A model generated the notes under the pieces. That model was not told the DNA's origin. It worked only from the letters and a program-made list of their open reading frames with translations, and ran no database searches. Source: Prochlorococcus sp. AG-347-I06 (lineage in GTDB: Bacteria; Cyanobacteriota; Cyanobacteriia; PCC-6307; Cyanobiaceae). Taken from it: a DNA stretch of 64,000 nt. Made by a program: the position numbers and the translations under genes. The stretch is taken from positions 19,791 to 83,790 of the forward strand of contig QCBM01000005.1 of NCBI GenBank assembly GCA_003281605.1. The letters are read 5' to 3'. This document shows, in pieces, positions 1 through 64,000 of the stretch; the first letter of the stretch is position 1; each line of letters starts with the position of its first letter.

Positions 1-192
1 TAAGAATGCTAAATCACCAGTTCCGCAGCATAAATCAGCCCAATCTTCACCATTTAAAGGTTCCAATAAATTAACTAATTTCCTTTTCCATAATCTGTGC
101 AGCCCAAAACTTAATAGATTATTTAAAAAGTCATATTTATAGGAAATTTTATTAAATATATTTTTGACTTCGATAGTTTTTGTGAATTTCAT
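1..192 (-). CDS. menG: UbiE/MenG family methyltransferase, 5' part only (runs off the window)
   Basis: Manual translation from ATG at 192: MKFTKTIEVKNIFNKISYKYDFLNNLLSFGLHRLWK...DLCCGTGDL, with UbiE N-terminal and SAM-binding motifs. Confidence 0.85.
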   Translation of the reverse strand, partial: MKFTKTIEVKNIFNKISYKYDFLNNLLSFGLHRLWKRKLVNLLEPLNGEDWADLCCGTGDLAFL

Positions 193-235
193 TTTTAAAA
201 TTTTAACTTATTTTTTTGGGATTAAATTAAAATTT

Positions 236-1006
236 TTATTCATATGGTCTAATTAAAAGTTTTTTTTCGAGGAGGAAAGTTTTTATTTCTTTTAAAGTAA
301 GTTTCTTATCATGAAGTAATGATGCTAAAAGTGCTGCTGATGCCCTGCCTTCTTTGAAAACATCATAGATATCTTCTAGAGAGCCTGCTCCTCCTGAAGC
401 AATTACTGGGATATCAACAATATTTGCAACAGATTCTGTCAGATTCAAATCATATCCATTCTGTGTTCCATCACCATCCATTGAAGTAAGCAATATTTCC
501 CCCGCGCCTAACTCCTCAACTTTCTTTGCCCAACTTAATACATCTATACCAGTATTTTCTCGCCCTCCTTTTACATATACCTCCCACTCGCCACACTTAT
601 TAACTTTTCTTCGAGCATCAATTGCTATCACGATACATTGATTGCCAAATTCTTTAGAACTTTTGGAAATTAAATCTGGATTTCTAACTGCAGAAGAATT
701 CAAACTTACTTTATCCGCTCCAGCTCTTAAAAGATCATTAATTGAAGAAACAGAATCTATTCCTCCACCTACTGTAAATGGGATTTTTACTGATTTTGCC
801 GTCCTAGAGACAAGGTTAACTAATGTATTTCTATTTTCTACACTAGCTCTAATATCTAAGAATACCAATTCATCTGCGCCCTCATCAGAATACCTACAAG
901 CCAATTCAACAGGATCGCCTGAGTCTCTCAAGTTAACAAAATTTACACCTTTAACCACTCTGCCATGGGCGACATCTAAACAAGGAATTAAACGAAGAGC
1001 TACCAT
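236..1006 (-). CDS. hisF: Imidazole glycerol phosphate synthase cyclase subunit
   Basis: [19 protein letters not shown] and [10 protein letters not shown] motifs; ATG at 1006 preferred over the TTG at 1024. Confidence 0.97.
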
Positions 1007-1064
1007 TTTAGTAAAATTGTCCAAATGCTGTTAATCTTGCATAATAGCTTCCATTTTACCTCTT

Positions 1065-1289
1065 ATGGCTGAAACAAAATTATTACCCAAAATCGGTAGT
1101 AAAATCAAAATTAACATTAACAAAGTAAAAGATAGATTACCAGCTAAATTAATCGATCAAATATCCTCAAGTCCTAAAGCCGTAATAACAGGCTATAAAA
1201 TGACAGACGGCAGAAGTATTGGAATCACTGCAAAATTTCAGAATGGTGAGCAAAATTGGTTTTTCCCAGAAGAAATTGAGAAAGGTTAA
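1065..1289 (+). CDS. Conserved cyanobacterial small protein (DUF2862-like)
   Basis: 74 aa, VKDRLP...GYKMTDG...WFF pattern; usual position between hisF and chlG. Confidence 0.75.
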   Translation: MAETKLLPKIGSKIKININKVKDRLPAKLIDQISSSPKAVITGYKMTDGRSIGITAKFQNGEQNWFFPEEIEKG

Positions 1290-1297
1290 AGAAAAAA

Positions 1298-2245
1298 GTG
1301 AATGATCCAAAACAACTATTAGGAATTAAGGGTGCCTCTAAAACATCAAGTTTATGGAAACTGCGTATACAGTTAATGAAACCCATAACATGGATCCCTT
1401 TGATATGGGGAGTTATTTGTGGAGCAGCTGCAAGTGGAAATTTTGAATGGACATTTAGTAATGTTCTAGCTTCATTAGCATGTATGCTGATGAGTGGGCC
1501 GCTTCTGGCTGGTTATACCCAAACCATAAATGATTTTTTTGATAAAGAAATTGATGCAATTAATGAACCAAATAGACCAATTCCTTCTGGAAAAATTTCA
1601 ATTAAAGATGTAAAAATACAAATCTGGGTATTACTTATAGCGGGTTTAATAGTTGCTTTTCTATTAGATTTATATGCTAAGCACAGCTTCCCCTCCGTCT
1701 TAATTTTGGCATTAGGAGGTTCCTTTGTTAGTTATATATATTCTGCTCCACCACTCAAATTAAAACAGAATGGTTGGCTTGGAAATTATGCATTAGGAGC
1801 ATCTTATATAGCTTTACCTTGGTGGGCAGGACAAGCCTTGTTTGGGAAATTAACAATCGTGACGGCGATACTAACACTTGCTTATAGCCTCTCAGGACTT
1901 GGAATTGCTGTTATTAATGATTTCAAAAGTGTTGAAGGAGACTCAAAGCTAGGCTTGAATTCTCTACCAGTAGTATTTGGAATTAAAAATGCAAGTAGAA
2001 TAAGTGCAGGACTGATTGATATTTTTCAATTAGCAATGGTTGTAGTATTAGTCATTATTGGTCAACATTTAGCCTCTGTAATTTTGGTTTTATTGGTAAT
2101 TCCACAAATTACATTTCAAGATATGTGGTTACTAAGAGATCCTCTAAAGTTTGATGTCAAATATCAAGCAAGTGCCCAACCTTTCCTTATAACTGGGATG
2201 TTAGTTACAGCTTTAGCGATAGGACATAGTTTTTTAGTTGCTTAA
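1298..2245 (+). CDS. chlG: Chlorophyll synthase
   Basis: UbiA-family NDFFDKEIDAINEPNRPIPSG motif; QLMKPITW. Confidence 0.97.
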   Translation: MNDPKQLLGIKGASKTSSLWKLRIQLMKPITWIPLIWGVICGAAASGNFEWTFSNVLASLACMLMSGPLLAGYTQTINDFFDKEIDAINEPNRPIPSGKISIKDVKIQIWVLLIAGLIVAFLLDLYAKHSFPSVLILALGGSFVSYIYSAPPLKLKQNGWLGNYALGASYIALPWWAGQALFGKLTIVTAILTLAYSLSGLGIAVINDFKSVEGDSKLGLNSLPVVFGIKNASRISAGLIDIFQLAMVVVLVIIGQHLASVILVLLVIPQITFQDMWLLRDPLKFDVKYQASAQPFLITGMLVTALAIGHSFLVA

Positions 2246-4016
2246 GGTGCAAAAGATTAAATTCAAATCTTTTGTTTTAATAATTCCAATATTAATTTTT
2301 TCTGGAATATCTTTTTATTTTTTTAGTCTATTATTGAATACCTTAAAATTAGACGTTTCTAAAAATAAAAAGTCTCGGGAAACCAAATATTCTTACGTAA
2401 TTTCATCTTCTGATAATAAGATACTAAGCAAATTAAGCCGCAAATTTGAAATAGATAATAGTTATAATAAAATCCCAATTTTTCTTAAACATTCTTTTAT
2501 ATCTTCTGAGGATAAAAGATTTTATAAACATAATGGAATAGATTTAAAAAGTATTTCACGTGCCCTTATTCAAAATATTAGAAGTGGTTATGTTAAAGAG
2601 GGAGGAAGTACGATTACACAACAAGTTGCTAGATTACTTTTTCTAAATAATCATTTAAGTTTTCAAAGAAAAATCAAAGAAATATTTTTATCACTCATAC
2701 TTGAATTTAGATATAACAAAAATCAAATTTTAAAACTATATTTAAATAATATTTATCTAGGATCAGGAGCATACGGGGTAAACGAGGCTGCACAAATTTA
2801 TTTTGGAAAATTTATAGAAGAATTGACATTATCGGAGATCGCATTAATTGCAGGATTAGCTCCAGCTCCATCAATTTATTCACCTTATCAAAATTTTGAA
2901 CTAGCTATTAAAAATAGAAATAAAGTTCTTGAGTCAATGTATGTTGATGGATATATTTCTCTTGCAAATAAGAATAAGGCTATTCAAGAAAAAATAAAGT
3001 TAAATTATCAAACAGCTGGTAATTTTTTGGATGATAAATTACTAATAAACTTTATTCTTCAGGAAACAGATAAAAAAATTGGAATTAAAAAAGATTATAA
3101 GTTTTTAAGAATCAAATCTTCTATCAACAAAGATTGGCAAGAAAAAGGTCAAAAAATATCAAGATACGCAGGTCCTAAAGAACTTGAATTTGGTCTGTTA
3201 TCTATCGAATCAAACACAGGACTAATAAGGACAATGATAACCAGCAAAAATCCATCAATTAATGAATACAATAGAGTGATTTCATCTGTAAGACCTTTAG
3301 GTTCTACTTTTAAAATAATCCCTTATGCTGCTGCATTAATAGAAGGAATAAAATTAAGTGATAAATTTGAAGACTTACCAATATGCTGGAAAAGTTATTG
3401 CCCAAAAAATTTTTCAGAGGACTATAGAGGTTCAATATCTTTGATTGAATCATTTAAAAGTTCATCAAATATCGTTCCAATATCAATAACAAAAAAAATC
3501 GGCTTAAAAAATATTATTAATTTAGCGAATTCATTTGGACTAGGCTACGAGCAAGAGTTTGAGGAATTCCCATCATTAGCTATTGGCGCCTACGGAGATA
3601 ATCTTTTAAACATCACAAATGCATATTCTGCAATAAATAATAATGGGAAGATTCAAATCCCTGAAATCATAGAAACAATAGAATCATTTAAAAAACAACC
3701 TATTTGGGAAAATAAATCTTTTACCAAGAAAATATTAGATTTAAAAATAAACAAGAAAATAAATAAACTTCTTGAAAAATCTGTAAAAGAAGGCACTTCA
3801 AAAGCAGCCTTTATAAAAGGAAAGAAAATTTATGGGAAAACAGGGACATCTGATGAAAATAAAGATCTCTGGTTTATTGGTTCCATTGATAACCTTACAA
3901 CAGGGATCTGGATAGGTTACGACGATAACAAGGAATCTGAATTATCTAGTGGAAATGCAGCTTATTTATGGAAGAAGTTCATATCTGAAATTTATAAAAT
4001 TCCAATTAAAAAATAA
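2238..4016 (+). CDS. Class A penicillin-binding protein (transglycosylase/transpeptidase)
   Basis: EDKRFYKHNG, GGSTITQQ, RKIKE, GSTFK and KTGT motifs. Confidence 0.93.
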   Translation: MLKVQKIKFKSFVLIIPILIFSGISFYFFSLLLNTLKLDVSKNKKSRETKYSYVISSSDNKILSKLSRKFEIDNSYNKIPIFLKHSFISSEDKRFYKHNGIDLKSISRALIQNIRSGYVKEGGSTITQQVARLLFLNNHLSFQRKIKEIFLSLILEFRYNKNQILKLYLNNIYLGSGAYGVNEAAQIYFGKFIEELTLSEIALIAGLAPAPSIYSPYQNFELAIKNRNKVLESMYVDGYISLANKNKAIQEKIKLNYQTAGNFLDDKLLINFILQETDKKIGIKKDYKFLRIKSSINKDWQEKGQKISRYAGPKELEFGLLSIESNTGLIRTMITSKNPSINEYNRVISSVRPLGSTFKIIPYAAALIEGIKLSDKFEDLPICWKSYCPKNFSEDYRGSISLIESFKSSSNIVPISITKKIGLKNIINLANSFGLGYEQEFEEFPSLAIGAYGDNLLNITNAYSAINNNGKIQIPEIIETIESFKKQPIWENKSFTKKILDLKINKKINKLLEKSVKEGTSKAAFIKGKKIYGKTGTSDENKDLWFIGSIDNLTTGIWIGYDDNKESELSSGNAAYLWKKFISEIYKIPIKK

Positions 4017-4025
4017 ATTATATTT

Positions 4026-5342
4026 TTAAGATTTATAAGAAATTATTGCAGAATAAAATCCATCGCCAGGATAATCCAAGCTAGGCAAAATTTGCTTTTG
4101 GCTAATCAATTTTAAAGTTTTATTTTTTTCAATAAATCGTTCAACTAATAGATTATTTTCATCAGGACAAATCGTACAAGTTGAATAAACTAAAGTGCCA
4201 TCTTTTTTCAAAAGAGGGAAAATACTCTCCAAAAGTTTTTCCTGTAATAAAGTTAAAGATTTTATTTTTTCTTTACTTAAAGACCATCTAGAATCTGGAT
4301 TCCTGGAAAGAGTTCCAATGCCTGAACATGGAGCATCTAATAAAATCTTATCAAAATAAGATATAAACTTTGGATTTAATTCAATCAAACTCGTAGCATC
4401 AGCCTTAAGGGTATTAACAGATTTCAAATTTAACCTTTCTAAATTTGATTGCAGTATTTTCAATCTTTTTGCTGATCTATCTACGGCAATGATTTCAGCA
4501 CTATCATTTGTTAATTCTGCAAGGTGTGTAGACTTACTACCTGGAGCTGCACAAGCATCTAAAATCCTTTCACCTTCTTTTGGATTTAACAGAGGTGCTA
4601 TCCACTGAGAAGATCTATCTTGAATTGTCCAAAGTCCATCACTATATCCAGGTAAATTTTTTATAGATCTTGGATTAGATTTTAAAGTAATTCCATTATG
4701 TAAATCATTAATAATTTCAGCATCAATTTTATTTTCATGAAGTACTTTCAAAAAGTTATCTAAATTAGTTTTTAATTGGTTAATTCTCAAATCAATTGAT
4801 GGTTTTTTATTAAATGCCTTAATGATATTTTCAACCTCGCTATTACCTACCCATTTATAAAGATCCTTCACGAGCCATAATGGAAATGATTCAAGATAAG
4901 AAATTCTCTCTTTTCTATCAGAAGATAATTCCGGAAAAATTTTTTTTTCTAATTTTCTTGATGCATTTCTCAATATCGCATTTACAGTTCCCGCTAAACC
5001 ATTTAAATCTGTTTTTTTAGCTACTTCTACAGTGGTAGAAATAGCAGCGGGAAATGGGATTTTATCCATTTTCAATAGTTGATACAAACCTATATGTAGA
5101 AGCCATCTTAACTTTGGAGGCTGCTTTGTATGAGTAATTTTTGATGTGTGATCCGTCCAAAGATCAAGAAATTTTCTATACCTTATGCATCCAAAAGATA
5201 ATTCCGTAATAAAAGCTATATCAAGAGGATTAAATTGATAATTTTTTAAAACCTTTTCAAGAGCATGATCAGAAAAATCACCCGAACTAACTTTTAATAA
5301 AATTTCCCAAGCTGCCTTTCTTTGTAAATATCCTATGCTCAA
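4026..5342 (-). CDS. rsmB: 16S rRNA m5C967 methyltransferase (Sun/RsmB)
   Basis: NusB-like N-terminus; LDACAAPGSK, DAPCSG and YSTCT motifs. Confidence 0.95.
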   Translation of the reverse strand: MSIGYLQRKAAWEILLKVSSGDFSDHALEKVLKNYQFNPLDIAFITELSFGCIRYRKFLDLWTDHTSKITHTKQPPKLRWLLHIGLYQLLKMDKIPFPAAISTTVEVAKKTDLNGLAGTVNAILRNASRKLEKKIFPELSSDRKERISYLESFPLWLVKDLYKWVGNSEVENIIKAFNKKPSIDLRINQLKTNLDNFLKVLHENKIDAEIINDLHNGITLKSNPRSIKNLPGYSDGLWTIQDRSSQWIAPLLNPKEGERILDACAAPGSKSTHLAELTNDSAEIIAVDRSAKRLKILQSNLERLNLKSVNTLKADATSLIELNPKFISYFDKILLDAPCSGIGTLSRNPDSRWSLSKEKIKSLTLLQEKLLESIFPLLKKDGTLVYSTCTICPDENNLLVERFIEKNKTLKLISQKQILPSLDYPGDGFYSAIISYKS

Positions 5343-5393
5343 AATATAATTAATTTTTTAAAGATAACTTTAATATACTAAAAATTCAAAAAT

Positions 5394-5537
5394 TTAAACT
5401 ACTTTTTCAGTTACAGAATTGAACCAAATAAAACCTAATATAGAAATAAGTGAAAGATTAAATCCTAAAAAAAGAAAGATATTTAAAGAATGGATTCTTT
5501 CGCGAAAAAATATTTTTTTCTCTTTTTGATACTTCAT
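5394..5537 (-). CDS. Small putative membrane protein (47 aa), absent from ORF track
   Basis: Manual translation MKYQKEKKIFFRERIHSLNIFLFLGFNLSLISILGFIWFNSVTEKVV; one hydrophobic segment. Confidence 0.45.
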   Translation of the reverse strand: MKYQKEKKIFFRERIHSLNIFLFLGFNLSLISILGFIWFNSVTEKVV

Positions 5538-5556
5538 TATTAAAATAAAAACTTAT

Positions 5557-5736
5557 TCATAATTTCAAACGACAACCAATATTGATAGATCCTGCATCAA
5601 GCATTCTGCCTAATTTAATTGCTATGGATTCCTCCAACCTATTGAAATTAGATTGATGGGTAGTTATCCAATCTAATTCAGAAAAAGTGATGATTCCCGT
5701 CGAATTACTTTTTAAAAAAAGTGTTCCAATTTCCAT
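5557..5736 (-). CDS. Small conserved picocyanobacterial protein (59 aa), absent from ORF track
   Basis: Manual translation MEIGTLFLKSNSTGIITFSELDWITTHQSNFNRLEESIAIKLGRMLDAGSINIGCRLKL; resembles a recurrent marine cyanobacterial hypothetical. Confidence 0.7.
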   Translation of the reverse strand: MEIGTLFLKSNSTGIITFSELDWITTHQSNFNRLEESIAIKLGRMLDAGSINIGCRLKL

Positions 5737-5841
5737 TAGATAAATCTAATTTTTTCTAAGTTAACATCCGTACTTAATATTTCTTCGTAACATAATATTC
5801 TTTTAATTTTTCAAAGACAACTGTAGATTATTACTCTTAAT

Positions 5842-7332
5842 TTATTGAATATCTCTTAAAAATTTATCGGCCGTTTTTAAGTGATTATTTAATTTTTCCT
5901 CTGACATTTTATCGAGATTTCTCGTTAACATTGCCAGACGATATTGCTTTCTAAAAAAGCTTTCATTATCTTTAATAAATTTCCAAAATAAGCCATCCCA
6001 TATTTCACACCATGGACCACTTTTAAAATTAGACATTTTTTTTACATAATTAGAGCTTGATATATATGGCTTTGTTGAAAAGATACCACCATCACTAAAC
6101 TGACTCATTCCGTAAACATTTGGGACCATGACCCAATCATAGGAATCAATAAACATTTCCATAAACCATTTATAAACTTGGTTGGGGTGAATTCTACATA
6201 GAAGCATAAAGTTGCCAACAATCATTAGCCGCTCAATATGATGACAATAACCAAATTTAATAATATTTTTTATAACAACGTCTACTGGTTCAATTCCTGT
6301 ATTTCCTTGATAAAAAGATTTTGGAATCGGCTTATCTTCAAAATTCCAAAAATTACTGTTTCGCATCTTTGTTCCGTACTTTTTATAGACGAGGCAAATA
6401 AATTCTCTCCATCCAATAATTTGACGAATAAAACCCTCTAAAGAGTTAATAGGAACATTATTATTTTTTGCAAAAAGTAATGCCTTATTTACTACTACTT
6501 CTGGGGTTAATAAGCCGCTATTTAAAAGAGGAGAAAGTAAACTGTGCCATAAAAAAGAATTTTCTTTAGAAATAGCATCCTCATAATCTCCAAATAAGAA
6601 AAATCTATGTTTAAAAAAATCATTTAACCATTCATCTGCCTCTTCAAAATTAGTTGGATATAAAAAGTTATTACTTTCTCCAATAAACTCAATATCAAAA
6701 TTGGCTAATGACCTTTCTGCATTAACTACAAATTTATTTTTTTGTAATTTAGGTGTATCGGGTATATTTATTTTTTTTGGTAATTTTTTTCTGTTCATTT
6801 CATCGAAACTCCATTTACCACCTTCTGGAGTATCATCAGGATTAACTAAAATCTTTTGGCTCTTTCTTTGATTCTCATAAAATCTTCCCATAAGAGGTTT
6901 TTTTGGATTTGATGCAAATAAATCTTTTAAATCTTCACTGCTCATAAACATAGGAGAAGGCAAAATATTTAAAGCTAAATCATTACTTTCAACAAAATTA
7001 TTAATCCTCTTCATTATTAAAAAATCATGAGGGTCAATGAGATTTATCTTCTGATATTTATTTTTAATAAATTCCGATAAGTAATCAACTGTAGAAACAT
7101 TATTCTTGTTTTCGATATATAAAACTTTAAAGCCAGATATTTCTAAATAATTTTTATAAGCGAGCATAGATGCTCTATGAAAAACTAACTTATTTTTATG
7201 GTTAATTAATTTATGAAATTTATCATTTCCAAAAAATAATGAGTCTTCCAAAATCAAAACTTCACAATTTATTTTTAAGATTGCGCTTTCTCTAAAAAGT
7301 TGATTCGGGAAAATAATTGAAACTTGTTTCAT
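5842..7332 (-). CDS. Cryptochrome/photolyase, prokaryotic (6-4) photolyase (PhrB-like) class
   Basis: [44 protein letters not shown] and HHIERLM motifs. Confidence 0.9.
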
Positions 7333-7460
7333 CTTTGCGACTTCCTGTTACTGCATCTTTTTGAACAGTAGATAACATCATCCCAACAGTTTTTCCATTT
7401 TTTACGCCACTCAAACGGCCTATTGCAAACAGGACAAGTTTTAGTAGAAAGATTTTTCAA
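7329..7460 (-). CDS. DUF2256-like zinc-binding small protein (43 aa), absent from ORF track
   Basis: TTG start; [36 protein letters not shown]; ATGA overlap with the photolyase start. Confidence 0.85.
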
Positions 7461-7463
7461 AAT

Positions 7464-7700
7464 TTATAATTTTCTTTTATGAGTAGATTTAAATCTTGTT
7501 GAATCTTTAAGGGCCATATGTTTTGTATTTCTTCCCGAAACTCTCTTTCTCCAGACTTTGAAAGATTTGGGTTTAAGATTTTGACGCATAATTTTTATCG
7601 CATCTTCCTCTTTTAAACCAAATTGATACTTGATAGCTTCAAAGGGTGTTCTATCTTCCCAACACATTTCTATTATTCTGTCTATATCGATACTTTCCAT
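7464..7700 (-). CDS. TIGR03643/DUF2805 family protein
   Basis: RIIEMCWEDRTPFEAI...SFKVWRKRVSGR signature. Confidence 0.85.
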   Translation of the reverse strand: MESIDIDRIIEMCWEDRTPFEAIKYQFGLKEEDAIKIMRQNLKPKSFKVWRKRVSGRNTKHMALKDSTRFKSTHKRKL

Positions 7701-7702
7701 AT

Positions 7703-8107
7703 TTATTGTTCACATTGTGAGGTACAAAGTTTTTCAATATCTGATCTACCTGTAATTTGAAGTCTATATTTTGCCCAATATCTGTAAACCAATCTCAATA
7801 ATGGAGATAAGAGCTTAATCTTTAAGGGATAATAAACCCAACCTAAACCAACTAATTCATAAGAATATGCGAGTACATCTAGTCCCCTAATAATTTCACC
7901 ATTTTCAATAATCCCATGCAGGTTTGACATAGCTTTTGAATAAGAGATGTCATTAAAAAAACTTTGATCATAATCTTTACTATTAATATCTATAAATGCA
8001 ATTTGATTTAAGGTATCTCTTTTTTTAAGAAAATTTGTTTCTCTCAAACAAAGTGGGCAACCACCATCGAATAAAAATGTTAATTTAATTTTCATATTTT
8101 TATTCAA
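7703..8107 (-). CDS. DCC1/DUF393 thiol-disulfide oxidoreductase family protein
   Basis: FDGGCPLC (DxxCxxC) motif. Confidence 0.85.
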   Translation of the reverse strand: MNKNMKIKLTFLFDGGCPLCLRETNFLKKRDTLNQIAFIDINSKDYDQSFFNDISYSKAMSNLHGIIENGEIIRGLDVLAYSYELVGLGWVYYPLKIKLLSPLLRLVYRYWAKYRLQITGRSDIEKLCTSQCEQ

Positions 8108-8225
8108 ATATAGAAATTAAATAACTTTTTTGTGGAATAAAAGATTTTTTTTAGAGTACAAGCTTTATAAAGCCTTAATAATTGCCAGTTCTAATTTAGT
8201 GAAAATATATTATCTTATTAGTTAA

Positions 8226-8259
8226 TAAGCCATTGATTAAGGGATACATCAATGGCTTA
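8226..8259. repeat. Inverted repeat TAAGCCATTGAT-N10-ATCAATGGCTTA
   Basis: 12-bp arms read directly; lies just past the 3' end of the 67-aa ORF, possibly its terminator. Confidence 0.7.
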
Positions 8260-8272
8260 AAACTATTTATGA

Positions 8273-8476
8273 TTAGTCATCTAAAAGATGTACTCCTTCT
8301 CCTACGTCAGGAGTAAATTTACAATATTTTTCAAAAATAAGTCCAACGCCTCTCATTTTTTCTCCTAATTCATCGTTAAATTTATCCCATTCTTCTGAAT
8401 CACGATCAGGTAGATACCACCCTTGTTTTTCTACCATACTTGTTATTACTGTATAGTCCCATTCTATGTATGCCAT
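8273..8476 (-). CDS. Hypothetical protein (67 aa)
   Basis: Clean ORF filling an intergenic gap; no recognised motif. Confidence 0.55.
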   Translation of the reverse strand: MAYIEWDYTVITSMVEKQGWYLPDRDSEEWDKFNDELGEKMRGVGLIFEKYCKFTPDVGEGVHLLDD

Positions 8477-8571
8477 TGAGTTAATTTAAACTACCAAAAT
8501 ATTATAAACCAAGAGATTTAATAGGTAATCAATATTTTTTGAATATAATTTAAAAGTCAGAAAAATTATAA

Positions 8572-9243
8572 ATGTCAATTTTGCCAAGAAGATTTGAACG
8601 AATCAAAAGTGTTTTAGATTGCAGAATGAAAAACTTGACTGTTTTAGTTGAGGATGTCAATAAACCACATAATTTATCTGCAATATTAAGGACATGTGAT
8701 GCAGCAGGAGTTTTCGAAGCAAACTTTATTAGCAAAACGAATGCCGTTAAGACTTTTAATAGTACTGCTCAAGGAAGTCAAAAATGGGTAAAACTGAATA
8801 ATCATGAAAACACTATCACGGCAATATCTGATTTAAAAAATAAGGGTTTTAAATTATATGGAACGACTCTTAATGGTGAATCATTAGATTATAGAAATTT
8901 TGATTATTCTCAAAATACATGTTTTGTTTTAGGAGCAGAAAAATGGGGACTAAGTAATGAACTTATATCAATGGTTGATCAATCAATTTTTATACCTATG
9001 AGAGGCATGGTTCAATCTCTAAATGTTTCAGTTGCTGCTTCTATATTATTATTTGAAGCTGTTCGCCAAAGAAAAAATAAAGGTATACTGCCCGCTAATG
9101 GAGAAGGGTTAAATATGGAAGAATATCAAAAAACACTTTTTGAATGGTGTTACCCAGAATTAGCTGCGGTGTATAAAAAATCAGCCAAAGAATATCCAAA
9201 GTTGAATGATCAAGGAGTATTTGATTCTATTACAGAAAACTAA
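8572..9243 (+). CDS. trmH: tRNA (guanosine-18 2'-O)-methyltransferase, SpoU family
   Basis: PHNLSAILRTCDA, LGAEKWG and SLNVSVAA SPOUT motifs. Confidence 0.93.
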   Translation: MSILPRRFERIKSVLDCRMKNLTVLVEDVNKPHNLSAILRTCDAAGVFEANFISKTNAVKTFNSTAQGSQKWVKLNNHENTITAISDLKNKGFKLYGTTLNGESLDYRNFDYSQNTCFVLGAEKWGLSNELISMVDQSIFIPMRGMVQSLNVSVAASILLFEAVRQRKNKGILPANGEGLNMEEYQKTLFEWCYPELAAVYKKSAKEYPKLNDQGVFDSITEN

Positions 9244-9245
9244 AT

Positions 9246-10091
9246 TTATTCAGAATTTTGACTATCAAAAATTTCTTCAAGGTCCTCTCCTATAAAAGAA
9301 AGACCTAAAACTAAAAAAAACATTGCCAAACCTGGGAACAAAGCCGTCCACCAGATACCTGTAGGTAAAGCGGCAAGAGCCAGATTTAAATCACTTCCCC
9401 ACTCTGGGACATCTGCAGGAACGCCAAGGCCTAAAAATCCTAAACTTCCTAATACCAAAACAGCATCTGCAGCATTTAGGGTAAGTAGAATAGGCAATGG
9501 TGTTATTACATTTGGGAGAATATATTTAAAAATAATTTTTTTAACATCAGCTCCTGCAACTTGAGCTGCCTCCACATAAGTTTCGGATTTAACCAATATT
9601 GTCTGATTTCTGATTAATCTAAAATATTGAGGAGAGTAAACAATACACAATGCCAAAGCCGCGTTAAGGATACCCTTACCCAATACAAAAGCCACCACAA
9701 CTGAAAGCAAAATTACAGGTATTGAAAAAATAGTATCCATTATTAGTGATAAGCATTTATCAAAAAAACCACCAAAATATCCACTTAATAATCCCAATGG
9801 CAAACCCAAACTTAATGAAAAAAGAATAGCTAAGAATACAACTTCTATCGCCAATGATGATCCTTGCAAAGTTCTTAAGCAAACATCTCTTCCTAATCTA
9901 TCTGTGCCACAAAAATGATTAAGAGAAGGAGGGGCAAAGATATCATTGCTTAACATTGAAAATGAATAGCCAAAAAAATTATTGGCCTCTAAAAATTTCA
10001 TTATTAAAACCACAAGAAGATAAAAAAGTACAATTAAAAATCCTGCTTTTCTGATATTTGCGCCTACACGATTAAATGAGTTAATATCCAA
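9246..10091 (-). CDS. Peptide/nickel ABC transporter permease (DppC/OppC-like)
   Basis: GTDRLGRD, EAA loop (YVEAAQVAGA) and PEWG motifs. Confidence 0.9.
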   Translation of the reverse strand: MDINSFNRVGANIRKAGFLIVLFYLLVVLIMKFLEANNFFGYSFSMLSNDIFAPPSLNHFCGTDRLGRDVCLRTLQGSSLAIEVVFLAILFSLSLGLPLGLLSGYFGGFFDKCLSLIMDTIFSIPVILLSVVVAFVLGKGILNAALALCIVYSPQYFRLIRNQTILVKSETYVEAAQVAGADVKKIIFKYILPNVITPLPILLTLNAADAVLVLGSLGFLGLGVPADVPEWGSDLNLALAALPTGIWWTALFPGLAMFFLVLGLSFIGEDLEEIFDSQNSE

Positions 10092-10170
10092 AATCTTTTT
10101 TTAAAGATATAAATGAAATATACCCAATTCTCTTAAAAATAAATAGCTTAAAATTTTAAATTAAAAGAAA

Positions 10171-11979
10171 TTACTGGTTTAATTTCAAGACTGCCATAAA
10201 AGCTTCCTGAGGGACTTCAACTTTGCCCATTGCTTTCATCCTCTTTTTACCTTTGGCTTGTTTCTTTAAAAGTTTCTTTTTCCTAGAAATATCCCCTCCG
10301 TAACATTTAGATAAAACATCTTTTCGCAAAGCACTTATGCTTTCACTAGCAATAATCCTGCTACCGATTGATGCTTGAATAGGTATTTTAAATTGTTGTT
10401 TTGGAATAAGTTCTTTTAATTTCTCAACTAAACTTCTGCCAATTCCATAAGCCTTATCTTTATGAACAATAGAAGTTAATGGATCTGCTCTTTCTGAATT
10501 TATTAAAACATCTAATCTAACAAGGTCATTTTTTCTATAGCCAATCAAATGATATTCCATTGATGCATAACCTTGGGTTCTACTTTTCATCTGATCAAAG
10601 AAATCTGTAACAACTTCTGCTAATGGAATTTCATAAATCAAGGTAACTCGATCTGTTGTTATGTATTTCATATCTATAAATACTCCCCTTCTTTCTTGAC
10701 ATAAACCCATTAATGTTCCATTAAATTCATTGGGAGCATAAATTTCCATTTTCACATAAGGCTCTTCTATTGATTCTCTAAGTTGTGGATCAGGAATTGT
10801 AGAAGGATTATCAATAAAGATATGTTCCTTCTGATTTAAATTAACTTTATAAATAACTGATGGTGCCGTTACGATTAGATCCAAGTCATATTCTCTTTCT
10901 AATCTTTCTTGAACAATCTCCATATGAAGAAGTCCTAGGAATCCGCACCTAAATCCGAAGCCCATTGCGCTACTGGTTTCGGGCTCATATTTTAAAGCTG
11001 CATCAGATAATTGTAATTTTTCTAGTGATACTCTTAAATCTGGGAATTGATCAGCATCAGTCGGGAATAAGCCACAAAAAACCATAGGATTTGCTGTCTT
11101 ATATCCAGGCAAAGGATCATTGGCAGGTGAATTTAAAAGAGTAATCGTATCTCCCACTCTCGCATCAGCAACTGATTTTATAGAAGCAGCTAAATAACCA
11201 ACTTCTCCTGCATGTAATTCATCAACTTGCTGCTGATCAGGAGCCATTATTCCTATCTCATCTAGTTCATAATTTTTCTTACTTGCCATTAATAATATTT
11301 TTTCTCTCTTATTTAGAGACCCAGATATCACTCTGAAATAAACAATAACTCCCCTGTACGGATCATAATAAGAATCAAAAATCAGTGCCTTTGTAGGTAG
11401 TTTAATTTCATCTTGAGGAGGAGGCACTCTTCTTACGATTGCTTCCAGAATATCTTTAATACCAACTCCAGTTTTTGCTGAACAATTTATTGCATTAGAT
11501 GTATCAAGTCCAATAATTTCCTCTATTTCTTGTTTTATTTTTTCAGCATCAGCCCCTGGTAAATCAACTTTATTTAAAACAGGAATTATCTCAAGATTAT
11601 TTTCCAAGGCAAGATAAACATTAGCTAAGGTTTGAGCTTCTACTCCTTGACTTGCATCAACAACAAGTAAGGCGCCTTCACAAGCTTGAAGAGATCTACT
11701 AACCTCATAAGAGAAATCAACATGCCCTGGAGTATCTATTAAGTTCAAAACATATTCTTGGGAATCGTCAGCTTTATATTTCATCCTAGCGGCCTGTAAC
11801 TTGATAGTAATTCCTCTCTCTCTTTCAAGATCCATACTGTCCAAAAATTGTTCTTGCATATCCCTTTGCTGCACAGTACCAGTATCTTGAAGCAACCTAT
11901 CTGCAAGGGTAGATTTACCATGGTCAATATGAGCGATTATGCAGAAATTTCTAATTTTTGAAACCGATATATCAGTCAT
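10171..11979 (-). CDS. lepA: Translation elongation factor 4
   Basis: [20 protein letters not shown] and [10 protein letters not shown] motifs. Confidence 0.99.
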
Positions 11980-12034
11980 ATAGAAAGAAAAATTCTCCTC
12001 TTATTACATTTTGATTAATATTAGCTAATTAGAA

Positions 12035-13531
12035 TTATGGATGGAAACCTAAAATGGAATTATTTCTTTTTTTAATTTCTTTTATGAAGGTACTGTAATT
12101 TTCTGAGACTGATAGTTCTGGATAAATTAAGTCATTTATTTTTTTCTGAAGATTATGCTTATCTTTTAAAAATAAAACAGATTTTTCTAGAACCTCAACC
12201 ATAATTGAAACCGCAGTGCTTGCTCCGGGAGAAGCTCCCAACAAAGCAGATAATGATCCATCAGATGAATTTACAATCTCAGTTCCAAATTTCAAAGAAC
12301 CACCACCTTCAGTTTTTTTAATTATTTGGACTCTTTGACCAGCATTCTTTAAATACCAATCAGAAGGATTAGCTGATGGCATCATATTCTTTAAATTCTC
12401 AACTCTTGAGTTATGGTTCTTTAATGATTGTGATATTAGGTAATTAATTAAATCGTTGTTCTTGAAACCAACGTCTAACATAGAAAAAATATTATTCTTT
12501 TTAATTGAACTAAATAAGTCAAAGTATGAACTTTGTTTTAGAAATTTCGTTGTAAATCCAGCAAAAGGTCCATATAAAAGAAGTTTTTTATTATCAATCC
12601 ATCTGGTGTCTAAATGAGGCACAGACATTGGTGGCGATCCAATATCAGCTTTTCCATAAACTTTTGAGTTATGTTTTTCTGTTAGATCTTTTTTCTCGCA
12701 AATAAGCCATTTTCCACTAACAGGAAATCCACCATAACTTTTTGCTTCTGGAATTTTTGATTTTTGTAAATAATTTATTGTTTTTCCACCAGCACCAAGA
12801 AAAACGTAGCCAGTTCTAATTGAAGTTTTTCTACCTTCAGAACTGATTTCTAGTTCCCATTGTTTTTTATCAATTTTCTTTAAATCTACTAATTCTGTTT
12901 TGTATCTAATTTCAACATTTTTGTTTAAAGAAACTAATGACAAATACTCTTTAGTTAAAGCCTCAAAATTAATATCAGTTCCTCTAACTATTCTGGTAGC
13001 AGCAATTTGAGTAGATGGATTTCTATCTTTTGTTATAAGAGGAGCCCATGATGAAATTTCATCAAAAGATTTAGAGAATTCCATATCGATAAATTCAGGA
13101 TTTTCGGTCATTTTCTGAAATCTTTTTTTTAAAAAAGAAATATTATCCTGACCAGACACAAAGCTAATATGAGGAATAAATTTTAGAAACTTCTTAATAT
13201 CAATTTTCCCTACTTCATACAATGAGGCCCATAAAGACATGGATGTTTCAAAAGAACGATTTATTGAGAGCGCTTTATCTATTTTTAGATTTCCTTTTTC
13301 ATCTAAAGTGGTATAGTTTAATTCGCAATTAGCGGCATGTCCTGTACCTGCATTATTAAAAGCGCCAGTACTTTCACTTCCTGGAGCATTTAATTTTTCT
13401 ATAATAAGAATTTTTATATCTGGTAAAACTTCTGAAATCAGGAGGGCTAAAGTGCTACTCATTATCCCTGCCCCTACTAAGACTGCATCAAAGTAGCTAT
13501 TGTCATTAGTGGGATTTTTAAATGAAGTCAC
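12035..13531 (-). CDS. mqo: Malate:quinone oxidoreductase
   Basis: [31 protein letters not shown] and LLGASPGAS motifs. Confidence 0.96.
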
Positions 13532-13601
13532 AACAAAAAATTATCTTTTTTGCAATTAAACAGATTTCTTTCTAGGCTTATTATAAAGTTAATCCAGAAT
13601 T

Positions 13602-13847
13602 ATGAGTACTGAAACACTCCCGCTGACAAACGAAAATGTAGAAAAAGTCCTTGACGAGCTAAGACCTTTTTTAATTTCTGATGGAGGTAATGTAGAGATT
13701 GCAGAAATAGATGGTCCAATTGTCAAAGTCAGACTTCAAGGGGCATGTGGTAGTTGCCCAAGTAGCACTATGACTTTAAAAATGGGTATTGAAAGAAAGT
13801 TAAAAGAAATGATTCCTGAAATAAGCGAAGTTGTCCAAGTTTTATAA
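13602..13847 (+). CDS. NifU/NfuA-like Fe-S carrier
   Basis: [10 protein letters not shown]...GACGSCPSS. Confidence 0.93.
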
Positions 13848-13869
13848 AAATTTTTAACCGAAATATATA

Positions 13870-14127
13870 TTATTTAGTTTTTAATTCCTTCAACAAAGAT
13901 GATTCCATATCAAGGCAATCAATTGGAAGACCTTGACCAATAGCGATTAAAAGAGGTGCAAGAATTCCTAAAGTAAAAACTAAATTTGATTGGCTCACAT
14001 CATATTTACTCAAAGTAAAAGTTATCAAATAAATAATTGAAAAATAAGCATGTAGTGAAAAAAATTCTTTTGGCTTTAACACTGGCCACCTTAAAGTATT
14101 TCCCAAGAAATATAAAAAACCTGTCAT
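13870..14127 (-). CDS. Conserved hypothetical membrane protein
   Basis: 85 aa with two hydrophobic segments. Confidence 0.6.
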   Translation of the reverse strand: MTGFLYFLGNTLRWPVLKPKEFFSLHAYFSIIYLITFTLSKYDVSQSNLVFTLGILAPLLIAIGQGLPIDCLDMESSLLKELKTK

Positions 14128-14277
14128 AAATAAATAGTTACATCAAGATTAAATCAAATATAAACATAAACCTTTTTAGAGACTTTTTATAAAAAAATTT
14201 ACCTAAGATAATAATTAAAAAAACATTAAATCTTAGTTTCTATTTGTAAAAGCTAGACATGCAGTTAAAAATACGTT

Positions 14278-14303
14278 TATAATTATTTTGTAGCAATCGC
14301 TAC
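14278..14303 (+). promoter_or_regulatory. TATAAT -10 box (14278-14283) followed by NtcA box GTA-N8-TAC (14290-14303)
   Basis: GTAGCAATCGCTAC matches the NtcA consensus and overlaps the expected start site, the geometry of a repressed promoter. Confidence 0.8.
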
Positions 14304-14308
14304 TTTTT

Positions 14309-14358
14309 CGTTCACCTTCATTTGAGGGCGCAGTTCGAGTCATACCATGGAACGGGGG
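14309..14358 (+). ncRNA. Glutamine-II riboswitch (Downstream-peptide motif)
   Basis: CGTTC...GAACG outer stem, CCTTC-ATTT-GAGGG inner stem, GCGCAGTTCGAGTC...CCATGGAACGGGG pattern; sits upstream of a DUF4278-like gene. Confidence 0.85.
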
Positions 14359-14382
14359 ATGGCCGTGTTGTCACATCGAAAC

Positions 14383-14556
14383 ATGACTACTTTAACTTAC
14401 AGAGGTAAAAACTACGTTCAAAACAAAGAAGCTGCTAAAAAGCAACTTGTTGAACTTACCTACAGAAGAAACGTATACACCAACAGAATGGATGACGCTT
14501 CTTCAAGTAATGAAAAAGCAGAATTAAATTACAGAGGTGTTAATTACACTAAATAA
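14383..14556 (+). CDS. DUF4278-like small protein (57 aa)
   Basis: Three LxYR(G/R)xxY repeats; ATG 14383 preferred because the ATG at 14347 lies inside the riboswitch. Confidence 0.85.
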   Translation: MTTLTYRGKNYVQNKEAAKKQLVELTYRRNVYTNRMDDASSSNEKAELNYRGVNYTK

Positions 14557-14572
14557 TTTAATTAAACAAATT

Positions 14573-14601
14573 AAAAGCCCCTTTTTCAGGGGCTTTTTTT
14601 T
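14573..14601 (+). terminator. Intrinsic terminator
   Basis: AAAAGCCCC-loop-GGGGCTTTT followed by a T run. Confidence 0.9.
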
Positions 14602-14632
14602 GGCTATATTTATTTAGAGTCCTTTAAAAAAT

Positions 14633-15427
14633 ATGTCTGAAAGTTGCTGTAATACAAACACATCGAATAAAGCACCTGATCAATTCAATCATAAAGATGC
14701 GATTCAAGAAAGATATGGCTCAGCCGCACAAGAAAAAGAAAGTTGTCTTTGTACACCAGTTGGGTTTAATCCCGTTTTACTTGAAGCAATTCCTCAAGAG
14801 GTTATAGAAAGAGACTATGGGTGTGGTGATCCAACAAAATATGTTAAAAAAAATGATATAGTCTTAGATCTTGGAAGTGGTAGCGGCAAAAATGCTTTCA
14901 TTTGTGCCCAAATTATTGGGAAAGAAGGGAAAGTTATTGGAGTTGATCAGAATCCTGACATGCTTTCTTTATCAAGATCAGCCTCTAAAGAAGTTACAAA
15001 AAATATAGGTTTCAACAATACAGAATTTCTAGAAGGTTCAATTGAAAAACTTGATGAATTAGGTAAAGATTTAAATCCATTAATCGCAAATAAATCAGTT
15101 GATATCATCTTAAGTAATTGCGTTTTAAACTTGGTAAGTCCAGAATCTAGAAATAACCTTCTAAATAACATAAAAAGAGTTTTAAAAGATAATGGAAGAA
15201 TTGCAATTAGCGATATCGTCTCTAACAAAAAAGTTCCTTTAAGATTGCAAAATGATCATGATTTATGGACAGGATGTATTAGTGGAGCATGGTATGAGCC
15301 AGAGTTTATAAGTGATTTTAAAGAACTAGGATTTAAAAATTTAAAATTTGCAGAAAGGAGTGCTGAACCTTGGAAAGTAATTGAGGATATTGAATTTAGA
15401 ACAGTAACTTTAGTGGGCAATATTTGA
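14633..15427 (+). CDS. SAM-dependent methyltransferase, arsenite-methyltransferase (ArsM/AS3MT)-like
   Basis: N-terminal CC, YGCGDP, LDLGSGSG, SNCVLNL and WTGCISGA motifs. Confidence 0.75.
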   Translation: MSESCCNTNTSNKAPDQFNHKDAIQERYGSAAQEKESCLCTPVGFNPVLLEAIPQEVIERDYGCGDPTKYVKKNDIVLDLGSGSGKNAFICAQIIGKEGKVIGVDQNPDMLSLSRSASKEVTKNIGFNNTEFLEGSIEKLDELGKDLNPLIANKSVDIILSNCVLNLVSPESRNNLLNNIKRVLKDNGRIAISDIVSNKKVPLRLQNDHDLWTGCISGAWYEPEFISDFKELGFKNLKFAERSAEPWKVIEDIEFRTVTLVGNI

Positions 15428-15463
15428 AAAAATTCAAGAGTTGAAAATATAATATAAATTCCC

Positions 15464-16651
15464 ATGAGAAATAATCTAAGAGATCAAATACCCGCATTAA
15501 AAAATAAGTATTATTTCAACTATGGCGGTCAAGGACCATTACCAAAATCTTCTCTAGAAGCAATATTTAAAACTTGGGAAATTATCCAAGATTTAGGACC
15601 ATTTACCAATGATATGTGGCCTTTTATTTACAAAGAAATATTGAACACAAAAAGGATCATTGCGCAAAAATTAGGTGTCAATTCAAAGAATGTAGCTTTT
15701 ACCGAAAATATCTCTTCCGGTATGATTTTGCCCTTTTGGGGAATAAAAGTAGAAGAGGGAGAAGAGTTGTTAATTAGTGACTGTGAACATCCTGGAATAG
15801 TGGCTGCAAGTCGAGAATTTTGCAGAAGAAATAAATTAATATTCAAAATTTTGCCAATCCAAAAAATTAAAAATCTAAACGACGAAAATATAATTTTAGA
15901 GATTTTGAAAAATCTAAATTGTAAGACTAAGATCCTAATTATTTCTCATATCTTATGGAACTTTGGATATAAAATTCCTTTAAAACAAATTTCTATCGAA
16001 TTAAAAAATAATCGAGAAGACTCTTATTTACTTGTTGATGGTGCTCAAACCTTTGGGCACATAAATATTGAAAAAGAAGTTTTTTATTCTGATTTATATT
16101 CAATAACTTCTCATAAATGGGCATGTGGACCAGAAGGACTTGGAGCCATTTATGTCTCAGATAGATTTATTCATGAAACAAATCCAACAATAATTGGTTG
16201 GAAATCATTAAAAAAAGAACAAGGCATTTATGAGCCTTCAGATAATCTTTTTCATGATGATGCAAGGAAATTTGAAATAGCTACCTCTTGTATTCCTTTA
16301 CTTGCTGGGCTCAGGAATTCTTTAGATCTTTTGGATAAAGACTGCCATGAAAAAGAAAAAAACAAAACTATCAAAAAATTAAGTGGAAAACTTTGGGATG
16401 AATTAAATCAATCAAATGGTGTTGAATTAGTTTTAGAAAAAAAATATTTAAATGGGATTGTTAGTTTTAATATCGAAAAAATTAAAGATAAGGATAAATT
16501 TGTAAAGAAACTTGGAGAAAAGAAAATTTGGATTAGAGTTTTAGAAGATCCAAAATGGTTTAGAGCATGCGTACATCAAATAACTACAGAAGCTGAAATT
16601 GAATTACTTGCTAGAGAAATAAAAAAAATACTGACTTTAAATTGTAAATAG
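15464..16651 (+). CDS. Class V PLP aminotransferase / cystine lyase-like
   Basis: YFNYGGQGP, LVDGAQ and SHKWACGPEG motifs. Confidence 0.9.
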   Translation: MRNNLRDQIPALKNKYYFNYGGQGPLPKSSLEAIFKTWEIIQDLGPFTNDMWPFIYKEILNTKRIIAQKLGVNSKNVAFTENISSGMILPFWGIKVEEGEELLISDCEHPGIVAASREFCRRNKLIFKILPIQKIKNLNDENIILEILKNLNCKTKILIISHILWNFGYKIPLKQISIELKNNREDSYLLVDGAQTFGHINIEKEVFYSDLYSITSHKWACGPEGLGAIYVSDRFIHETNPTIIGWKSLKKEQGIYEPSDNLFHDDARKFEIATSCIPLLAGLRNSLDLLDKDCHEKEKNKTIKKLSGKLWDELNQSNGVELVLEKKYLNGIVSFNIEKIKDKDKFVKKLGEKKIWIRVLEDPKWFRACVHQITTEAEIELLAREIKKILTLNCK

Positions 16652-17038
16652 TCCAAATTATTTTCACTATAGATTTTCTAAGATCTTTATTTGTATAAAA
16701 AATTCTATATTTGCCCCCTTTCCTATCAGTTTCAAAAAAGGAATTAAAAAATTTTTGTTGAAATTTAAGCTATCCCCGTTTTTATTAATTGTAAAATTCT
16801 TAAATTATCATTCCTGTTGAAAAGAGTTATTGTTATTAGTAATAATGTTTGAAACCTTTCGAAATATGGCGCTTAATACCTTTTTGCTTATCTTATTGGT
16901 TATCGCAAATTTTACTAATTTATATCTAACGCATTTTAGAAAAAAGAAAAAGTAGTTCCTTTTATATTTTAAGAAAATTTTTATTAGATTAATTTTTTTT
17001 AATTTTCAGATCTATTAATATTGAGGAGGAAATTCTAT

Positions 17039-17743
17039 TTACCAAGGTATTTCTGAGCTATCCCATGCAATAAATTTTCCAGAAGATTCTGGAGTTTGAT
17101 TTTTAATAATTTTAATCAAAAATTGGGATGATTTTTCTTTACTAAATAATTTATGTTCTGGAACAAATTTATGAAAAGGTCGTGATAAATCAGTATCTAC
17201 TGTTCCTGGATGAAGCAATGTAATAGTGGCCTTTGGGAAACGTCTAGCCCACTCAATACTTAAAGATTTAAAAAACTGATTTTGGGCAGATTTTGCAGCT
17301 CTATATGAATACCAACCTCCAGTTTGATTGTCTCCAATACTTCCAACTCTTGCACTTATACTTGCAAAATTAAAATCAAAATCTTTTGGGATAAATTCTT
17401 CAATCGCTTTAGCTAACAAAATAGGAGAAAAGGCATTTATTGAGAAAATTTCCATCATATTTTTTTTATCAAGGTGTTGTAATCTTTTTTCTGGTTGAAG
17501 TGAATCACTATGAAGTCTCCCTGTAGCATTAAAAACTAACCTTAATTTTGAAGGATGATTTGATATTTTATTTTTCAACTGCAAAAGGGATTGAGAGTCC
17601 TCTATATCTAATTCCCAAAAAGAATCAAATTCACTTTCTCTTCCACACAAGACAACATCTAAATCTTTTTCACTTTCAGTCAAATCTCTAGCTAGTTGTG
17701 TTCCAATTCCTCCTGCGCCTACAACTAAGGCTAAGCCTTTCAT
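17039..17743 (-). CDS. Short-chain dehydrogenase (CsgA/C-factor-like)
   Basis: GAGGIG, SARVGSIGDN, YSYRAAK and LHPGTVDT motifs. Confidence 0.92.
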   Translation of the reverse strand: MKGLALVVGAGGIGTQLARDLTESEKDLDVVLCGRESEFDSFWELDIEDSQSLLQLKNKISNHPSKLRLVFNATGRLHSDSLQPEKRLQHLDKKNMMEIFSINAFSPILLAKAIEEFIPKDFDFNFASISARVGSIGDNQTGGWYSYRAAKSAQNQFFKSLSIEWARRFPKATITLLHPGTVDTDLSRPFHKFVPEHKLFSKEKSSQFLIKIIKNQTPESSGKFIAWDSSEIPW

Positions 17744-17823
17744 TTTATTAATAATAACTATATTTATTTTAAGAAACTTTTCTTGTGATTTGCGTAAAAT
17801 TCTTCTTATTTAATTCAGAAATT

Positions 17824-19359
17824 TTATTTAGATTTATTTTTTTCTTTTAATAATTTATAAGCTATTTTTCTATCATCAAAATTAATAACTTTATCATTGA
17901 GAATTTGGTAGTCTTCATGTCCTTTTCCTGCAATTAAAACAATATCTTCTTTACTAGCAAATTTAATAGATTCATTTATTGCTTTAAATCTATCAATTTC
18001 AATTGTTATTTTTTCTCTTTTTTTTATACCCATCAAAATATCATTAACTATCTTTTGGGGTTCTTCTGATCTTGGATTATCTGAAGTTATAAAAAGTTGA
18101 TCAGAAAACTCTTCAGCTATTGATCCCATTAAAGGCCTTTTAGTACGGTCTCGATCTCCCCCACAGCCAAAAACAGTTATGAGTTTCCCTTTACAAAGTT
18201 TTTTAATTGATTGCAAAACTTTTTTTAATCCATCAGGAGTGTGGGCATAATCAACAATTACTGTTGGAAGAGATCTTGAAGCTTCATTGTTATCGATTTG
18301 CATTTTCTCCATTCTCCCAGGAGCACCAGGGAAAGATTTAATTGACTTTGATAGATCTTTTAAAGAAAAATTTAGTTTATACAAAATTGTTATTGCTTGA
18401 ATTGCATTCATTAAATTAAATTCACCGACAAGTGGAACAAAAAGTTGAATTTTTTCTCTAGGTGTATGAAAAATACAGGTGGAACCACTTTCAGTAAATT
18501 TTTTCTCTGTTACGAAAAAACAATCATCATTTTCAAATTCACTGTCAGTAATCTTCGTCGAGACTAATGAAGATCTTTTTTCAAGATCAGATGATAATTT
18601 AGATATCCAAGGGTCATCATGATTTAATACACAAATACCATCTTTTTCTTTTAAGTAAGGTGGGAAAAATAATTTTCTTTTTGTTTGAAAATATGATTCC
18701 ATATCTGAGTGATAATCAAGATGATCTTGAGTTAAATTAGTAAAAATAGCCGCCTCAAATTCGCATCCTGATATCCTGTTTTGAGCAATAGAATGAGAAC
18801 TTACCTCTAATACCGCAAATTCAGATTCTGCCTCAAAAGCAGCATTTAATTTCTTTTGAAGTTTATCGGCGAAATCAGTTGTATGAGAAGCCACTTCTGA
18901 AAAGCCAGGCCATCTATTGAGCAAGGTCCCAAATAATGCAGTCTTTTTCCCTAATTTTTTTAAAAGATATTCCAATAAAAAAGTAATTGTCGTTTTTCCA
19001 TTTGTACCCGTAACACCAATAAGTTTAAGTTTTCTTGAAGGCCTATTCCAAAACTCAGCGACTATTTGACCAAAAATATAATCTAAATTATCCTCTATAA
19101 CCAAAATCCTTTCTCGATCAATAGATCCAATTTGTTCTTTTGCCGCAGACCCAATAATGGCAGCCTCTGCGCCATTTTCAATTGCCTCAATACAGTATTT
19201 TCCTCCATCAACATTTAAACCAGGCATACCTAAAAATAAAGTTCCTTTTTGAACTTCTTTAGAGTTAAAAGAAATATTATTGATTTCATGATCGATTAAA
19301 TCTAATGAAGGAATAATTCCTACCAAATCTAAAAGTTTATGTAATTTTATAGATCTCAT
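17824..19359 (-). CDS. murE: UDP-MurNAc-tripeptide synthetase
   Basis: GVTGTNGKTT, TNLTQDHLDYH, VDYAHTPD and DNPRSE motifs. Confidence 0.97.
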   Translation of the reverse strand: MRSIKLHKLLDLVGIIPSLDLIDHEINNISFNSKEVQKGTLFLGMPGLNVDGGKYCIEAIENGAEAAIIGSAAKEQIGSIDRERILVIEDNLDYIFGQIVAEFWNRPSRKLKLIGVTGTNGKTTITFLLEYLLKKLGKKTALFGTLLNRWPGFSEVASHTTDFADKLQKKLNAAFEAESEFAVLEVSSHSIAQNRISGCEFEAAIFTNLTQDHLDYHSDMESYFQTKRKLFFPPYLKEKDGICVLNHDDPWISKLSSDLEKRSSLVSTKITDSEFENDDCFFVTEKKFTESGSTCIFHTPREKIQLFVPLVGEFNLMNAIQAITILYKLNFSLKDLSKSIKSFPGAPGRMEKMQIDNNEASRSLPTVIVDYAHTPDGLKKVLQSIKKLCKGKLITVFGCGGDRDRTKRPLMGSIAEEFSDQLFITSDNPRSEEPQKIVNDILMGIKKREKITIEIDRFKAINESIKFASKEDIVLIAGKGHEDYQILNDKVINFDDRKIAYKLLKEKNKSK

Positions 19360-19367
19360 ATAAAAAA

Positions 19368-19670
19368 TTATTTCTCCAGAATGGTACTAATATTTTTTTG
19401 AAACCAATTCTTTAATTGATCATCTTTTAATCTTGGAGAAATGCGAGGCAATTCTATAATCTCCTCTGACCTAATTCCTTCAACAGCAATAACAGGTACT
19501 TCATAATCATATTTTTTATATTTATCTTTATATAAATCGACCCTATCAATATCAATTTCCTTAAGCTCCTCAAGATTAGGGAATAACTCATTAAGATTTA
19601 TTTTTGCTAGTTTGTTTTTTAATGAATCACATAGGCAACATCCCTGCCTAACAAAAATAAATATTTTCAT
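19368..19670 (-). CDS. Glutaredoxin-like (DUF836) protein
   Basis: CCLC motif and YDYEVPV; ATG 19670 (MKIFIF) preferred. Confidence 0.8.
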   Translation of the reverse strand: MKIFIFVRQGCCLCDSLKNKLAKINLNELFPNLEELKEIDIDRVDLYKDKYKKYDYEVPVIAVEGIRSEEIIELPRISPRLKDDQLKNWFQKNISTILEK

Positions 19671-19674
19671 CCAT

Positions 19675-19911
19675 TTAGTCAGGCACAGGGTCACATCCAC
19701 AGGGGGTTAAAGGATGACATCTGCTTAATCTTCTTAAAGTTAACCACCCTCCCTTCCAAGGTCCGTGTCTAGTAATTGCCTCATATCCATAAGAGCTGCA
19801 ACTTGGAATAAATCTGCATCTTGGTCCAAAAAAAGGAGAAAACCACTTTTGATAAAACGAAATCATAAAAAGAAGTACAGAAGTAATTGATTTATTAATA
19901 GTTTTGAACAC
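19675..19911 (-). CDS. yidD: Membrane protein insertion efficiency factor
   Basis: CRFIPSCSSY...RCHP...DPVP. Confidence 0.95.
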   Translation of the reverse strand: MFKTINKSITSVLLFMISFYQKWFSPFFGPRCRFIPSCSSYGYEAITRHGPWKGGWLTLRRLSRCHPLTPCGCDPVPD

Positions 19912-20006
19912 TTTAATGATGTAAAATAGTAGCTCAGTAGTAATTTAGTTTAATTGAATTTAATCAATTATCCAATTTATTGCAATTTTCTATTTAATTT
20001 AAAATT

Positions 20007-20615
20007 ATGTCAAGATACCGCGGCCCCAGATTAAGGGTTACGCGTCGCTTGGGAGAACTACCAGGTCTCACCAGGAAAGCTTCAAAGAAGTCTAATCCTC
20101 CAGGTCAGCACGGCCAAGCCCGTCGCAAGCGATCAGAATATGCAATTCGTCTAGAAGAAAAGCAGAAACTTAGGTTTAATTATGGAGTTTCTGAAAAACA
20201 ACTAGTCCGTTATGTAAAAAAAGCTAGAGCTCAAGATGGATCTACAGGAACTAACCTACTAAGACTTTTAGAAAATAGACTTGATAATGTTTGTTTTAGA
20301 TTAGGTTTTGGAGGTACCATTCCAGGCTCAAGACAATTAGTAAATCATGGCCATGTAACCGTTAATGGTAAGGTTCTTGATATTGCTGGTTATCAATGCA
20401 AATCAGGCGATGTAATCGGAATTAAAGAAAACAAAGCAAGCAAAAAACTTGTAGAAGGTAATATAGAATTCCCTGGTTTAGCAAATGTCCCACCTCATCT
20501 TGATTTAGACAAACCTAAATTAACGGGAAAAATAAATGGTAAATGCGATAGAGAGTGGGTGGCTCTTGAAATAAACGAACTACTAGTTGTTGAATATTAT
20601 TCAAGAAAAGTTTAA
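20007..20615 (+). CDS. rpsD: 30S ribosomal protein S4
   Basis: [20 protein letters not shown] and LVVEYYSR. Confidence 0.99.
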
Positions 20616-20690
20616 TCCTACTTTTCTTTGGATTATTAAATCTCTCTTTTAAAAATGAGAGATTTAATTTAATTCTTATTTTTAAAAATA

Positions 20691-21854
20691 ATGGAAAATA
20701 AGGAAAATAATATAAAAAAGCCAGGTTTTAAGACCTTATCCATTCACCATGGGGAAACATTTGCAGAAAACACTGGATGCGTTATGCCTCCTATTTTTTC
20801 TACATCTACTTTTAAACATGGAAATAAAGATAATTTCGACTACACCAGATCAGGCAATCCAAACTTTAGAATTCTAGAAAACGTCCTTAAATCAATTGAA
20901 GATTCTAAATACTGTACAGTTTTTGGATCTGGGATTAGCGCGGTAACTGCAATTTCATCAACACTAAAATCAGGTGACAAGATACTCTGCGAGTCAAATC
21001 TCTATGGTTGTACAGTAAGGATGTTTGAAAAAGTTTTCAAGAAATTTGGACTAGAAGTTTTATACACAGATTTTACAAACGAAAATAATATCAAAAAGAT
21101 TTCAAACTTCGAGCCAACCTTGATATGGCTAGAAAGTCCAACTAATCCACTTTTGAAGGTACTTGATATTAAGGCGATTTGTAATGAAGCGAAAAAACTA
21201 CAAATCCCAGTAGTAGTAGACAACACCTTTTCTACGGCACTTATTCAAAAACCATTGGACCTTGGTGCAACACTATCTCTAGTAAGCACAACAAAATTCA
21301 TCAATGGACATAGTGATGCACTTGGTGGAGCAGTACTGACAAATAATGAGGTATGGAATAGTAAGATACTTTTCTCTCAAAAAGCTCTAGGGCTTCAACC
21401 ATCTCCTTTTGATAGTTGGCTCATTACGAGAGGAGTAAAAACTCTTCCTTTAAGAATCGAACAACAAACGCAAAGTGCAAAATTAATTTCTGAAGAATTA
21501 GGGAATCAGAAAATAATTAGTAAAGTAATTTACCCTTTTAATCAAGAACATCCGCAATTTAATTTAGCAAAATCGCAAATGAAATCTGGAGGTTCAATGA
21601 TCACCCTAAAATTAAATTTAAATAAAGAGGATACCTTTAAATTTTGCAAATCTCTCAAATATTTCTCTCTAGCAGAAAGCCTTGGAGGAGTTGAAAGTTT
21701 AATTTGTCACCCTGCAACGATGACTCATGCTTCTGTTGATGACAAAACAAAAAATCTGCTAGGGATTGATGATGCTCTTGTGAGATTATCAATTGGATGT
21801 GAAGATACAAACGATTTAATCTCGGACATTTTATTTGCTTTAAATAAATTCTGA
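20691..21854 (+). CDS. metB: Cystathionine gamma-synthase/beta-lyase family PLP enzyme
   Basis: YTRSGNP, ESPTNP, VDNTF, STTKFINGHSD and SLGGVESL; exact specificity uncertain. Confidence 0.8.
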   Translation: MENKENNIKKPGFKTLSIHHGETFAENTGCVMPPIFSTSTFKHGNKDNFDYTRSGNPNFRILENVLKSIEDSKYCTVFGSGISAVTAISSTLKSGDKILCESNLYGCTVRMFEKVFKKFGLEVLYTDFTNENNIKKISNFEPTLIWLESPTNPLLKVLDIKAICNEAKKLQIPVVVDNTFSTALIQKPLDLGATLSLVSTTKFINGHSDALGGAVLTNNEVWNSKILFSQKALGLQPSPFDSWLITRGVKTLPLRIEQQTQSAKLISEELGNQKIISKVIYPFNQEHPQFNLAKSQMKSGGSMITLKLNLNKEDTFKFCKSLKYFSLAESLGGVESLICHPATMTHASVDDKTKNLLGIDDALVRLSIGCEDTNDLISDILFALNKF

Positions 21855-21857
21855 AAA

Positions 21858-23327
21858 TTGAGAGATTTACTTAAAAAACCTATATGGAAAAATTTAGAGT
21901 TGGGATATGCAATTCCTGATAGTATTCATGCCGTTTCCGTAGCATTACCAACTTGGAATGATGTAATAAATTACGAGGAAAAAGATCAAGAGTGCATGAA
22001 TTTATTGAAGTCCATTTACCCAAGATTCGGGCTAAATCCCATAGTGAAAAGATTATGCGAAAAAGTAAAAAAGGAAAATTACTACAACAATAAAAGTATC
22101 TGGCCATATCCGAATGAAAGCATAGCTTTTAAAGCTAAAAAATACATTGATAGAAATACTTCTGAACAATTCTCATTAATAGAAAAAAGAGGTAATTTAG
22201 CTTTCTTAATAACTGAAAAAGAAGGAAGTATTTATGCAAAATATTTTTGGCAACATACTGGTCTTGGTCTATCTTCAAGAGCTGCCGCTATAGAACTAGG
22301 TCTTGAAGATTGCCCTCCAAAATCTTATGTAAATGAATGTTCTCAAAGAATAAAAAATAGAATTTCTAAATCTACAAAAATTAACTCTAATGATATTCAC
22401 TTAACTTCATCTGGAATGTCTGCATTGCATACATCATTAGAAATCATATATAAATTATTTCCAGCTAAACCAACACTCCAAGTTGGTTTTCCATATGTAG
22501 ATGTACTTAAATTACCAATGAAAATCTTTCACGGAGCACAGTTAATTACAGAAGAAAATTGCGCGGATATTGAATTAGAAATCAAAAGAATAAATCCATC
22601 AGCATTAATTATTGAACTTCCAAGTAATCCAATGCTCAAATGTGTAAACATTAAAAAAATTTCAAAAATTGCAAAAAAATTAAATATTCCCTTAATTGTT
22701 GACGATACAATTGGTTCAAATTTAAATATAAATTCCATAGAACATGCAGATATAGTTTTTACTTCACTTACAAAAATTTTTTCAGGTAGTGGTGATATTC
22801 TTGCCGGATCATTAATACTAAATCCAAAAAGCAAATGGGTTGATCAATTTAGAAATGCATTAAACGAGATTAATCTTCCAATACTTTCCGATGGAGATAC
22901 AGTTTATCTAGAGAAAGTTAGTAGAGATGTAAATCTAAGAGTTTTTGAACAAAATAAAGCATGTTTAGAATTAAAAAAAAGATTAGAGACCCATAGCGAG
23001 ATTAAAAATATTTTCCATCCTGAAAATTGTCCAAATTTTAATTCTTTACTTACTTCTGATGGAGGATACGGCTGCTTATTATCATTTGAATTTAAGGGAG
23101 GATTGAAAAAAGCTAAGAAATTTTATGATTCTCTACAAGTATCTAAAGGACCTAGTTTAGGTACAAAATTTACTCTGGTTTGTCCTTATGTTTTACTAGC
23201 TCATTATGACGAGTTGGATTGGGCTGAAAGTTTTGGTATACCCTCGCACCTCATTAGAGTATCAGTTGGATTAGAAGACCAAGATCAATTATGGAAAAGC
23301 TTTTCTGAAGCACTAAATAATTTCTAA
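21858..23327 (+). CDS. Cystathionine gamma-synthase-like PLP enzyme (long form)
   Basis: HAVSVALPTW, GYPRF-like YPRFG, SLTKIFSG and GPSLGT motifs. Confidence 0.8.
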   Translation: MRDLLKKPIWKNLELGYAIPDSIHAVSVALPTWNDVINYEEKDQECMNLLKSIYPRFGLNPIVKRLCEKVKKENYYNNKSIWPYPNESIAFKAKKYIDRNTSEQFSLIEKRGNLAFLITEKEGSIYAKYFWQHTGLGLSSRAAAIELGLEDCPPKSYVNECSQRIKNRISKSTKINSNDIHLTSSGMSALHTSLEIIYKLFPAKPTLQVGFPYVDVLKLPMKIFHGAQLITEENCADIELEIKRINPSALIIELPSNPMLKCVNIKKISKIAKKLNIPLIVDDTIGSNLNINSIEHADIVFTSLTKIFSGSGDILAGSLILNPKSKWVDQFRNALNEINLPILSDGDTVYLEKVSRDVNLRVFEQNKACLELKKRLETHSEIKNIFHPENCPNFNSLLTSDGGYGCLLSFEFKGGLKKAKKFYDSLQVSKGPSLGTKFTLVCPYVLLAHYDELDWAESFGIPSHLIRVSVGLEDQDQLWKSFSEALNNF

Positions 23328-23412
23328 ATTTCTAGTATTTACCGTATAGAAACTTTTATACTCTTTTTTTGAATAATAGTTAGAATTGATATATATTTTC
23401 TCAATAATATAA

Positions 23413-24399
23413 ATGGCAAAAATTTATGAGGACAACAGTTTTGCTATTGGAAACACTCCATTAGTAAAATTAAAATCAGTTACTAAAAACGCGAAAGCTA
23501 CAGTACTTGCAAAAATTGAAGGTAGAAACCCAGCTTACAGTGTCAAATGTAGGATTGGCGCAAACATGATCTGGGATGCAGAGAAAAGTGGAAAGCTTAC
23601 AAAAGACAAAACCATTGTTGAGCCAACTTCTGGAAATACAGGAATTGCTCTAGCTTTTACTGCTTCAGCAAGAGGTTATAAACTGATCCTTACAATGCCA
23701 GAATCCATGTCAATTGAAAGAAGAAGGGTTATGGCAGTGTTGGGTGCTGAAATTGTTTTAACAGAGGCATCTAAAGGTATGCCTGGAGCAATAGCTAAGG
23801 CTAAAGAAATTGCAGATAGTAATCCTTCTCAATATTTCATGCCAGGTCAATTTGATAATCCAGCAAACCCTGAAATTCATTTCAAAACTACTGGACCAGA
23901 AATCTGGGATGATTGCGATGGCGAAATTGATGTCCTTGTTGCAGGGGTTGGAACTGGCGGCACAATTACAGGAGTTTCAAGATACATTAAGCAAGAGAAA
24001 GGCAAGAATATTACTTCTGTAGCTGTAGAACCATCACACAGTCCTGTTATTACACAGACAATGAATGGGGAAGAGGTTAAATCCGGACCACATAAAATCC
24101 AAGGAATTGGAGCAGGATTTATTCCAAAGAACCTTGACTTATCAATTGTTGATAAGGTCGAACAAGTAACAAATGACGAATCAATTGAGATGGCTCTTAG
24201 GTTAGCTAAAGAGGAAGGTCTATTAGTAGGAATATCTTGTGGGGCTGCCGCTGCTGCTGCTGTTAGATTAGCTGAACAAGATGAATATGCTGGGAAGACA
24301 ATTGTAGTTGTTCTACCTGATTTAGCAGAGAGGTATTTATCGTCAATTATGTTTACTGAAGTTCCAAGCGGAATCATTCAAGAACCAGTCAAAGCCTAA
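23413..24399 (+). CDS. cysK: Cysteine synthase A
   Basis: [24 protein letters not shown] and [10 protein letters not shown] motifs. Confidence 0.97.
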
Positions 24400-24401
24400 A
24401 T

Positions 24402-25526
24402 CTATTCTTTCTCCAGTATTGAATCTGGTGAAATATACATCGCATCGCCATAAGAGAAGAATCTAAATTTTTCTTTTATGGCTTTTTTATACAGATCTAA
24501 TAATCTTTCTCTACCAATCATTGCACTTACTAAAAGTAATAATGAACTTTTAGGGAGATGAAAATTAGTTAATAATCCATCAACCACTTTAAATTTATAA
24601 CCTGGCTTAATTACTAAATCTACATATTTAGCTATGGGAATAAAGTCATTAATTTCATGAGAATAACAACTTTCAAGAGCTCTTACGCTAGTTGTACCAA
24701 TAGCAATTATTTTTCTATCTGTTTTCTTTATTCTTTTTATTTCCTCCACTACTTCCTTATTAACACTTACCCATTCTTTATGAAGTTTTAAGTTACTTAA
24801 ATCTTCTTGATCAATTGGTTTGAATGTTCCATAACCCACGTGCAAAGTTATCGGTAAGATTATTACGCCTTTTTTTTTTAGATTGGAAATAAGACTTTTG
24901 CTTAAGTGTAAACCAGCTGTTGGTGCAGCAACTGCCCCCGGATTTGTTGCATACTCAGTTTGATAACTTTCATCATGAAAAGATTCTTCTTCGGAATTTT
25001 TTATATAAGGAGGAAGAGGGATTTCCCCGTATTTATCAAGAAGTTCATTCATTGAATTGAGACAAGTTATATTTTCCGGAAATTTAATAAATCTCCCTCC
25101 AGTTTCTTCATCAACTCCATCAACAATCAAATTAATATCTTGTGCTAATGGAGATTTTAATTTTAATTTTCTATTTATTTTTAACTTTTTTGCTGGCTTT
25201 GCCAAACATAACCAAACGCATTCATGGGATCTTTCTAAAACTAATAATTCGACTAATGTCTTATTTTCTAATTCAACCTTTAACCTAGCTTTCATTACCT
25301 TAGTATTGTTAACTACTACAAGATCGCCTTCTCTAAATTCATCTAAAAGATTCTTGGTAAATTTATTAGTTAAACAGTCTTCTTCTAAAACACTATTTCT
25401 AACTATCATCAATCTTGATTCATGTCTAATTGCAGAAGGTTTACTAGCAATTAATGAAGGATCAAGTAAATAATCATAAGATTCAAGCCTATAATCTCTT
25501 TCTTCTTTATTAATTTGAGAAATCAA
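24402..25526 (-). CDS. queA: S-adenosylmethionine:tRNA ribosyltransferase-isomerase
   Basis: PLPPYI, AAPTAGLH, LHVGYGTF, TNFHLPKSS and FFSYGDAM motifs. Confidence 0.97.
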   Translation of the reverse strand: MISQINKEERDYRLESYDYLLDPSLIASKPSAIRHESRLMIVRNSVLEEDCLTNKFTKNLLDEFREGDLVVVNNTKVMKARLKVELENKTLVELLVLERSHECVWLCLAKPAKKLKINRKLKLKSPLAQDINLIVDGVDEETGGRFIKFPENITCLNSMNELLDKYGEIPLPPYIKNSEEESFHDESYQTEYATNPGAVAAPTAGLHLSKSLISNLKKKGVIILPITLHVGYGTFKPIDQEDLSNLKLHKEWVSVNKEVVEEIKRIKKTDRKIIAIGTTSVRALESCYSHEINDFIPIAKYVDLVIKPGYKFKVVDGLLTNFHLPKSSLLLLVSAMIGRERLLDLYKKAIKEKFRFFSYGDAMYISPDSILEKE

Positions 25527-25532
25527 TTAAAT

Positions 25533-26900
25533 TTATGATACAAGTGTCTCTGGCTCATTTTCAATCAGGTTAGCCAAGTCTTTCAAGAATGAAGCACCAT
25601 CAGCTCCATAGATCACTCTGTGATCAGCTGTAAGATTTACCTGCATTATTTTTTTCACAGATATTGAACCATCACTATTAGCTACAACAGTTGGTTTCGA
25701 TGATGCTATCGCTAAGATCGCACCGGTCCCTGGGGGGAGTATTGCGTCAAATCTATCAACACCAAACATACCAAGGTTAGATAAGGTAAATGTTCCCGTT
25801 GAGTATTCTTCTGGTTCTAATTGTTTTGATCTCGATCTTTTTACGAGATCTTTCCATTCCCTAGATAATTCAAATAAATCAGTATTGCATGGTTCTTTTA
25901 ATACTGGAGTTATTAGTCCCCCATCTTCCATTGCAACAGCAACAGCAATATTTATATTTTCTGGATAAGAAATTCCATTTTCTGAAAATCTTGAGTTAAC
26001 TTGAGGATGTTTCTTTAGTGTCTTTGCAACTGCCTTTACAAGTAAAGCAGTCATAGTAACACCGTTCTGTTTTACCTTTTTGTAGAAATTATCCAATTTA
26101 TCTGTATTGATAGAGTAACCTACCCTAAAACATGGAACATCTAAACTAGATTCCATATTTTTATTTACCGCTTTTTGAAGAGTATTAAATTGAACTGTTT
26201 CTCCAGGATTACCAAAACTATTTCCTGAAGTTTCTGGTTTACTTTCAACTCCCAAATTTTCACCAGGAATACTTGCAGGAGAACCACCTTCTCCTATCCA
26301 TGGTATAGAAACAGGTTGGCCATTAGCTTTTAAAATATCATCGGCTTGAATCCTTCCGTGTGGGCCAGATCCATGAACCTTTGCTAAATCAACCCCCATT
26401 TGAGAGGCTAGTTTTTTAGCTCTTGGCGATGCAACTATTCTCGAAGAAGCATTACTTGTTGCGGCATTAATTTGATCGACATTAAAAGATGGGACAGGCT
26501 TTTCACTCTTTAAGACGACTTCTTCAGCTTCTTTATTGATATTTTCAGTCTGGGCTACTGTTTTTTCTTCAGTTTTATTGCTTACCAATTCAAGTTGGTC
26601 TGAACTAGAGACTTCGGGTTGATTTCCTTTATTTTGTTCTTGGACAGAAGCTATCTCATCCTCATTTTCTACAATGAGACCGATAGTTTCTCCAACAGGT
26701 GCAGTGCTGCCGGCAGGCATTAAAACTGCTGCAAGATATCCATCTTGAAAAGATTCAACATCCATATCTGCCTTATCAGATTCAACAACCAAGACAGATT
26801 CTCCTCTTTCAACCTTATCTCCTGGATTTTTCAACCATTCCACAATCTTGCCCTCCGTCATAGTAGAACTCAAGGCAGGCATGAATATTTCGTGAGACAT
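25533..26900 (-). CDS. pdhC: Pyruvate dehydrogenase E2 dihydrolipoamide acetyltransferase
   Basis: Lipoyl domain ESDKADM, ASPRAKKLA and DHRVIYG motifs. Confidence 0.97.
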   Translation of the reverse strand: MSHEIFMPALSSTMTEGKIVEWLKNPGDKVERGESVLVVESDKADMDVESFQDGYLAAVLMPAGSTAPVGETIGLIVENEDEIASVQEQNKGNQPEVSSSDQLELVSNKTEEKTVAQTENINKEAEEVVLKSEKPVPSFNVDQINAATSNASSRIVASPRAKKLASQMGVDLAKVHGSGPHGRIQADDILKANGQPVSIPWIGEGGSPASIPGENLGVESKPETSGNSFGNPGETVQFNTLQKAVNKNMESSLDVPCFRVGYSINTDKLDNFYKKVKQNGVTMTALLVKAVAKTLKKHPQVNSRFSENGISYPENINIAVAVAMEDGGLITPVLKEPCNTDLFELSREWKDLVKRSRSKQLEPEEYSTGTFTLSNLGMFGVDRFDAILPPGTGAILAIASSKPTVVANSDGSISVKKIMQVNLTADHRVIYGADGASFLKDLANLIENEPETLVS

Positions 26901-27120
26901 AGGAAATTAGTTATAGCAATGGTTTTCAAGGACTATCTACCAAAGTGTCTTTTATTTATGAGGTAAGACGCCTTTTAAACACTTGTTATTATTATACGAA
27001 ATCATGTTCTCAGTGAAAACTCTTAAAACTTAAGAAAGTAATAATTTAGATCGATTAGAATTTAAAACTTTTCGCCAATTCAAATTTACTTATTTTTATC
27101 AAAAATACTATATCTTCTCT

Positions 27121-27564
27121 TTAATTATTATCTATAGATTGAATAACTCCATCTTTAACCGTAATCGAGACTTGCATTTTTTCAATAAGATTGTCTCCCA
27201 CAGTGACATCACAGAAACTATCCACTTGCCCTTGATCAACAATTTCGTCCATTTTTAATTCGCGAACTTGACTCTGTTGTTGAAGAAGATTTCTTTTTTG
27301 TTCTTCAATTTCATTTCTTTTTGCTGCGACTTGTTGTTGCACCTGACTAACCTGTTCTTGAACTCTTGGATCTAGAGGATTAACCGATTGGGATCTAATA
27401 TTATTTACTATTTGCTGCCCCTCCTGCTCAAGTTGAGATAATTGCTGGTCAATGTTTGAAATTGCTTTACTTAATTCTTTTTCAGCATCTTCCTTCCAAG
27501 TTGGTGTAACTACAGCTTTAATAGCTATTGAGCGCTTTATAGATATTGAGTTTTTTGTTTCCAT
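27121..27564 (-). CDS. YlqD family protein
   Basis: KAVVTPTWKE, coiled coil, VGDNL...KDGVI. Confidence 0.85.
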   Translation of the reverse strand: METKNSISIKRSIAIKAVVTPTWKEDAEKELSKAISNIDQQLSQLEQEGQQIVNNIRSQSVNPLDPRVQEQVSQVQQQVAAKRNEIEEQKRNLLQQQSQVRELKMDEIVDQGQVDSFCDVTVGDNLIEKMQVSITVKDGVIQSIDNN

Positions 27565-27602
27565 AAAAAATTAAATTACCTTTTCAATATATATAGAACA
27601 AA

Positions 27603-29546
27603 TCAAATTTTCTTACTAAATTTGTTTTCATACATATTTTCTATTTGTAACGCATACTTTTTTTCTATTTCTTTTCTTTTTTGTTTAAGAGTTTGTGTTA
27701 ACAAGCCATTTTCTAGAGTAAAGGCATCAACAAAATAACAATCTAATATTTGTTCTTCTGATCTTGCTCCTAATCGACTTTTAAGCAAATTATTAATTTG
27801 TGATTTGAAAAATGAACAAATATTCTTATTCAGGTTTAATTTTGAAAGATCTTCTTCCAAAAACTTGCTTTTAACCAATTCGACATTAGGAACTACAAGG
27901 GCCGTTAAAAATTTCTTATCTTGTCCTACTAGTTGAATCTGATTAATAAATTCAGAACTAAGAATTTCAGTCTCTAGCGGATTCGGTTCTATATTTTCAC
28001 CACTTGATAGCACTATTGTATCCTTGGCTCTTCCTGTTATAAAGAGAGAGCCATTTGGTATTAGAAAACCTAAATCACCAGTATCAAACCACCCATCCTT
28101 GGATAAAACATCATTTGTAGCTATTTCATTATTAAGATAACCTTTCATTACTTGCGGCCCCCTAACAAGAATTTTCCCGACTTCTCTGAACTTCAGAATC
28201 TTTTTTTTATCGTCATTCACTATTTTGATTTCAGTAAATGAAAGAGGCTGCCCAGATGATCCTCTAACATTTAATTCTCTTCTCCTACAAGTTAATACTG
28301 GACTAGTTTCTGTGAGTCCATATCCCACCAAAACATCTACACCTAAAGATTCAAAAAAAAGATCTACATGTTCTGGCAATGCACCTCCACCGTTAATGGG
28401 AAATTTCAGTTTTTCTCCGCATAGTTGTCTAAGAATATTCGGCCATAAAAAAATAGTAGACAATTTATGTAAAGGATATCGGCTAATAACAGAACCCAGT
28501 AAGGGAATTTTTGATTTAAAAGTTATTTGATTTATATCTATATTTCTTATCTTTCTAAGACTTCTTTTGAAAACCGAACTATTGCTTATTAAAAACTTAA
28601 TAAGTTTTTGCTTTTTGGAAGGCATTTTTTTCAACGCCTGAAAAAAACCATCATGTATTGCTTCCCATAGTCTTGGTACAGTAGCCATGACAACTGGTTT
28701 TACTTGTGTAATATCATCTTTAAGAAATTTTGGAATTGTATAATATTGAGAACAACCACATGAAAAAAAGAAGTATTCAGCACTCCTCTCATAAGAATGC
28801 CAGATAGGCAAAACGCTTAATACAGAAGTCCCTGGTTCTGGATCAGCGATATAGGCTAAATTGATTATCTGATGTAAAAAATTTGCATGAGTCAAAGGCA
28901 CACCTTTAGGTTTTCCTGTTGTCCCAGAAGTGTAAAGAATAGTAGCGACGTCATCTATTTCTGGATTAAATTTTTCAAGATTATTATTTTGTGAATTTTC
29001 TTTTTCTGCTGAACTTATAAATTTACTCCAACTTATGAAACTTTCAAATTGTTCATCTTCTAAATTGATTATAAATTTCAGTCTTTTTTTTAATTCTTCT
29101 TTGTTGTTTAACTTTAGCCAAATCTCCTTAGATTGAACTATTAGACCTACTGAATTAGAGTGCTCAATAATATAGTCTAATTCTATTGAAGGAGAATTAA
29201 TACCTCTCACTGCATTTATAGCTCCTAGACGCATTAAGCCTTGATCAACTACTAGCCATCTTGGAGAATTTTCAGATATTACAGTAACTACATCCCCCTT
29301 TGCTAAACCATAATTTTTAAAAGAAAAAGAGACTTTTGTTATTAAATCAGCCAGCTCAGAATAAGAGAATTTTTCTTTGTATTTCCCTCTTAAATCGCAA
29401 ACAGCTAAAGTATCACCACACTTAAATTTTAATTTTTCCCAAATTTGATCTATATGATTAAGGTTCTTAATAAAATCTCTATTTTTAGCAAATTTATCTT
29501 TTTTAGAAAGAAGTTTGGCTGAAGGCCAGTATGCTAAATCACCCAT
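27603..29546 (-). CDS. Long-chain acyl-CoA/acyl-ACP synthetase
   Basis: YTSGTTGKPKG, GYGLTET, DTGDLG and GENIEP motifs. Confidence 0.93.
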   Translation of the reverse strand: MGDLAYWPSAKLLSKKDKFAKNRDFIKNLNHIDQIWEKLKFKCGDTLAVCDLRGKYKEKFSYSELADLITKVSFSFKNYGLAKGDVVTVISENSPRWLVVDQGLMRLGAINAVRGINSPSIELDYIIEHSNSVGLIVQSKEIWLKLNNKEELKKRLKFIINLEDEQFESFISWSKFISSAEKENSQNNNLEKFNPEIDDVATILYTSGTTGKPKGVPLTHANFLHQIINLAYIADPEPGTSVLSVLPIWHSYERSAEYFFFSCGCSQYYTIPKFLKDDITQVKPVVMATVPRLWEAIHDGFFQALKKMPSKKQKLIKFLISNSSVFKRSLRKIRNIDINQITFKSKIPLLGSVISRYPLHKLSTIFLWPNILRQLCGEKLKFPINGGGALPEHVDLFFESLGVDVLVGYGLTETSPVLTCRRRELNVRGSSGQPLSFTEIKIVNDDKKKILKFREVGKILVRGPQVMKGYLNNEIATNDVLSKDGWFDTGDLGFLIPNGSLFITGRAKDTIVLSSGENIEPNPLETEILSSEFINQIQLVGQDKKFLTALVVPNVELVKSKFLEEDLSKLNLNKNICSFFKSQINNLLKSRLGARSEEQILDCYFVDAFTLENGLLTQTLKQKRKEIEKKYALQIENMYENKFSKKI

Positions 29547-29573
29547 ATTAAATTTATTTTGAAATTTTAATTT

Positions 29574-30224
29574 CTATTGTGATACAAAATCAAAATTAAA
29601 TTCTTCCTGAATGATTTTTTTAACAATTCTCTTGACTTCTTTAATATTTATATTTTTGTTGTAATCAATCATATTTGCCATAAGACAATTTTCTATCCCG
29701 CAAGGAACAATTTTATTAAAGTTTTCTAATTCGCAATCAATATTGATTGAAAATCCATTTATTGTTATCCATCTTTTACAACCAATTCCAATTGAAGCAA
29801 TTTTCTTATTTCCTATCCAAACACCAGTGAAACCCTCTCTTGAATGACAGTTTATATTAAAAGTTCCAAGAATTTTTATAATAATTTCTTCAATTTTTCT
29901 CAAATACCAATTTAAATCTTTATTAAAATTTTTCAAATCTAAAACCAAGTAAGTTACTAATTGTCCAGGCATATGACAAGTAACCTCACCACCTCTATTA
30001 ATCTTAAAAAGATCATATTTATCATCATCCAAAGAAAATAGTAAATTATCGTAATTAGATCCTCTACCTAACGTGTAACAAAGTTGATGCTCCCCTATCC
30101 AAATAAAGTCAGGGTTAGAATTGTCTAAAATCAATGCCTCCTGATATTCTTTTTGTAATTTATAAACATCATTAAAAGAAGAAATATTATCAGGTTGTTT
30201 AATTATTGCTGTTCTATTTTCCAT
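29574..30224 (-). CDS. lipB: Octanoyltransferase
   Basis: [21 protein letters not shown] and IVPCG motifs. Confidence 0.95.
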
Positions 30225-30268
30225 ATTTAAGTAGATTTAGAAAGTAAGTAAATATTTTTATATTTGTT

Positions 30269-30853
30269 ATGAAAATTTTAATCCATGGAAAGAATCTTGA
30301 GCTCACTGGAGCATTAAAAGAATATACTGAGGCAAAGATAGAAAAAGCAACACATCACTATAAGGATATCGTTAAAGAAGCTGACATACACCTTTCAATT
30401 GAAAAGAACCCAAGAGTGTCGTTCCAAACTGCAGAAGTTACTATTTTTGCAAATGGTACCGTGATTAGAGCTGAAGAAAAAACTGAAAATCTATACTCAA
30501 GCATTGATTTAGTTTCAAATAAACTTTGTAGAAAATTACGTAAGTATAAAGAAAGAAACAATAAAACAATTCATAATAAACAATTTAAAAATAAAGATTT
30601 TTTACCAATTGAAAGTATGGAATCAAGTTTTTTAGATAAAGCTTTATTTGAAGAAGGAACTGAAGCAAGTCTGCCTGAACCATCCATTAAAAATAAATAC
30701 TTTGAAATGACTCCAATTTCATCAGAAGAAGCAAGAAAACAATTAGATCTAATTGATCATGATTTTTATGTTTTTCGAAATAAAAAAAATAATGAACTTC
30801 AAGTTATATATAAAAGGAATCATGGAGGTTATGGACTGATTCAATCTAAATAA
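30269..30853 (+). CDS. hpf: Ribosome hibernation promoting factor (LrtA)
   Basis: IHGKNLELT, LYSSIDLV and HDFYVF motifs. Confidence 0.95.
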   Translation: MKILIHGKNLELTGALKEYTEAKIEKATHHYKDIVKEADIHLSIEKNPRVSFQTAEVTIFANGTVIRAEEKTENLYSSIDLVSNKLCRKLRKYKERNNKTIHNKQFKNKDFLPIESMESSFLDKALFEEGTEASLPEPSIKNKYFEMTPISSEEARKQLDLIDHDFYVFRNKKNNELQVIYKRNHGGYGLIQSK

Positions 30854-30860
30854 GTTTTAA

Positions 30861-31520
30861 ATGCCCAATATTGAATATGAATTAAACGAGAAAATTCATG
30901 CGATAATTATTAACCCTTATCTATCCTGGGAAGATTTCTGTGTGAATTGCGATTTGATAAGAAAATACAATATCAAAAATATTTCTACTTCACTGAATTA
31001 TTTAACTGATCTTAAAAACTGTTTGGGTAATTACAGTGCGGATATAAACGCACTAATTTCTTACCCTTTAGCAGATTTACCAGTCTCATTTATTGAAGAA
31101 TTAGTTTGTTTTGCAAAAGATAAGGGTGCAAAAGGAATTGAATATATCCCAAACTTTATAAATTTATCCAAAAGAAATTTAGAAACTTTCGCTACTGAAA
31201 TTGACCAGGTTAAATTATCTGGATTACCAGTTTCAATAATCATAAATAAATCAAAACTAAAAGAAGAAGTTTTTATTAATGCGATAGAAATATGTTTGGA
31301 ATTAGGAATAAAAAATTTTCAATTCGGCGACGGGTTTGGGTCTCCTCTTACATCAAATGATGTTTCCGAAATACTAAAAATAACAGGATCACAAAATCAA
31401 ATCAAAGTTGTAGGTGGTATAAAAAATCTGACGCAAGTAATTGATTTATTTGATAATGGAATTAGTTGCGTGGGTACTTCCAATTTTTGTGAAATTTTTG
31501 AAGAAGTAAACGTTATTTAA
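30861..31520 (+). CDS. deoC: Deoxyribose-phosphate aldolase
   Basis: TIM-barrel DeoC-like pattern (YPL, GFG, KVVGGIK, VGTS); conserved position between hpf and recO. Confidence 0.8.
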   Translation: MPNIEYELNEKIHAIIINPYLSWEDFCVNCDLIRKYNIKNISTSLNYLTDLKNCLGNYSADINALISYPLADLPVSFIEELVCFAKDKGAKGIEYIPNFINLSKRNLETFATEIDQVKLSGLPVSIIINKSKLKEEVFINAIEICLELGIKNFQFGDGFGSPLTSNDVSEILKITGSQNQIKVVGGIKNLTQVIDLFDNGISCVGTSNFCEIFEEVNVI

Positions 31521-32306
31521 ATGTCTGGTTCTGGTGAGTGCAGACTAAAAGGTCTCTGTATTAAAGCTTCTCCATTAGGCGAGAATGATAGATTAATAAC
31601 TATCCTTACCGATGAGCAAGGGATTGTTAGATTAGCGGTACCTGGTGCTAGGCGTCCTAAAAGTAGTCTTGCCGCAGCTACTCCTTTAACATATTTAAGT
31701 CTGCAGATTTTTAGGAAAAGAAATCTTAAATCTGTACGTCAAATTAAAATATTAAAAAGCTATTCTGGCCTAGGTAAAAATATTGAATGTCTTGCAGCCG
31801 CACAAGCAATAACTGAATTAACATTTTTATTAGTAGGTAATAATGACAAGCAACAAGACTATTTATCTTGCGTTCTTGCACATCTTGATAGGATTTATTT
31901 ATATAAGGAGTCTCAAGAAGAAGATATTAAAATGCTCTCGATGAGTATTCAATCTTTAATCCATCTATTAGCCATCGGGGGTATTAATTTACCAATTCAT
32001 CATTGTTGTAAAACTGGAGAACCTATTATTCCACCTTTAGGAAATTGGGAATGGAGTTGTTATTATTTGCCAAGTGAAGGGTTTTCATCCATAGAAGATC
32101 CTCAAAGTAACCTAAAAATAAATGCATCTGAAGTTGCTCTATTACAGAGACTTCTTTTCCCAGAATTACCAATCAAATCTAATGGAGAGTTGTTGGGTCC
32201 CAAAAAAGTCTGGCTTAAAATATTATTCATTATTGAGACATGGATCTCTACTCAATTAGAGAAAGATCTATCTTCACTAAAAATGTTGAGAGAAATATAT
32301 AGTTAG
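31521..32306 (+). CDS. recO: DNA repair protein RecO
   Basis: LGENDRLITILT...AVPGARRPKS. Confidence 0.93.
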   Translation: MSGSGECRLKGLCIKASPLGENDRLITILTDEQGIVRLAVPGARRPKSSLAAATPLTYLSLQIFRKRNLKSVRQIKILKSYSGLGKNIECLAAAQAITELTFLLVGNNDKQQDYLSCVLAHLDRIYLYKESQEEDIKMLSMSIQSLIHLLAIGGINLPIHHCCKTGEPIIPPLGNWEWSCYYLPSEGFSSIEDPQSNLKINASEVALLQRLLFPELPIKSNGELLGPKKVWLKILFIIETWISTQLEKDLSSLKMLREIYS

Positions 32307-32391
32307 CATTTTCATGAAGCATTAAAAAATTTAAAAAATATGATCATGGCGCCTTTGCCTGTTAACTTTATAAATAGTTAATTCAATTAAT

Positions 32392-33549
32392 GTGGTTCAT
32401 ATTGCCTGGTTGGGAAAAAAATCCCCTTTTTGTGGAAATGTAACTTACGGTAACTTAACTACTAAGGAATTAAAGGCCAGAGGATATAAAATTAGTTTTA
32501 TTCATTTCGATAATCCCTCTAGTTCAAATTCATCAAAACCATTATTTCTTGCAAATGATCCTGATGTAAGTCTCCCATATTTAATTAAATCTCAAGTATA
32601 TACAATACCCTCTCCAAGGGCAGAAAAAGAGCTGAGGCTATCATTGGAAAGATTAAAACCTGACATAGTACATGCAAGCCTAACTTTATCTCCTTTAGAC
32701 TTTAGACTTCCAGAGCTTTGTAATAAAATTAATGTTCCTCTTATAGGAACATTTCATCCACCATTTGATGCAAAAAATAGAAATCTTACTGCTAGCACAC
32801 AACAATTAACGTATCAACTTTATGCTCCCTCTTTAGCAAAGTTCGATAAGATAATTATTTTTTCTGAACCTCAAAAAAATGTTCTTGAGAAATTAGGAGT
32901 ACCTAAAGAAAAACAAATAATTATTCCAAACGGAGTTGATGAAAATATTTGGCAACCTTTTTGCGAAAAAAGTAAAAAATATAATCAGGTTAAAAACAAA
33001 CTTGGAAATGAAAGAATCTTTTTATACATGGGAAGGATTGCAAATGAAAAAAATATAGAGGCACTTTTACGTTCTTGGCGCCAAACAAGAACTCAAAATT
33101 GCAAATTAGTTATTGTTGGAGATGGACCAATGAAGCCAACACTTGAAAATAGTTTTTCTAACCTTGGTAATGAGAAATTAATTTGGTGGGGTGCCGAATT
33201 AGATTTAGAAACTAGGATAGCAATAATGCAAATAGCAGAAGTATTTTTCTTGCCAAGCTTAGTAGAAGGTTTATCATTATCACTTTTAGAGGCAATGTCG
33301 GCTGGTACTGCTTGTGTAGCTACAGATGCAGGAGCGGATGGTGAAGTTTTAGATAACGGAGCAGGAATAGTAATTTCAACTGATAATGTGGCTGCACAAT
33401 TAAAAACTATAATCCCAATTCTTGTAGAACACCCTTCATTTACAAAAGATCTTGGAGAAAAAGCTAGAGAACGTGTACTTGAGAGATACACAATTACTAA
33501 AAATATAAATTCACTTGAAAAAGTTTATATGAACTTAAAAGATAATTGA
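32392..33549 (+). CDS. Glycosyltransferase family 4
   Basis: IPNGVD, YMGRIANEKN, EGLSLSLLEAM and TDAGADGE motifs. Confidence 0.92.
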   Translation: MVHIAWLGKKSPFCGNVTYGNLTTKELKARGYKISFIHFDNPSSSNSSKPLFLANDPDVSLPYLIKSQVYTIPSPRAEKELRLSLERLKPDIVHASLTLSPLDFRLPELCNKINVPLIGTFHPPFDAKNRNLTASTQQLTYQLYAPSLAKFDKIIIFSEPQKNVLEKLGVPKEKQIIIPNGVDENIWQPFCEKSKKYNQVKNKLGNERIFLYMGRIANEKNIEALLRSWRQTRTQNCKLVIVGDGPMKPTLENSFSNLGNEKLIWWGAELDLETRIAIMQIAEVFFLPSLVEGLSLSLLEAMSAGTACVATDAGADGEVLDNGAGIVISTDNVAAQLKTIIPILVEHPSFTKDLGEKARERVLERYTITKNINSLEKVYMNLKDN

Positions 33550-33554
33550 AAAAA

Positions 33555-34367
33555 CTAACGAAACTCTTTACTTCGATTACTAGCTGAAACTATTGATTCA
33601 ATTAATGCTGACCTTACACCCTTTTTTTCTAAAACCCTTAAAGCAGAGATAGTTGTTCCACCTGGAGAGGTTACTAAATTTTTCAGCTCAGAAGTAGTAA
33701 GTTTATTTTCCTTTATTAAACAAATAGTCCCTAATATCATTTCCATAACAAGTTCCTCTGAATTTTTTTTTGGTAATCCCCCGCTTAATCCTCCATCACT
33801 TAATGCTTCTATAATCAAAGCAATAATTGCAGGACCTGATGAAGTTAAAGCTAAAAATATATCAAGGTAATCTTCAGTAAATTCATAAATTTTGCTAGTA
33901 TTTTCAAATAATTTTTTTGTAAATTGTTTCTGATCTTCTGTAATTTCTTCTCCCCAAGAAATCCCTGTTAAACCTTTTCCAATAGTTATTGGAATATTTG
34001 TAACCACCCTCACACATTTATGATTAGGAAACTTTTGGGTAAGTCTTTTTATTGAAACCCCAGCAAGAATTGAAACTAATAAATTGTCCTTATTTTTTAT
34101 TTGATGGTCCTCACTTATATCATCTAATTGTTGGGGTTTTATCGAAAGAAGTTTATATTGACAATCCCAAATTATTTTTGACTCTTTAGAGCCTGATTTA
34201 TAAACGTTTATATTATGTTTATAATTTTTTTTTATGTTTTCTAAACTTTTTTCTGTATTTACAACACAAAAAACATTCTCTGGCTGAATTAATTTGTTAT
34301 CTAGTAGAGGGGTAACTATGGCACTTGCAATATTTCCAAAACCAATAATCGCAATTTTATCTGTCAC
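33555..34367 (-). CDS. proC: Pyrroline-5-carboxylate reductase
   Basis: GFGNIA, SSGPA and VTSPGGTT motifs. Confidence 0.95.
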   Translation of the reverse strand: MTDKIAIIGFGNIASAIVTPLLDNKLIQPENVFCVVNTEKSLENIKKNYKHNINVYKSGSKESKIIWDCQYKLLSIKPQQLDDISEDHQIKNKDNLLVSILAGVSIKRLTQKFPNHKCVRVVTNIPITIGKGLTGISWGEEITEDQKQFTKKLFENTSKIYEFTEDYLDIFLALTSSGPAIIALIIEALSDGGLSGGLPKKNSEELVMEMILGTICLIKENKLTTSELKNLVTSPGGTTISALRVLEKKGVRSALIESIVSASNRSKEFR

Positions 34368-34374
34368 AGATTAA

Positions 34375-34950
34375 TCATGAATAAGCACTTAATTTAGAAT
34401 TTCCCCATGCTGGTTCAGGAGTAGTATTTTTGCCAAAACTATATTGTGGTGTGTTTTCTGAAGACACGGAAGAAGGAGAAGCTTCTTCTGGGGAAGAACT
34501 AGTTACATTTACACAACTTGGGGCAAAAAGAAAAATACTTTCACCAACTCTCTCTTGATGTCCATCAATTGCATATGTACCACCAGCAATAAAATCAACC
34601 GCTCTTTGAGCTTGATCAGGATCCATCATAGTTAAATTGAGAATTACAGTTTTTCTCTCTCTTAATGCTTGTATAGCTTGAGGCATCTCATCAAAACTTC
34701 TTGGTTCCATTAAACTTACTTCTGAAGATGAATTTGAGATTCCAGGCATACCAACTACTTTTGATGATCTGTTATTATTCATAAAATCGAATGGATTTGA
34801 ATTTGCAAGGGCATTTGCATTCTTTGGATTTTGTTTGAAATTATTAATATCATTTAATTCATCCTCTGAAGGATAATCCAACTCATCAAAATCATCATCG
34901 AGATACTCATCCCCTGCAACAACTGCCTTTAATCTAGAAATAAGTGACAC
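34375..34950 (-). CDS. sepF: Cell division protein SepF
   Basis: EPRSFDE...[17 protein letters not shown]. Confidence 0.95.
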
Positions 34951-35101
34951 CTTTTAAATCCTCTTGAAATTGATTACTAAGGTTTAAGAACCTTGAGTAA
35001 TTGATTCATTTTTTAAATGAATAAACTACCTATACTTAGATAACGTTAGTTGAACTTTACTGCAAGTTTATAGATAAGATTTTTATAAAAAAAATAACTT
35101 A

Positions 35102-35737
35102 TTAGGATCTATCTCCAAAAATCAATGATCCTAATCTTAACCAAGTTGATCCAGCGTCAATAGCTTCCTCCCAATCACCTGACATACCCATGGAACAATC
35201 TGGTAGTTGCAGAGAATCAGCGAGAGCACGACATTTTTTGAACAACCCTGAATTTTCTTTAGAGCTAAGTCCTTTAGGATTAATAGTCATCAAACCGATT
35301 AATGAAATATTTTTCAAATCTTGAATTTCTCTCCATTTCAAAATTAAAAATTCAGGGTTAAAGCCTCCTTTAGAAGGGTCATCACTCAACTTAACCTGCA
35401 ACATAATTAATGGATTTTTCTTCTCTTCACTTGAAATATTAGAAATCTTTTGCAACTTTTCAAATGAATCTACTGAATGAATATATTTAAAATTTTGAAC
35501 AATTTTTCTTATTTTATTACTTTGTATTCTTCCAATAAAATGCCAATTAATTTGTTTAAGATCTATTAAGGTTAATTGTTTTTCAAGCGCCTCTTGAACC
35601 TTACTTTCACCAAAATCATTCTGACCTATATTTTGAATAGTCTTGATTTCTTGACTTTTAAATCCTTTACTTACCGCAAGAATATTTACATTTGATGGTA
35701 TTTTATTTTTTATTTTTAAATAATTTTCAGGGTTCAC
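35102..35737 (-). CDS. yggS: PLP homeostasis protein
   Basis: LAVSK, FGESKVQE, WHFIGRIQSNK and SMGMSGD motifs. Confidence 0.95.
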   Translation of the reverse strand: MNPENYLKIKNKIPSNVNILAVSKGFKSQEIKTIQNIGQNDFGESKVQEALEKQLTLIDLKQINWHFIGRIQSNKIRKIVQNFKYIHSVDSFEKLQKISNISSEEKKNPLIMLQVKLSDDPSKGGFNPEFLILKWREIQDLKNISLIGLMTINPKGLSSKENSGLFKKCRALADSLQLPDCSMGMSGDWEEAIDAGSTWLRLGSLIFGDRS

Positions 35738-35740
35738 CTT

Positions 35741-36007
35741 TTATAAGAAAGTTTGCGTAAATAAATTCTCCCATTTAGATAGTTCCTCAGATCCTTTTCT
35801 TCTAGCTTTTTGAAGATTTAATTCGGCCTGATTACGAGCATCTAAATAAGGTATAACTTCAAAAAAAACTTCTCTTTGTCGAACTTCTACCAAAAAAAAC
35901 ATTTTTTGAGCGTATAAAGTCGCATAAATATCTCTCCCATCATTTCCAGGAGAAACTTGGTATAGCATGCCAAATGTTGGATGGTTTAAATAACGCTCAG
36001 AACTCAA
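35741..36007 (-). CDS. pipX: PII-interacting protein X
   Basis: ERYLNHPTFGMLY...FATLY-like YATLYAQKMFF. Confidence 0.95.
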   Translation of the reverse strand: MSSERYLNHPTFGMLYQVSPGNDGRDIYATLYAQKMFFLVEVRQREVFFEVIPYLDARNQAELNLQKARRKGSEELSKWENLFTQTFL

Positions 36008-36026
36008 ACCTAAAATATTGTGTTAT

Positions 36027-36941
36027 TTATAATGCACCATACAGTTTTCTAAGAAAAATTGCTATGCAAATAAAACAAATCGATAATGTATTAACAATTA
36101 CATTGAGAGATTTTGAAGGATAAAGAGTTCTAAATCTGTTGGTTTTTATAATAATTTTTTTCTTTGAGAGTAATGATTCTGCTCCTTGATCAATTCTCAG
36201 AAATATATTTTGAAATAATCTTTCTACTAAGATTAATAAAACATTAAAGGATTTCTTTAATCCTAAATTTCGAAAATTTATTGATCTAACTGACACTGAT
36301 TTAATGATATTTTGAAATTCTTCCTGCACTAGAGGAATAAAACGTAATGCAATTAACAACTGAAAAAGCCACTTACTAATTGGCAATCCAATCTTTCTTA
36401 ATGGATACATAAACCAACTTAATCCCCATACAATATCTTCCTGCAATGTGGTTAAAAGCATCAAATTCACACTATGAATAACGGTAAATATCAAAGTAGA
36501 GGTTTTTATTCCTAGTTCAAAGGCTTTTCTTGATAAGTTAAAGGGACCTAAATTAAAAAACCATATCTTCTGAGAAGGAATTTGCAAAATATTCCATTCT
36601 TTTTGGCTTTCCAGTACTACGTCCAACTCATTGGGATTTCTTAAGTAGCCATCAAGAGATTGAATATCAGAAGAAGCAAGTATTGATATACATCCAATTA
36701 ATAGTGATAAAAATGAGAGAAAAAATAAAGATCGCCACCATACTCTAGATGGCAATAAACTTAAAAAAGTAATTAATAATAAAAAACCAACTAAACTCAA
36801 TCTCCATATTGGACCTGCCCAAATTGGAGTGATTAAAAATATCATTACGATGATTATTTTTAATCGACTGTCTATAATTCTCAGCCAACTTCTATTACCA
36901 TGAACGTATTGACCAACAGAAAATTTGGTTAGCAAATTCAT
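36027..36941 (-). CDS. ECF transporter transmembrane component (CbiQ/EcfT)
   Basis: Multiple TM segments; ALRFIPLVQEE. Confidence 0.85.
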   Translation of the reverse strand: MNLLTKFSVGQYVHGNRSWLRIIDSRLKIIIVMIFLITPIWAGPIWRLSLVGFLLLITFLSLLPSRVWWRSLFFLSFLSLLIGCISILASSDIQSLDGYLRNPNELDVVLESQKEWNILQIPSQKIWFFNLGPFNLSRKAFELGIKTSTLIFTVIHSVNLMLLTTLQEDIVWGLSWFMYPLRKIGLPISKWLFQLLIALRFIPLVQEEFQNIIKSVSVRSINFRNLGLKKSFNVLLILVERLFQNIFLRIDQGAESLLSKKKIIIKTNRFRTLYPSKSLNVIVNTLSICFICIAIFLRKLYGAL

Positions 36942-38314
36942 TAATCTTTTTGAATTAACTCAATATTTTCCCTTTCGACTTCTTTATTTAAAGCTCTCTG
37001 CTGTTTTCCCCTCCAAAGTAAAATGAGGGGTGTGCCTTCAAAGCCTAAATTTACTCTAATTTGTTTTTCAATATATCTTCTATAAGTTATTCCGAATAAT
37101 TTAGGGTCATTTACAAAAAGAGTAAAAGTTGGAGGTTTGTTCTTTACTTGAGTACCGTAATAAAGTCTACCTTGCTTGCCGCTTCTCTTCGTTGGAGGAT
37201 TTTTCCAACTGATTGATTCTTTAAGTACTTCATTAACTACTGATGTTGTAACTCTTCTTCTATGTTGATTTACAGCGTTAAGAGCATGTTCAAAAATATT
37301 ATCAACTCTTTGACCAGTTAGGGCCGATATAAAAATCATTTTTGACCAATGTAAAAAATAAAGTTTAGATCTAAGTTCTTTTTCTACTTGATAAATTGTT
37401 GAACTATTTTTTTCTACAAGATCCCATTTATTAACAACAATTATGCAAGCTCTGCCTTGTTCTTCAATGCGCCCAGCCAGCTTCTGATCTTGATCAGTTA
37501 CTCCGTCAACCGCATCTATAACTAAAACACAAACATCACTTCTATCTATTGATTTAAAAGCCCTATTAATACCAAAGAATTCAGTACCATATTTAACATT
37601 TTTCTTTCTTCTAATCCCTGCAGTATCAATAATTTTCCAATGATTATCACCTTTTTTAATAAGCGTATCTATTGAATCAGTTGTCGTACCACTAATATCA
37701 CTAACTATTGCTCTCTTTTCTCCACAGATTGAATTTAACAAACTAGATTTACCAACATTTGGCCTACCAATAATTGACATCATTATCTTTTCTTCATCAT
37801 CCTCGATATTATTTTCAGGAAGTTCGCCAATAACGAGATCTAAAAGATCTCCAGTACCTGAACCATGAATAGCCGAAACAGGGTTAGGTTCGCCCAATCC
37901 TAATTTCCAGAACTCTGAAGCTAAGGATATTCCAAGAGTAGTCGATTCGCATTTATTAACAGCAACAATTGTTTTACAGCTTGAGTTTCTTAACCATTTT
38001 GCTATTGATAAATCACCATCGGTAACGCCTTGATTCCCATCTACTACCAGTAAAGCTAGTGAAGCCTCTTCTAGAGCCAAGAAAACTTGTGTCCTTATCT
38101 CGGGGAGAAATTCACTATCATCATCAAAAACTAAACCTCCAGTATCAACTATCTGGAATTCCTTACCTCCCCATGAAGCATTTTGATAAGTTCTATCTCT
38201 TGTAACACCTGGCTTATCAAATACTATTGCATCATTACTTTGGCAAAGACGATTTACTAAGGTAGATTTCCCAACATTAGGTCTTCCGATGATTGCTATT
38301 GTAGGAAGAATCAA
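36941..38314 (-). CDS. der: Ribosome biogenesis GTPase Der (EngA)
   Basis: Two GRPNVGKS P-loops; PPTF KH-like tail. Confidence 0.98.
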
Positions 38315-38388
38315 TTCTTCTCTCCAAAGAAATTAGTATCCATTACAACTATACCTTTAATAGAATCATTTACCTTTTTCAAAAAAAC

Positions 38389-38874
38389 TTATTTAATTTC
38401 TGGATCGCCAAAATGCCCTTTAACTGGATTAACAGGGGGTGAACTAGGACTTGGCATTAATCCACTTTCTTTTGAAAAACAATCATTTTCAATCGCCCAA
38501 TAAATCAACCAATTTACTGCCGTCGCTCTTCTAGTTCTTCTTGGATAGAGTTCATTAATCTTATAGCCTTTAAAATTAAGAAAATTTTTCAATCCCTGTT
38601 TATACTCTTTTGGAATTGATCGAGTCAAATGTACTGAGGCTGGTCGCTCTGAAATGATTTGTGGAGCTTTTTCAAATTTCTCTGACCAATAAGAAGGAGT
38701 TAATGAGCTGGAAACCCAATTATTTAAAGTTATTTCTCTAGTATAAAAAAGTCTTTCCCAAACTAATTCACAAACAAATACGTCACTAACCTTATCTTCA
38801 AGAACAAAAAATAATAGATCCTTACATATTGTCCATGTAAATTGATTTTCAACTAATTTTTCTTTTTTATACAT
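38389..38874 (-). CDS. DUF1823 family protein
   Basis: VHLTRSIPKEYKQ...YPRRTRRATAVNWL. Confidence 0.85.
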   Translation of the reverse strand: MYKKEKLVENQFTWTICKDLLFFVLEDKVSDVFVCELVWERLFYTREITLNNWVSSSLTPSYWSEKFEKAPQIISERPASVHLTRSIPKEYKQGLKNFLNFKGYKINELYPRRTRRATAVNWLIYWAIENDCFSKESGLMPSPSSPPVNPVKGHFGDPEIK

Positions 38875-39629
38875 TAATCGAACCTTATCAAAATCAAAGA
38901 AAAATAAGGCATAAATTCCTTTTTATATTGAGATGCATATTGAATAATTTGATCAGGCATACCAACACTCAAAGCTATTAATGATTTATTGATGATATCC
39001 TCTTTTTTTAAAATTTCCCTGACTAAATTCCATCTTTTGCCAACTTTCATAATGGCTAATACGGTTTTATTGGCCTTACTTTCCCTAATTAGGGTTGTTA
39101 ATTCAGATTCTAAGGAAGGGCATTCTTTGATGATCAAAGTCTCGCCTTTTTTTACCAAATCAAAATCATTCAAAGCTGCTGCTGCCGCAATAGAGGAAAT
39201 ACCAGGTATGGTTTTGGTAATAATTTCAGCATGATTTTTTTTTATTAACCTCAAAATATTAGAAGAGCTTGCAAATAGTGAAGTATCTCCAAGACAAAGT
39301 AAAACAACTGATTCTCCATTTTTTATAAATTTCACAATTTTATCTACTGCGTTAGACCATATTTCATCTGGATCAAAATCCTTCCTAGCCATTGGAAAGA
39401 TGATAGGTATATTTTTTTTAAATTTGGTGTATTTCTTGACTATTTCCGCAGCGAAGCTCTTTTTATTATCATCTGATATTGGAAAAACTATAACTTTCGC
39501 TTTTTTTATTGCATCCACAGCAGCAAGTGTTAAAAGCGATGGATCTCCAGGGCCTACACCAACGATTGTGAATGTTGGTAAATCAGTTTTATATCGATTA
39601 AGTAAACTTAAAAACTTGTTTATTATCAT
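38874..39629 (-). CDS. cobI: Precorrin-2 C20-methyltransferase
   Basis: VGVGPGDPSLLT, LGDTSLF and PGISS motifs; ATG 39629 preferred. Confidence 0.9.
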   Translation of the reverse strand: MIINKFLSLLNRYKTDLPTFTIVGVGPGDPSLLTLAAVDAIKKAKVIVFPISDDNKKSFAAEIVKKYTKFKKNIPIIFPMARKDFDPDEIWSNAVDKIVKFIKNGESVVLLCLGDTSLFASSSNILRLIKKNHAEIITKTIPGISSIAAAAALNDFDLVKKGETLIIKECPSLESELTTLIRESKANKTVLAIMKVGKRWNLVREILKKEDIINKSLIALSVGMPDQIIQYASQYKKEFMPYFSLILIRFD

Positions 39630-39645
39630 TTTTATTTTATTAACT

Positions 39646-40254
39646 TTAGCTATGTACCCTTGGTAATACAAAAGTTTCTGCTAATATTGATGACTCTATT
39701 TCAGACAATTCCTGTAACCTTTTGAAAGTTTGATTTTTGGAGAATTTAGTTTGCGCTAGTTTCCAGTAAACTCCAAAATGTCTTGCCTCACTCTCAAGCA
39801 GAGACTCATAAAGGGATTTAAATGATTTATCTTCAGAATTCAGCGCAAGCAAACTTAATCTTTCATGACTTCTTGCTTCAATAAGTCCTGCTATTAAGAA
39901 ACTATCAAGCATTCTATTGGGCTCTTCCTTTCTTATGTTCTTGGACAATTCAGCTCCATATGGAGGCGGTTTTAAGGACTCAAGAGAATGTCCAAGATCC
40001 TTTAAAAAATAAAGTATTTTTTCAAAATGCTCTAATTCCTCTCTCGCTATTGGACTTAGAACTTCTGCCAGATTTGGTTCTGATGGATATCTAAACATTA
40101 ATTGAATAGCTACTCCTGCTGCTTTTCTTTCACAATGAGCATGGTCAATAAGAATATCAATTGGATTAGATAATGCGAGTTTGATCCACTCATCTGAGGT
40201 AAATGACGATAGGTATTTAATATGAGAAGTTGGCCTTTTGAAATCGACTAACAT
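39646..40254 (-). CDS. miaE: tRNA ms2io6A hydroxylase
   Basis: DHAHCERKAA, EELEHF, IEARSHER and SEARHF diiron motifs. Confidence 0.95.
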   Translation of the reverse strand: MLVDFKRPTSHIKYLSSFTSDEWIKLALSNPIDILIDHAHCERKAAGVAIQLMFRYPSEPNLAEVLSPIAREELEHFEKILYFLKDLGHSLESLKPPPYGAELSKNIRKEEPNRMLDSFLIAGLIEARSHERLSLLALNSEDKSFKSLYESLLESEARHFGVYWKLAQTKFSKNQTFKRLQELSEIESSILAETFVLPRVHS

Positions 40255-40701
40255 TTAATCTTTACTATTTAGATATCCAATAATTCCTTCAAGAGCTAAG
40301 GAATAACTTGATATGCCGAACCCACTAATAATCCCTATAGCCTTATCTGTAAGAAAAGATTCTTTACGAAAATCCTCTCTACTGAAAATATTTGAAATAT
40401 GTAACTCTACAAACGGAATTTTTGATCCAATTAAAGCATCACGAATAGAAATCGAGGTATGAGTAAAAGCGCCAGCATTTATAAGAATACCTTGGATACT
40501 TTTGACAGATTCTTGAATTTTATCTACTATTTCTCCTTCATGATTACTTTGAAAACATACAAGATTAATACTTTTTTCTTTAGCAACTTTAGTTAAATCT
40601 TTTTCTATATCACAAAGTGTTTTATTACCATATATTTCAGGTTCTCTAGTTCCCAAAAGATTTAGATTCGGTCCATTTATCAATAAGATATTCATCATCA
40701 A
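40255..40701 (-). CDS. aroQ: Type II 3-dehydroquinate dehydratase
   Basis: [17 protein letters not shown] and ELHISN motifs. Confidence 0.98.
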
Positions 40702-40796
40702 TAAAGTCTTTTCTATTAAATGCTATCTAGAAAGAAACAAAAAAACCAAAACATTTTCACACAAAGTGACCATTAACTGATAAGTTCAAATAGTGG

Positions 40797-40878
40797 GGGT
40801 CGGTGCCCGAGTGGTTAAAGGGGGCGGACTGTAAATCCGCTGGCTCTGCCTACGTTGGTTCAAATCCAACCCGGCCCA
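40797..40878 (+). tRNA. tRNA-Tyr(GTA)
   Basis: GGGTCGG/CCGGCCC acceptor stem, CTGTAAA anticodon loop, long variable arm, GGTTCAAATCC T arm. Confidence 0.98.
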
Positions 40879-40888
40879 CTTTAAAATT

Positions 40889-40960
<72 letters not shown>

Positions 40961-41088
40961 TGGCCAAAAGCATTGCTACAATAGAAGTTATAAGAAATTA
41001 GTTAAAATTGATTATTAGCCAGATATATCTAGATATGTCGACAATATAGCAATTCTGCACTAATATTTGCACTAATTACACTTTTAAA

Positions 41089-42438
41089 ATGACAAGTGCT
41101 AACAGCACTTCTTGGGAAAAAGAATTAAGAAAAAATATCTGCACTAATTTTGGTCGTGGAATTAGGGTTAATGGCGAAAATAGCGGTAGAACAAAACTTT
41201 TATATGTTTATAACGAAGGGCTAGGTTCTGCCAACAAAAGAACCTCTCAAACCTTACCCATCGAATGGAAGAAAACCTCAGGTATAGAAATCCTAAAAGC
41301 TATCGAATTTATAAAACCATTAATAGTTGAAAAAAACCTAACTCTTAAAGAAGCCACTAGAAGATGGAAAGCTCAATTCATTGGAGAAGCAACGAAACAA
41401 CCTAATAAAAGTTGGAATGATTTCTTATTAATAAGGCCTCTAAATAAAAATGATGCCAACTATGAAAAGGACTTAAAAGTTTATCTAAATACTGCATCAA
41501 AGGTTGATCAGTTCATGCAAACCAAACAAGGTTTAACAAGTAAAACTGAAAAAGATTGGGCTAGAAGAATTAGTAGATTCTTAGAAGAAATGAATAATAA
41601 TCCCTCTCCAAATACAGGAGTTGAACTTATAAAGAAATTATCGGATAAATACCTTATTGATATAGAACCTGATGAGAGGAAAAGATATATCAATGCTTGG
41701 TGTGAGATTTTAAAGTATGGAATCGAAAGACATTCACAGAACGAAAAAAGATGGCAACCGCCAAGCGAAGACTATAGAAAAGAACTAATTGGAAAATCTA
41801 ATAGGACTAAACAAGATAAATTAACTCCATATATAGAGGAGCATGATTTACTTAGATTATTAGATGATCTTGAATCAAGAGATTCTTCATTATTTCTAGC
41901 AGTTGGCTTAATTTCTATTTTTGGCTTAAGGCTTTCTGAACTTGCAGTTCTTAGAGCTGTAGATGGCAAACTATATGTTGGTAATATCAAAAATAATATA
42001 AACACAAAAGCAAAAAAGGAAGATAGAAGAGTTTTTCCTATGGATCTTTTGGCGAGGAAAAACCTCGGCCAAAACCTTATAGAACTATTCGAATCAAAAA
42101 AGATTACATTACCGATGCCAGTCTTAAATCAAATAGAAATGGTAAAAGATAAAAATAAATATGGTGATGTTGGTCAATCACTAAGGCAATTAATTGAAAG
42201 GAATAAGGTATGGAGAGAAATAATTAAAACTAACCCTGAAATAACACCTTATAGTTTGAGACATAGATATGCCCATCAATGTCATAAGGGTTCCACTATC
42301 CCAATATCAGTAAAAGATGCGGCGGCGGCAATGGGTCATTCTGTTGAAACTCATAATTCTTTTTATGGTTCTTACACAACGGAACTTAGCTTAGAAAAAG
42401 CATTTGAAAGACATTTAAAAAACAGGATTGAGGTTTAG
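41089..42438 (+). CDS. Tyrosine recombinase/integrase
   Basis: GLRLSEL (catalytic R), YSLRH, MGHS and HNSFY (catalytic Y). Confidence 0.92.
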   Translation: MTSANSTSWEKELRKNICTNFGRGIRVNGENSGRTKLLYVYNEGLGSANKRTSQTLPIEWKKTSGIEILKAIEFIKPLIVEKNLTLKEATRRWKAQFIGEATKQPNKSWNDFLLIRPLNKNDANYEKDLKVYLNTASKVDQFMQTKQGLTSKTEKDWARRISRFLEEMNNNPSPNTGVELIKKLSDKYLIDIEPDERKRYINAWCEILKYGIERHSQNEKRWQPPSEDYRKELIGKSNRTKQDKLTPYIEEHDLLRLLDDLESRDSSLFLAVGLISIFGLRLSELAVLRAVDGKLYVGNIKNNINTKAKKEDRRVFPMDLLARKNLGQNLIELFESKKITLPMPVLNQIEMVKDKNKYGDVGQSLRQLIERNKVWREIIKTNPEITPYSLRHRYAHQCHKGSTIPISVKDAAAAMGHSVETHNSFYGSYTTELSLEKAFERHLKNRIEV

Positions 42439-42775
42439 TTTTAACTGACGTAGGAAGGAATATATGTAGACATATCAATAAGCAGTATTAATATATATTT
42501 AACGCTTAGCGTTCTTCAAAAAAGTGGCTGAGAATTGACCAAATGGTTATGACAGCTTAAGAGCTTATGTTGGTAAAGAGTAGTTGATGTCAAATATCAT
42601 CACCCCAACAGGCAGCCACATAATTGCCAGCCCTAGTACCACCTACGACAAATTTTGGGGTCTTGAAGCATAGTTAAAAAATACTATCGGTTGCTCAGCC
42701 AAGGTACTACAGACTGAGAGACTTATTCATTATTGAGAACGAGTTTGAAGGTCGGGAAAAATATTTTTTAATCTT

Positions 42776-43024
42776 ATGAATAATCAAACTTGGCTGCCCA
42801 CAAGGGAAGCAAAAATAGTTCTAGGTTGTAGTGCCCAATTCCTAAAGAAAAATCGCGATATTTACGGTGGTTTTCTTAGAGAGGAAGACCATTATATTTT
42901 TGGCGCTAGTGTAAACTCTTCCATTCTTTGGAACGTAAAAGAAATTTTAAAAGAGTTTCACTATAGAGGACGGCTTATCAGGAAGGGTCAAGACTTAATA
43001 AGTGAATTACAAAAGGAGGTTTAA
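42776..43024 (+). CDS. Excisionase-like/HTH DNA-binding protein
   Basis: WLPTREAKIVLGCSAQFL winged-helix-like start; lies between integrase and helicase. Confidence 0.65.
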   Translation: MNNQTWLPTREAKIVLGCSAQFLKKNRDIYGGFLREEDHYIFGASVNSSILWNVKEILKEFHYRGRLIRKGQDLISELQKEV

Positions 43025-43026
43025 AA

Positions 43027-44121
43027 ATGAACCCCTCAGATTACACAGGTTGCGACATTGATAAAATACAGCTAATTGATAATGAAAATTATCAAAATCG
43101 TTATCACAATAAATCTTTAAAAGACTACTCCTCGGATGTAGGAAAAGGTCCTGAAAATATAGCTGATTTATTAAAAACAAAAAGTTCAAAAGAATGGATT
43201 GTCGATTCCTTTGGAGCTGGAGGTTCATGCGTTTTACTTGCGGGCGAAACAGGATCTGGTAAAACCTCATTTATTTATCAAATGGCTTATGCAATATCTA
43301 CGGGGAATATTTTTTTGGAAGAAATCACTACCCAAAAAAATAAAGTACTAGTTGTTCAATCAGATGAAAGTAAAAATAATGCTCTTGATAAGTTGGAGTT
43401 AATGGATATAGATGGACCAAACTCCAACCTTTATTTCTATTTCGCAGAAGATGGATGGGACAGACTAAATATTAAAAATCTGAAAGAGGTAGTTTTAAAT
43501 CATTCTTTTAAAGTTGTATTGCTTGATAGCGTTACAACATTATTAACCAATAATGGTCGTTCAATGCGAGATCCTGAATTTGCAACGCCTCTTTATGAAT
43601 TAAATAAATTAGCAAGTGAATTAAATATCCTTATTATTTGTACAGCGCATTTAAGAAAGCCAGAGGGAATTAGACATGAAGTATCTATACATGATGTAAT
43701 TGGAGCAATTACACAGAGTGGAGCTGTTAGCGATATTTGGGGTATTTGGGTACCAACAAAACAAAGCCATGAAAATCACTTTATTTTGAAATGCTTAGGG
43801 AAAAGAAACTGTAGAAAAGGAATTATTTGGAATTTAAAAGGCGATGAAGAAGATTTCAGTTTCACTTTAGAAAGTGTAGGAGAAGGAGAATTATTACCCT
43901 CCAAGAATCAAGAATTAAGTTTCTTGATTCTTGATTTCTTACATACAAAAAATGAATTTAAAACGATAAGAGAAATTGCTAATGCGACTTCGTTTAATCA
44001 GGAACATACTAGACGAATTTGTAAAAAACTTTTTCTAGAAAAAGAAATTTCTAGGGATAAAGATATCTCTAAAGGAGGAAGACCAGCCTGGAGGTACGGA
44101 CCTAAGACTTTTCCTACTTAA
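43027..44121 (+). CDS. RepA/DnaB-like AAA ATPase (replicative helicase-like) with C-terminal wHTH
   Basis: GETGSGKT Walker A, VLLDS Walker B, AHLRK; C-terminal TIREIANAT...RRICKKL...GGRP. Confidence 0.8.
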   Translation: MNPSDYTGCDIDKIQLIDNENYQNRYHNKSLKDYSSDVGKGPENIADLLKTKSSKEWIVDSFGAGGSCVLLAGETGSGKTSFIYQMAYAISTGNIFLEEITTQKNKVLVVQSDESKNNALDKLELMDIDGPNSNLYFYFAEDGWDRLNIKNLKEVVLNHSFKVVLLDSVTTLLTNNGRSMRDPEFATPLYELNKLASELNILIICTAHLRKPEGIRHEVSIHDVIGAITQSGAVSDIWGIWVPTKQSHENHFILKCLGKRNCRKGIIWNLKGDEEDFSFTLESVGEGELLPSKNQELSFLILDFLHTKNEFKTIREIANATSFNQEHTRRICKKLFLEKEISRDKDISKGGRPAWRYGPKTFPT

Positions 44122-44160
44122 GGCCTGTAGTTTAGAAATTTAATTTCTTTAGACAAAAAA

Positions 44161-44184
44161 AAGCCATTTGATATCAAATGGCTT
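44161..44184. terminator. Perfect 24-bp palindrome between convergent genes
   Basis: AAGCCATTTGAT|ATCAAATGGCTT; adjacent A run gives a T tail on the minus strand. Confidence 0.75.
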
Positions 44185-44215
44185 AAGTCCTTTTAATTTT
44201 GAGAGTAGGGTTCAT

Positions 44216-46117
44216 TTATAGAACCCTCCTCAATTCGTCTTCCCCACATTTTTCTATGAAACTTTTTAACTTAGCTGGTGGCCATCCAGTTTTAGCTGTC
44301 AAGATTTTGAATTTTTCTAATTCTTTAATCTCTATTCTTTGGCCATCATAAATATGATGGGTTTCTTTACCACTAGCTGAATGCGTTTCAGCAGATATTG
44401 AGATTGAATCTCTATCACCACCTTCAGAAGGAGGACGATTTCGATCTTCATGCTCAACTACAGATTCGAATTGTGCTTTCTCATCCATTAATGATTCAGC
44501 AAACAATTTGATGTTTACGCTCTCTGGAGATAAGTCTCCATTATCATCAGGGACCAAATCAATTCCATCTTCATACTGGTAGAAGTATGCTGTCTGCATA
44601 TCATGAGATAAGTCAGATTCAGTTCTTAGTATTCTTCCAAGTATTTGAGTCCATCTTAATGATGCCTGAATTGTGGTTAAATAAACTCCAACTCTAAGGA
44701 ACTTAATATCTACTCCTTCAGAAATTTTGCCTACGGCAATAATCCATTTAGGTCTATTCTTAGTTCTATTCGTCTTGAAGTTTTTAATAGCGCGTTTGTC
44801 GTCACCAGTTTCTGAATGAACAACAACAGCTTCTTCATTGGTCCACTTTTTTAAGGCCTTCGCAACTGCATCAGCATGGGGAATACTGTCACAAATAATT
44901 AATCCTCCAGCCCATTCATGCGATCTTCTACATTCATCTAATTGATCGTTTGCAGCGATCAAAATATTACGAACATATTCTGTACCATGTGGATGCCTTT
45001 CAGTACCGCATTCAATACAAGCCTTTCTTCTCAACCTTTTAATGATTTTTCTAAGCCTTCTATTGTCAACGATCCTCTCACCTGTAACTGAATCAAACTG
45101 ACATTCGTAAATTTGATCAATATTATCGGTAAGTTTGTGTTTAACTTTTTGTGCTGAAACAAGTTGGCCATCACGCTTTTCTTTAATAGTAAAATCAACA
45201 ACTCCGTTCCATTGTTTAATAACAACATCTCGGACAACTTGATCACCTAAAGCGCAATACCTCGTATTCCATTTCGTTATTCCATATCCATAGGAATATG
45301 CATGGGGTGGACTTAATTCAATTTGGTTCCTGTAATATCTCACCCAAGGTAATTTTTGACGATCACTTCTAAATGGAGTTCCACTTGTCATTAATCGAGC
45401 AACCGTATTACCAAAAGCTAAAGAGAAACATTCTCCCCATCTTTTTTGTTCACCTAAGTGATGACATTCATCAGCAATAATTAATGTCTTATACCTCTTA
45501 CAAACATCTCGTAAGATTTCAGCATTAACCATATTTCCAGAATCATTGTTCCGATAACCTATTTTTGCGTAAGTAGTAACGATACCGTCAAAACCTTCTG
45601 CGCAAGAATTTTTCTTATTAAGATGCAGACCAATTGTTCTAGCATCATCTTCCATTTGATCTCTTAAAAAATCACTTGGAACAGTAACAATAATTTTTTC
45701 TATAAAACCTTGCTCCTTTAAATATGCACCTATAAGTAGAGAGGCAAGAGTTTTTCCTGATCCTGGGAATGCGTGAAGAATAAAAGCATTTATATCTTCT
45801 TTTGGCTTGTTTATCTGCTGAACCATAGACATATAGCATCTTTGAAGAAATTCTTCTTGCCATTTCCTAAGTTCAAAGCCAGGGGGAAGCCAATTACTTA
45901 CATCTATTTTTAAAGATGCTGATTTTTTAAGATTGCATGATCGGCATAGAGCTTGACCATTACTTAATTCAGTTTTTCCTCCTAATGAATAAGGAGTTAT
46001 GTGATCAGCGTGAAAGTCATCGAGACTTATTTCACATGAGCAATTTTGGCATTTACCTTTTGCTCTTAAAAACAATTCTTGTCTTTGTGATTGAGTAAAG
46101 AATCTGTTGTCAGTCAT
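44216..46117 (-). CDS. HNH endonuclease fused to SF2 (ResIII/DExH-like) helicase
   Basis: CQNC...HADHITP...SNGQALCRSCN; AFPGSGKT, DECHH, SGTPFRSD, EGVDI and QILGRILR. Confidence 0.9.
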   Translation of the reverse strand: MTDNRFFTQSQRQELFLRAKGKCQNCSCEISLDDFHADHITPYSLGGKTELSNGQALCRSCNLKKSASLKIDVSNWLPPGFELRKWQEEFLQRCYMSMVQQINKPKEDINAFILHAFPGSGKTLASLLIGAYLKEQGFIEKIIVTVPSDFLRDQMEDDARTIGLHLNKKNSCAEGFDGIVTTYAKIGYRNNDSGNMVNAEILRDVCKRYKTLIIADECHHLGEQKRWGECFSLAFGNTVARLMTSGTPFRSDRQKLPWVRYYRNQIELSPPHAYSYGYGITKWNTRYCALGDQVVRDVVIKQWNGVVDFTIKEKRDGQLVSAQKVKHKLTDNIDQIYECQFDSVTGERIVDNRRLRKIIKRLRRKACIECGTERHPHGTEYVRNILIAANDQLDECRRSHEWAGGLIICDSIPHADAVAKALKKWTNEEAVVVHSETGDDKRAIKNFKTNRTKNRPKWIIAVGKISEGVDIKFLRVGVYLTTIQASLRWTQILGRILRTESDLSHDMQTAYFYQYEDGIDLVPDDNGDLSPESVNIKLFAESLMDEKAQFESVVEHEDRNRPPSEGGDRDSISISAETHSASGKETHHIYDGQRIEIKELEKFKILTAKTGWPPAKLKSFIEKCGEDELRRVL

Positions 46118-47063
46118 TTTTAAATACCTCCAAAATTTGGTTTGCTAATTGAATTGCGGAATTTTTTCCGATTCTTTTGATAATTTTTTTTGCGACTACT
46201 GATGCGTTACCTCTTACACCTACATAGCTGTAAGTTCCATACGCTTTAGCAAGTCCTGCTTCTCTTTCTGCTGCTGCTACCGAGGGAATTAAACCTCTTA
46301 AAAGTCTGTCCAAAGTATTAGATACTCTTTCAGTAGAGGTCCCTTTGCTTTTGCATAAAGAGGGGTTATTTTTTAATTTTGTTAACCTGCTTATCAAGCG
46401 AGTTTTACTATCACTTGGAAGTGAGTCTTTATCTTTTAAATAACTACTCGATGCTTCAAAGAGATTTGTTTGTACTGGGGCATCTCCTGCTGGTGATGTA
46501 TCTAAGGAATTTAATAATTCCTTTAAACGTTCATGTGCTTTAGACCATTCAGGATCAACTTGTTTCATTAAAGAGAGAAGTGTTTCCCATCCGATCATTT
46601 TGGATTTACCAAATCTAAAATCATCACTTAGCTGCTCCAAAGTATTAGGTTCTTCAGTAGCAATAAGTTCTATTAGATAAGTCACTGCCTCACTTGCATC
46701 TTTAGCTGAAGGTTGATGACCAGTTAAGGTTCTCATCAATTCATCAGGTTCAACGCCAAGACAATCTCTTATCCACTCAACAGCTCTTTTGTATTCCCTT
46801 ACTTCTCTCCTACTTTTGATAGAAGGCATAAAGGCAACTTTTTCCCAAGCTTTTTGCTTGAAACAATCAACTAAGGCAGTTGAAAGTGCTGCTGAATTTT
46901 TAGTAGTCCAGTGCTCTTTGAGTATTTGCGTACTCAGAGTTTTAATTTGTGTATCTCTTGGTAGAGAGGACAACCAGCTTTGAGCTTCAATGGTTGCAGT
47001 TTTTTCGTGTAATGTGTTCACTTTGTTCCTGGGGCTAGGTTTAGATGTAAGCCTTAAGCTCAC
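46110..47063 (-). CDS. Hypothetical protein, translationally coupled to the HNH-helicase
   Basis: 8-bp overlap with the helicase start; GTG at 47063 preceded by GGGAGAG (ORF track starts at TTG 47087). Confidence 0.8.
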   Translation of the reverse strand: MSLRLTSKPSPRNKVNTLHEKTATIEAQSWLSSLPRDTQIKTLSTQILKEHWTTKNSAALSTALVDCFKQKAWEKVAFMPSIKSRREVREYKRAVEWIRDCLGVEPDELMRTLTGHQPSAKDASEAVTYLIELIATEEPNTLEQLSDDFRFGKSKMIGWETLLSLMKQVDPEWSKAHERLKELLNSLDTSPAGDAPVQTNLFEASSSYLKDKDSLPSDSKTRLISRLTKLKNNPSLCKSKGTSTERVSNTLDRLLRGLIPSVAAAEREAGLAKAYGTYSYVGVRGNASVVAKKIIKRIGKNSAIQLANQILEVFKND

Positions 47064-47102
47064 AATCAAATACTCTCCCAAAAGCAACTAAAATATATTT
47101 TT

Positions 47103-47119
47103 TACGTGCGAAAAACCAA
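47103..47119 (-). promoter_or_regulatory. 17-bp motif copy A (TTGGTTTTTCGCACGTA on the minus strand)
   Basis: Exact reverse complement of 49318-49334; upstream of the leftward operon. Confidence 0.75.
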
Positions 47120-47189
47120 TTTTTATGCCAGGATTAGCTTATTAAAATTAAAAAATTTAATTATCAAGTAAATATTTTTTTATCTAAAA

Positions 47190-49316
47190 ATGAATGAGAG
47201 ACTAAGATGTCATATGTTTATTGGAATACCTGCAAGCGGGAAATCAACTCTTGCAAATGAACTGGCGCCATTGATAAATGCAGAGATTTTATCAACAGAC
47301 AAAATTAGAGAAGAACTTTATAAAGACGAAACGATTCAAGGAAATTGGAACGAAATTGAATCTTTACTTCATGAAAGACTTAAAGAATACATAAGACAAA
47401 ATAAGCCAGTTATCCTAGATGCTACTTTTGCAATGAGACCTTGGCGTCTAACAATTACTCAAAATCTTTTATTTGATAAAGAAATTGAATGGATTGGCTG
47501 GTGGTTTAAAACACCATTAGAAATTTGCCTTGAATGGAATCAATTAAGAGAGAGGAAAGTCGATGATCCAGTAATTAAAAGATTTGCGGCAGCCCTCTCA
47601 AATAAAATTTTCTCGCCAGATTTATCTGAAGGTTTTGCAACTTTAATAAATATTGATCCATCATCAACAGAAGATATTACAAAAGAAATTAAAAGCAGAC
47701 TTTCGAATTTAGATAGAAATATTACCCAAAGAAAAAATAAAGATTCAATAAAAGAATTGCACGGATACTCAAAATTATTAGATTTTGAGAGACTTCTATA
47801 TCTAATGCAACTGTTAATTAGATTTCCAGATTTAAGTGCGGATGATAAAAAAACAAAATTAGAAATGGAACAAATATGTAACCCAATACCTCAAGGATCT
47901 ATTGAAAACAAAGCCTCTAAATTTTTAAGTACTTTGCATGGCAGTTGTTATTCTGATATTGAAAAATTACATGATGATCTCAAGTGGCTTGATAAGCAGG
48001 GATTTATTAACCATAAAGAAGCAACAGGTAAGCTTGAGCCGCCTCCTGAAGACAAAAATTTTAATAGAGAACTTGGAGGGCTATCAAGATATTCAGAAAA
48101 AGATGCATTTATTAGAGTCATGTCTTTAATCAGATATATCTTACATAACCCTTTTGATGACAAAAGAATTAAAGATGAAAACAATAAGAAGGGTATTAGT
48201 TTGCACGAACACTATATTTCTAAATTAGAAAATATTTATTTCAAAGAGGAAAGAGATACTCTTAGAAAAGATATTGAAAAAATTCTAACTCCATACGGAT
48301 TTAGGGATAAAAATGATAATACAAGGCATGGTTATGTATTAGGAACTGCAGTTTTATCAAGGAACAGACTTGAAGATATTTTTCAGATTATTGATCAAGC
48401 AAAAAATAAATTAAATGATCCAACCATTTCAAGTGTGCACACTAAATTAAAAGAAAGGTTTAAGTGGGCTGGATTTAATTTAGACAATTATCCAGTCAGA
48501 TCATTTGCAAACAAATCTGTTATTAATCCAACTTTTACAAAAAAAGATTCCTTAGCAGTTGATACAAATACTGAAGAACTTGAAAATGCTATAAAGAATG
48601 GTTTTTTAATTGAAATTGAGTTTTTTAGAAGTGCAGGTAAATTTAACGAAGAAGAAAAAGAAGGTTCTCAAAACAAATTGGTTTGGCCAATCCAACTACT
48701 TTTTAATAATATTGGTTGGTATTTGGCCTATGAAGAAAAAACCTTTAGGGATGAACCTGGTCTTTTAAAAACTGAAAGAATTGATCGTATTGCTCTTAGG
48801 AGAATTGATAACTCAAAAATAAGAAATAGAAAAGATAGAGACAAAGCACTTAGAAAAGTTCAAAAATTGGTAGAAATTTCGGGGAGTATTTATTTTGGTG
48901 AAACTGTTGAAAAACAAATTGCAGTACTAAAAAGTAGTGAAGAAAATATTAAAAAATTACTTATTACAGTTCGCTTCAGAACAACTGAAAAAATATTTCG
49001 CTTTCTTCGAGAAGAACTTCAAAGATATCCCTTAAATCAAATGCGTTTAGCAAAGGGTTCAAAGAAAGTATTTTATGAAAATTGGGAAGAACCAGAAAGT
49101 GGGAACTTTGTACTAGAAATGATTAAAGATGATCCTTACCCATATCCAGTTGAGATAGATTTACCTTCATGGACAGTAAAAAATGATAACGATTTTAGAA
49201 GATGGCTATTAGGTTTTAGAGAGGGAATAATTATTGAAAGTCCTACAGAATTTGTAGAAGAGATTAAGTCAAACATATCAAAACTAGGAGAAATATACAA
49301 AACCAAAAATAATTAA
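47190..49316 (+). CDS. AAA_33/PNK-like P-loop kinase fused to HTH-WYL-WCX domains
   Basis: GIPASGKST, STDKIR and ILDAT; WPIQLLFNNIGWYLAY; FRRWLLGF...IESP. Confidence 0.85.
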   Translation: MNERLRCHMFIGIPASGKSTLANELAPLINAEILSTDKIREELYKDETIQGNWNEIESLLHERLKEYIRQNKPVILDATFAMRPWRLTITQNLLFDKEIEWIGWWFKTPLEICLEWNQLRERKVDDPVIKRFAAALSNKIFSPDLSEGFATLINIDPSSTEDITKEIKSRLSNLDRNITQRKNKDSIKELHGYSKLLDFERLLYLMQLLIRFPDLSADDKKTKLEMEQICNPIPQGSIENKASKFLSTLHGSCYSDIEKLHDDLKWLDKQGFINHKEATGKLEPPPEDKNFNRELGGLSRYSEKDAFIRVMSLIRYILHNPFDDKRIKDENNKKGISLHEHYISKLENIYFKEERDTLRKDIEKILTPYGFRDKNDNTRHGYVLGTAVLSRNRLEDIFQIIDQAKNKLNDPTISSVHTKLKERFKWAGFNLDNYPVRSFANKSVINPTFTKKDSLAVDTNTEELENAIKNGFLIEIEFFRSAGKFNEEEKEGSQNKLVWPIQLLFNNIGWYLAYEEKTFRDEPGLLKTERIDRIALRRIDNSKIRNRKDRDKALRKVQKLVEISGSIYFGETVEKQIAVLKSSEENIKKLLITVRFRTTEKIFRFLREELQRYPLNQMRLAKGSKKVFYENWEEPESGNFVLEMIKDDPYPYPVEIDLPSWTVKNDNDFRRWLLGFREGIIIESPTEFVEEIKSNISKLGEIYKTKNN

Positions 49317-49317
49317 T

Positions 49318-49334
49318 TTGGTTTTTCGCACGTA
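49318..49334 (+). promoter_or_regulatory. 17-bp motif copy B (TTGGTTTTTCGCACGTA)
   Basis: Runs into TAGAAT (49333-49338, -10-like) upstream of the rightward operon. Confidence 0.75.
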
Positions 49335-49371
49335 GAATATTTTTTTTTAATAAAATTTTGAGATTCTAAGG

Positions 49372-49866
49372 ATGTCTCACATTAATCCAATGACATCCAA
49401 CAACAAATTCAACAGCTCTGAAAATGATCACCCTGAAAATCAGGGAGACTTTCAAAGCAGCAATCCAAATGTTCCTAATTCTTATTTTGAATTACTTGCC
49501 ATGCAAGGCGGAGTTAATACAAAAACAAAGAACATTAACGAAATTCAGGATCTACCTGAATTAATTCCAGTTATAGAAAACTGTCTTAACTTAATTGCTC
49601 GTACTAAGGAGAAAAGTATTCGCAAACTAAATGAGAATATGCGACTTCTTGATGAGTTAAAAATTATCGAATCTAAGCGGTTTCAAAAAATGAGGCATAT
49701 TAATTCTCATTTAATTGATGAAGAAATTCATGAGCTTATGAAGGACCAACATTATCTTGATAAATTAATTCAACTACTTGATATGAGTGATTGCAATCTG
49801 CATCGATTCATACCCCAATTAATTGATATTGAAAAAGTACTTAAAAACCTAAACGCGGAGATTTAA
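49372..49866 (+). CDS. Hypothetical protein (orphan A); start may be ATG 49390
   Basis: Helical C-terminus; N-terminal motif shared with the next gene. Confidence 0.75.
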   Translation: MSHINPMTSNNKFNSSENDHPENQGDFQSSNPNVPNSYFELLAMQGGVNTKTKNINEIQDLPELIPVIENCLNLIARTKEKSIRKLNENMRLLDELKIIESKRFQKMRHINSHLIDEEIHELMKDQHYLDKLIQLLDMSDCNLHRFIPQLIDIEKVLKNLNAEI

Positions 49867-49870
49867 CCTA

Positions 49871-50329
49871 ATGACAAACAACAAAAACAATGATGAGATC
49901 AAAAGCACTCATCCCGAAGCCTTTGAAGATATAAAGGTTAGCGATTCTGTTCCTAATTCTTATAAAGAACTTTTAGAACTTCAAAAACCAAAGATTGAAT
50001 CTATTGATGATCTTGTAAGTGAAGGCAAAATTGATCCTGAAAAAGCTAAATTTTTAAAGCTATGTACAGAAACTTTTCAATCAGTTCTTGATCTTTTAAA
50101 TAAATTAAAATCTAGTCCTGGTCAAGATATCTTTATTGCAACTATGCTTATTCAAAGAGTTTACTTATTTAATAAAACTTACTTAGAAAAAGCGCAAAAA
50201 AATAAAGAGTTATCAGAACATGAGTTTAATAACTTATCGGAAAGTAATGCCAAATTAAAATGCATATTTCATATGCTCGTTCCGGGAGATGGAGAACTTG
50301 GCGAAAATGGACTCAATTTTACTGTTTAA
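49871..50329 (+). CDS. Hypothetical protein (orphan B)
   Basis: 4 nt after orphan A; shares HPE...VPNSYxELL. Confidence 0.75.
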   Translation: MTNNKNNDEIKSTHPEAFEDIKVSDSVPNSYKELLELQKPKIESIDDLVSEGKIDPEKAKFLKLCTETFQSVLDLLNKLKSSPGQDIFIATMLIQRVYLFNKTYLEKAQKNKELSEHEFNNLSESNAKLKCIFHMLVPGDGELGENGLNFTV

Positions 50330-50341
50330 GGAGGGAAGTAA

Positions 50342-51388
50342 ATGACGAACTCAAAATTAAACAATCCGGGTATTATTTATTTCGTGCAAGAAAAAGATCT
50401 TCTCGGATACAGCACTCCTAATTACGTAAAAATTGGCTTAGTTAAAAGCAATGAGATTGGGCGATCAGGAGAGGATAGAAAGGATGAACACCAAACAGGA
50501 AATCCTAGACCTCTCTACATAGCCCACTCAATTACAACTAAAGCAAGTGTTTCAAAATTAGAAAGTTTAATACACCAAAAACTTTCGCTTCACAGGCACA
50601 GAGGTGAGTGGTTTGTAAAACCAAATGGAGAAATAGATCCCTTCATTAAAGAATCAAATCTTATAAATGAACAACTTCAAGATCAATTAAAAAATGATCT
50701 TAAAATTGAAGAACTAAATTCTCAAGTTAGTTCAGGTAAAACCACAAAACCCTCTTCTGAAGCTCAAGACATTCACAATGAATTGCTTAGAGTTATTAAA
50801 GAAAAAAAAGAAATCGAAACTCAAAAGAAAATTATTGAACTAAAGCTAAGACTATTATCTGGTAGTTCAAATAATTCTATTGAGGGAGTATTTCAATGGA
50901 TTTTAAAAAGAGAATCACAAAGATTTGATGCCAAGAATTTTGAAAAAGAAAATCCTGAATTATTTGAAAAATATGCAAAAGAATCTCAAAGCTCAATCTT
51001 TAGAATCCAAAAAATAAATTCCAATATCAATAAAGAATTAATAGAAGAATTAAATAGTAAAGTTAGCCATTTAGATGCCTCTGAAAAGAGCACAAAAATT
51101 GCAAGAAGCAATGAAGCAGAGGATCTTCACAGAGAGTGGCTTACTTTGCTTTCACAACAACAACCTCTTGAACTTAAGAAAGAAAATCTTGTAAATCAAC
51201 TTAAAATATTATGTGATAATAATTCAGGCCTTGAGAATATATGCTCTTGGAAAAGAGAACCAATTAAAAAAATTAAGAAAAGTGATCTATCAGAATTAGA
51301 TAAAGATATAGTTAATAAATATCTTGTAAAGGTAAAATCAACTTCCTCCTTTATGTTAAATACCTTTAGAGCATATAAATTTAAGTAA
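50342..51388 (+). CDS. GIY-YIG superfamily (T5orf172/MUG113-like) nuclease with coiled-coil tail
   Basis: IIYFVQE...VKIG...QTGNP...LESLIHQKL...RGEWF; SD GAGGGAAG. Confidence 0.85.
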   Translation: MTNSKLNNPGIIYFVQEKDLLGYSTPNYVKIGLVKSNEIGRSGEDRKDEHQTGNPRPLYIAHSITTKASVSKLESLIHQKLSLHRHRGEWFVKPNGEIDPFIKESNLINEQLQDQLKNDLKIEELNSQVSSGKTTKPSSEAQDIHNELLRVIKEKKEIETQKKIIELKLRLLSGSSNNSIEGVFQWILKRESQRFDAKNFEKENPELFEKYAKESQSSIFRIQKINSNINKELIEELNSKVSHLDASEKSTKIARSNEAEDLHREWLTLLSQQQPLELKKENLVNQLKILCDNNSGLENICSWKREPIKKIKKSDLSELDKDIVNKYLVKVKSTSSFMLNTFRAYKFK

Positions 51389-51401
51389 GGAGTATATTCT
51401 A

Positions 51402-54380
51402 ATGGCAAAGGAAAATTTTCCATATCAACTTTTCATTGTTGGAGCAGAATATTCCAGAAATGATATTAATCAAAGACTTGTCAATTCAAAAGTAAGTCAG
51501 CAGAGTGGAGTTTCAAGTTTTGCGGATTCATTAATTCTTTTTGCAACATTAGAAAAAGAAGGAAGACCTGAAGAAATACAGTATAAAGATTTTTTTAAAT
51601 TTAAAAACAAAATATTTAGTGAATTAAAGAAAAAAAAAGGAACTTCTGTTTTACCTGTAGAAGGCTATTTCCCAATATTTGAAAAGGGAGAAATTAAATT
51701 TTTCTGGGAAAGTCAAAATCCTTCAGGAAACTTTGGAACCCCAGAAAAACCATTGCTTTCCAAATTAATTAAAGGAGAGCTTAAAGGTTATTTATTTGCT
51801 CGAATTGAGGAGAAAACAAAAGGTAAAAGTAATCGATTTTTATACTGTGGTTCGATAGAAGCAGAAAGTTATGACGACAAAGCAAATGGAGAAAGACCTT
51901 TTGGAGTTAAATTTTCTTGTAATGATATAGGGCCAAAGCATGTAAAAAATGATTTAAAGATTTTACTGGAATGGCGTCCAAAAGATATTTCGACAATTAC
52001 TAAAGCAGAAGAACTTGCTTCTTCTTGTTTGGCAAATGAAAAAGTAAAACTTAAGGAAATAGAGAATGAGCTTTTTTGGAGTGGTTTTGAAACTCCAGAA
52101 TTGGCAACAAAGATATTACTAGAAAAATTTAATAAATACTCACTAGAACCTTCACCATATATATTTACGAAACTTGTCTGTAGACACTTTTCTGGTATCA
52201 ATAAATCCTCTTTTTTTACGCCACAAGTCTTAGAAAATTTTATTTGCAACTTTCTAAAAAATTTAAAAATAAAATCTGTTCTTGATCCATCAATGATAAA
52301 TGGAAGTACTTTATATAAAATTTCAAAAGAATTAAAACCTCAAGAGATTTATGGGTATGAAATAAATAAAGACCTCTTTAGACTATCTGAAGTTTTTAAT
52401 AAAAATGCCACGCTTAAAAATGAATATTTCCCAATTAATCAAGACTTAGAAAAAAGATTTGATTTAATAGTTTCTTTTCCTCCGATGATGATGAGGCATC
52501 CCTCAGTAAATAAAGAGATAATAATAAATGATAAAAAACTTGCATTTAATCTTCACAGAGAGACTGAAATCATATTTTCTTCTTTAAGAAATTTATCTGA
52601 TAATGGTTTAGCATTATTTATTGTTTCTCCAGGCTTTTTATTAAAAACTAGAAGTAGAAATATTTTTGAATTTATAAAAGATATTGGATTCAGTTTAGAA
52701 GGAATTTTTTATATCCCTGCTGGGACTTTCAAACCTTTTTCTGGAATTGAAGGCAGATTGGTAATAATTAAGAAAAAAATTCAATCTAAATTTATATTTG
52801 AAGGACAATTATCTTTTAATAAAGACAGAGATCAAAAATTAATAAATAATTTTTATGAATCTAAAGCTGATGAAGATCCTGAATTAGGTTTTTTAAGAGA
52901 ATTTGAAAGTAAAACTGATTTAAGAGAAGCTATCTTCCTTGAAAAGTTATCGCTAATTAATAAAAATATTGATATTGAGGTTAAACATTTAGAAGAAATA
53001 TCTGAAAGTATTTTCTATGCGACTTTAGAGAAAATAATAGAACATCAAAATTCTATATTTATTTTTCTCAATGGAAATAATAATGTATATGAATATGTAG
53101 CTGACATTGATACCAAAAAATTTGATTCTGGAATTAGGAATCAATCTATAGCGCAAGTAGTTATAAACCCTAAAAGAATTAATAAAAAAGTTTTAGTAAA
53201 AATCCTACAAAGTAAAAGAGGTAAACTTGCTTTTCAAGCTTTAACATCTTCTTTTGCTTCTCCTGGAAGAACAAGAATTTCTTTAAGTTCAATAGGTAAA
53301 TTACTTTTATGTATACCTGATAAAAAAGAGCAAGATCAATTAGAAATAATCGATCAAAAATTATTCGATATTAAATTTAAATTAAGTAACTTCGAAAATA
53401 ATCTTTGGGAAAAAATAGATCAACCCAAAGAATCTATTAAAGAATTTAATAAGATTATTAATCAAAAATATCAAAAGGAAACTAAAGATGATTTAGATAT
53501 AAGAATACTTCCCTTTCCATTGGCAAGTATTCTTCAAACAGTAAAAAGTTTTAATGGTATTCCTATAAAAATGTCATTACATATTGAATATTTCTTTGAG
53601 GCTCTTAGTCAATTTTTGGCAATTTATATAATGAGTGGTTTTTATATTAACGAAGAAGAATTTAATTCAATATGGACAGAAGTCTCAAATTTTCTAAAAG
53701 AAAAAAATCATAATATTGGCTCAAGTACTTTTGGTACCTGGAATATAATTTTTAACCTACTAACGAAAAAAATAAACCAAGATATAAAGGAGGAAGAAAG
53801 TATGAAAGAAGTTTGGCTCAGTAGATTAGCAATAGAAAGCGAAGAATTTTTAAATGTATTAACCGGTAAAAAATTACTTGGGATTTTAATGAGGGCAAAC
53901 AGATTTAGAAATATGTGGAGAGGACATTCAGGAGCAATTGGAGATGATAATGCAAAAGAGAGATACAACACATATAACGAAATGGTAAAAGAAGTTTTAA
54001 ACTTATTTAGAAATTTTTGGATTGAGTCGCCTCTTGTGATTCCTGGAGAAAGTACATATAAAGACGGAAAGTTTGATTATTTTTGCCAATCTGCAATGGG
54101 AGTTACAATGCCCTTACCAAGAAATAAATACAGTTTAAAACAACCTCTTGAAGATGGAATGATGCATATAGTTTCTACTGTAAGTGGGAAATCATGTAAA
54201 TTACTCCCATTAATTAAATTTGGAGAAAGCCCAAGCAAAGTTGATAATGCATGTTATTTCTATAACAGGCGTGATAATGACCAATCACAAAGATGGATTT
54301 CTTATCACAATGAAAATAAACCTGAGAGACCATTTAGTGATCCTGAAGTAAATGCATTACTAGATAAATTAAGTAACTAA
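51402..54380 (+). CDS. DUF3427-like + degenerate N6-adenine methyltransferase + TRD-like + HEPN-like fusion
   Basis: YSRNDI...FFWESQ...FLYCG; FFTP, VLDPSMINGS, YGYEIN, DLIVSFPPM; LLLCIPDKKEQ; RNMWRGH. Confidence 0.7.
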   Translation: MAKENFPYQLFIVGAEYSRNDINQRLVNSKVSQQSGVSSFADSLILFATLEKEGRPEEIQYKDFFKFKNKIFSELKKKKGTSVLPVEGYFPIFEKGEIKFFWESQNPSGNFGTPEKPLLSKLIKGELKGYLFARIEEKTKGKSNRFLYCGSIEAESYDDKANGERPFGVKFSCNDIGPKHVKNDLKILLEWRPKDISTITKAEELASSCLANEKVKLKEIENELFWSGFETPELATKILLEKFNKYSLEPSPYIFTKLVCRHFSGINKSSFFTPQVLENFICNFLKNLKIKSVLDPSMINGSTLYKISKELKPQEIYGYEINKDLFRLSEVFNKNATLKNEYFPINQDLEKRFDLIVSFPPMMMRHPSVNKEIIINDKKLAFNLHRETEIIFSSLRNLSDNGLALFIVSPGFLLKTRSRNIFEFIKDIGFSLEGIFYIPAGTFKPFSGIEGRLVIIKKKIQSKFIFEGQLSFNKDRDQKLINNFYESKADEDPELGFLREFESKTDLREAIFLEKLSLINKNIDIEVKHLEEISESIFYATLEKIIEHQNSIFIFLNGNNNVYEYVADIDTKKFDSGIRNQSIAQVVINPKRINKKVLVKILQSKRGKLAFQALTSSFASPGRTRISLSSIGKLLLCIPDKKEQDQLEIIDQKLFDIKFKLSNFENNLWEKIDQPKESIKEFNKIINQKYQKETKDDLDIRILPFPLASILQTVKSFNGIPIKMSLHIEYFFEALSQFLAIYIMSGFYINEEEFNSIWTEVSNFLKEKNHNIGSSTFGTWNIIFNLLTKKINQDIKEEESMKEVWLSRLAIESEEFLNVLTGKKLLGILMRANRFRNMWRGHSGAIGDDNAKERYNTYNEMVKEVLNLFRNFWIESPLVIPGESTYKDGKFDYFCQSAMGVTMPLPRNKYSLKQPLEDGMMHIVSTVSGKSCKLLPLIKFGESPSKVDNACYFYNRRDNDQSQRWISYHNENKPERPFSDPEVNALLDKLSN

Positions 54381-54422
54381 ATCTAGTGATACAAATTTAC
54401 TTCTTGCTGAACATTATTTTCT
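54329..54422 (+). repeat. 94-bp direct repeat, copy 1 (hairpin 54345-54403)
   Basis: 87/94 identical to 57546-57639 by manual alignment. Confidence 0.95.
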
Positions 54423-54432
54423 TTAATGCTAT

Positions 54433-57390
54433 CTACAGTGATGAATTTATATTTAGGATTAGAAGTCTCCTGGCAAGTGAATGATTTGTATAGTATTTAT
54501 AAACATCAGCATTCAATTTTATTTTATTAGAAAACCTAAAATAATTTGGTAATTTCCCTTTTGTACTTTCATTCCTACTAGCATAAAAGTCATATGCAGA
54601 ACTTGTTATGCTGTAAGTCTTATTATCATTATCTTCAAAAATAGCTGATTTTTTATCCAATCCTGCATAATTTTTAAATTTTAAAATTACATTTTTCCTC
54701 TCATACCATCTTGTATTTAATATTTCTAGTTTATTGTAGTTGGATATTTGTTTAAGCTCTTTAAGCAAAAAGATAATATCTTCAAAAAATTCTTTAGTTG
54801 TTGTCACTTTAATAAGCTGTTCATTCAGCTTTGAACCACTATATTTTTTTTGTTGATAATAATAACTTTCATTATATGCCTGTGAAAAATAATTTTTATT
54901 AAGCAGGAGAACCATTTTACAAAAATCTTCTTTGAAAAATAGATTAACTGTTTTACTTAAAGATTTTCTTGTAAACGCATTAACAGAAGAAATTAACCAC
55001 CACATAAGACTATTTCTGTTTGATGAGTAATAAGGTGAATTTCCATCAATATCTAGATGTTCATAACATTTCAAAAGTAGATCACTAATATTGTCAAAAT
55101 ATTCTTGGTTAATGTTTTCACCTACCATTTCATTCATAAGGTGCCGTGCATGTCGGTTATATGCATCTGCTATAAGTGTCAAAAACAAAGATTTACTTGT
55201 ATCTTTTCTTTCTGACCAATCTTCAGTGACTTTATAGACATCCTCAAATTTATTTTGCCTGATCAATAGTCTTGCAAATGCAGTCATAAATTTAGAGTAT
55301 GGTAATGAGTCAGGAAGAGGGGTATCTAGCGAATCAAAAAATCTGAATCCATATTCACAAGCTCTACTATCTTTAAGTGCATCAAATCTATAAAAAAGCG
55401 TTAATAAAGCATTAGGATCATTTCCATCAGCTGCAAGCTGTAAGTGCTTTATACATTGAAGTTGATCATTAAATTCTTGATAAATCAAACCTATAAGACG
55501 ATAAACAGCAGGTGGGACTGATTGAGCTCTATTTATATCTTTAAAATCCTCAAGATCTTTCAATGCATCTCTTAGTTTTGCAAATGCAACTTCTTTTAAA
55601 TCGTTAGAAACAAGGTCTTCATCTTTAATTTTATAAAAATGTCCTAATGCACCAATTGCCTCATTACAAATCACCCTACAAGTATCATCAACCTGTGTTT
55701 CAGGTCTTAGAAAGCTGAATTTCATCTGATTTGACCAACTATTATTTTCAGAATTTAGTATCGAAATATTCTTATTAATTTGATCATCCTTATAAATATT
55801 CAACCTAAATCTAAGATCTTCATTTAAAGGATATATGCTTAAATAAGATCTAAAGTTATCATTCAATTTTATACAATCCATAGAAGATGTACCCCTGAAG
55901 GCCAATCCCAAGTCCTCAATTTCTGCAATGGATTCAGTAACACTGTCAATATCAACTGAAAGTCTCTTATTAATATCTATTTTTCTAGATTCTCCTAAAA
56001 CAAAAAGTACCTCAAGACAGTCTTTACTTACATTAGATAATGAACCTACAAGTTTTGTAAATGAGAATGAAATAATACTATCTGCACCACATTGAACTGA
56101 TTCAATTAAGCTTGTATTATTTTTCTTTTGGTATCCAATTGCATTTTTTATTGCAAGTGGGTTACAAAATAATTTATTAGAGTAGTCTGAAGCTTCTTCG
56201 TATGAAATTTTTTTTCCTAATTTATCTAAATAAACTTTTTGGAATAATTTTGCAGCACTTTTAAGTTCTAAAGGTCCTAGTGAAATAATACTGCTAGATT
56301 CTCTAATTCTTATTCTTGAAGTTATTATAATTTTCCAATCTCTTGGTAACTCATTTTCAAATTCAGAAAACACCTTATAAATATCACTGGACAGTGTCTC
56401 AAGATTATCTACCCATAATAAAAATCTGTAGTTTCCAAAGGTATTTAAGAAGTCTTCCCAAAGTGAATTAATATCTTTTCCATCTTCAAAGTTAAATACT
56501 TCTTGAAAAATATTATTTTCGCTAAATTCTGTATTAGCGAATTTATAACCTTGCAATAATTGCTCTTTAATTCCCTCCATTGTTAAATTAATAATATCTT
56601 TTCTGACTACACCCTCCTCTAAATATTCCTCTTTCAGTGATGAGTATAAAATACAATCAATTTCTTTAGAATCTTCATCAGAAAACTTTAATTCATTTAA
56701 AACAGACAATGTTAAAGCTGTTTTACCTGTTCCTCCAGCACCAAAAATACTTACACTTGGTTTTCTTGGATTTAATAAATAATTTTTTATTTCCTCTGAA
56801 AGTTTTTCTCTCCCGATAATTTCATCGTAATCAGGCATTGGTAAATTATTCGGAATTTCAGTTAATTTACTCTCTTCTATTTCAACTAGATCAAGGTTCC
56901 CTTTTTTTGCTGCATAATATCTTTCAATTACATTTATAAAACCCAGTTGTTTAATTACAGGATCAAGTGCTAAAGCTTGTACTCTTAGCCAATGAACTGG
57001 GTGATATTCATTCCCAGGGTGAGCGAAAGATTGAGATCTTGTTTTATAAATTTGTAAAACATTTATCAATTGATCTAACCTTTCATAGTATTTTTGTTTC
57101 GAACTTCCCTGTGAAACTTGTTTCGCTAAAGATGGCAATTGAGAAAGATTTGATTTTCTGATTAACTCTTCTTTATTTCTTGGGTTCCTTCTATATGTTT
57201 CTGAGAAATATCTTTTACATTTTAGGCCTGCTCCAGATTCAGTATCAACCGAATCTATATTAGAAATTATTTTATCTACCAAACTTTTCTCTAGAGAACC
57301 TAGAACCATTTGTATTCTAGTTGCATCTAGGAATTGATCATCTTGATCAAACGAGTAGATCTCTTCATTTTCTACTGCGCTTAAAGTCAC
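54433..57390 (-). CDS. NLR-like STAND protein: HEPN-like N-terminus, NB-ARC NTPase, helical C-terminus
   Basis: RSQSFAH (Rx5H); PNNLP...IIGRE; GAGGTGKT; LWVDNLET; IITSR; CNPLAI; TPR-like helices. Confidence 0.8.
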   Translation of the reverse strand: MTLSAVENEEIYSFDQDDQFLDATRIQMVLGSLEKSLVDKIISNIDSVDTESGAGLKCKRYFSETYRRNPRNKEELIRKSNLSQLPSLAKQVSQGSSKQKYYERLDQLINVLQIYKTRSQSFAHPGNEYHPVHWLRVQALALDPVIKQLGFINVIERYYAAKKGNLDLVEIEESKLTEIPNNLPMPDYDEIIGREKLSEEIKNYLLNPRKPSVSIFGAGGTGKTALTLSVLNELKFSDEDSKEIDCILYSSLKEEYLEEGVVRKDIINLTMEGIKEQLLQGYKFANTEFSENNIFQEVFNFEDGKDINSLWEDFLNTFGNYRFLLWVDNLETLSSDIYKVFSEFENELPRDWKIIITSRIRIRESSSIISLGPLELKSAAKLFQKVYLDKLGKKISYEEASDYSNKLFCNPLAIKNAIGYQKKNNTSLIESVQCGADSIISFSFTKLVGSLSNVSKDCLEVLFVLGESRKIDINKRLSVDIDSVTESIAEIEDLGLAFRGTSSMDCIKLNDNFRSYLSIYPLNEDLRFRLNIYKDDQINKNISILNSENNSWSNQMKFSFLRPETQVDDTCRVICNEAIGALGHFYKIKDEDLVSNDLKEVAFAKLRDALKDLEDFKDINRAQSVPPAVYRLIGLIYQEFNDQLQCIKHLQLAADGNDPNALLTLFYRFDALKDSRACEYGFRFFDSLDTPLPDSLPYSKFMTAFARLLIRQNKFEDVYKVTEDWSERKDTSKSLFLTLIADAYNRHARHLMNEMVGENINQEYFDNISDLLLKCYEHLDIDGNSPYYSSNRNSLMWWLISSVNAFTRKSLSKTVNLFFKEDFCKMVLLLNKNYFSQAYNESYYYQQKKYSGSKLNEQLIKVTTTKEFFEDIIFLLKELKQISNYNKLEILNTRWYERKNVILKFKNYAGLDKKSAIFEDNDNKTYSITSSAYDFYASRNESTKGKLPNYFRFSNKIKLNADVYKYYTNHSLARRLLILNINSSL

Positions 57391-57545
57391 AAAATTCTAA
57401 ACATTTTTTTTATGATAATCACTTTTTTTTTCAGTATCAAAAATTGTTATTTTCTAAAAATATTTATTTAGATATTAGATCAAAGACTTTAAATCATCTC
57501 TTGAAAAATAATCTTTTATTTTCTACAGCAAAACTAACCGACGAT

Positions 57546-57639
57546 ACCATTTAGGGGTCCTGAAGTAAATGCATTACTAGATAAATTGAGTAACTAAATC
57601 TAGTAATACAAATTTACTTCTTGCTGCATATTATTTCCT
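57546..57639 (+). repeat. 94-bp direct repeat, copy 2 (hairpin 57562-57620)
   Basis: 3217 bp downstream of copy 1; non-coding here. Confidence 0.95.
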
Positions 57640-57793
57640 CTGGCAATATAAGTAACCGACTCCAAAATTGGCACATCAACATAAGATGTTTCCCTTAATG
57701 GCCAAAAAGAACTGAAGGATTTGAGATCAGGGGATTTAATATTTTTCTTTCGGTTCAGCTGTTAAAAAGCTCCTACACACATACTGATAGACA

Positions 57794-58576
57794 ATGAAAT
57801 TTATTAAGAGACTCAGGTCGCTGCCGGGCGATTCTCTGAGCGTTATACGCCGCACACCGCCACTTGTTTTTGCAATGGCTGTATTATCACTTGGTGGTTT
57901 TATTGGGGCATCAACCGTTCTCGTAAGAGGTTTTCGGATGGTTGAAAATTCAATCACTGTTACTGGTGCTAGTACGGAAAGTTTTGAAAGTGATATTGCC
58001 AAATGGTCCGTTCAGGTCAGGGCTACTGGTAAAACTCAAATTGACTCTTTTAATAAGCACAAAGAGTCAATGAAAAAGACTATAAATTTCCTGAAAGCCA
58101 ATGGAATTGAAGATGGCATTAAACAAGAAGTTTATCTTGGACCAGCGAGCATCAAGGAATATGAAACCAAGCATCCGAAGACAAATGAAATCATAAGAAC
58201 GGAATGGATTACCTATCAGAGTATAGAAATACAAAGCAATGATGTTTATCGCATTCAAAAGACCCACAGCAAGATAACTGAACTTCTTGGTGATGGTGTT
58301 TTAGTAAGACCAAGTTCACCAGAATTTACATATTCAAAGCTTGCTGATAAAAGAGTAGACATGCTCGCCAAGGCTGCAAAAGATGCACGTATCAGAGCTG
58401 AAGCGATTGCTCTTCAGGCAGGATCTGAAGTGGGAGGTTTGAAGAAAGTGAACACTGGAGTATTCCAAATCACAGTTCCTAATTCCACTAGAGTAAGTAG
58501 CTGGGGATCTTATGATACTACAACAATCAAGAAAGATATTACTGCTGTAATGGGGGTAACTTTCGCTGTTAAATAA
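57794..58576 (+). CDS. SIMPL (DUF541) domain periplasmic protein
   Basis: ITVTGAS, AAKDARIRAEAIA, GVFQI and KDITAV motifs; N-terminal TM. Confidence 0.88.
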   Translation: MKFIKRLRSLPGDSLSVIRRTPPLVFAMAVLSLGGFIGASTVLVRGFRMVENSITVTGASTESFESDIAKWSVQVRATGKTQIDSFNKHKESMKKTINFLKANGIEDGIKQEVYLGPASIKEYETKHPKTNEIIRTEWITYQSIEIQSNDVYRIQKTHSKITELLGDGVLVRPSSPEFTYSKLADKRVDMLAKAAKDARIRAEAIALQAGSEVGGLKKVNTGVFQITVPNSTRVSSWGSYDTTTIKKDITAVMGVTFAVK

Positions 58577-58673
58577 TTGAATTAGGGAGTCTTCTTTTTA
58601 CCTTTGAGGATCATCAATAAAGGTAATCCAATAAGCATTAGACTCCCATCAATTAACAAAAAAATGTTCAGGT

Positions 58674-58865
58674 TCATTTATCCTTACCTTCATTAATTTC
58701 AAAATATAGAGGGATACCTTTTTTTACTGGATCTTTCTTCATATCTTCCATTTCTTTCCTTAATTTCTTGTAGTATGCAACTTCCTCAGGATCATCAGAG
58801 CCAAGACCATAACCCATCGTTGCTGCTAGATAAATCCTATGCATTCTGTAAGAACTTAAAGTCAT
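58674..58865 (-). CDS. Small conserved hypothetical protein
   Basis: HRIYLAATMGYGLGSDDPEEVAYYKKLRKEM resembles a recurrent Prochlorococcus island protein. Confidence 0.65.
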   Translation of the reverse strand: MTLSSYRMHRIYLAATMGYGLGSDDPEEVAYYKKLRKEMEDMKKDPVKKGIPLYFEINEGKDK

Positions 58866-58929
58866 ACTGAGATCATAAACAATTAAATTTTAAATCAGAA
58901 AAAAATTATTTTTAAATCCTTCTATCAAA

Positions 58930-59436
58930 ATGAAAAAATTATTTCTTCTATCAATATTAATAAGTTTAATTTCTCCAATTAAAACTTCTGCTGGTTTTCC
59001 AGAGGGAGAAAAAGGTTATGACTTAAAGAAAATTGAGGAGTCATTCAAGTTGCCTTGTGATGAAATAGGTAATGATGAATGTATTGCAAGAGCTTTTGGA
59101 GTAGGTGCTTGCACATGGGTATTTGGGATTAAAAATGGAAAAGATTCAAAAGAAGCACTAAGAATTGCTGATAGCGTATTGATTGCTCTTTTGAAGGGAA
59201 ATAATCTCGATATAAATTCTATTTTTGAAAAAGATGGGTCAATTAAAGAAACCATTCAAAAAGAGTCAGTTTATAGAATCAATTTTTGTAAAGATGCTAC
59301 AAAATTGGCTATCCCAAAATTAATAAAAAAACTGCCCGAAGGGGTTGAGTTAGATGCTGAAAGGATTGAAAACTTAGCGGATGTATTTCCTCTTCAATAC
59401 CTAACAATGTTTGAACAAATGAGGAAAGGTAATTAA
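58930..59436 (+). CDS. Exported hypothetical protein
   Basis: MKKLFLLSILISLISPIKTSA signal peptide; four Cys. Confidence 0.75.
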   Translation: MKKLFLLSILISLISPIKTSAGFPEGEKGYDLKKIEESFKLPCDEIGNDECIARAFGVGACTWVFGIKNGKDSKEALRIADSVLIALLKGNNLDINSIFEKDGSIKETIQKESVYRINFCKDATKLAIPKLIKKLPEGVELDAERIENLADVFPLQYLTMFEQMRKGN

Positions 59437-59475
59437 CTTTAAAACAGTCATTTAAAGCAACTCAAAATTTTATTA

Positions 59476-61206
59476 GTGGAAAATGATGAAATAAAATATA
59501 AAAAAGATATACCTCTTGAATGGCTCAAGATGCCCTCAAGTGCAAAGGAAGCTGAAAAATTAAATATAAAAAAATATTTTAATGGTTTAATGTGCAGAAA
59601 AGGTAGTCATTACTCTCCTCTTTATCAAAGTAATGGACAAGGTAAAGGTTGTGTAACGTGTAAATCAATTAGATCAAAAGAAAAAACAAGATTAAAAAAT
59701 GAAAAACTAGGAATTGAGCCATATACCCTTGAGAGTTTTATAAGAGAAGCAAATGAAGTTCATAACGGGTATTACTCTTACGATCTAATTAATTCTTTTC
59801 GTTTTAAAAAAGATTATTATTTGATAAATTGTCCAGACCCAGAGCATAAGCCATTTAGACAAAGAGGAACTAAACATTTAACAGGACAAGGATGTAAATT
59901 ATGTAATCAAAAAAAATGGATTTCAAAGCAAGTTCTACCTTTTGATAAGTTTATTGAGCGATGTAAAAAAATCCATAATGAGAGATATGACTTATCGAGA
60001 ATTTCTTACAGAAATTTACATGACAAGATAAAAGTTGGTTGCAAAATTGAGGGCCATGGATTTTTTGAGACTGAAGCAAATAATTTTATGCGAGGCTTAA
60101 GTAATTGCAAATTATGTTCTGCTAAAGCAACTAGTATTAGATGTAGAAAAACAACCGAAGAGTTTATTAAAAAAGCTAAGAAAAAGCATAGAGATAATTA
60201 TGATTATTCATTAGTAAATTACATAACAAATAAAACTAATATTCTTATCAAATGTAAAAAGCCAGATCATGGAATATTTCCTCAATTACCTCATACTCAT
60301 TTAAAAGGGGTTGGTTGCCCTAAATGTGCAAAAGAATTAACGGCTAAAAAACTTTCTCTTACGATGGATGAATTTTTAAGAAGAGCAAAAGAAAAACATG
60401 GAGATCTTTATGATTACTCAAAAGTTAAGTTATCAAAAAAATCGCCTTCTCATTCTCCTGTTCAAATAATCTGCAGGGTACATAAAGAATTTAATCAAAC
60501 ACCTTCACTTCACTTCAGGAGTGGTTGTAGAAAGTGTCATATGGAATATTTATGGAATGAGTTGAGACCCATTGGTAAAGAGGAGTGGATAAGAAAATCA
60601 CAAGAACAACATTCAAATAAATATTCTTATGAATTAGTAAAAGATTTCTCGAAAGTTACTCAAAACAGAGTAAAAATAACCTGCCCATTGCATGGACCTT
60701 TTGAACAACAAGCGAGGGATCATATGAGTGGAAGAGGATGCCAAAAATGTGGTGATTTAAATAGAGGAAGAGACTCATACAATACTTTTAAATCTGATGA
60801 ATTATGGGCCTCAATCCCAACTGATTTTTATTTTGTCGAAGTTGATAATAGTTATTTAAAATTTGGCATCACAGTTGACTTTGAAGATCGCTCTAGGTCT
60901 AGGTATACAGATTGTTTTTATCGAATTGAGCTTGATAGAGCTAGTGCTTGGACGTTAGAACAGTATATGTATCTCGTTACCTTATGGGCTAAACCCACCT
61001 CACTGCCAGATACATTGGCTTCATGGGGCGGAAATACTGAGTTAAGAACTAAAGAATTGCCAATAAAAGAAATTATTGAAAGTCTAGATAATCTTATTTC
61101 AATTATCGAACAAAAAGGATGGGAAGATTTTTTAAATACCTATGTCTTATCGAATAGCTTGCTATCATCTCTTCCCTTGAATCAAAAAATTAGATTAACT
61201 GAATAA
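59476..61206 (+). CDS. DUF723-like zinc-finger repeat protein with C-terminal GIY-YIG-like domain (homing-endonuclease-like)
   Basis: Five F-x3-(A/C)-x3-H-x3-Y...C-x-x-H...CxxC repeats; FYFVEV...LKFGIT...R...EQ. Confidence 0.75.
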   Translation: MENDEIKYKKDIPLEWLKMPSSAKEAEKLNIKKYFNGLMCRKGSHYSPLYQSNGQGKGCVTCKSIRSKEKTRLKNEKLGIEPYTLESFIREANEVHNGYYSYDLINSFRFKKDYYLINCPDPEHKPFRQRGTKHLTGQGCKLCNQKKWISKQVLPFDKFIERCKKIHNERYDLSRISYRNLHDKIKVGCKIEGHGFFETEANNFMRGLSNCKLCSAKATSIRCRKTTEEFIKKAKKKHRDNYDYSLVNYITNKTNILIKCKKPDHGIFPQLPHTHLKGVGCPKCAKELTAKKLSLTMDEFLRRAKEKHGDLYDYSKVKLSKKSPSHSPVQIICRVHKEFNQTPSLHFRSGCRKCHMEYLWNELRPIGKEEWIRKSQEQHSNKYSYELVKDFSKVTQNRVKITCPLHGPFEQQARDHMSGRGCQKCGDLNRGRDSYNTFKSDELWASIPTDFYFVEVDNSYLKFGITVDFEDRSRSRYTDCFYRIELDRASAWTLEQYMYLVTLWAKPTSLPDTLASWGGNTELRTKELPIKEIIESLDNLISIIEQKGWEDFLNTYVLSNSLLSSLPLNQKIRLTE

Positions 61207-61226
61207 ATCTTAGAAAGTAGAAGTCA

Positions 61227-61274
61227 TCGGGGCTAAAGGATTCGAACCTGCGACCTAGTGCTCCTAAAGCACCC
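61227..61274 (-). pseudogene. Degenerate 3' fragment of a tRNA, most like tRNA-Pro(TGG)
   Basis: Minus strand GGGTGCTTTAGGAGCACTAGGTCGCAGGTTCGAATCCTTTAGCCCCGA: anticodon arm, T arm and acceptor 3' strand; no D arm or 5' strand. Confidence 0.8.
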
Positions 61275-61481
61275 ATACGACAAATTGAGACAGTAGGTTA
61301 AATAATCAAGTGAGGCTATAGCTTGTTAGTTTCTATATCTACAAAATTACGAGTCTTAAAAATAGGCCAAAGTTATACAAAATTATCCTTAGATATACAA
61401 TTAATCGCTAAATAATCGCTAAACAAAGACCTAGTGCTTTAGGAGCTGTAAAATATCATTGATTGACAGTCGATCCAACAT

Positions 61482-61504
61482 AGAGGGATAAAACCCTCTT
61501 TTTT
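61482..61504 (+). terminator. Intrinsic terminator-like hairpin
   Basis: AGAGGG-ATAAAA-CCCTCT followed by a T run. Confidence 0.65.
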
Positions 61505-61653
61505 ATGCAAGTAATAATCGTTTAAAAAGAGCGAACAGGTCGTATATATCAAGAATTATTGATTATATCAAAATATTTTGATGTATTTCTTAACCTTTGA
61601 ATTTCGTCTTTTGTTTGATGCTATAAATGAATTGACTTTAATCAAAGTGGCTA

Positions 61654-62625
61654 ATGAGTATTTTCAAAAAAACTCTCATTTTATCTTCTGCAATTTCATT
61701 AATACTTGCTCCATCTGCGATGGCTTCAAAAAGATTGAGTGGAGCTGGTGCATCTTTCCCTTCGAAAATTTATACCAGGTGGTTTTTTGACTTAGCTAAA
61801 TCTGGAGGTCCTAGAGTTAATTATCAAGCAGTAGGTTCAGGATCTGGAAGAAAAGCTTTCATAGACGAAACTGTTAGTTTTGGTGCATCAGATGATCCAA
61901 TGAAAGATTCTGATATAGAGAAAGTTAAAAGAGGACTCGTACAAATACCGATGGTTGGTGGAACAATTGCGTTTGGATATAACTATGATTGCGATTTGAA
62001 ATTAACTCAAGAGCAGGCTGTTCAAGTAGCAATGGGAATGATAAAAAATTGGAAGGAATTAGGATGTAAGTCAGGTAAATTAACTTGGGCGCATCGTTCT
62101 GATGGCTCAGGCACGACCAAAGCTTTTACAAATTCGATGGAGGCTTTCTCTAAAACCTGGAATTTAGGTACTGGTAAATCAGTTAAATGGCCTTCGGGAG
62201 TTGGCGCAAAAGGTAATTCTGGTGTTGCAGGTGTTATTCAAAATACTCCAGGTGCAATTGGTTATGTAAACCAGTCATACATTAAAGGTAATGTTAAGGC
62301 TGCTGCACTTCAAAATCTTTCTGGTGAATTCGTTACCCCTAATACTGAATCAGGTGCAATAGCTTTAAATGGAATAAATCTTGATGAAAACTTGGCTGGT
62401 AAAAATCCCAATCCTACTGCTAAAGGAGCTTATCCAATAGCAACATTGACTTGGATACTTGCTTACGAAAGAGGTAATGGAAGAAATACTAAGGCAATTC
62501 AAGATACATTCTATAAATTGCTCAGCGATGAATATCAAGATAAAGCTCCTGCCTTAGGTTTCGTTCCCTTGAAAGGAGAAATTTTAAAAAAATCAATTGA
62601 GGCTGTTGGAAGAATAGGAAGGTAA
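61654..62625 (+). CDS. pstS: Phosphate ABC transporter substrate-binding protein
   Basis: Signal peptide; GAGASFP, GSGSG, FGASD, RSDGSGTT and AYPI motifs. Confidence 0.97.
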   Translation: MSIFKKTLILSSAISLILAPSAMASKRLSGAGASFPSKIYTRWFFDLAKSGGPRVNYQAVGSGSGRKAFIDETVSFGASDDPMKDSDIEKVKRGLVQIPMVGGTIAFGYNYDCDLKLTQEQAVQVAMGMIKNWKELGCKSGKLTWAHRSDGSGTTKAFTNSMEAFSKTWNLGTGKSVKWPSGVGAKGNSGVAGVIQNTPGAIGYVNQSYIKGNVKAAALQNLSGEFVTPNTESGAIALNGINLDENLAGKNPNPTAKGAYPIATLTWILAYERGNGRNTKAIQDTFYKLLSDEYQDKAPALGFVPLKGEILKKSIEAVGRIGR

Positions 62626-63849
62626 TTTAGAACTAGTAAGCCAAGCAATAAAAATCAAAATAGAGGAAGTATATAAACAATACTGCATACCTATAGTGGC
62701 ATTTTTACCGAGCATAAATAACAAGCCAGATAGTAGGGTTCCAAACAATCTTCCAGCTGCATTAGCCATATAGTAATAACCAACATTTAAACTTACTTTC
62801 TCATTATCTGAATAAGCCAAAATCAAGTACGAATGAGTAGATGAATTCATTGCAAAAATAAAGCCGAATATTATTAATCCAATAACAATTACAGGACCTA
62901 ATGATTTATCACCGTTTAATGCTCCAGCAATAAATAAAGGAATAAAAGTTAAGATAAGTCCCCAAAATTGAACGGTAGTTTTTGTTGGGCTATTATTTTT
63001 CCCCCATACTTTTCTAAGTAATGGAGCTAACACTTGAAAGAAACCATAGATTATTATCCATCCACCCAAGAAGAGTCCTATTTTTAAATAATCCCATCCA
63101 AAAGAAATGTCTAAAAATACCGGAAGAGCTACTACAAACCAGACATCTCTTGCTCCAAATAAGAAAAACCTGGCACTTGAAAGAATATTAATACCTTGAG
63201 ACTTTGAATAAAGATCTTTAAAGATTGGCTTTCTTTTCATTTTCCCTGAATCTTTAGGAAGACATAAAGTTAAGAAGAATGCCAAGCATAGACCTAAACC
63301 CATTATTCCAACTGCATTATTAAAGCCCAATAGCTTGTATAAGAGACCCCCTAGGAAGAAGCCAACACCCTTGAGTGCATTTTTGGATCCTGTTAGAACT
63401 GAAACCCACTTAAACAATTGTTTTTGACTATTTTGATTATTCTCTCCTGAATCTGGAACTATTGATTTAACAGCACTTTTTGCACTCATTTTATTTAAAT
63501 CTTTTGCTACCCCACTAAGCGCTTGGGCTAACATAACGTATGAGACGCTAAAGATTACTGACCAATTCTCTTTGACTGGAATCAGCATAAAAAGAGCAAG
63601 AATTTGCAGAATTGTTCCTATCCATAAAGTAAGTCTTAAACCATATCTTGCCCCTATCCAGCCTCCAAAAAGATTTGTAATTATTCCAAAAAATTCATAG
63701 AAAAGAAAAAGTAAAGCAATTTGCAGAGTTGAATAACCAAGTTCATGAAAATGACCAACAACTAGTATCCTCAATGCACCGTCAGTAAGAGTAAATGCCC
63801 AATAGTTTGCGGTAACGACACTATATTGTTGAAGGCTAGATAACTTCAT
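62593..63849 (-). CDS. arsJ: Organoarsenical efflux MFS transporter
   Basis: YWAFTLTDGALR, FLFYEFFG, DLNKMSAKS and FLFGARDVWFVV; directly downstream of a GAPDH. Confidence 0.92.
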   Translation of the reverse strand: MKLSSLQQYSVVTANYWAFTLTDGALRILVVGHFHELGYSTLQIALLFLFYEFFGIITNLFGGWIGARYGLRLTLWIGTILQILALFMLIPVKENWSVIFSVSYVMLAQALSGVAKDLNKMSAKSAVKSIVPDSGENNQNSQKQLFKWVSVLTGSKNALKGVGFFLGGLLYKLLGFNNAVGIMGLGLCLAFFLTLCLPKDSGKMKRKPIFKDLYSKSQGINILSSARFFLFGARDVWFVVALPVFLDISFGWDYLKIGLFLGGWIIIYGFFQVLAPLLRKVWGKNNSPTKTTVQFWGLILTFIPLFIAGALNGDKSLGPVIVIGLIIFGFIFAMNSSTHSYLILAYSDNEKVSLNVGYYYMANAAGRLFGTLLSGLLFMLGKNATIGMQYCLYTSSILIFIAWLTSSKLPSYSSNSLN

Positions 63850-63854
63850 AAAAA

Positions 63855-64000
63855 CTAAAATTGCTTTTCTTTTTCAATTACATAAGAAGTAAGATCTGCA
63901 AGCCTGCAACTATAACCCCACTCATTGTCGTACCAAGCATAAATCTTTAATAATTTTGAATTTACAACCATCGTTGAAAGCCCATCAATTATTGAACTTC
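63855..64000 (-). CDS. gap: ArsJ-associated glyceraldehyde-3-phosphate dehydrogenase, 3' end only
   Basis: Manual translation ...[36 protein letters not shown]...*. Confidence 0.93.

Follow-up and report, generated by a model that had tools for sequence, protein, structure and literature searches.

A HEPN-like STAND NTPase with TPR-like and cold-shock-like domains in a Prochlorococcus variable island is a candidate anti-phage receptor

The gene at 54433..57390 on the minus strand of the window, the whole 64,000-nucleotide stretch of Prochlorococcus DNA that was analysed, encodes a 985-residue STAND (NB-ARC/AP-ATPase-like) NTPase, which is most likely an anti-phage suicide switch. The open reading frame begins with a GTG codon, and its product is composed, in this order, of a HEPN-like domain, the STAND NTPase, a winged helix, TPR-like helices, and a cold-shock-like OB domain. 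Both the reading frame and the Prochlorococcus origin given in an earlier note on this DNA were recovered. The start site matches the start of the homologues (25 sequences, about 20 of them full length), and conservation extends upstream of Met28. A second Prochlorococcus copy, in AG-355-P18, is 98% identical, and the pN/pS of 0.13 between the two copies shows that the gene is kept under purifying selection. Together with low-depth coverage in four metatranscriptomes, a signal that could reflect DNA carry-over, this marks the gene as intact and maintained; it is also found in many metagenomes. An Rfam search of the highly transcribed patch upstream of the gene gave no match.

The P-loop NTPase core (residues 190-372; 56275..56823, minus strand, as for all protein features below) is defined by Pfam, Foldseek, and invariant motifs. 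In the Walker A motif GAGGTGKT (residues 217-224; 56719-56742), all 48 homologues keep G219, G220, G222, K223, and T224. The Walker B motif LLWVDNLE (residues 324-331; 56398-56421) follows the pattern D-x-x-E, not DD/DE, with D328 and N329 being invariant and E331 being invariant in alignment A1 and conserved to at least 90% in alignment A3. Across the same two alignments, T357-S358-R359 of the sensor-1 (TSR) motif IITSR (residues 355-359; 56314-56328) are invariant or nearly so, as are N410, P411, L412, A413, and I414 of CNPLAI (residues 409-414; 56149..56166), the equivalent of GLPL/GxP in the helical ARC1 subdomain. The AF2 secondary structure places a winged-helix subdomain at about residues 453-520 (55831..56034), which ends in a conserved NDNFRSYL at the MHD site of NB-ARC proteins, with no histidine there and with N512, F513, R514, Y516, and L517 invariant in alignment A1. 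All motifs read in the earlier note, the four of the NTPase and ARC1 region and the N-terminal RSQSFAH, are present at their re-checked positions, and the former are confirmed as intact and invariant or nearly so in the homologues.

The Pfam search with the window protein gives AAA_16 and NB-ARC matches, the latter (PF00931) at 17.7 bits, under the gathering cut-off of 23.5; searches of the window protein with Pfam, NCBIfam, PADLOC, and PHROGs yield weak P-loop matches only. NB-ARC is matched by 41 of the 48 relatives (best match 6.8e-11), NB-ARC or AAA_16 by 41-43 of them, and PF00931 is present in the precomputed annotation of the relatives P0022 to P0025. The Foldseek matches are NRC3 (2.2e-7), MalT (8.8e-6), PAB2304 (2.1e-5), CED-4 (5.4e-5), and WRR4A (7.6e-4), the last being a TIR-NLR; Orc1/Cdc6 is also among the matches of the NTPase core. 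The NB-ARC-type switch proposed earlier is upheld by these STAND matches and by the NB-ARC matches of the relatives. The best structural matches of the NTPase-ARC module are NRC3 and CED-4/Apaf-1, with a sequence identity of only 12-13%. The window protein shares the P-loop, the TTR-like (TSR), and the GLPL-like (NPLA) motifs with plant and animal NB-ARC proteins, but it lacks the MHD histidine, has an invariant Arg in FRSY, and carries a different effector and a different sensor.

The C-terminal part had been described as about 450 residues of helical sequence. AF2 instead predicts the winged helix, then TPR-like helices over about 360 residues, and finally a stretch of about 95 residues that is rich in beta strands, so that the helical sensor holds for the TPR-like part, while a C-terminal cold-shock-like OB domain had been missed. 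The TPR-like region (about residues 524-880; 54751..55821), which is the presumed sensor in this model, is predicted as helices with a pLDDT of mostly 84-96 and has TPR matches in Foldseek, and Pfam TPR families are matched in up to 12 of the 48 relatives. The beta-rich domain (residues 890-985; 54436..54723) has AF2 strands at E898-909, E915-919, E925-929, and E958-964. A search of the family profile A4 against the PDB aligned about 20 cold-shock proteins in register, with the best match being CspLA (E 0.003), indicating a divergent cold-shock-like OB fold. One relative has an added S1 domain (8e-11). The OB domain of the window protein is degenerate, with the RNP2-like His replaced.

The N-terminal all-alpha domain (residues 16-165; 56896..57345), delimited by AF2 and the family profile, is a putative Swt1-like HEPN RNase. 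AF2 predicts the helices H16-43, H53-66, H99-121, and H132-163. The predicted catalytic Rx5H motif is RSQSFAH (R118 to H124; 57019..57039); the protein, with nine His in all, contains no other R-x(4-6)-H. A single such motif could be chance, but we consider it significant because R118, H124, and the acidic E34 on the first long helix (57289..57291; alignments A3 and A7) are the only invariant columns of the domain in 48 homologues of 19-68% identity. In HEPN families, another conserved acidic position upstream of the motif is common, and the motif lies where a long helix ends and the next loop begins (PMC3710099). The AF2 model resembles this description, in that H99-121 carries R118 at its end and the loop ahead of H132 contains H124, although the pLDDT at the motif is below 50.

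The earlier note had doubted the activity since the common RN dipeptide is missing. In the window protein, the catalytic Arg is followed by Ser119, whereas at least 90% of the family have Asn; the family consensus at this site is IRNAxSHPNRPF, and all 106 of the 106 full-length family representatives have RNxxxH, the classic HEPN hRNxxxH. In the Prochlorococcus clade, the motif has gained one residue by insertion and Asn is replaced by Ser; the close relative P0009 keeps the RN dipeptide. Because the family ancestor had RNxxxH and the R and H are still invariant, the doubt is largely removed.

Profile and fold searches of this domain gave less. PF18731 (HEPN_Swt1) matches two of eight distant relatives over nearly its full length (E 0.006 and E 0.043), both scores falling short of the 27.5-bit cut-off, and the N-terminal domains of the window protein and 12 close relatives match no HEPN family in Pfam. 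Narrow and broad N-terminal profiles searched against PDB sequences returned noise only, e.g., Thg1 and a designed TPR, and Foldseek on the N-terminal model found nothing significant, with a best E of about 2 and Csm6 at rank 50. A word-indexed search with the broad profile for PF18731-labelled relatives returned 11 short fragments and no Pfam labels. Thus, structure prediction agrees with the STAND fold but offers no significant match for a HEPN fold, and the HEPN-like reading of the N terminus is carried by the motif, the topology, the sub-threshold PF18731 matches, and the 2013 literature.

This literature is the computational survey of Anantharaman et al. 2013 (Biol Direct 8:15), which lists in its Table 1 fusions of a Swt1-like HEPN with a STAND-ATPase, TPR, and S1/cold-shock domains, with Npun_F6454, MED222_16016, and Desac_1927 as examples. 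These “STAND-ATPase, TPR, S1” fusions are placed under the Swt1-like HEPN domains, a group described as “mostly active” (PMC3710099). The window protein has the same four-module order, likened here by the described architecture, and the fusions and the present family have in common the conserved RNxxxH and an occurrence in both cyanobacteria and Vibrio. The Prochlorococcus clade differs from the 2013 group in its Rx5H with Ser for Asn and its degenerate OB domain, and its sister lineages differ by an extra T5orf172 partner gene unmentioned in that paper. The window gene is a new member of an architecture catalogued by computer in 2013, which reduces the novelty implied by the earlier note; our literature search found no experimental study of the HEPN–STAND–TPR–S1/CSP architecture or of any member.

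Among characterised systems, Avs/AVAST (Gao et al. 2020, 2022; expanded set in PMC13581612) shares with the window protein the tripartite arrangement of effector, STAND, and TPR-like sensor; it too consists of one gene and occurs in defence islands and on mobile elements. The window protein is unlike Avs in its putative HEPN effector and additional OB domain; it has no match among the PADLOC v2 models, including those for Avs, and only one of the 48 relatives matches Avs4, weakly (1e-4). The bNACHT proteins are also STAND receptors, and HEPN RNases are among the enzymatic effectors listed for them (Kibby et al., bioRxiv 10.1101/2022.07.19.500537). Their NTPase is of the NACHT type, in contrast to the NB-ARC/AP-ATPase-like window protein, and NACHT is matched weakly in 3 of the 48 relatives.

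At 50% identity, the N-terminal profile search yielded a family of at least 177 clusters that share one architecture; in nearly all of them, the domain forms the N terminus of a protein of about 900 residues. Their distribution is patchy and horizontally transferred across phyla, including cyanobacteria, Proteobacteria, Bacteroidota, and others, with members present in Nostocales and in Vibrio/Photobacterium. Relatives adjoin MmeI RM, bNACHT, Schlafen/AlbA_2, and Mrr-helicase genes, and the nearest neighbours in 38 genomes include MADS, AriA, AbiLi, SIR2, HerA, type I and IIG RM, and dGTPase. Many neighbours in this survey, which covered the relatives' loci alone with no control set, are housekeeping genes. 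Family members are found as cargo in P2-like prophages, a context that came to light via the 11 fragments of the word-indexed search, and one member adjoins a RelE/ParE toxin-antitoxin pair on an 8-kb Acinetobacter plasmid. Searches for family members in a phage sequence collection and for near-identical copies in complete E. coli genomes found none, and the short metagenomic contigs of P0031 and P0043 gave no gene context.

The window copy itself is located in a tRNA-adjacent variable island, with an N6-MTase/TRD gene, a T5orf172 gene, and an HNH-helicase gene as neighbours, and it is absent from most Prochlorococcus genomes. Repeat search and alignment revealed two direct-repeat copies of about 95 nt (family D1, plus strand) that bracket the gene. 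The left copy (54329..54422) consists of the 3' end of the neighbouring methyltransferase gene (its last 17 codons) and a further 42 nt, and the right copy (57546..57639) lies 156 nt upstream of the STAND start codon. No partial tRNA (att-like) repeat was found in the window, and therefore no bounded integrative element can be defined.

We propose, as the somewhat better supported side of an uncertain case, that the protein is a single-chain STAND (NLR-like) immune receptor, which is activated by phage and acts via its HEPN RNase in abortive infection. The resting receptor would be an ADP-bound, closed monomer. The C-terminal module of TPR-like and cold-shock-like OB domains would recognise a phage-derived ligand, a protein or possibly a single-stranded nucleic acid, which would permit the NB-ARC-type P-loop to exchange its nucleotide and the receptor to oligomerise. 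This would gather the HEPN domains, and two Rx5H motifs may then form a composite metal-independent RNase site, and the cleavage of bulk RNA would halt both the infected cell and the phage. We infer the ligand, the oligomerisation, the RNase activity, and the protection alike; the phage-triggered RNase activity is likely, to judge from genomic context only. In an unlikely elaboration, the OB and TPR-like regions would sense phage ssRNA or ssDNA directly and fire the HEPN RNase in cis, with marine picocyanobacteria adding a DNA-directed T5orf172 nuclease from the overlapping partner gene described below; if true, the system would be a bacterial NLR that detects nucleic acids and has two effectors, one acting on RNA and one on DNA.

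The earlier note missed a feature of the nearest relatives, in which a second gene overlaps the STAND gene at its stop codon by 4-8 nt and encodes a Zn-ribbon–T5orf172 (GIY-YIG-type) protein of about 455 residues with CoiA_N-like and T5orf172/MUG113 domains (loci L001, L006, L008, and L009, across 34-71% identity). The partner is missing from locus L010, and tblastn across the whole 64-kb window found no copy, so that the window gene does stand by itself; the T5orf172 gene of the window (50342-51388) was considered as the missing partner and rejected (BLASTP E 0.41). Given the partner in its closest relatives, the solo window gene might be incomplete, being the orphaned half of a two-gene system of the marine clade whose T5orf172 partner would be the true effector or an essential co-factor, with the window copy inert or altered in function. 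We regard this as quite unlikely, since the STAND gene is solo with no conserved neighbour at about 50 loci of the wider family, and the solo copy, carried intact by two genomes at the low pN/pS given above, occurs in many metagenomes and retains the HEPN residues.

Two further readings concern the role rather than the completeness of the gene. The protein could be a non-immune STAND regulator, its N-terminal and cold-shock-like domains binding or processing host RNA on a cellular signal such as stress, as the RNA-binding-type OB domain, the housekeeping neighbours of several relatives, and the repeated switching of STAND clades between defence and non-defence roles would allow; the latter was described along with a 2026 census of 589 STAND clades (PMC13581612). 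The patchy, horizontally transferred distribution, the carriage by prophages and plasmids, the hypervariable-island location with absence from most Prochlorococcus genomes, and the lack of a DNA-binding output domain make it rather improbable. Very unlikely is a selfish, addiction-like module, in which RNase toxicity on disturbance of the island, plasmid, or prophage would favour retention of the element: it would fit the plasmid relative beside RelE/ParE, the prophage morons of the family, and the direct repeats bracketing the window gene, but there is no conserved antitoxin-like partner, and a large sensor with an NTPase switch is typical of ligand-activated receptors, not of toxin-antitoxin modules.

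High-light Prochlorococcus genomes are streamlined and have few recognised anti-phage systems. An intact, mobile NLR-like gene for a putative RNase in a variable island is therefore a concrete candidate for the cyanophage resistance of some cells. The family also bears on the question of whether an OB-fold nucleic-acid binder can form part of a STAND sensor. As it is widespread, missing from PADLOC v2, and has no experimental study that we found, one good experiment would annotate many genes at once.

The window protein is a STAND NTPase. Its gene at 54433..57390 (-) is an uninterrupted open reading frame encoding 985 residues from a GTG start codon, and this long start is considered correct because homologues share the start site and conserved residues precede Met28. 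The Rx5H, Walker A and B, sensor, and GxP-like motifs listed in the earlier note were each confirmed at their sites: RSQSFAH at residues 118 to 124, GAGGTGKT at 217 to 224, LLWVDNLE at 324 to 331, IITSR at 355 to 359, and CNPLAI at 409 to 414. The Pfam matches of the window protein to AAA_16 (E value, 9.6e-5) and NB-ARC (E value, 2.2e-3) are both subthreshold, and PADLOC gave no match for it. Relatives retrieved by a database search comprise about 20 full-length proteins with 34 to 98% identity as well as more distant NB-ARC proteins. Among 48 divergent family members, Pfam matches NB-ARC in 41, AAA_16 in 43, and TPR families in at most 12, and there is little or no variation in Walker A, the Walker B Asp, TSR, and NPLA. 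The AlphaFold2 model built from the relatives' alignment (mean pLDDT, 77.9) is, according to Foldseek, most similar to the tomato NRC3 resistosome (2e-7), followed by MalT, the archaeal STAND ATPase PAB2304, CED-4, Orc1/Cdc6, the TIR-NLR WRR4A, and then many TPR proteins. Unlike NB-ARC proteins with their MHD histidine, the protein carries an invariant arginine in that region (R514, in FRSY).

Histidine occurs only nine times in the window protein and the pattern R-x(4-6)-H only once, which by itself is unremarkable; its significance comes from the conservation of the motif. An HMM of residues 1 to 186, used in an exhaustive search of 1.84 billion representative proteins, retrieved 177 clusters, almost all of them proteins of about 900 residues with the domain at the N-terminus, and they therefore form one family with one architecture, in which the domain is not promiscuous. 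In the 48 divergent members, which are 19 to 23% identical to the window protein, E34, R118, and H124 are the sole invariant N-terminal columns, and Asn directly follows the motif Arg in at least 90%. The consensus, h-h-I-R-N-A-x-S-H-P-N-R-P-F, is at the sequence level a textbook HEPN RNxxxH, which is present in all 106 full-length representatives. In the clade of marine picocyanobacteria, the motif is one residue longer (Rx5H) and the Arg is mostly followed by Ser, with one homologue (P0009) retaining RN; the lack of the RN dipeptide pointed out in the earlier note is true of the window copy but not of the family. When the N-terminal domain is modeled alone, a long helix (residues 99 to 121) ends at R118, and H124 lies in the next loop. 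Anantharaman et al. (PMC3710099) place the HEPN motif at the same helix-end/loop position and report that a further acidic residue is conserved upstream of it. Two of eight distant N-terminal domains match nearly the whole HEPN_Swt1 profile (Pfam ID PF18731), subthreshold, with E values of 0.006 and 0.043. The window protein and 12 close relatives do not match any Pfam HEPN family, profile searches of PDB sequences with the N-terminal domain found nothing, and Foldseek gave no significant match for the domain model, with Csm6 at rank 50 (TM score, 0.36); the AlphaFold2 confidence in this domain is lowest exactly at the motif. The HEPN-like N-terminus proposed earlier is therefore backed by motif conservation, helix position, and the subthreshold PF18731 matches but not by the direct Pfam, PDB, and structure searches, and we consider it probably a HEPN domain.

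The last approximately 95 residues are beta-rich in the AlphaFold2 model. A C-terminal profile from 40 family members matches about 20 bacterial cold-shock proteins in the PDB in one common register, the best being CspLA (E value, 0.003; profile positions 46 to 103 against residues 11 to 65), and the pattern [FY]LFAxD...YF[LV]H seen across the family is similar to the cold-shock RNP1 and RNP2 motifs. One relative has an added true S1 domain (8e-11), and Pfam CSD occurs in NB-ARC relatives that are more distant. The window copy does not have the RNP2-like His, making nucleic-acid binding less certain there.

A copy in Prochlorococcus sp. AG-355-P18 is 98.6% identical, and the sequence on either side of the gene matches that of other Prochlorococcus assemblies at 95 to 96%, which bears out the Prochlorococcus origin. 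The variable region holding the gene starts at tRNA-Tyr and tRNA-Thr (40797-40961), followed, within 40797-49316, by genes for an integrase-like protein (449 residues), an AAA_25 primase/helicase-like protein, an HNH+ResIII helicase, and an AAA_33 kinase-like protein (708 residues). These genes are of the hallmark type of a tRNA-seeded Prochlorococcus island or tycheposon and fit the model of Hackl et al.; a partial-tRNA repeat bounding an element was not found in the window. A 69%-identical allele in the same island of another Prochlorococcus genome directly adjoins the same integrase-like gene. Also in the variable region, a gene for a T5orf172/MUG113-domain protein of 348 residues (50342-51388, +) apparently forms an operon with two small ORFs and a gene for an N6-methyltransferase/TRD protein of 992 residues (51402-54380, +), which is convergent with the STAND gene. 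This methyltransferase has an N6_Mtase domain (residues 267 to 461) and a type I specificity-like region (residues 509 to 658). Its C-terminal region contains RNMWRGHSG (Rx5H), and the AG-355-P18 allele, inverted and just 25% identical, still has RN-YHAHSG; this restriction-modification (RM)-like protein may carry a second HEPN-type domain. The STAND gene is flanked by two direct repeat copies of about 95 nt with about 95% identity (54329-54422 and 57546-57639), the left one comprising the final 17 methyltransferase codons and 42 nt downstream; the repeat may be the scar of a cassette insertion or exchange. Elsewhere in the window, a 576-residue ORF with internal Cys-rich repeats (59476-61206, +) gives strong matches to phrog_681 (3e-71), a phage endonuclease family, and to phrog_559, annotated as HNH endonuclease, and a full-length Glutamine-II riboswitch aptamer (63.7 bits) lies at 14306-14363 (+).

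Between the window and AG-355-P18 copies there are 26 synonymous and 14 nonsynonymous changes (pN/pS, 0.13), and many marine metagenomes contain near-identical sequences. Scattered low-depth contigs cover the gene in four metatranscriptomes; this evidence for transcription is weak, since it comes from contigs, not from reads, and may reflect carried-over DNA. A contig from one metatranscriptome connects 57527 with 54325. In three metatranscriptomes, contig depth reaches 36 to 250 at 57630-57890, compared with 1 to 13 over the STAND gene. This patch, just upstream of and into a SIMPL/DUF541 gene (57794-58576), matched no Rfam family and may represent an abundant 5' UTR or a small RNA.

In three close relatives and one distant relative, a gene for 452 to 459 residues overlaps the STAND stop codon by 4 to 8 nt (L001, 12957-14327; L006, 3249-4616; L008, 3134-4492; distant L009, 5374-6753), which raises the question of whether the window gene is an orphaned half-system. 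The partner protein combines a CoiA_N-like zinc ribbon with a C-terminal T5orf172/MUG113 domain; T5orf172 and MUG113 are Pfam families of the GIY-YIG nuclease clan. The T5orf172 gene present in the window was rejected as the partner, the proteins being unrelated. The partner is missing from the window, the related locus L010, and about 50 loci of the wider family, so the solo arrangement is both ancestral and the most common, and the partner was added within one clade and is lacking in the window lineage. An orphaned half-system is unlikely.

Two further readings are an RNA regulator with no immune role and an addiction-like module. Family members have a scattered distribution across Cyanobacteria, Gamma- and Betaproteobacteria, Bacteroidota, Verrucomicrobia, Firmicutes, and other groups. 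Annotated neighbors include MmeI-type RM, bNACHT, Schlafen/AlbA_2, and Mrr-helicase genes, and the 145 nearest neighbors in 38 genomes, a set without a control set for comparison, include MADS (mad2/3/8), AriA/AAA_21, AbiLi, SIR2, HerA, type I and IIG RM, dGTPase, PtuA, and integrases, as well as plain housekeeping genes. In four freshwater metagenome contigs (L002 to L005), two ORFs of 760 and 216 residues, overlapping by about 20 nt, make up the STAND gene, identically in the four samples and hence as a fixed frameshift or a genuine split; bNACHT and Schlafen/AlbA_2 genes lie nearby. P2-like prophages carry members as cargo (L086, 8001-10741; L087, 4432-7173; L088, 512-3253), the Klebsiella copy with one frameshift and those on the two other contigs intact. 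A role as a non-immune RNA regulator appears about as improbable as the orphaned half-system. On the 8-kb Acinetobacter baumannii plasmid pABLAC1 (L085), a member fills one third of the sequence (4646-7318) beside a RelE/ParE module; an addiction-like module is nevertheless the least probable reading.

The phage-triggered RNase proposed in the earlier note is the reading we favor, with moderate confidence. Avs and other STAND receptors, together with the typical activity of HEPN RNases as dimers (PMC3710099; DefensePredictor study), suggest a mechanism by analogy: the C-terminal module would recognize a ligand, the NB-ARC-type NTPase would drive oligomerization, and the HEPN domains would then pair and cleave RNA, aborting infection. 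Other HEPN systems have been validated by DefensePredictor, and in the bNACHT paper (bioRxiv 10.1101/2022.07.19.500537) HEPN figures only in the list of effector types. Bacterial proteins with N-terminal HEPN, STAND NTPase, and C-terminal cold-shock-like OB domains are mentioned by Anantharaman et al. (PMC3710099), so the architecture is already catalogued; we found no experimental study of it in the literature, and the main text of the 2026 STAND census (PMC13581612) does not name the family. The finding is real, and its earlier interpretation is largely right. The RNxxxH consensus across the family is new, as are the cold-shock-like domain of the window clade, the optional partner, and the location of members in prophage, plasmid, and island settings.
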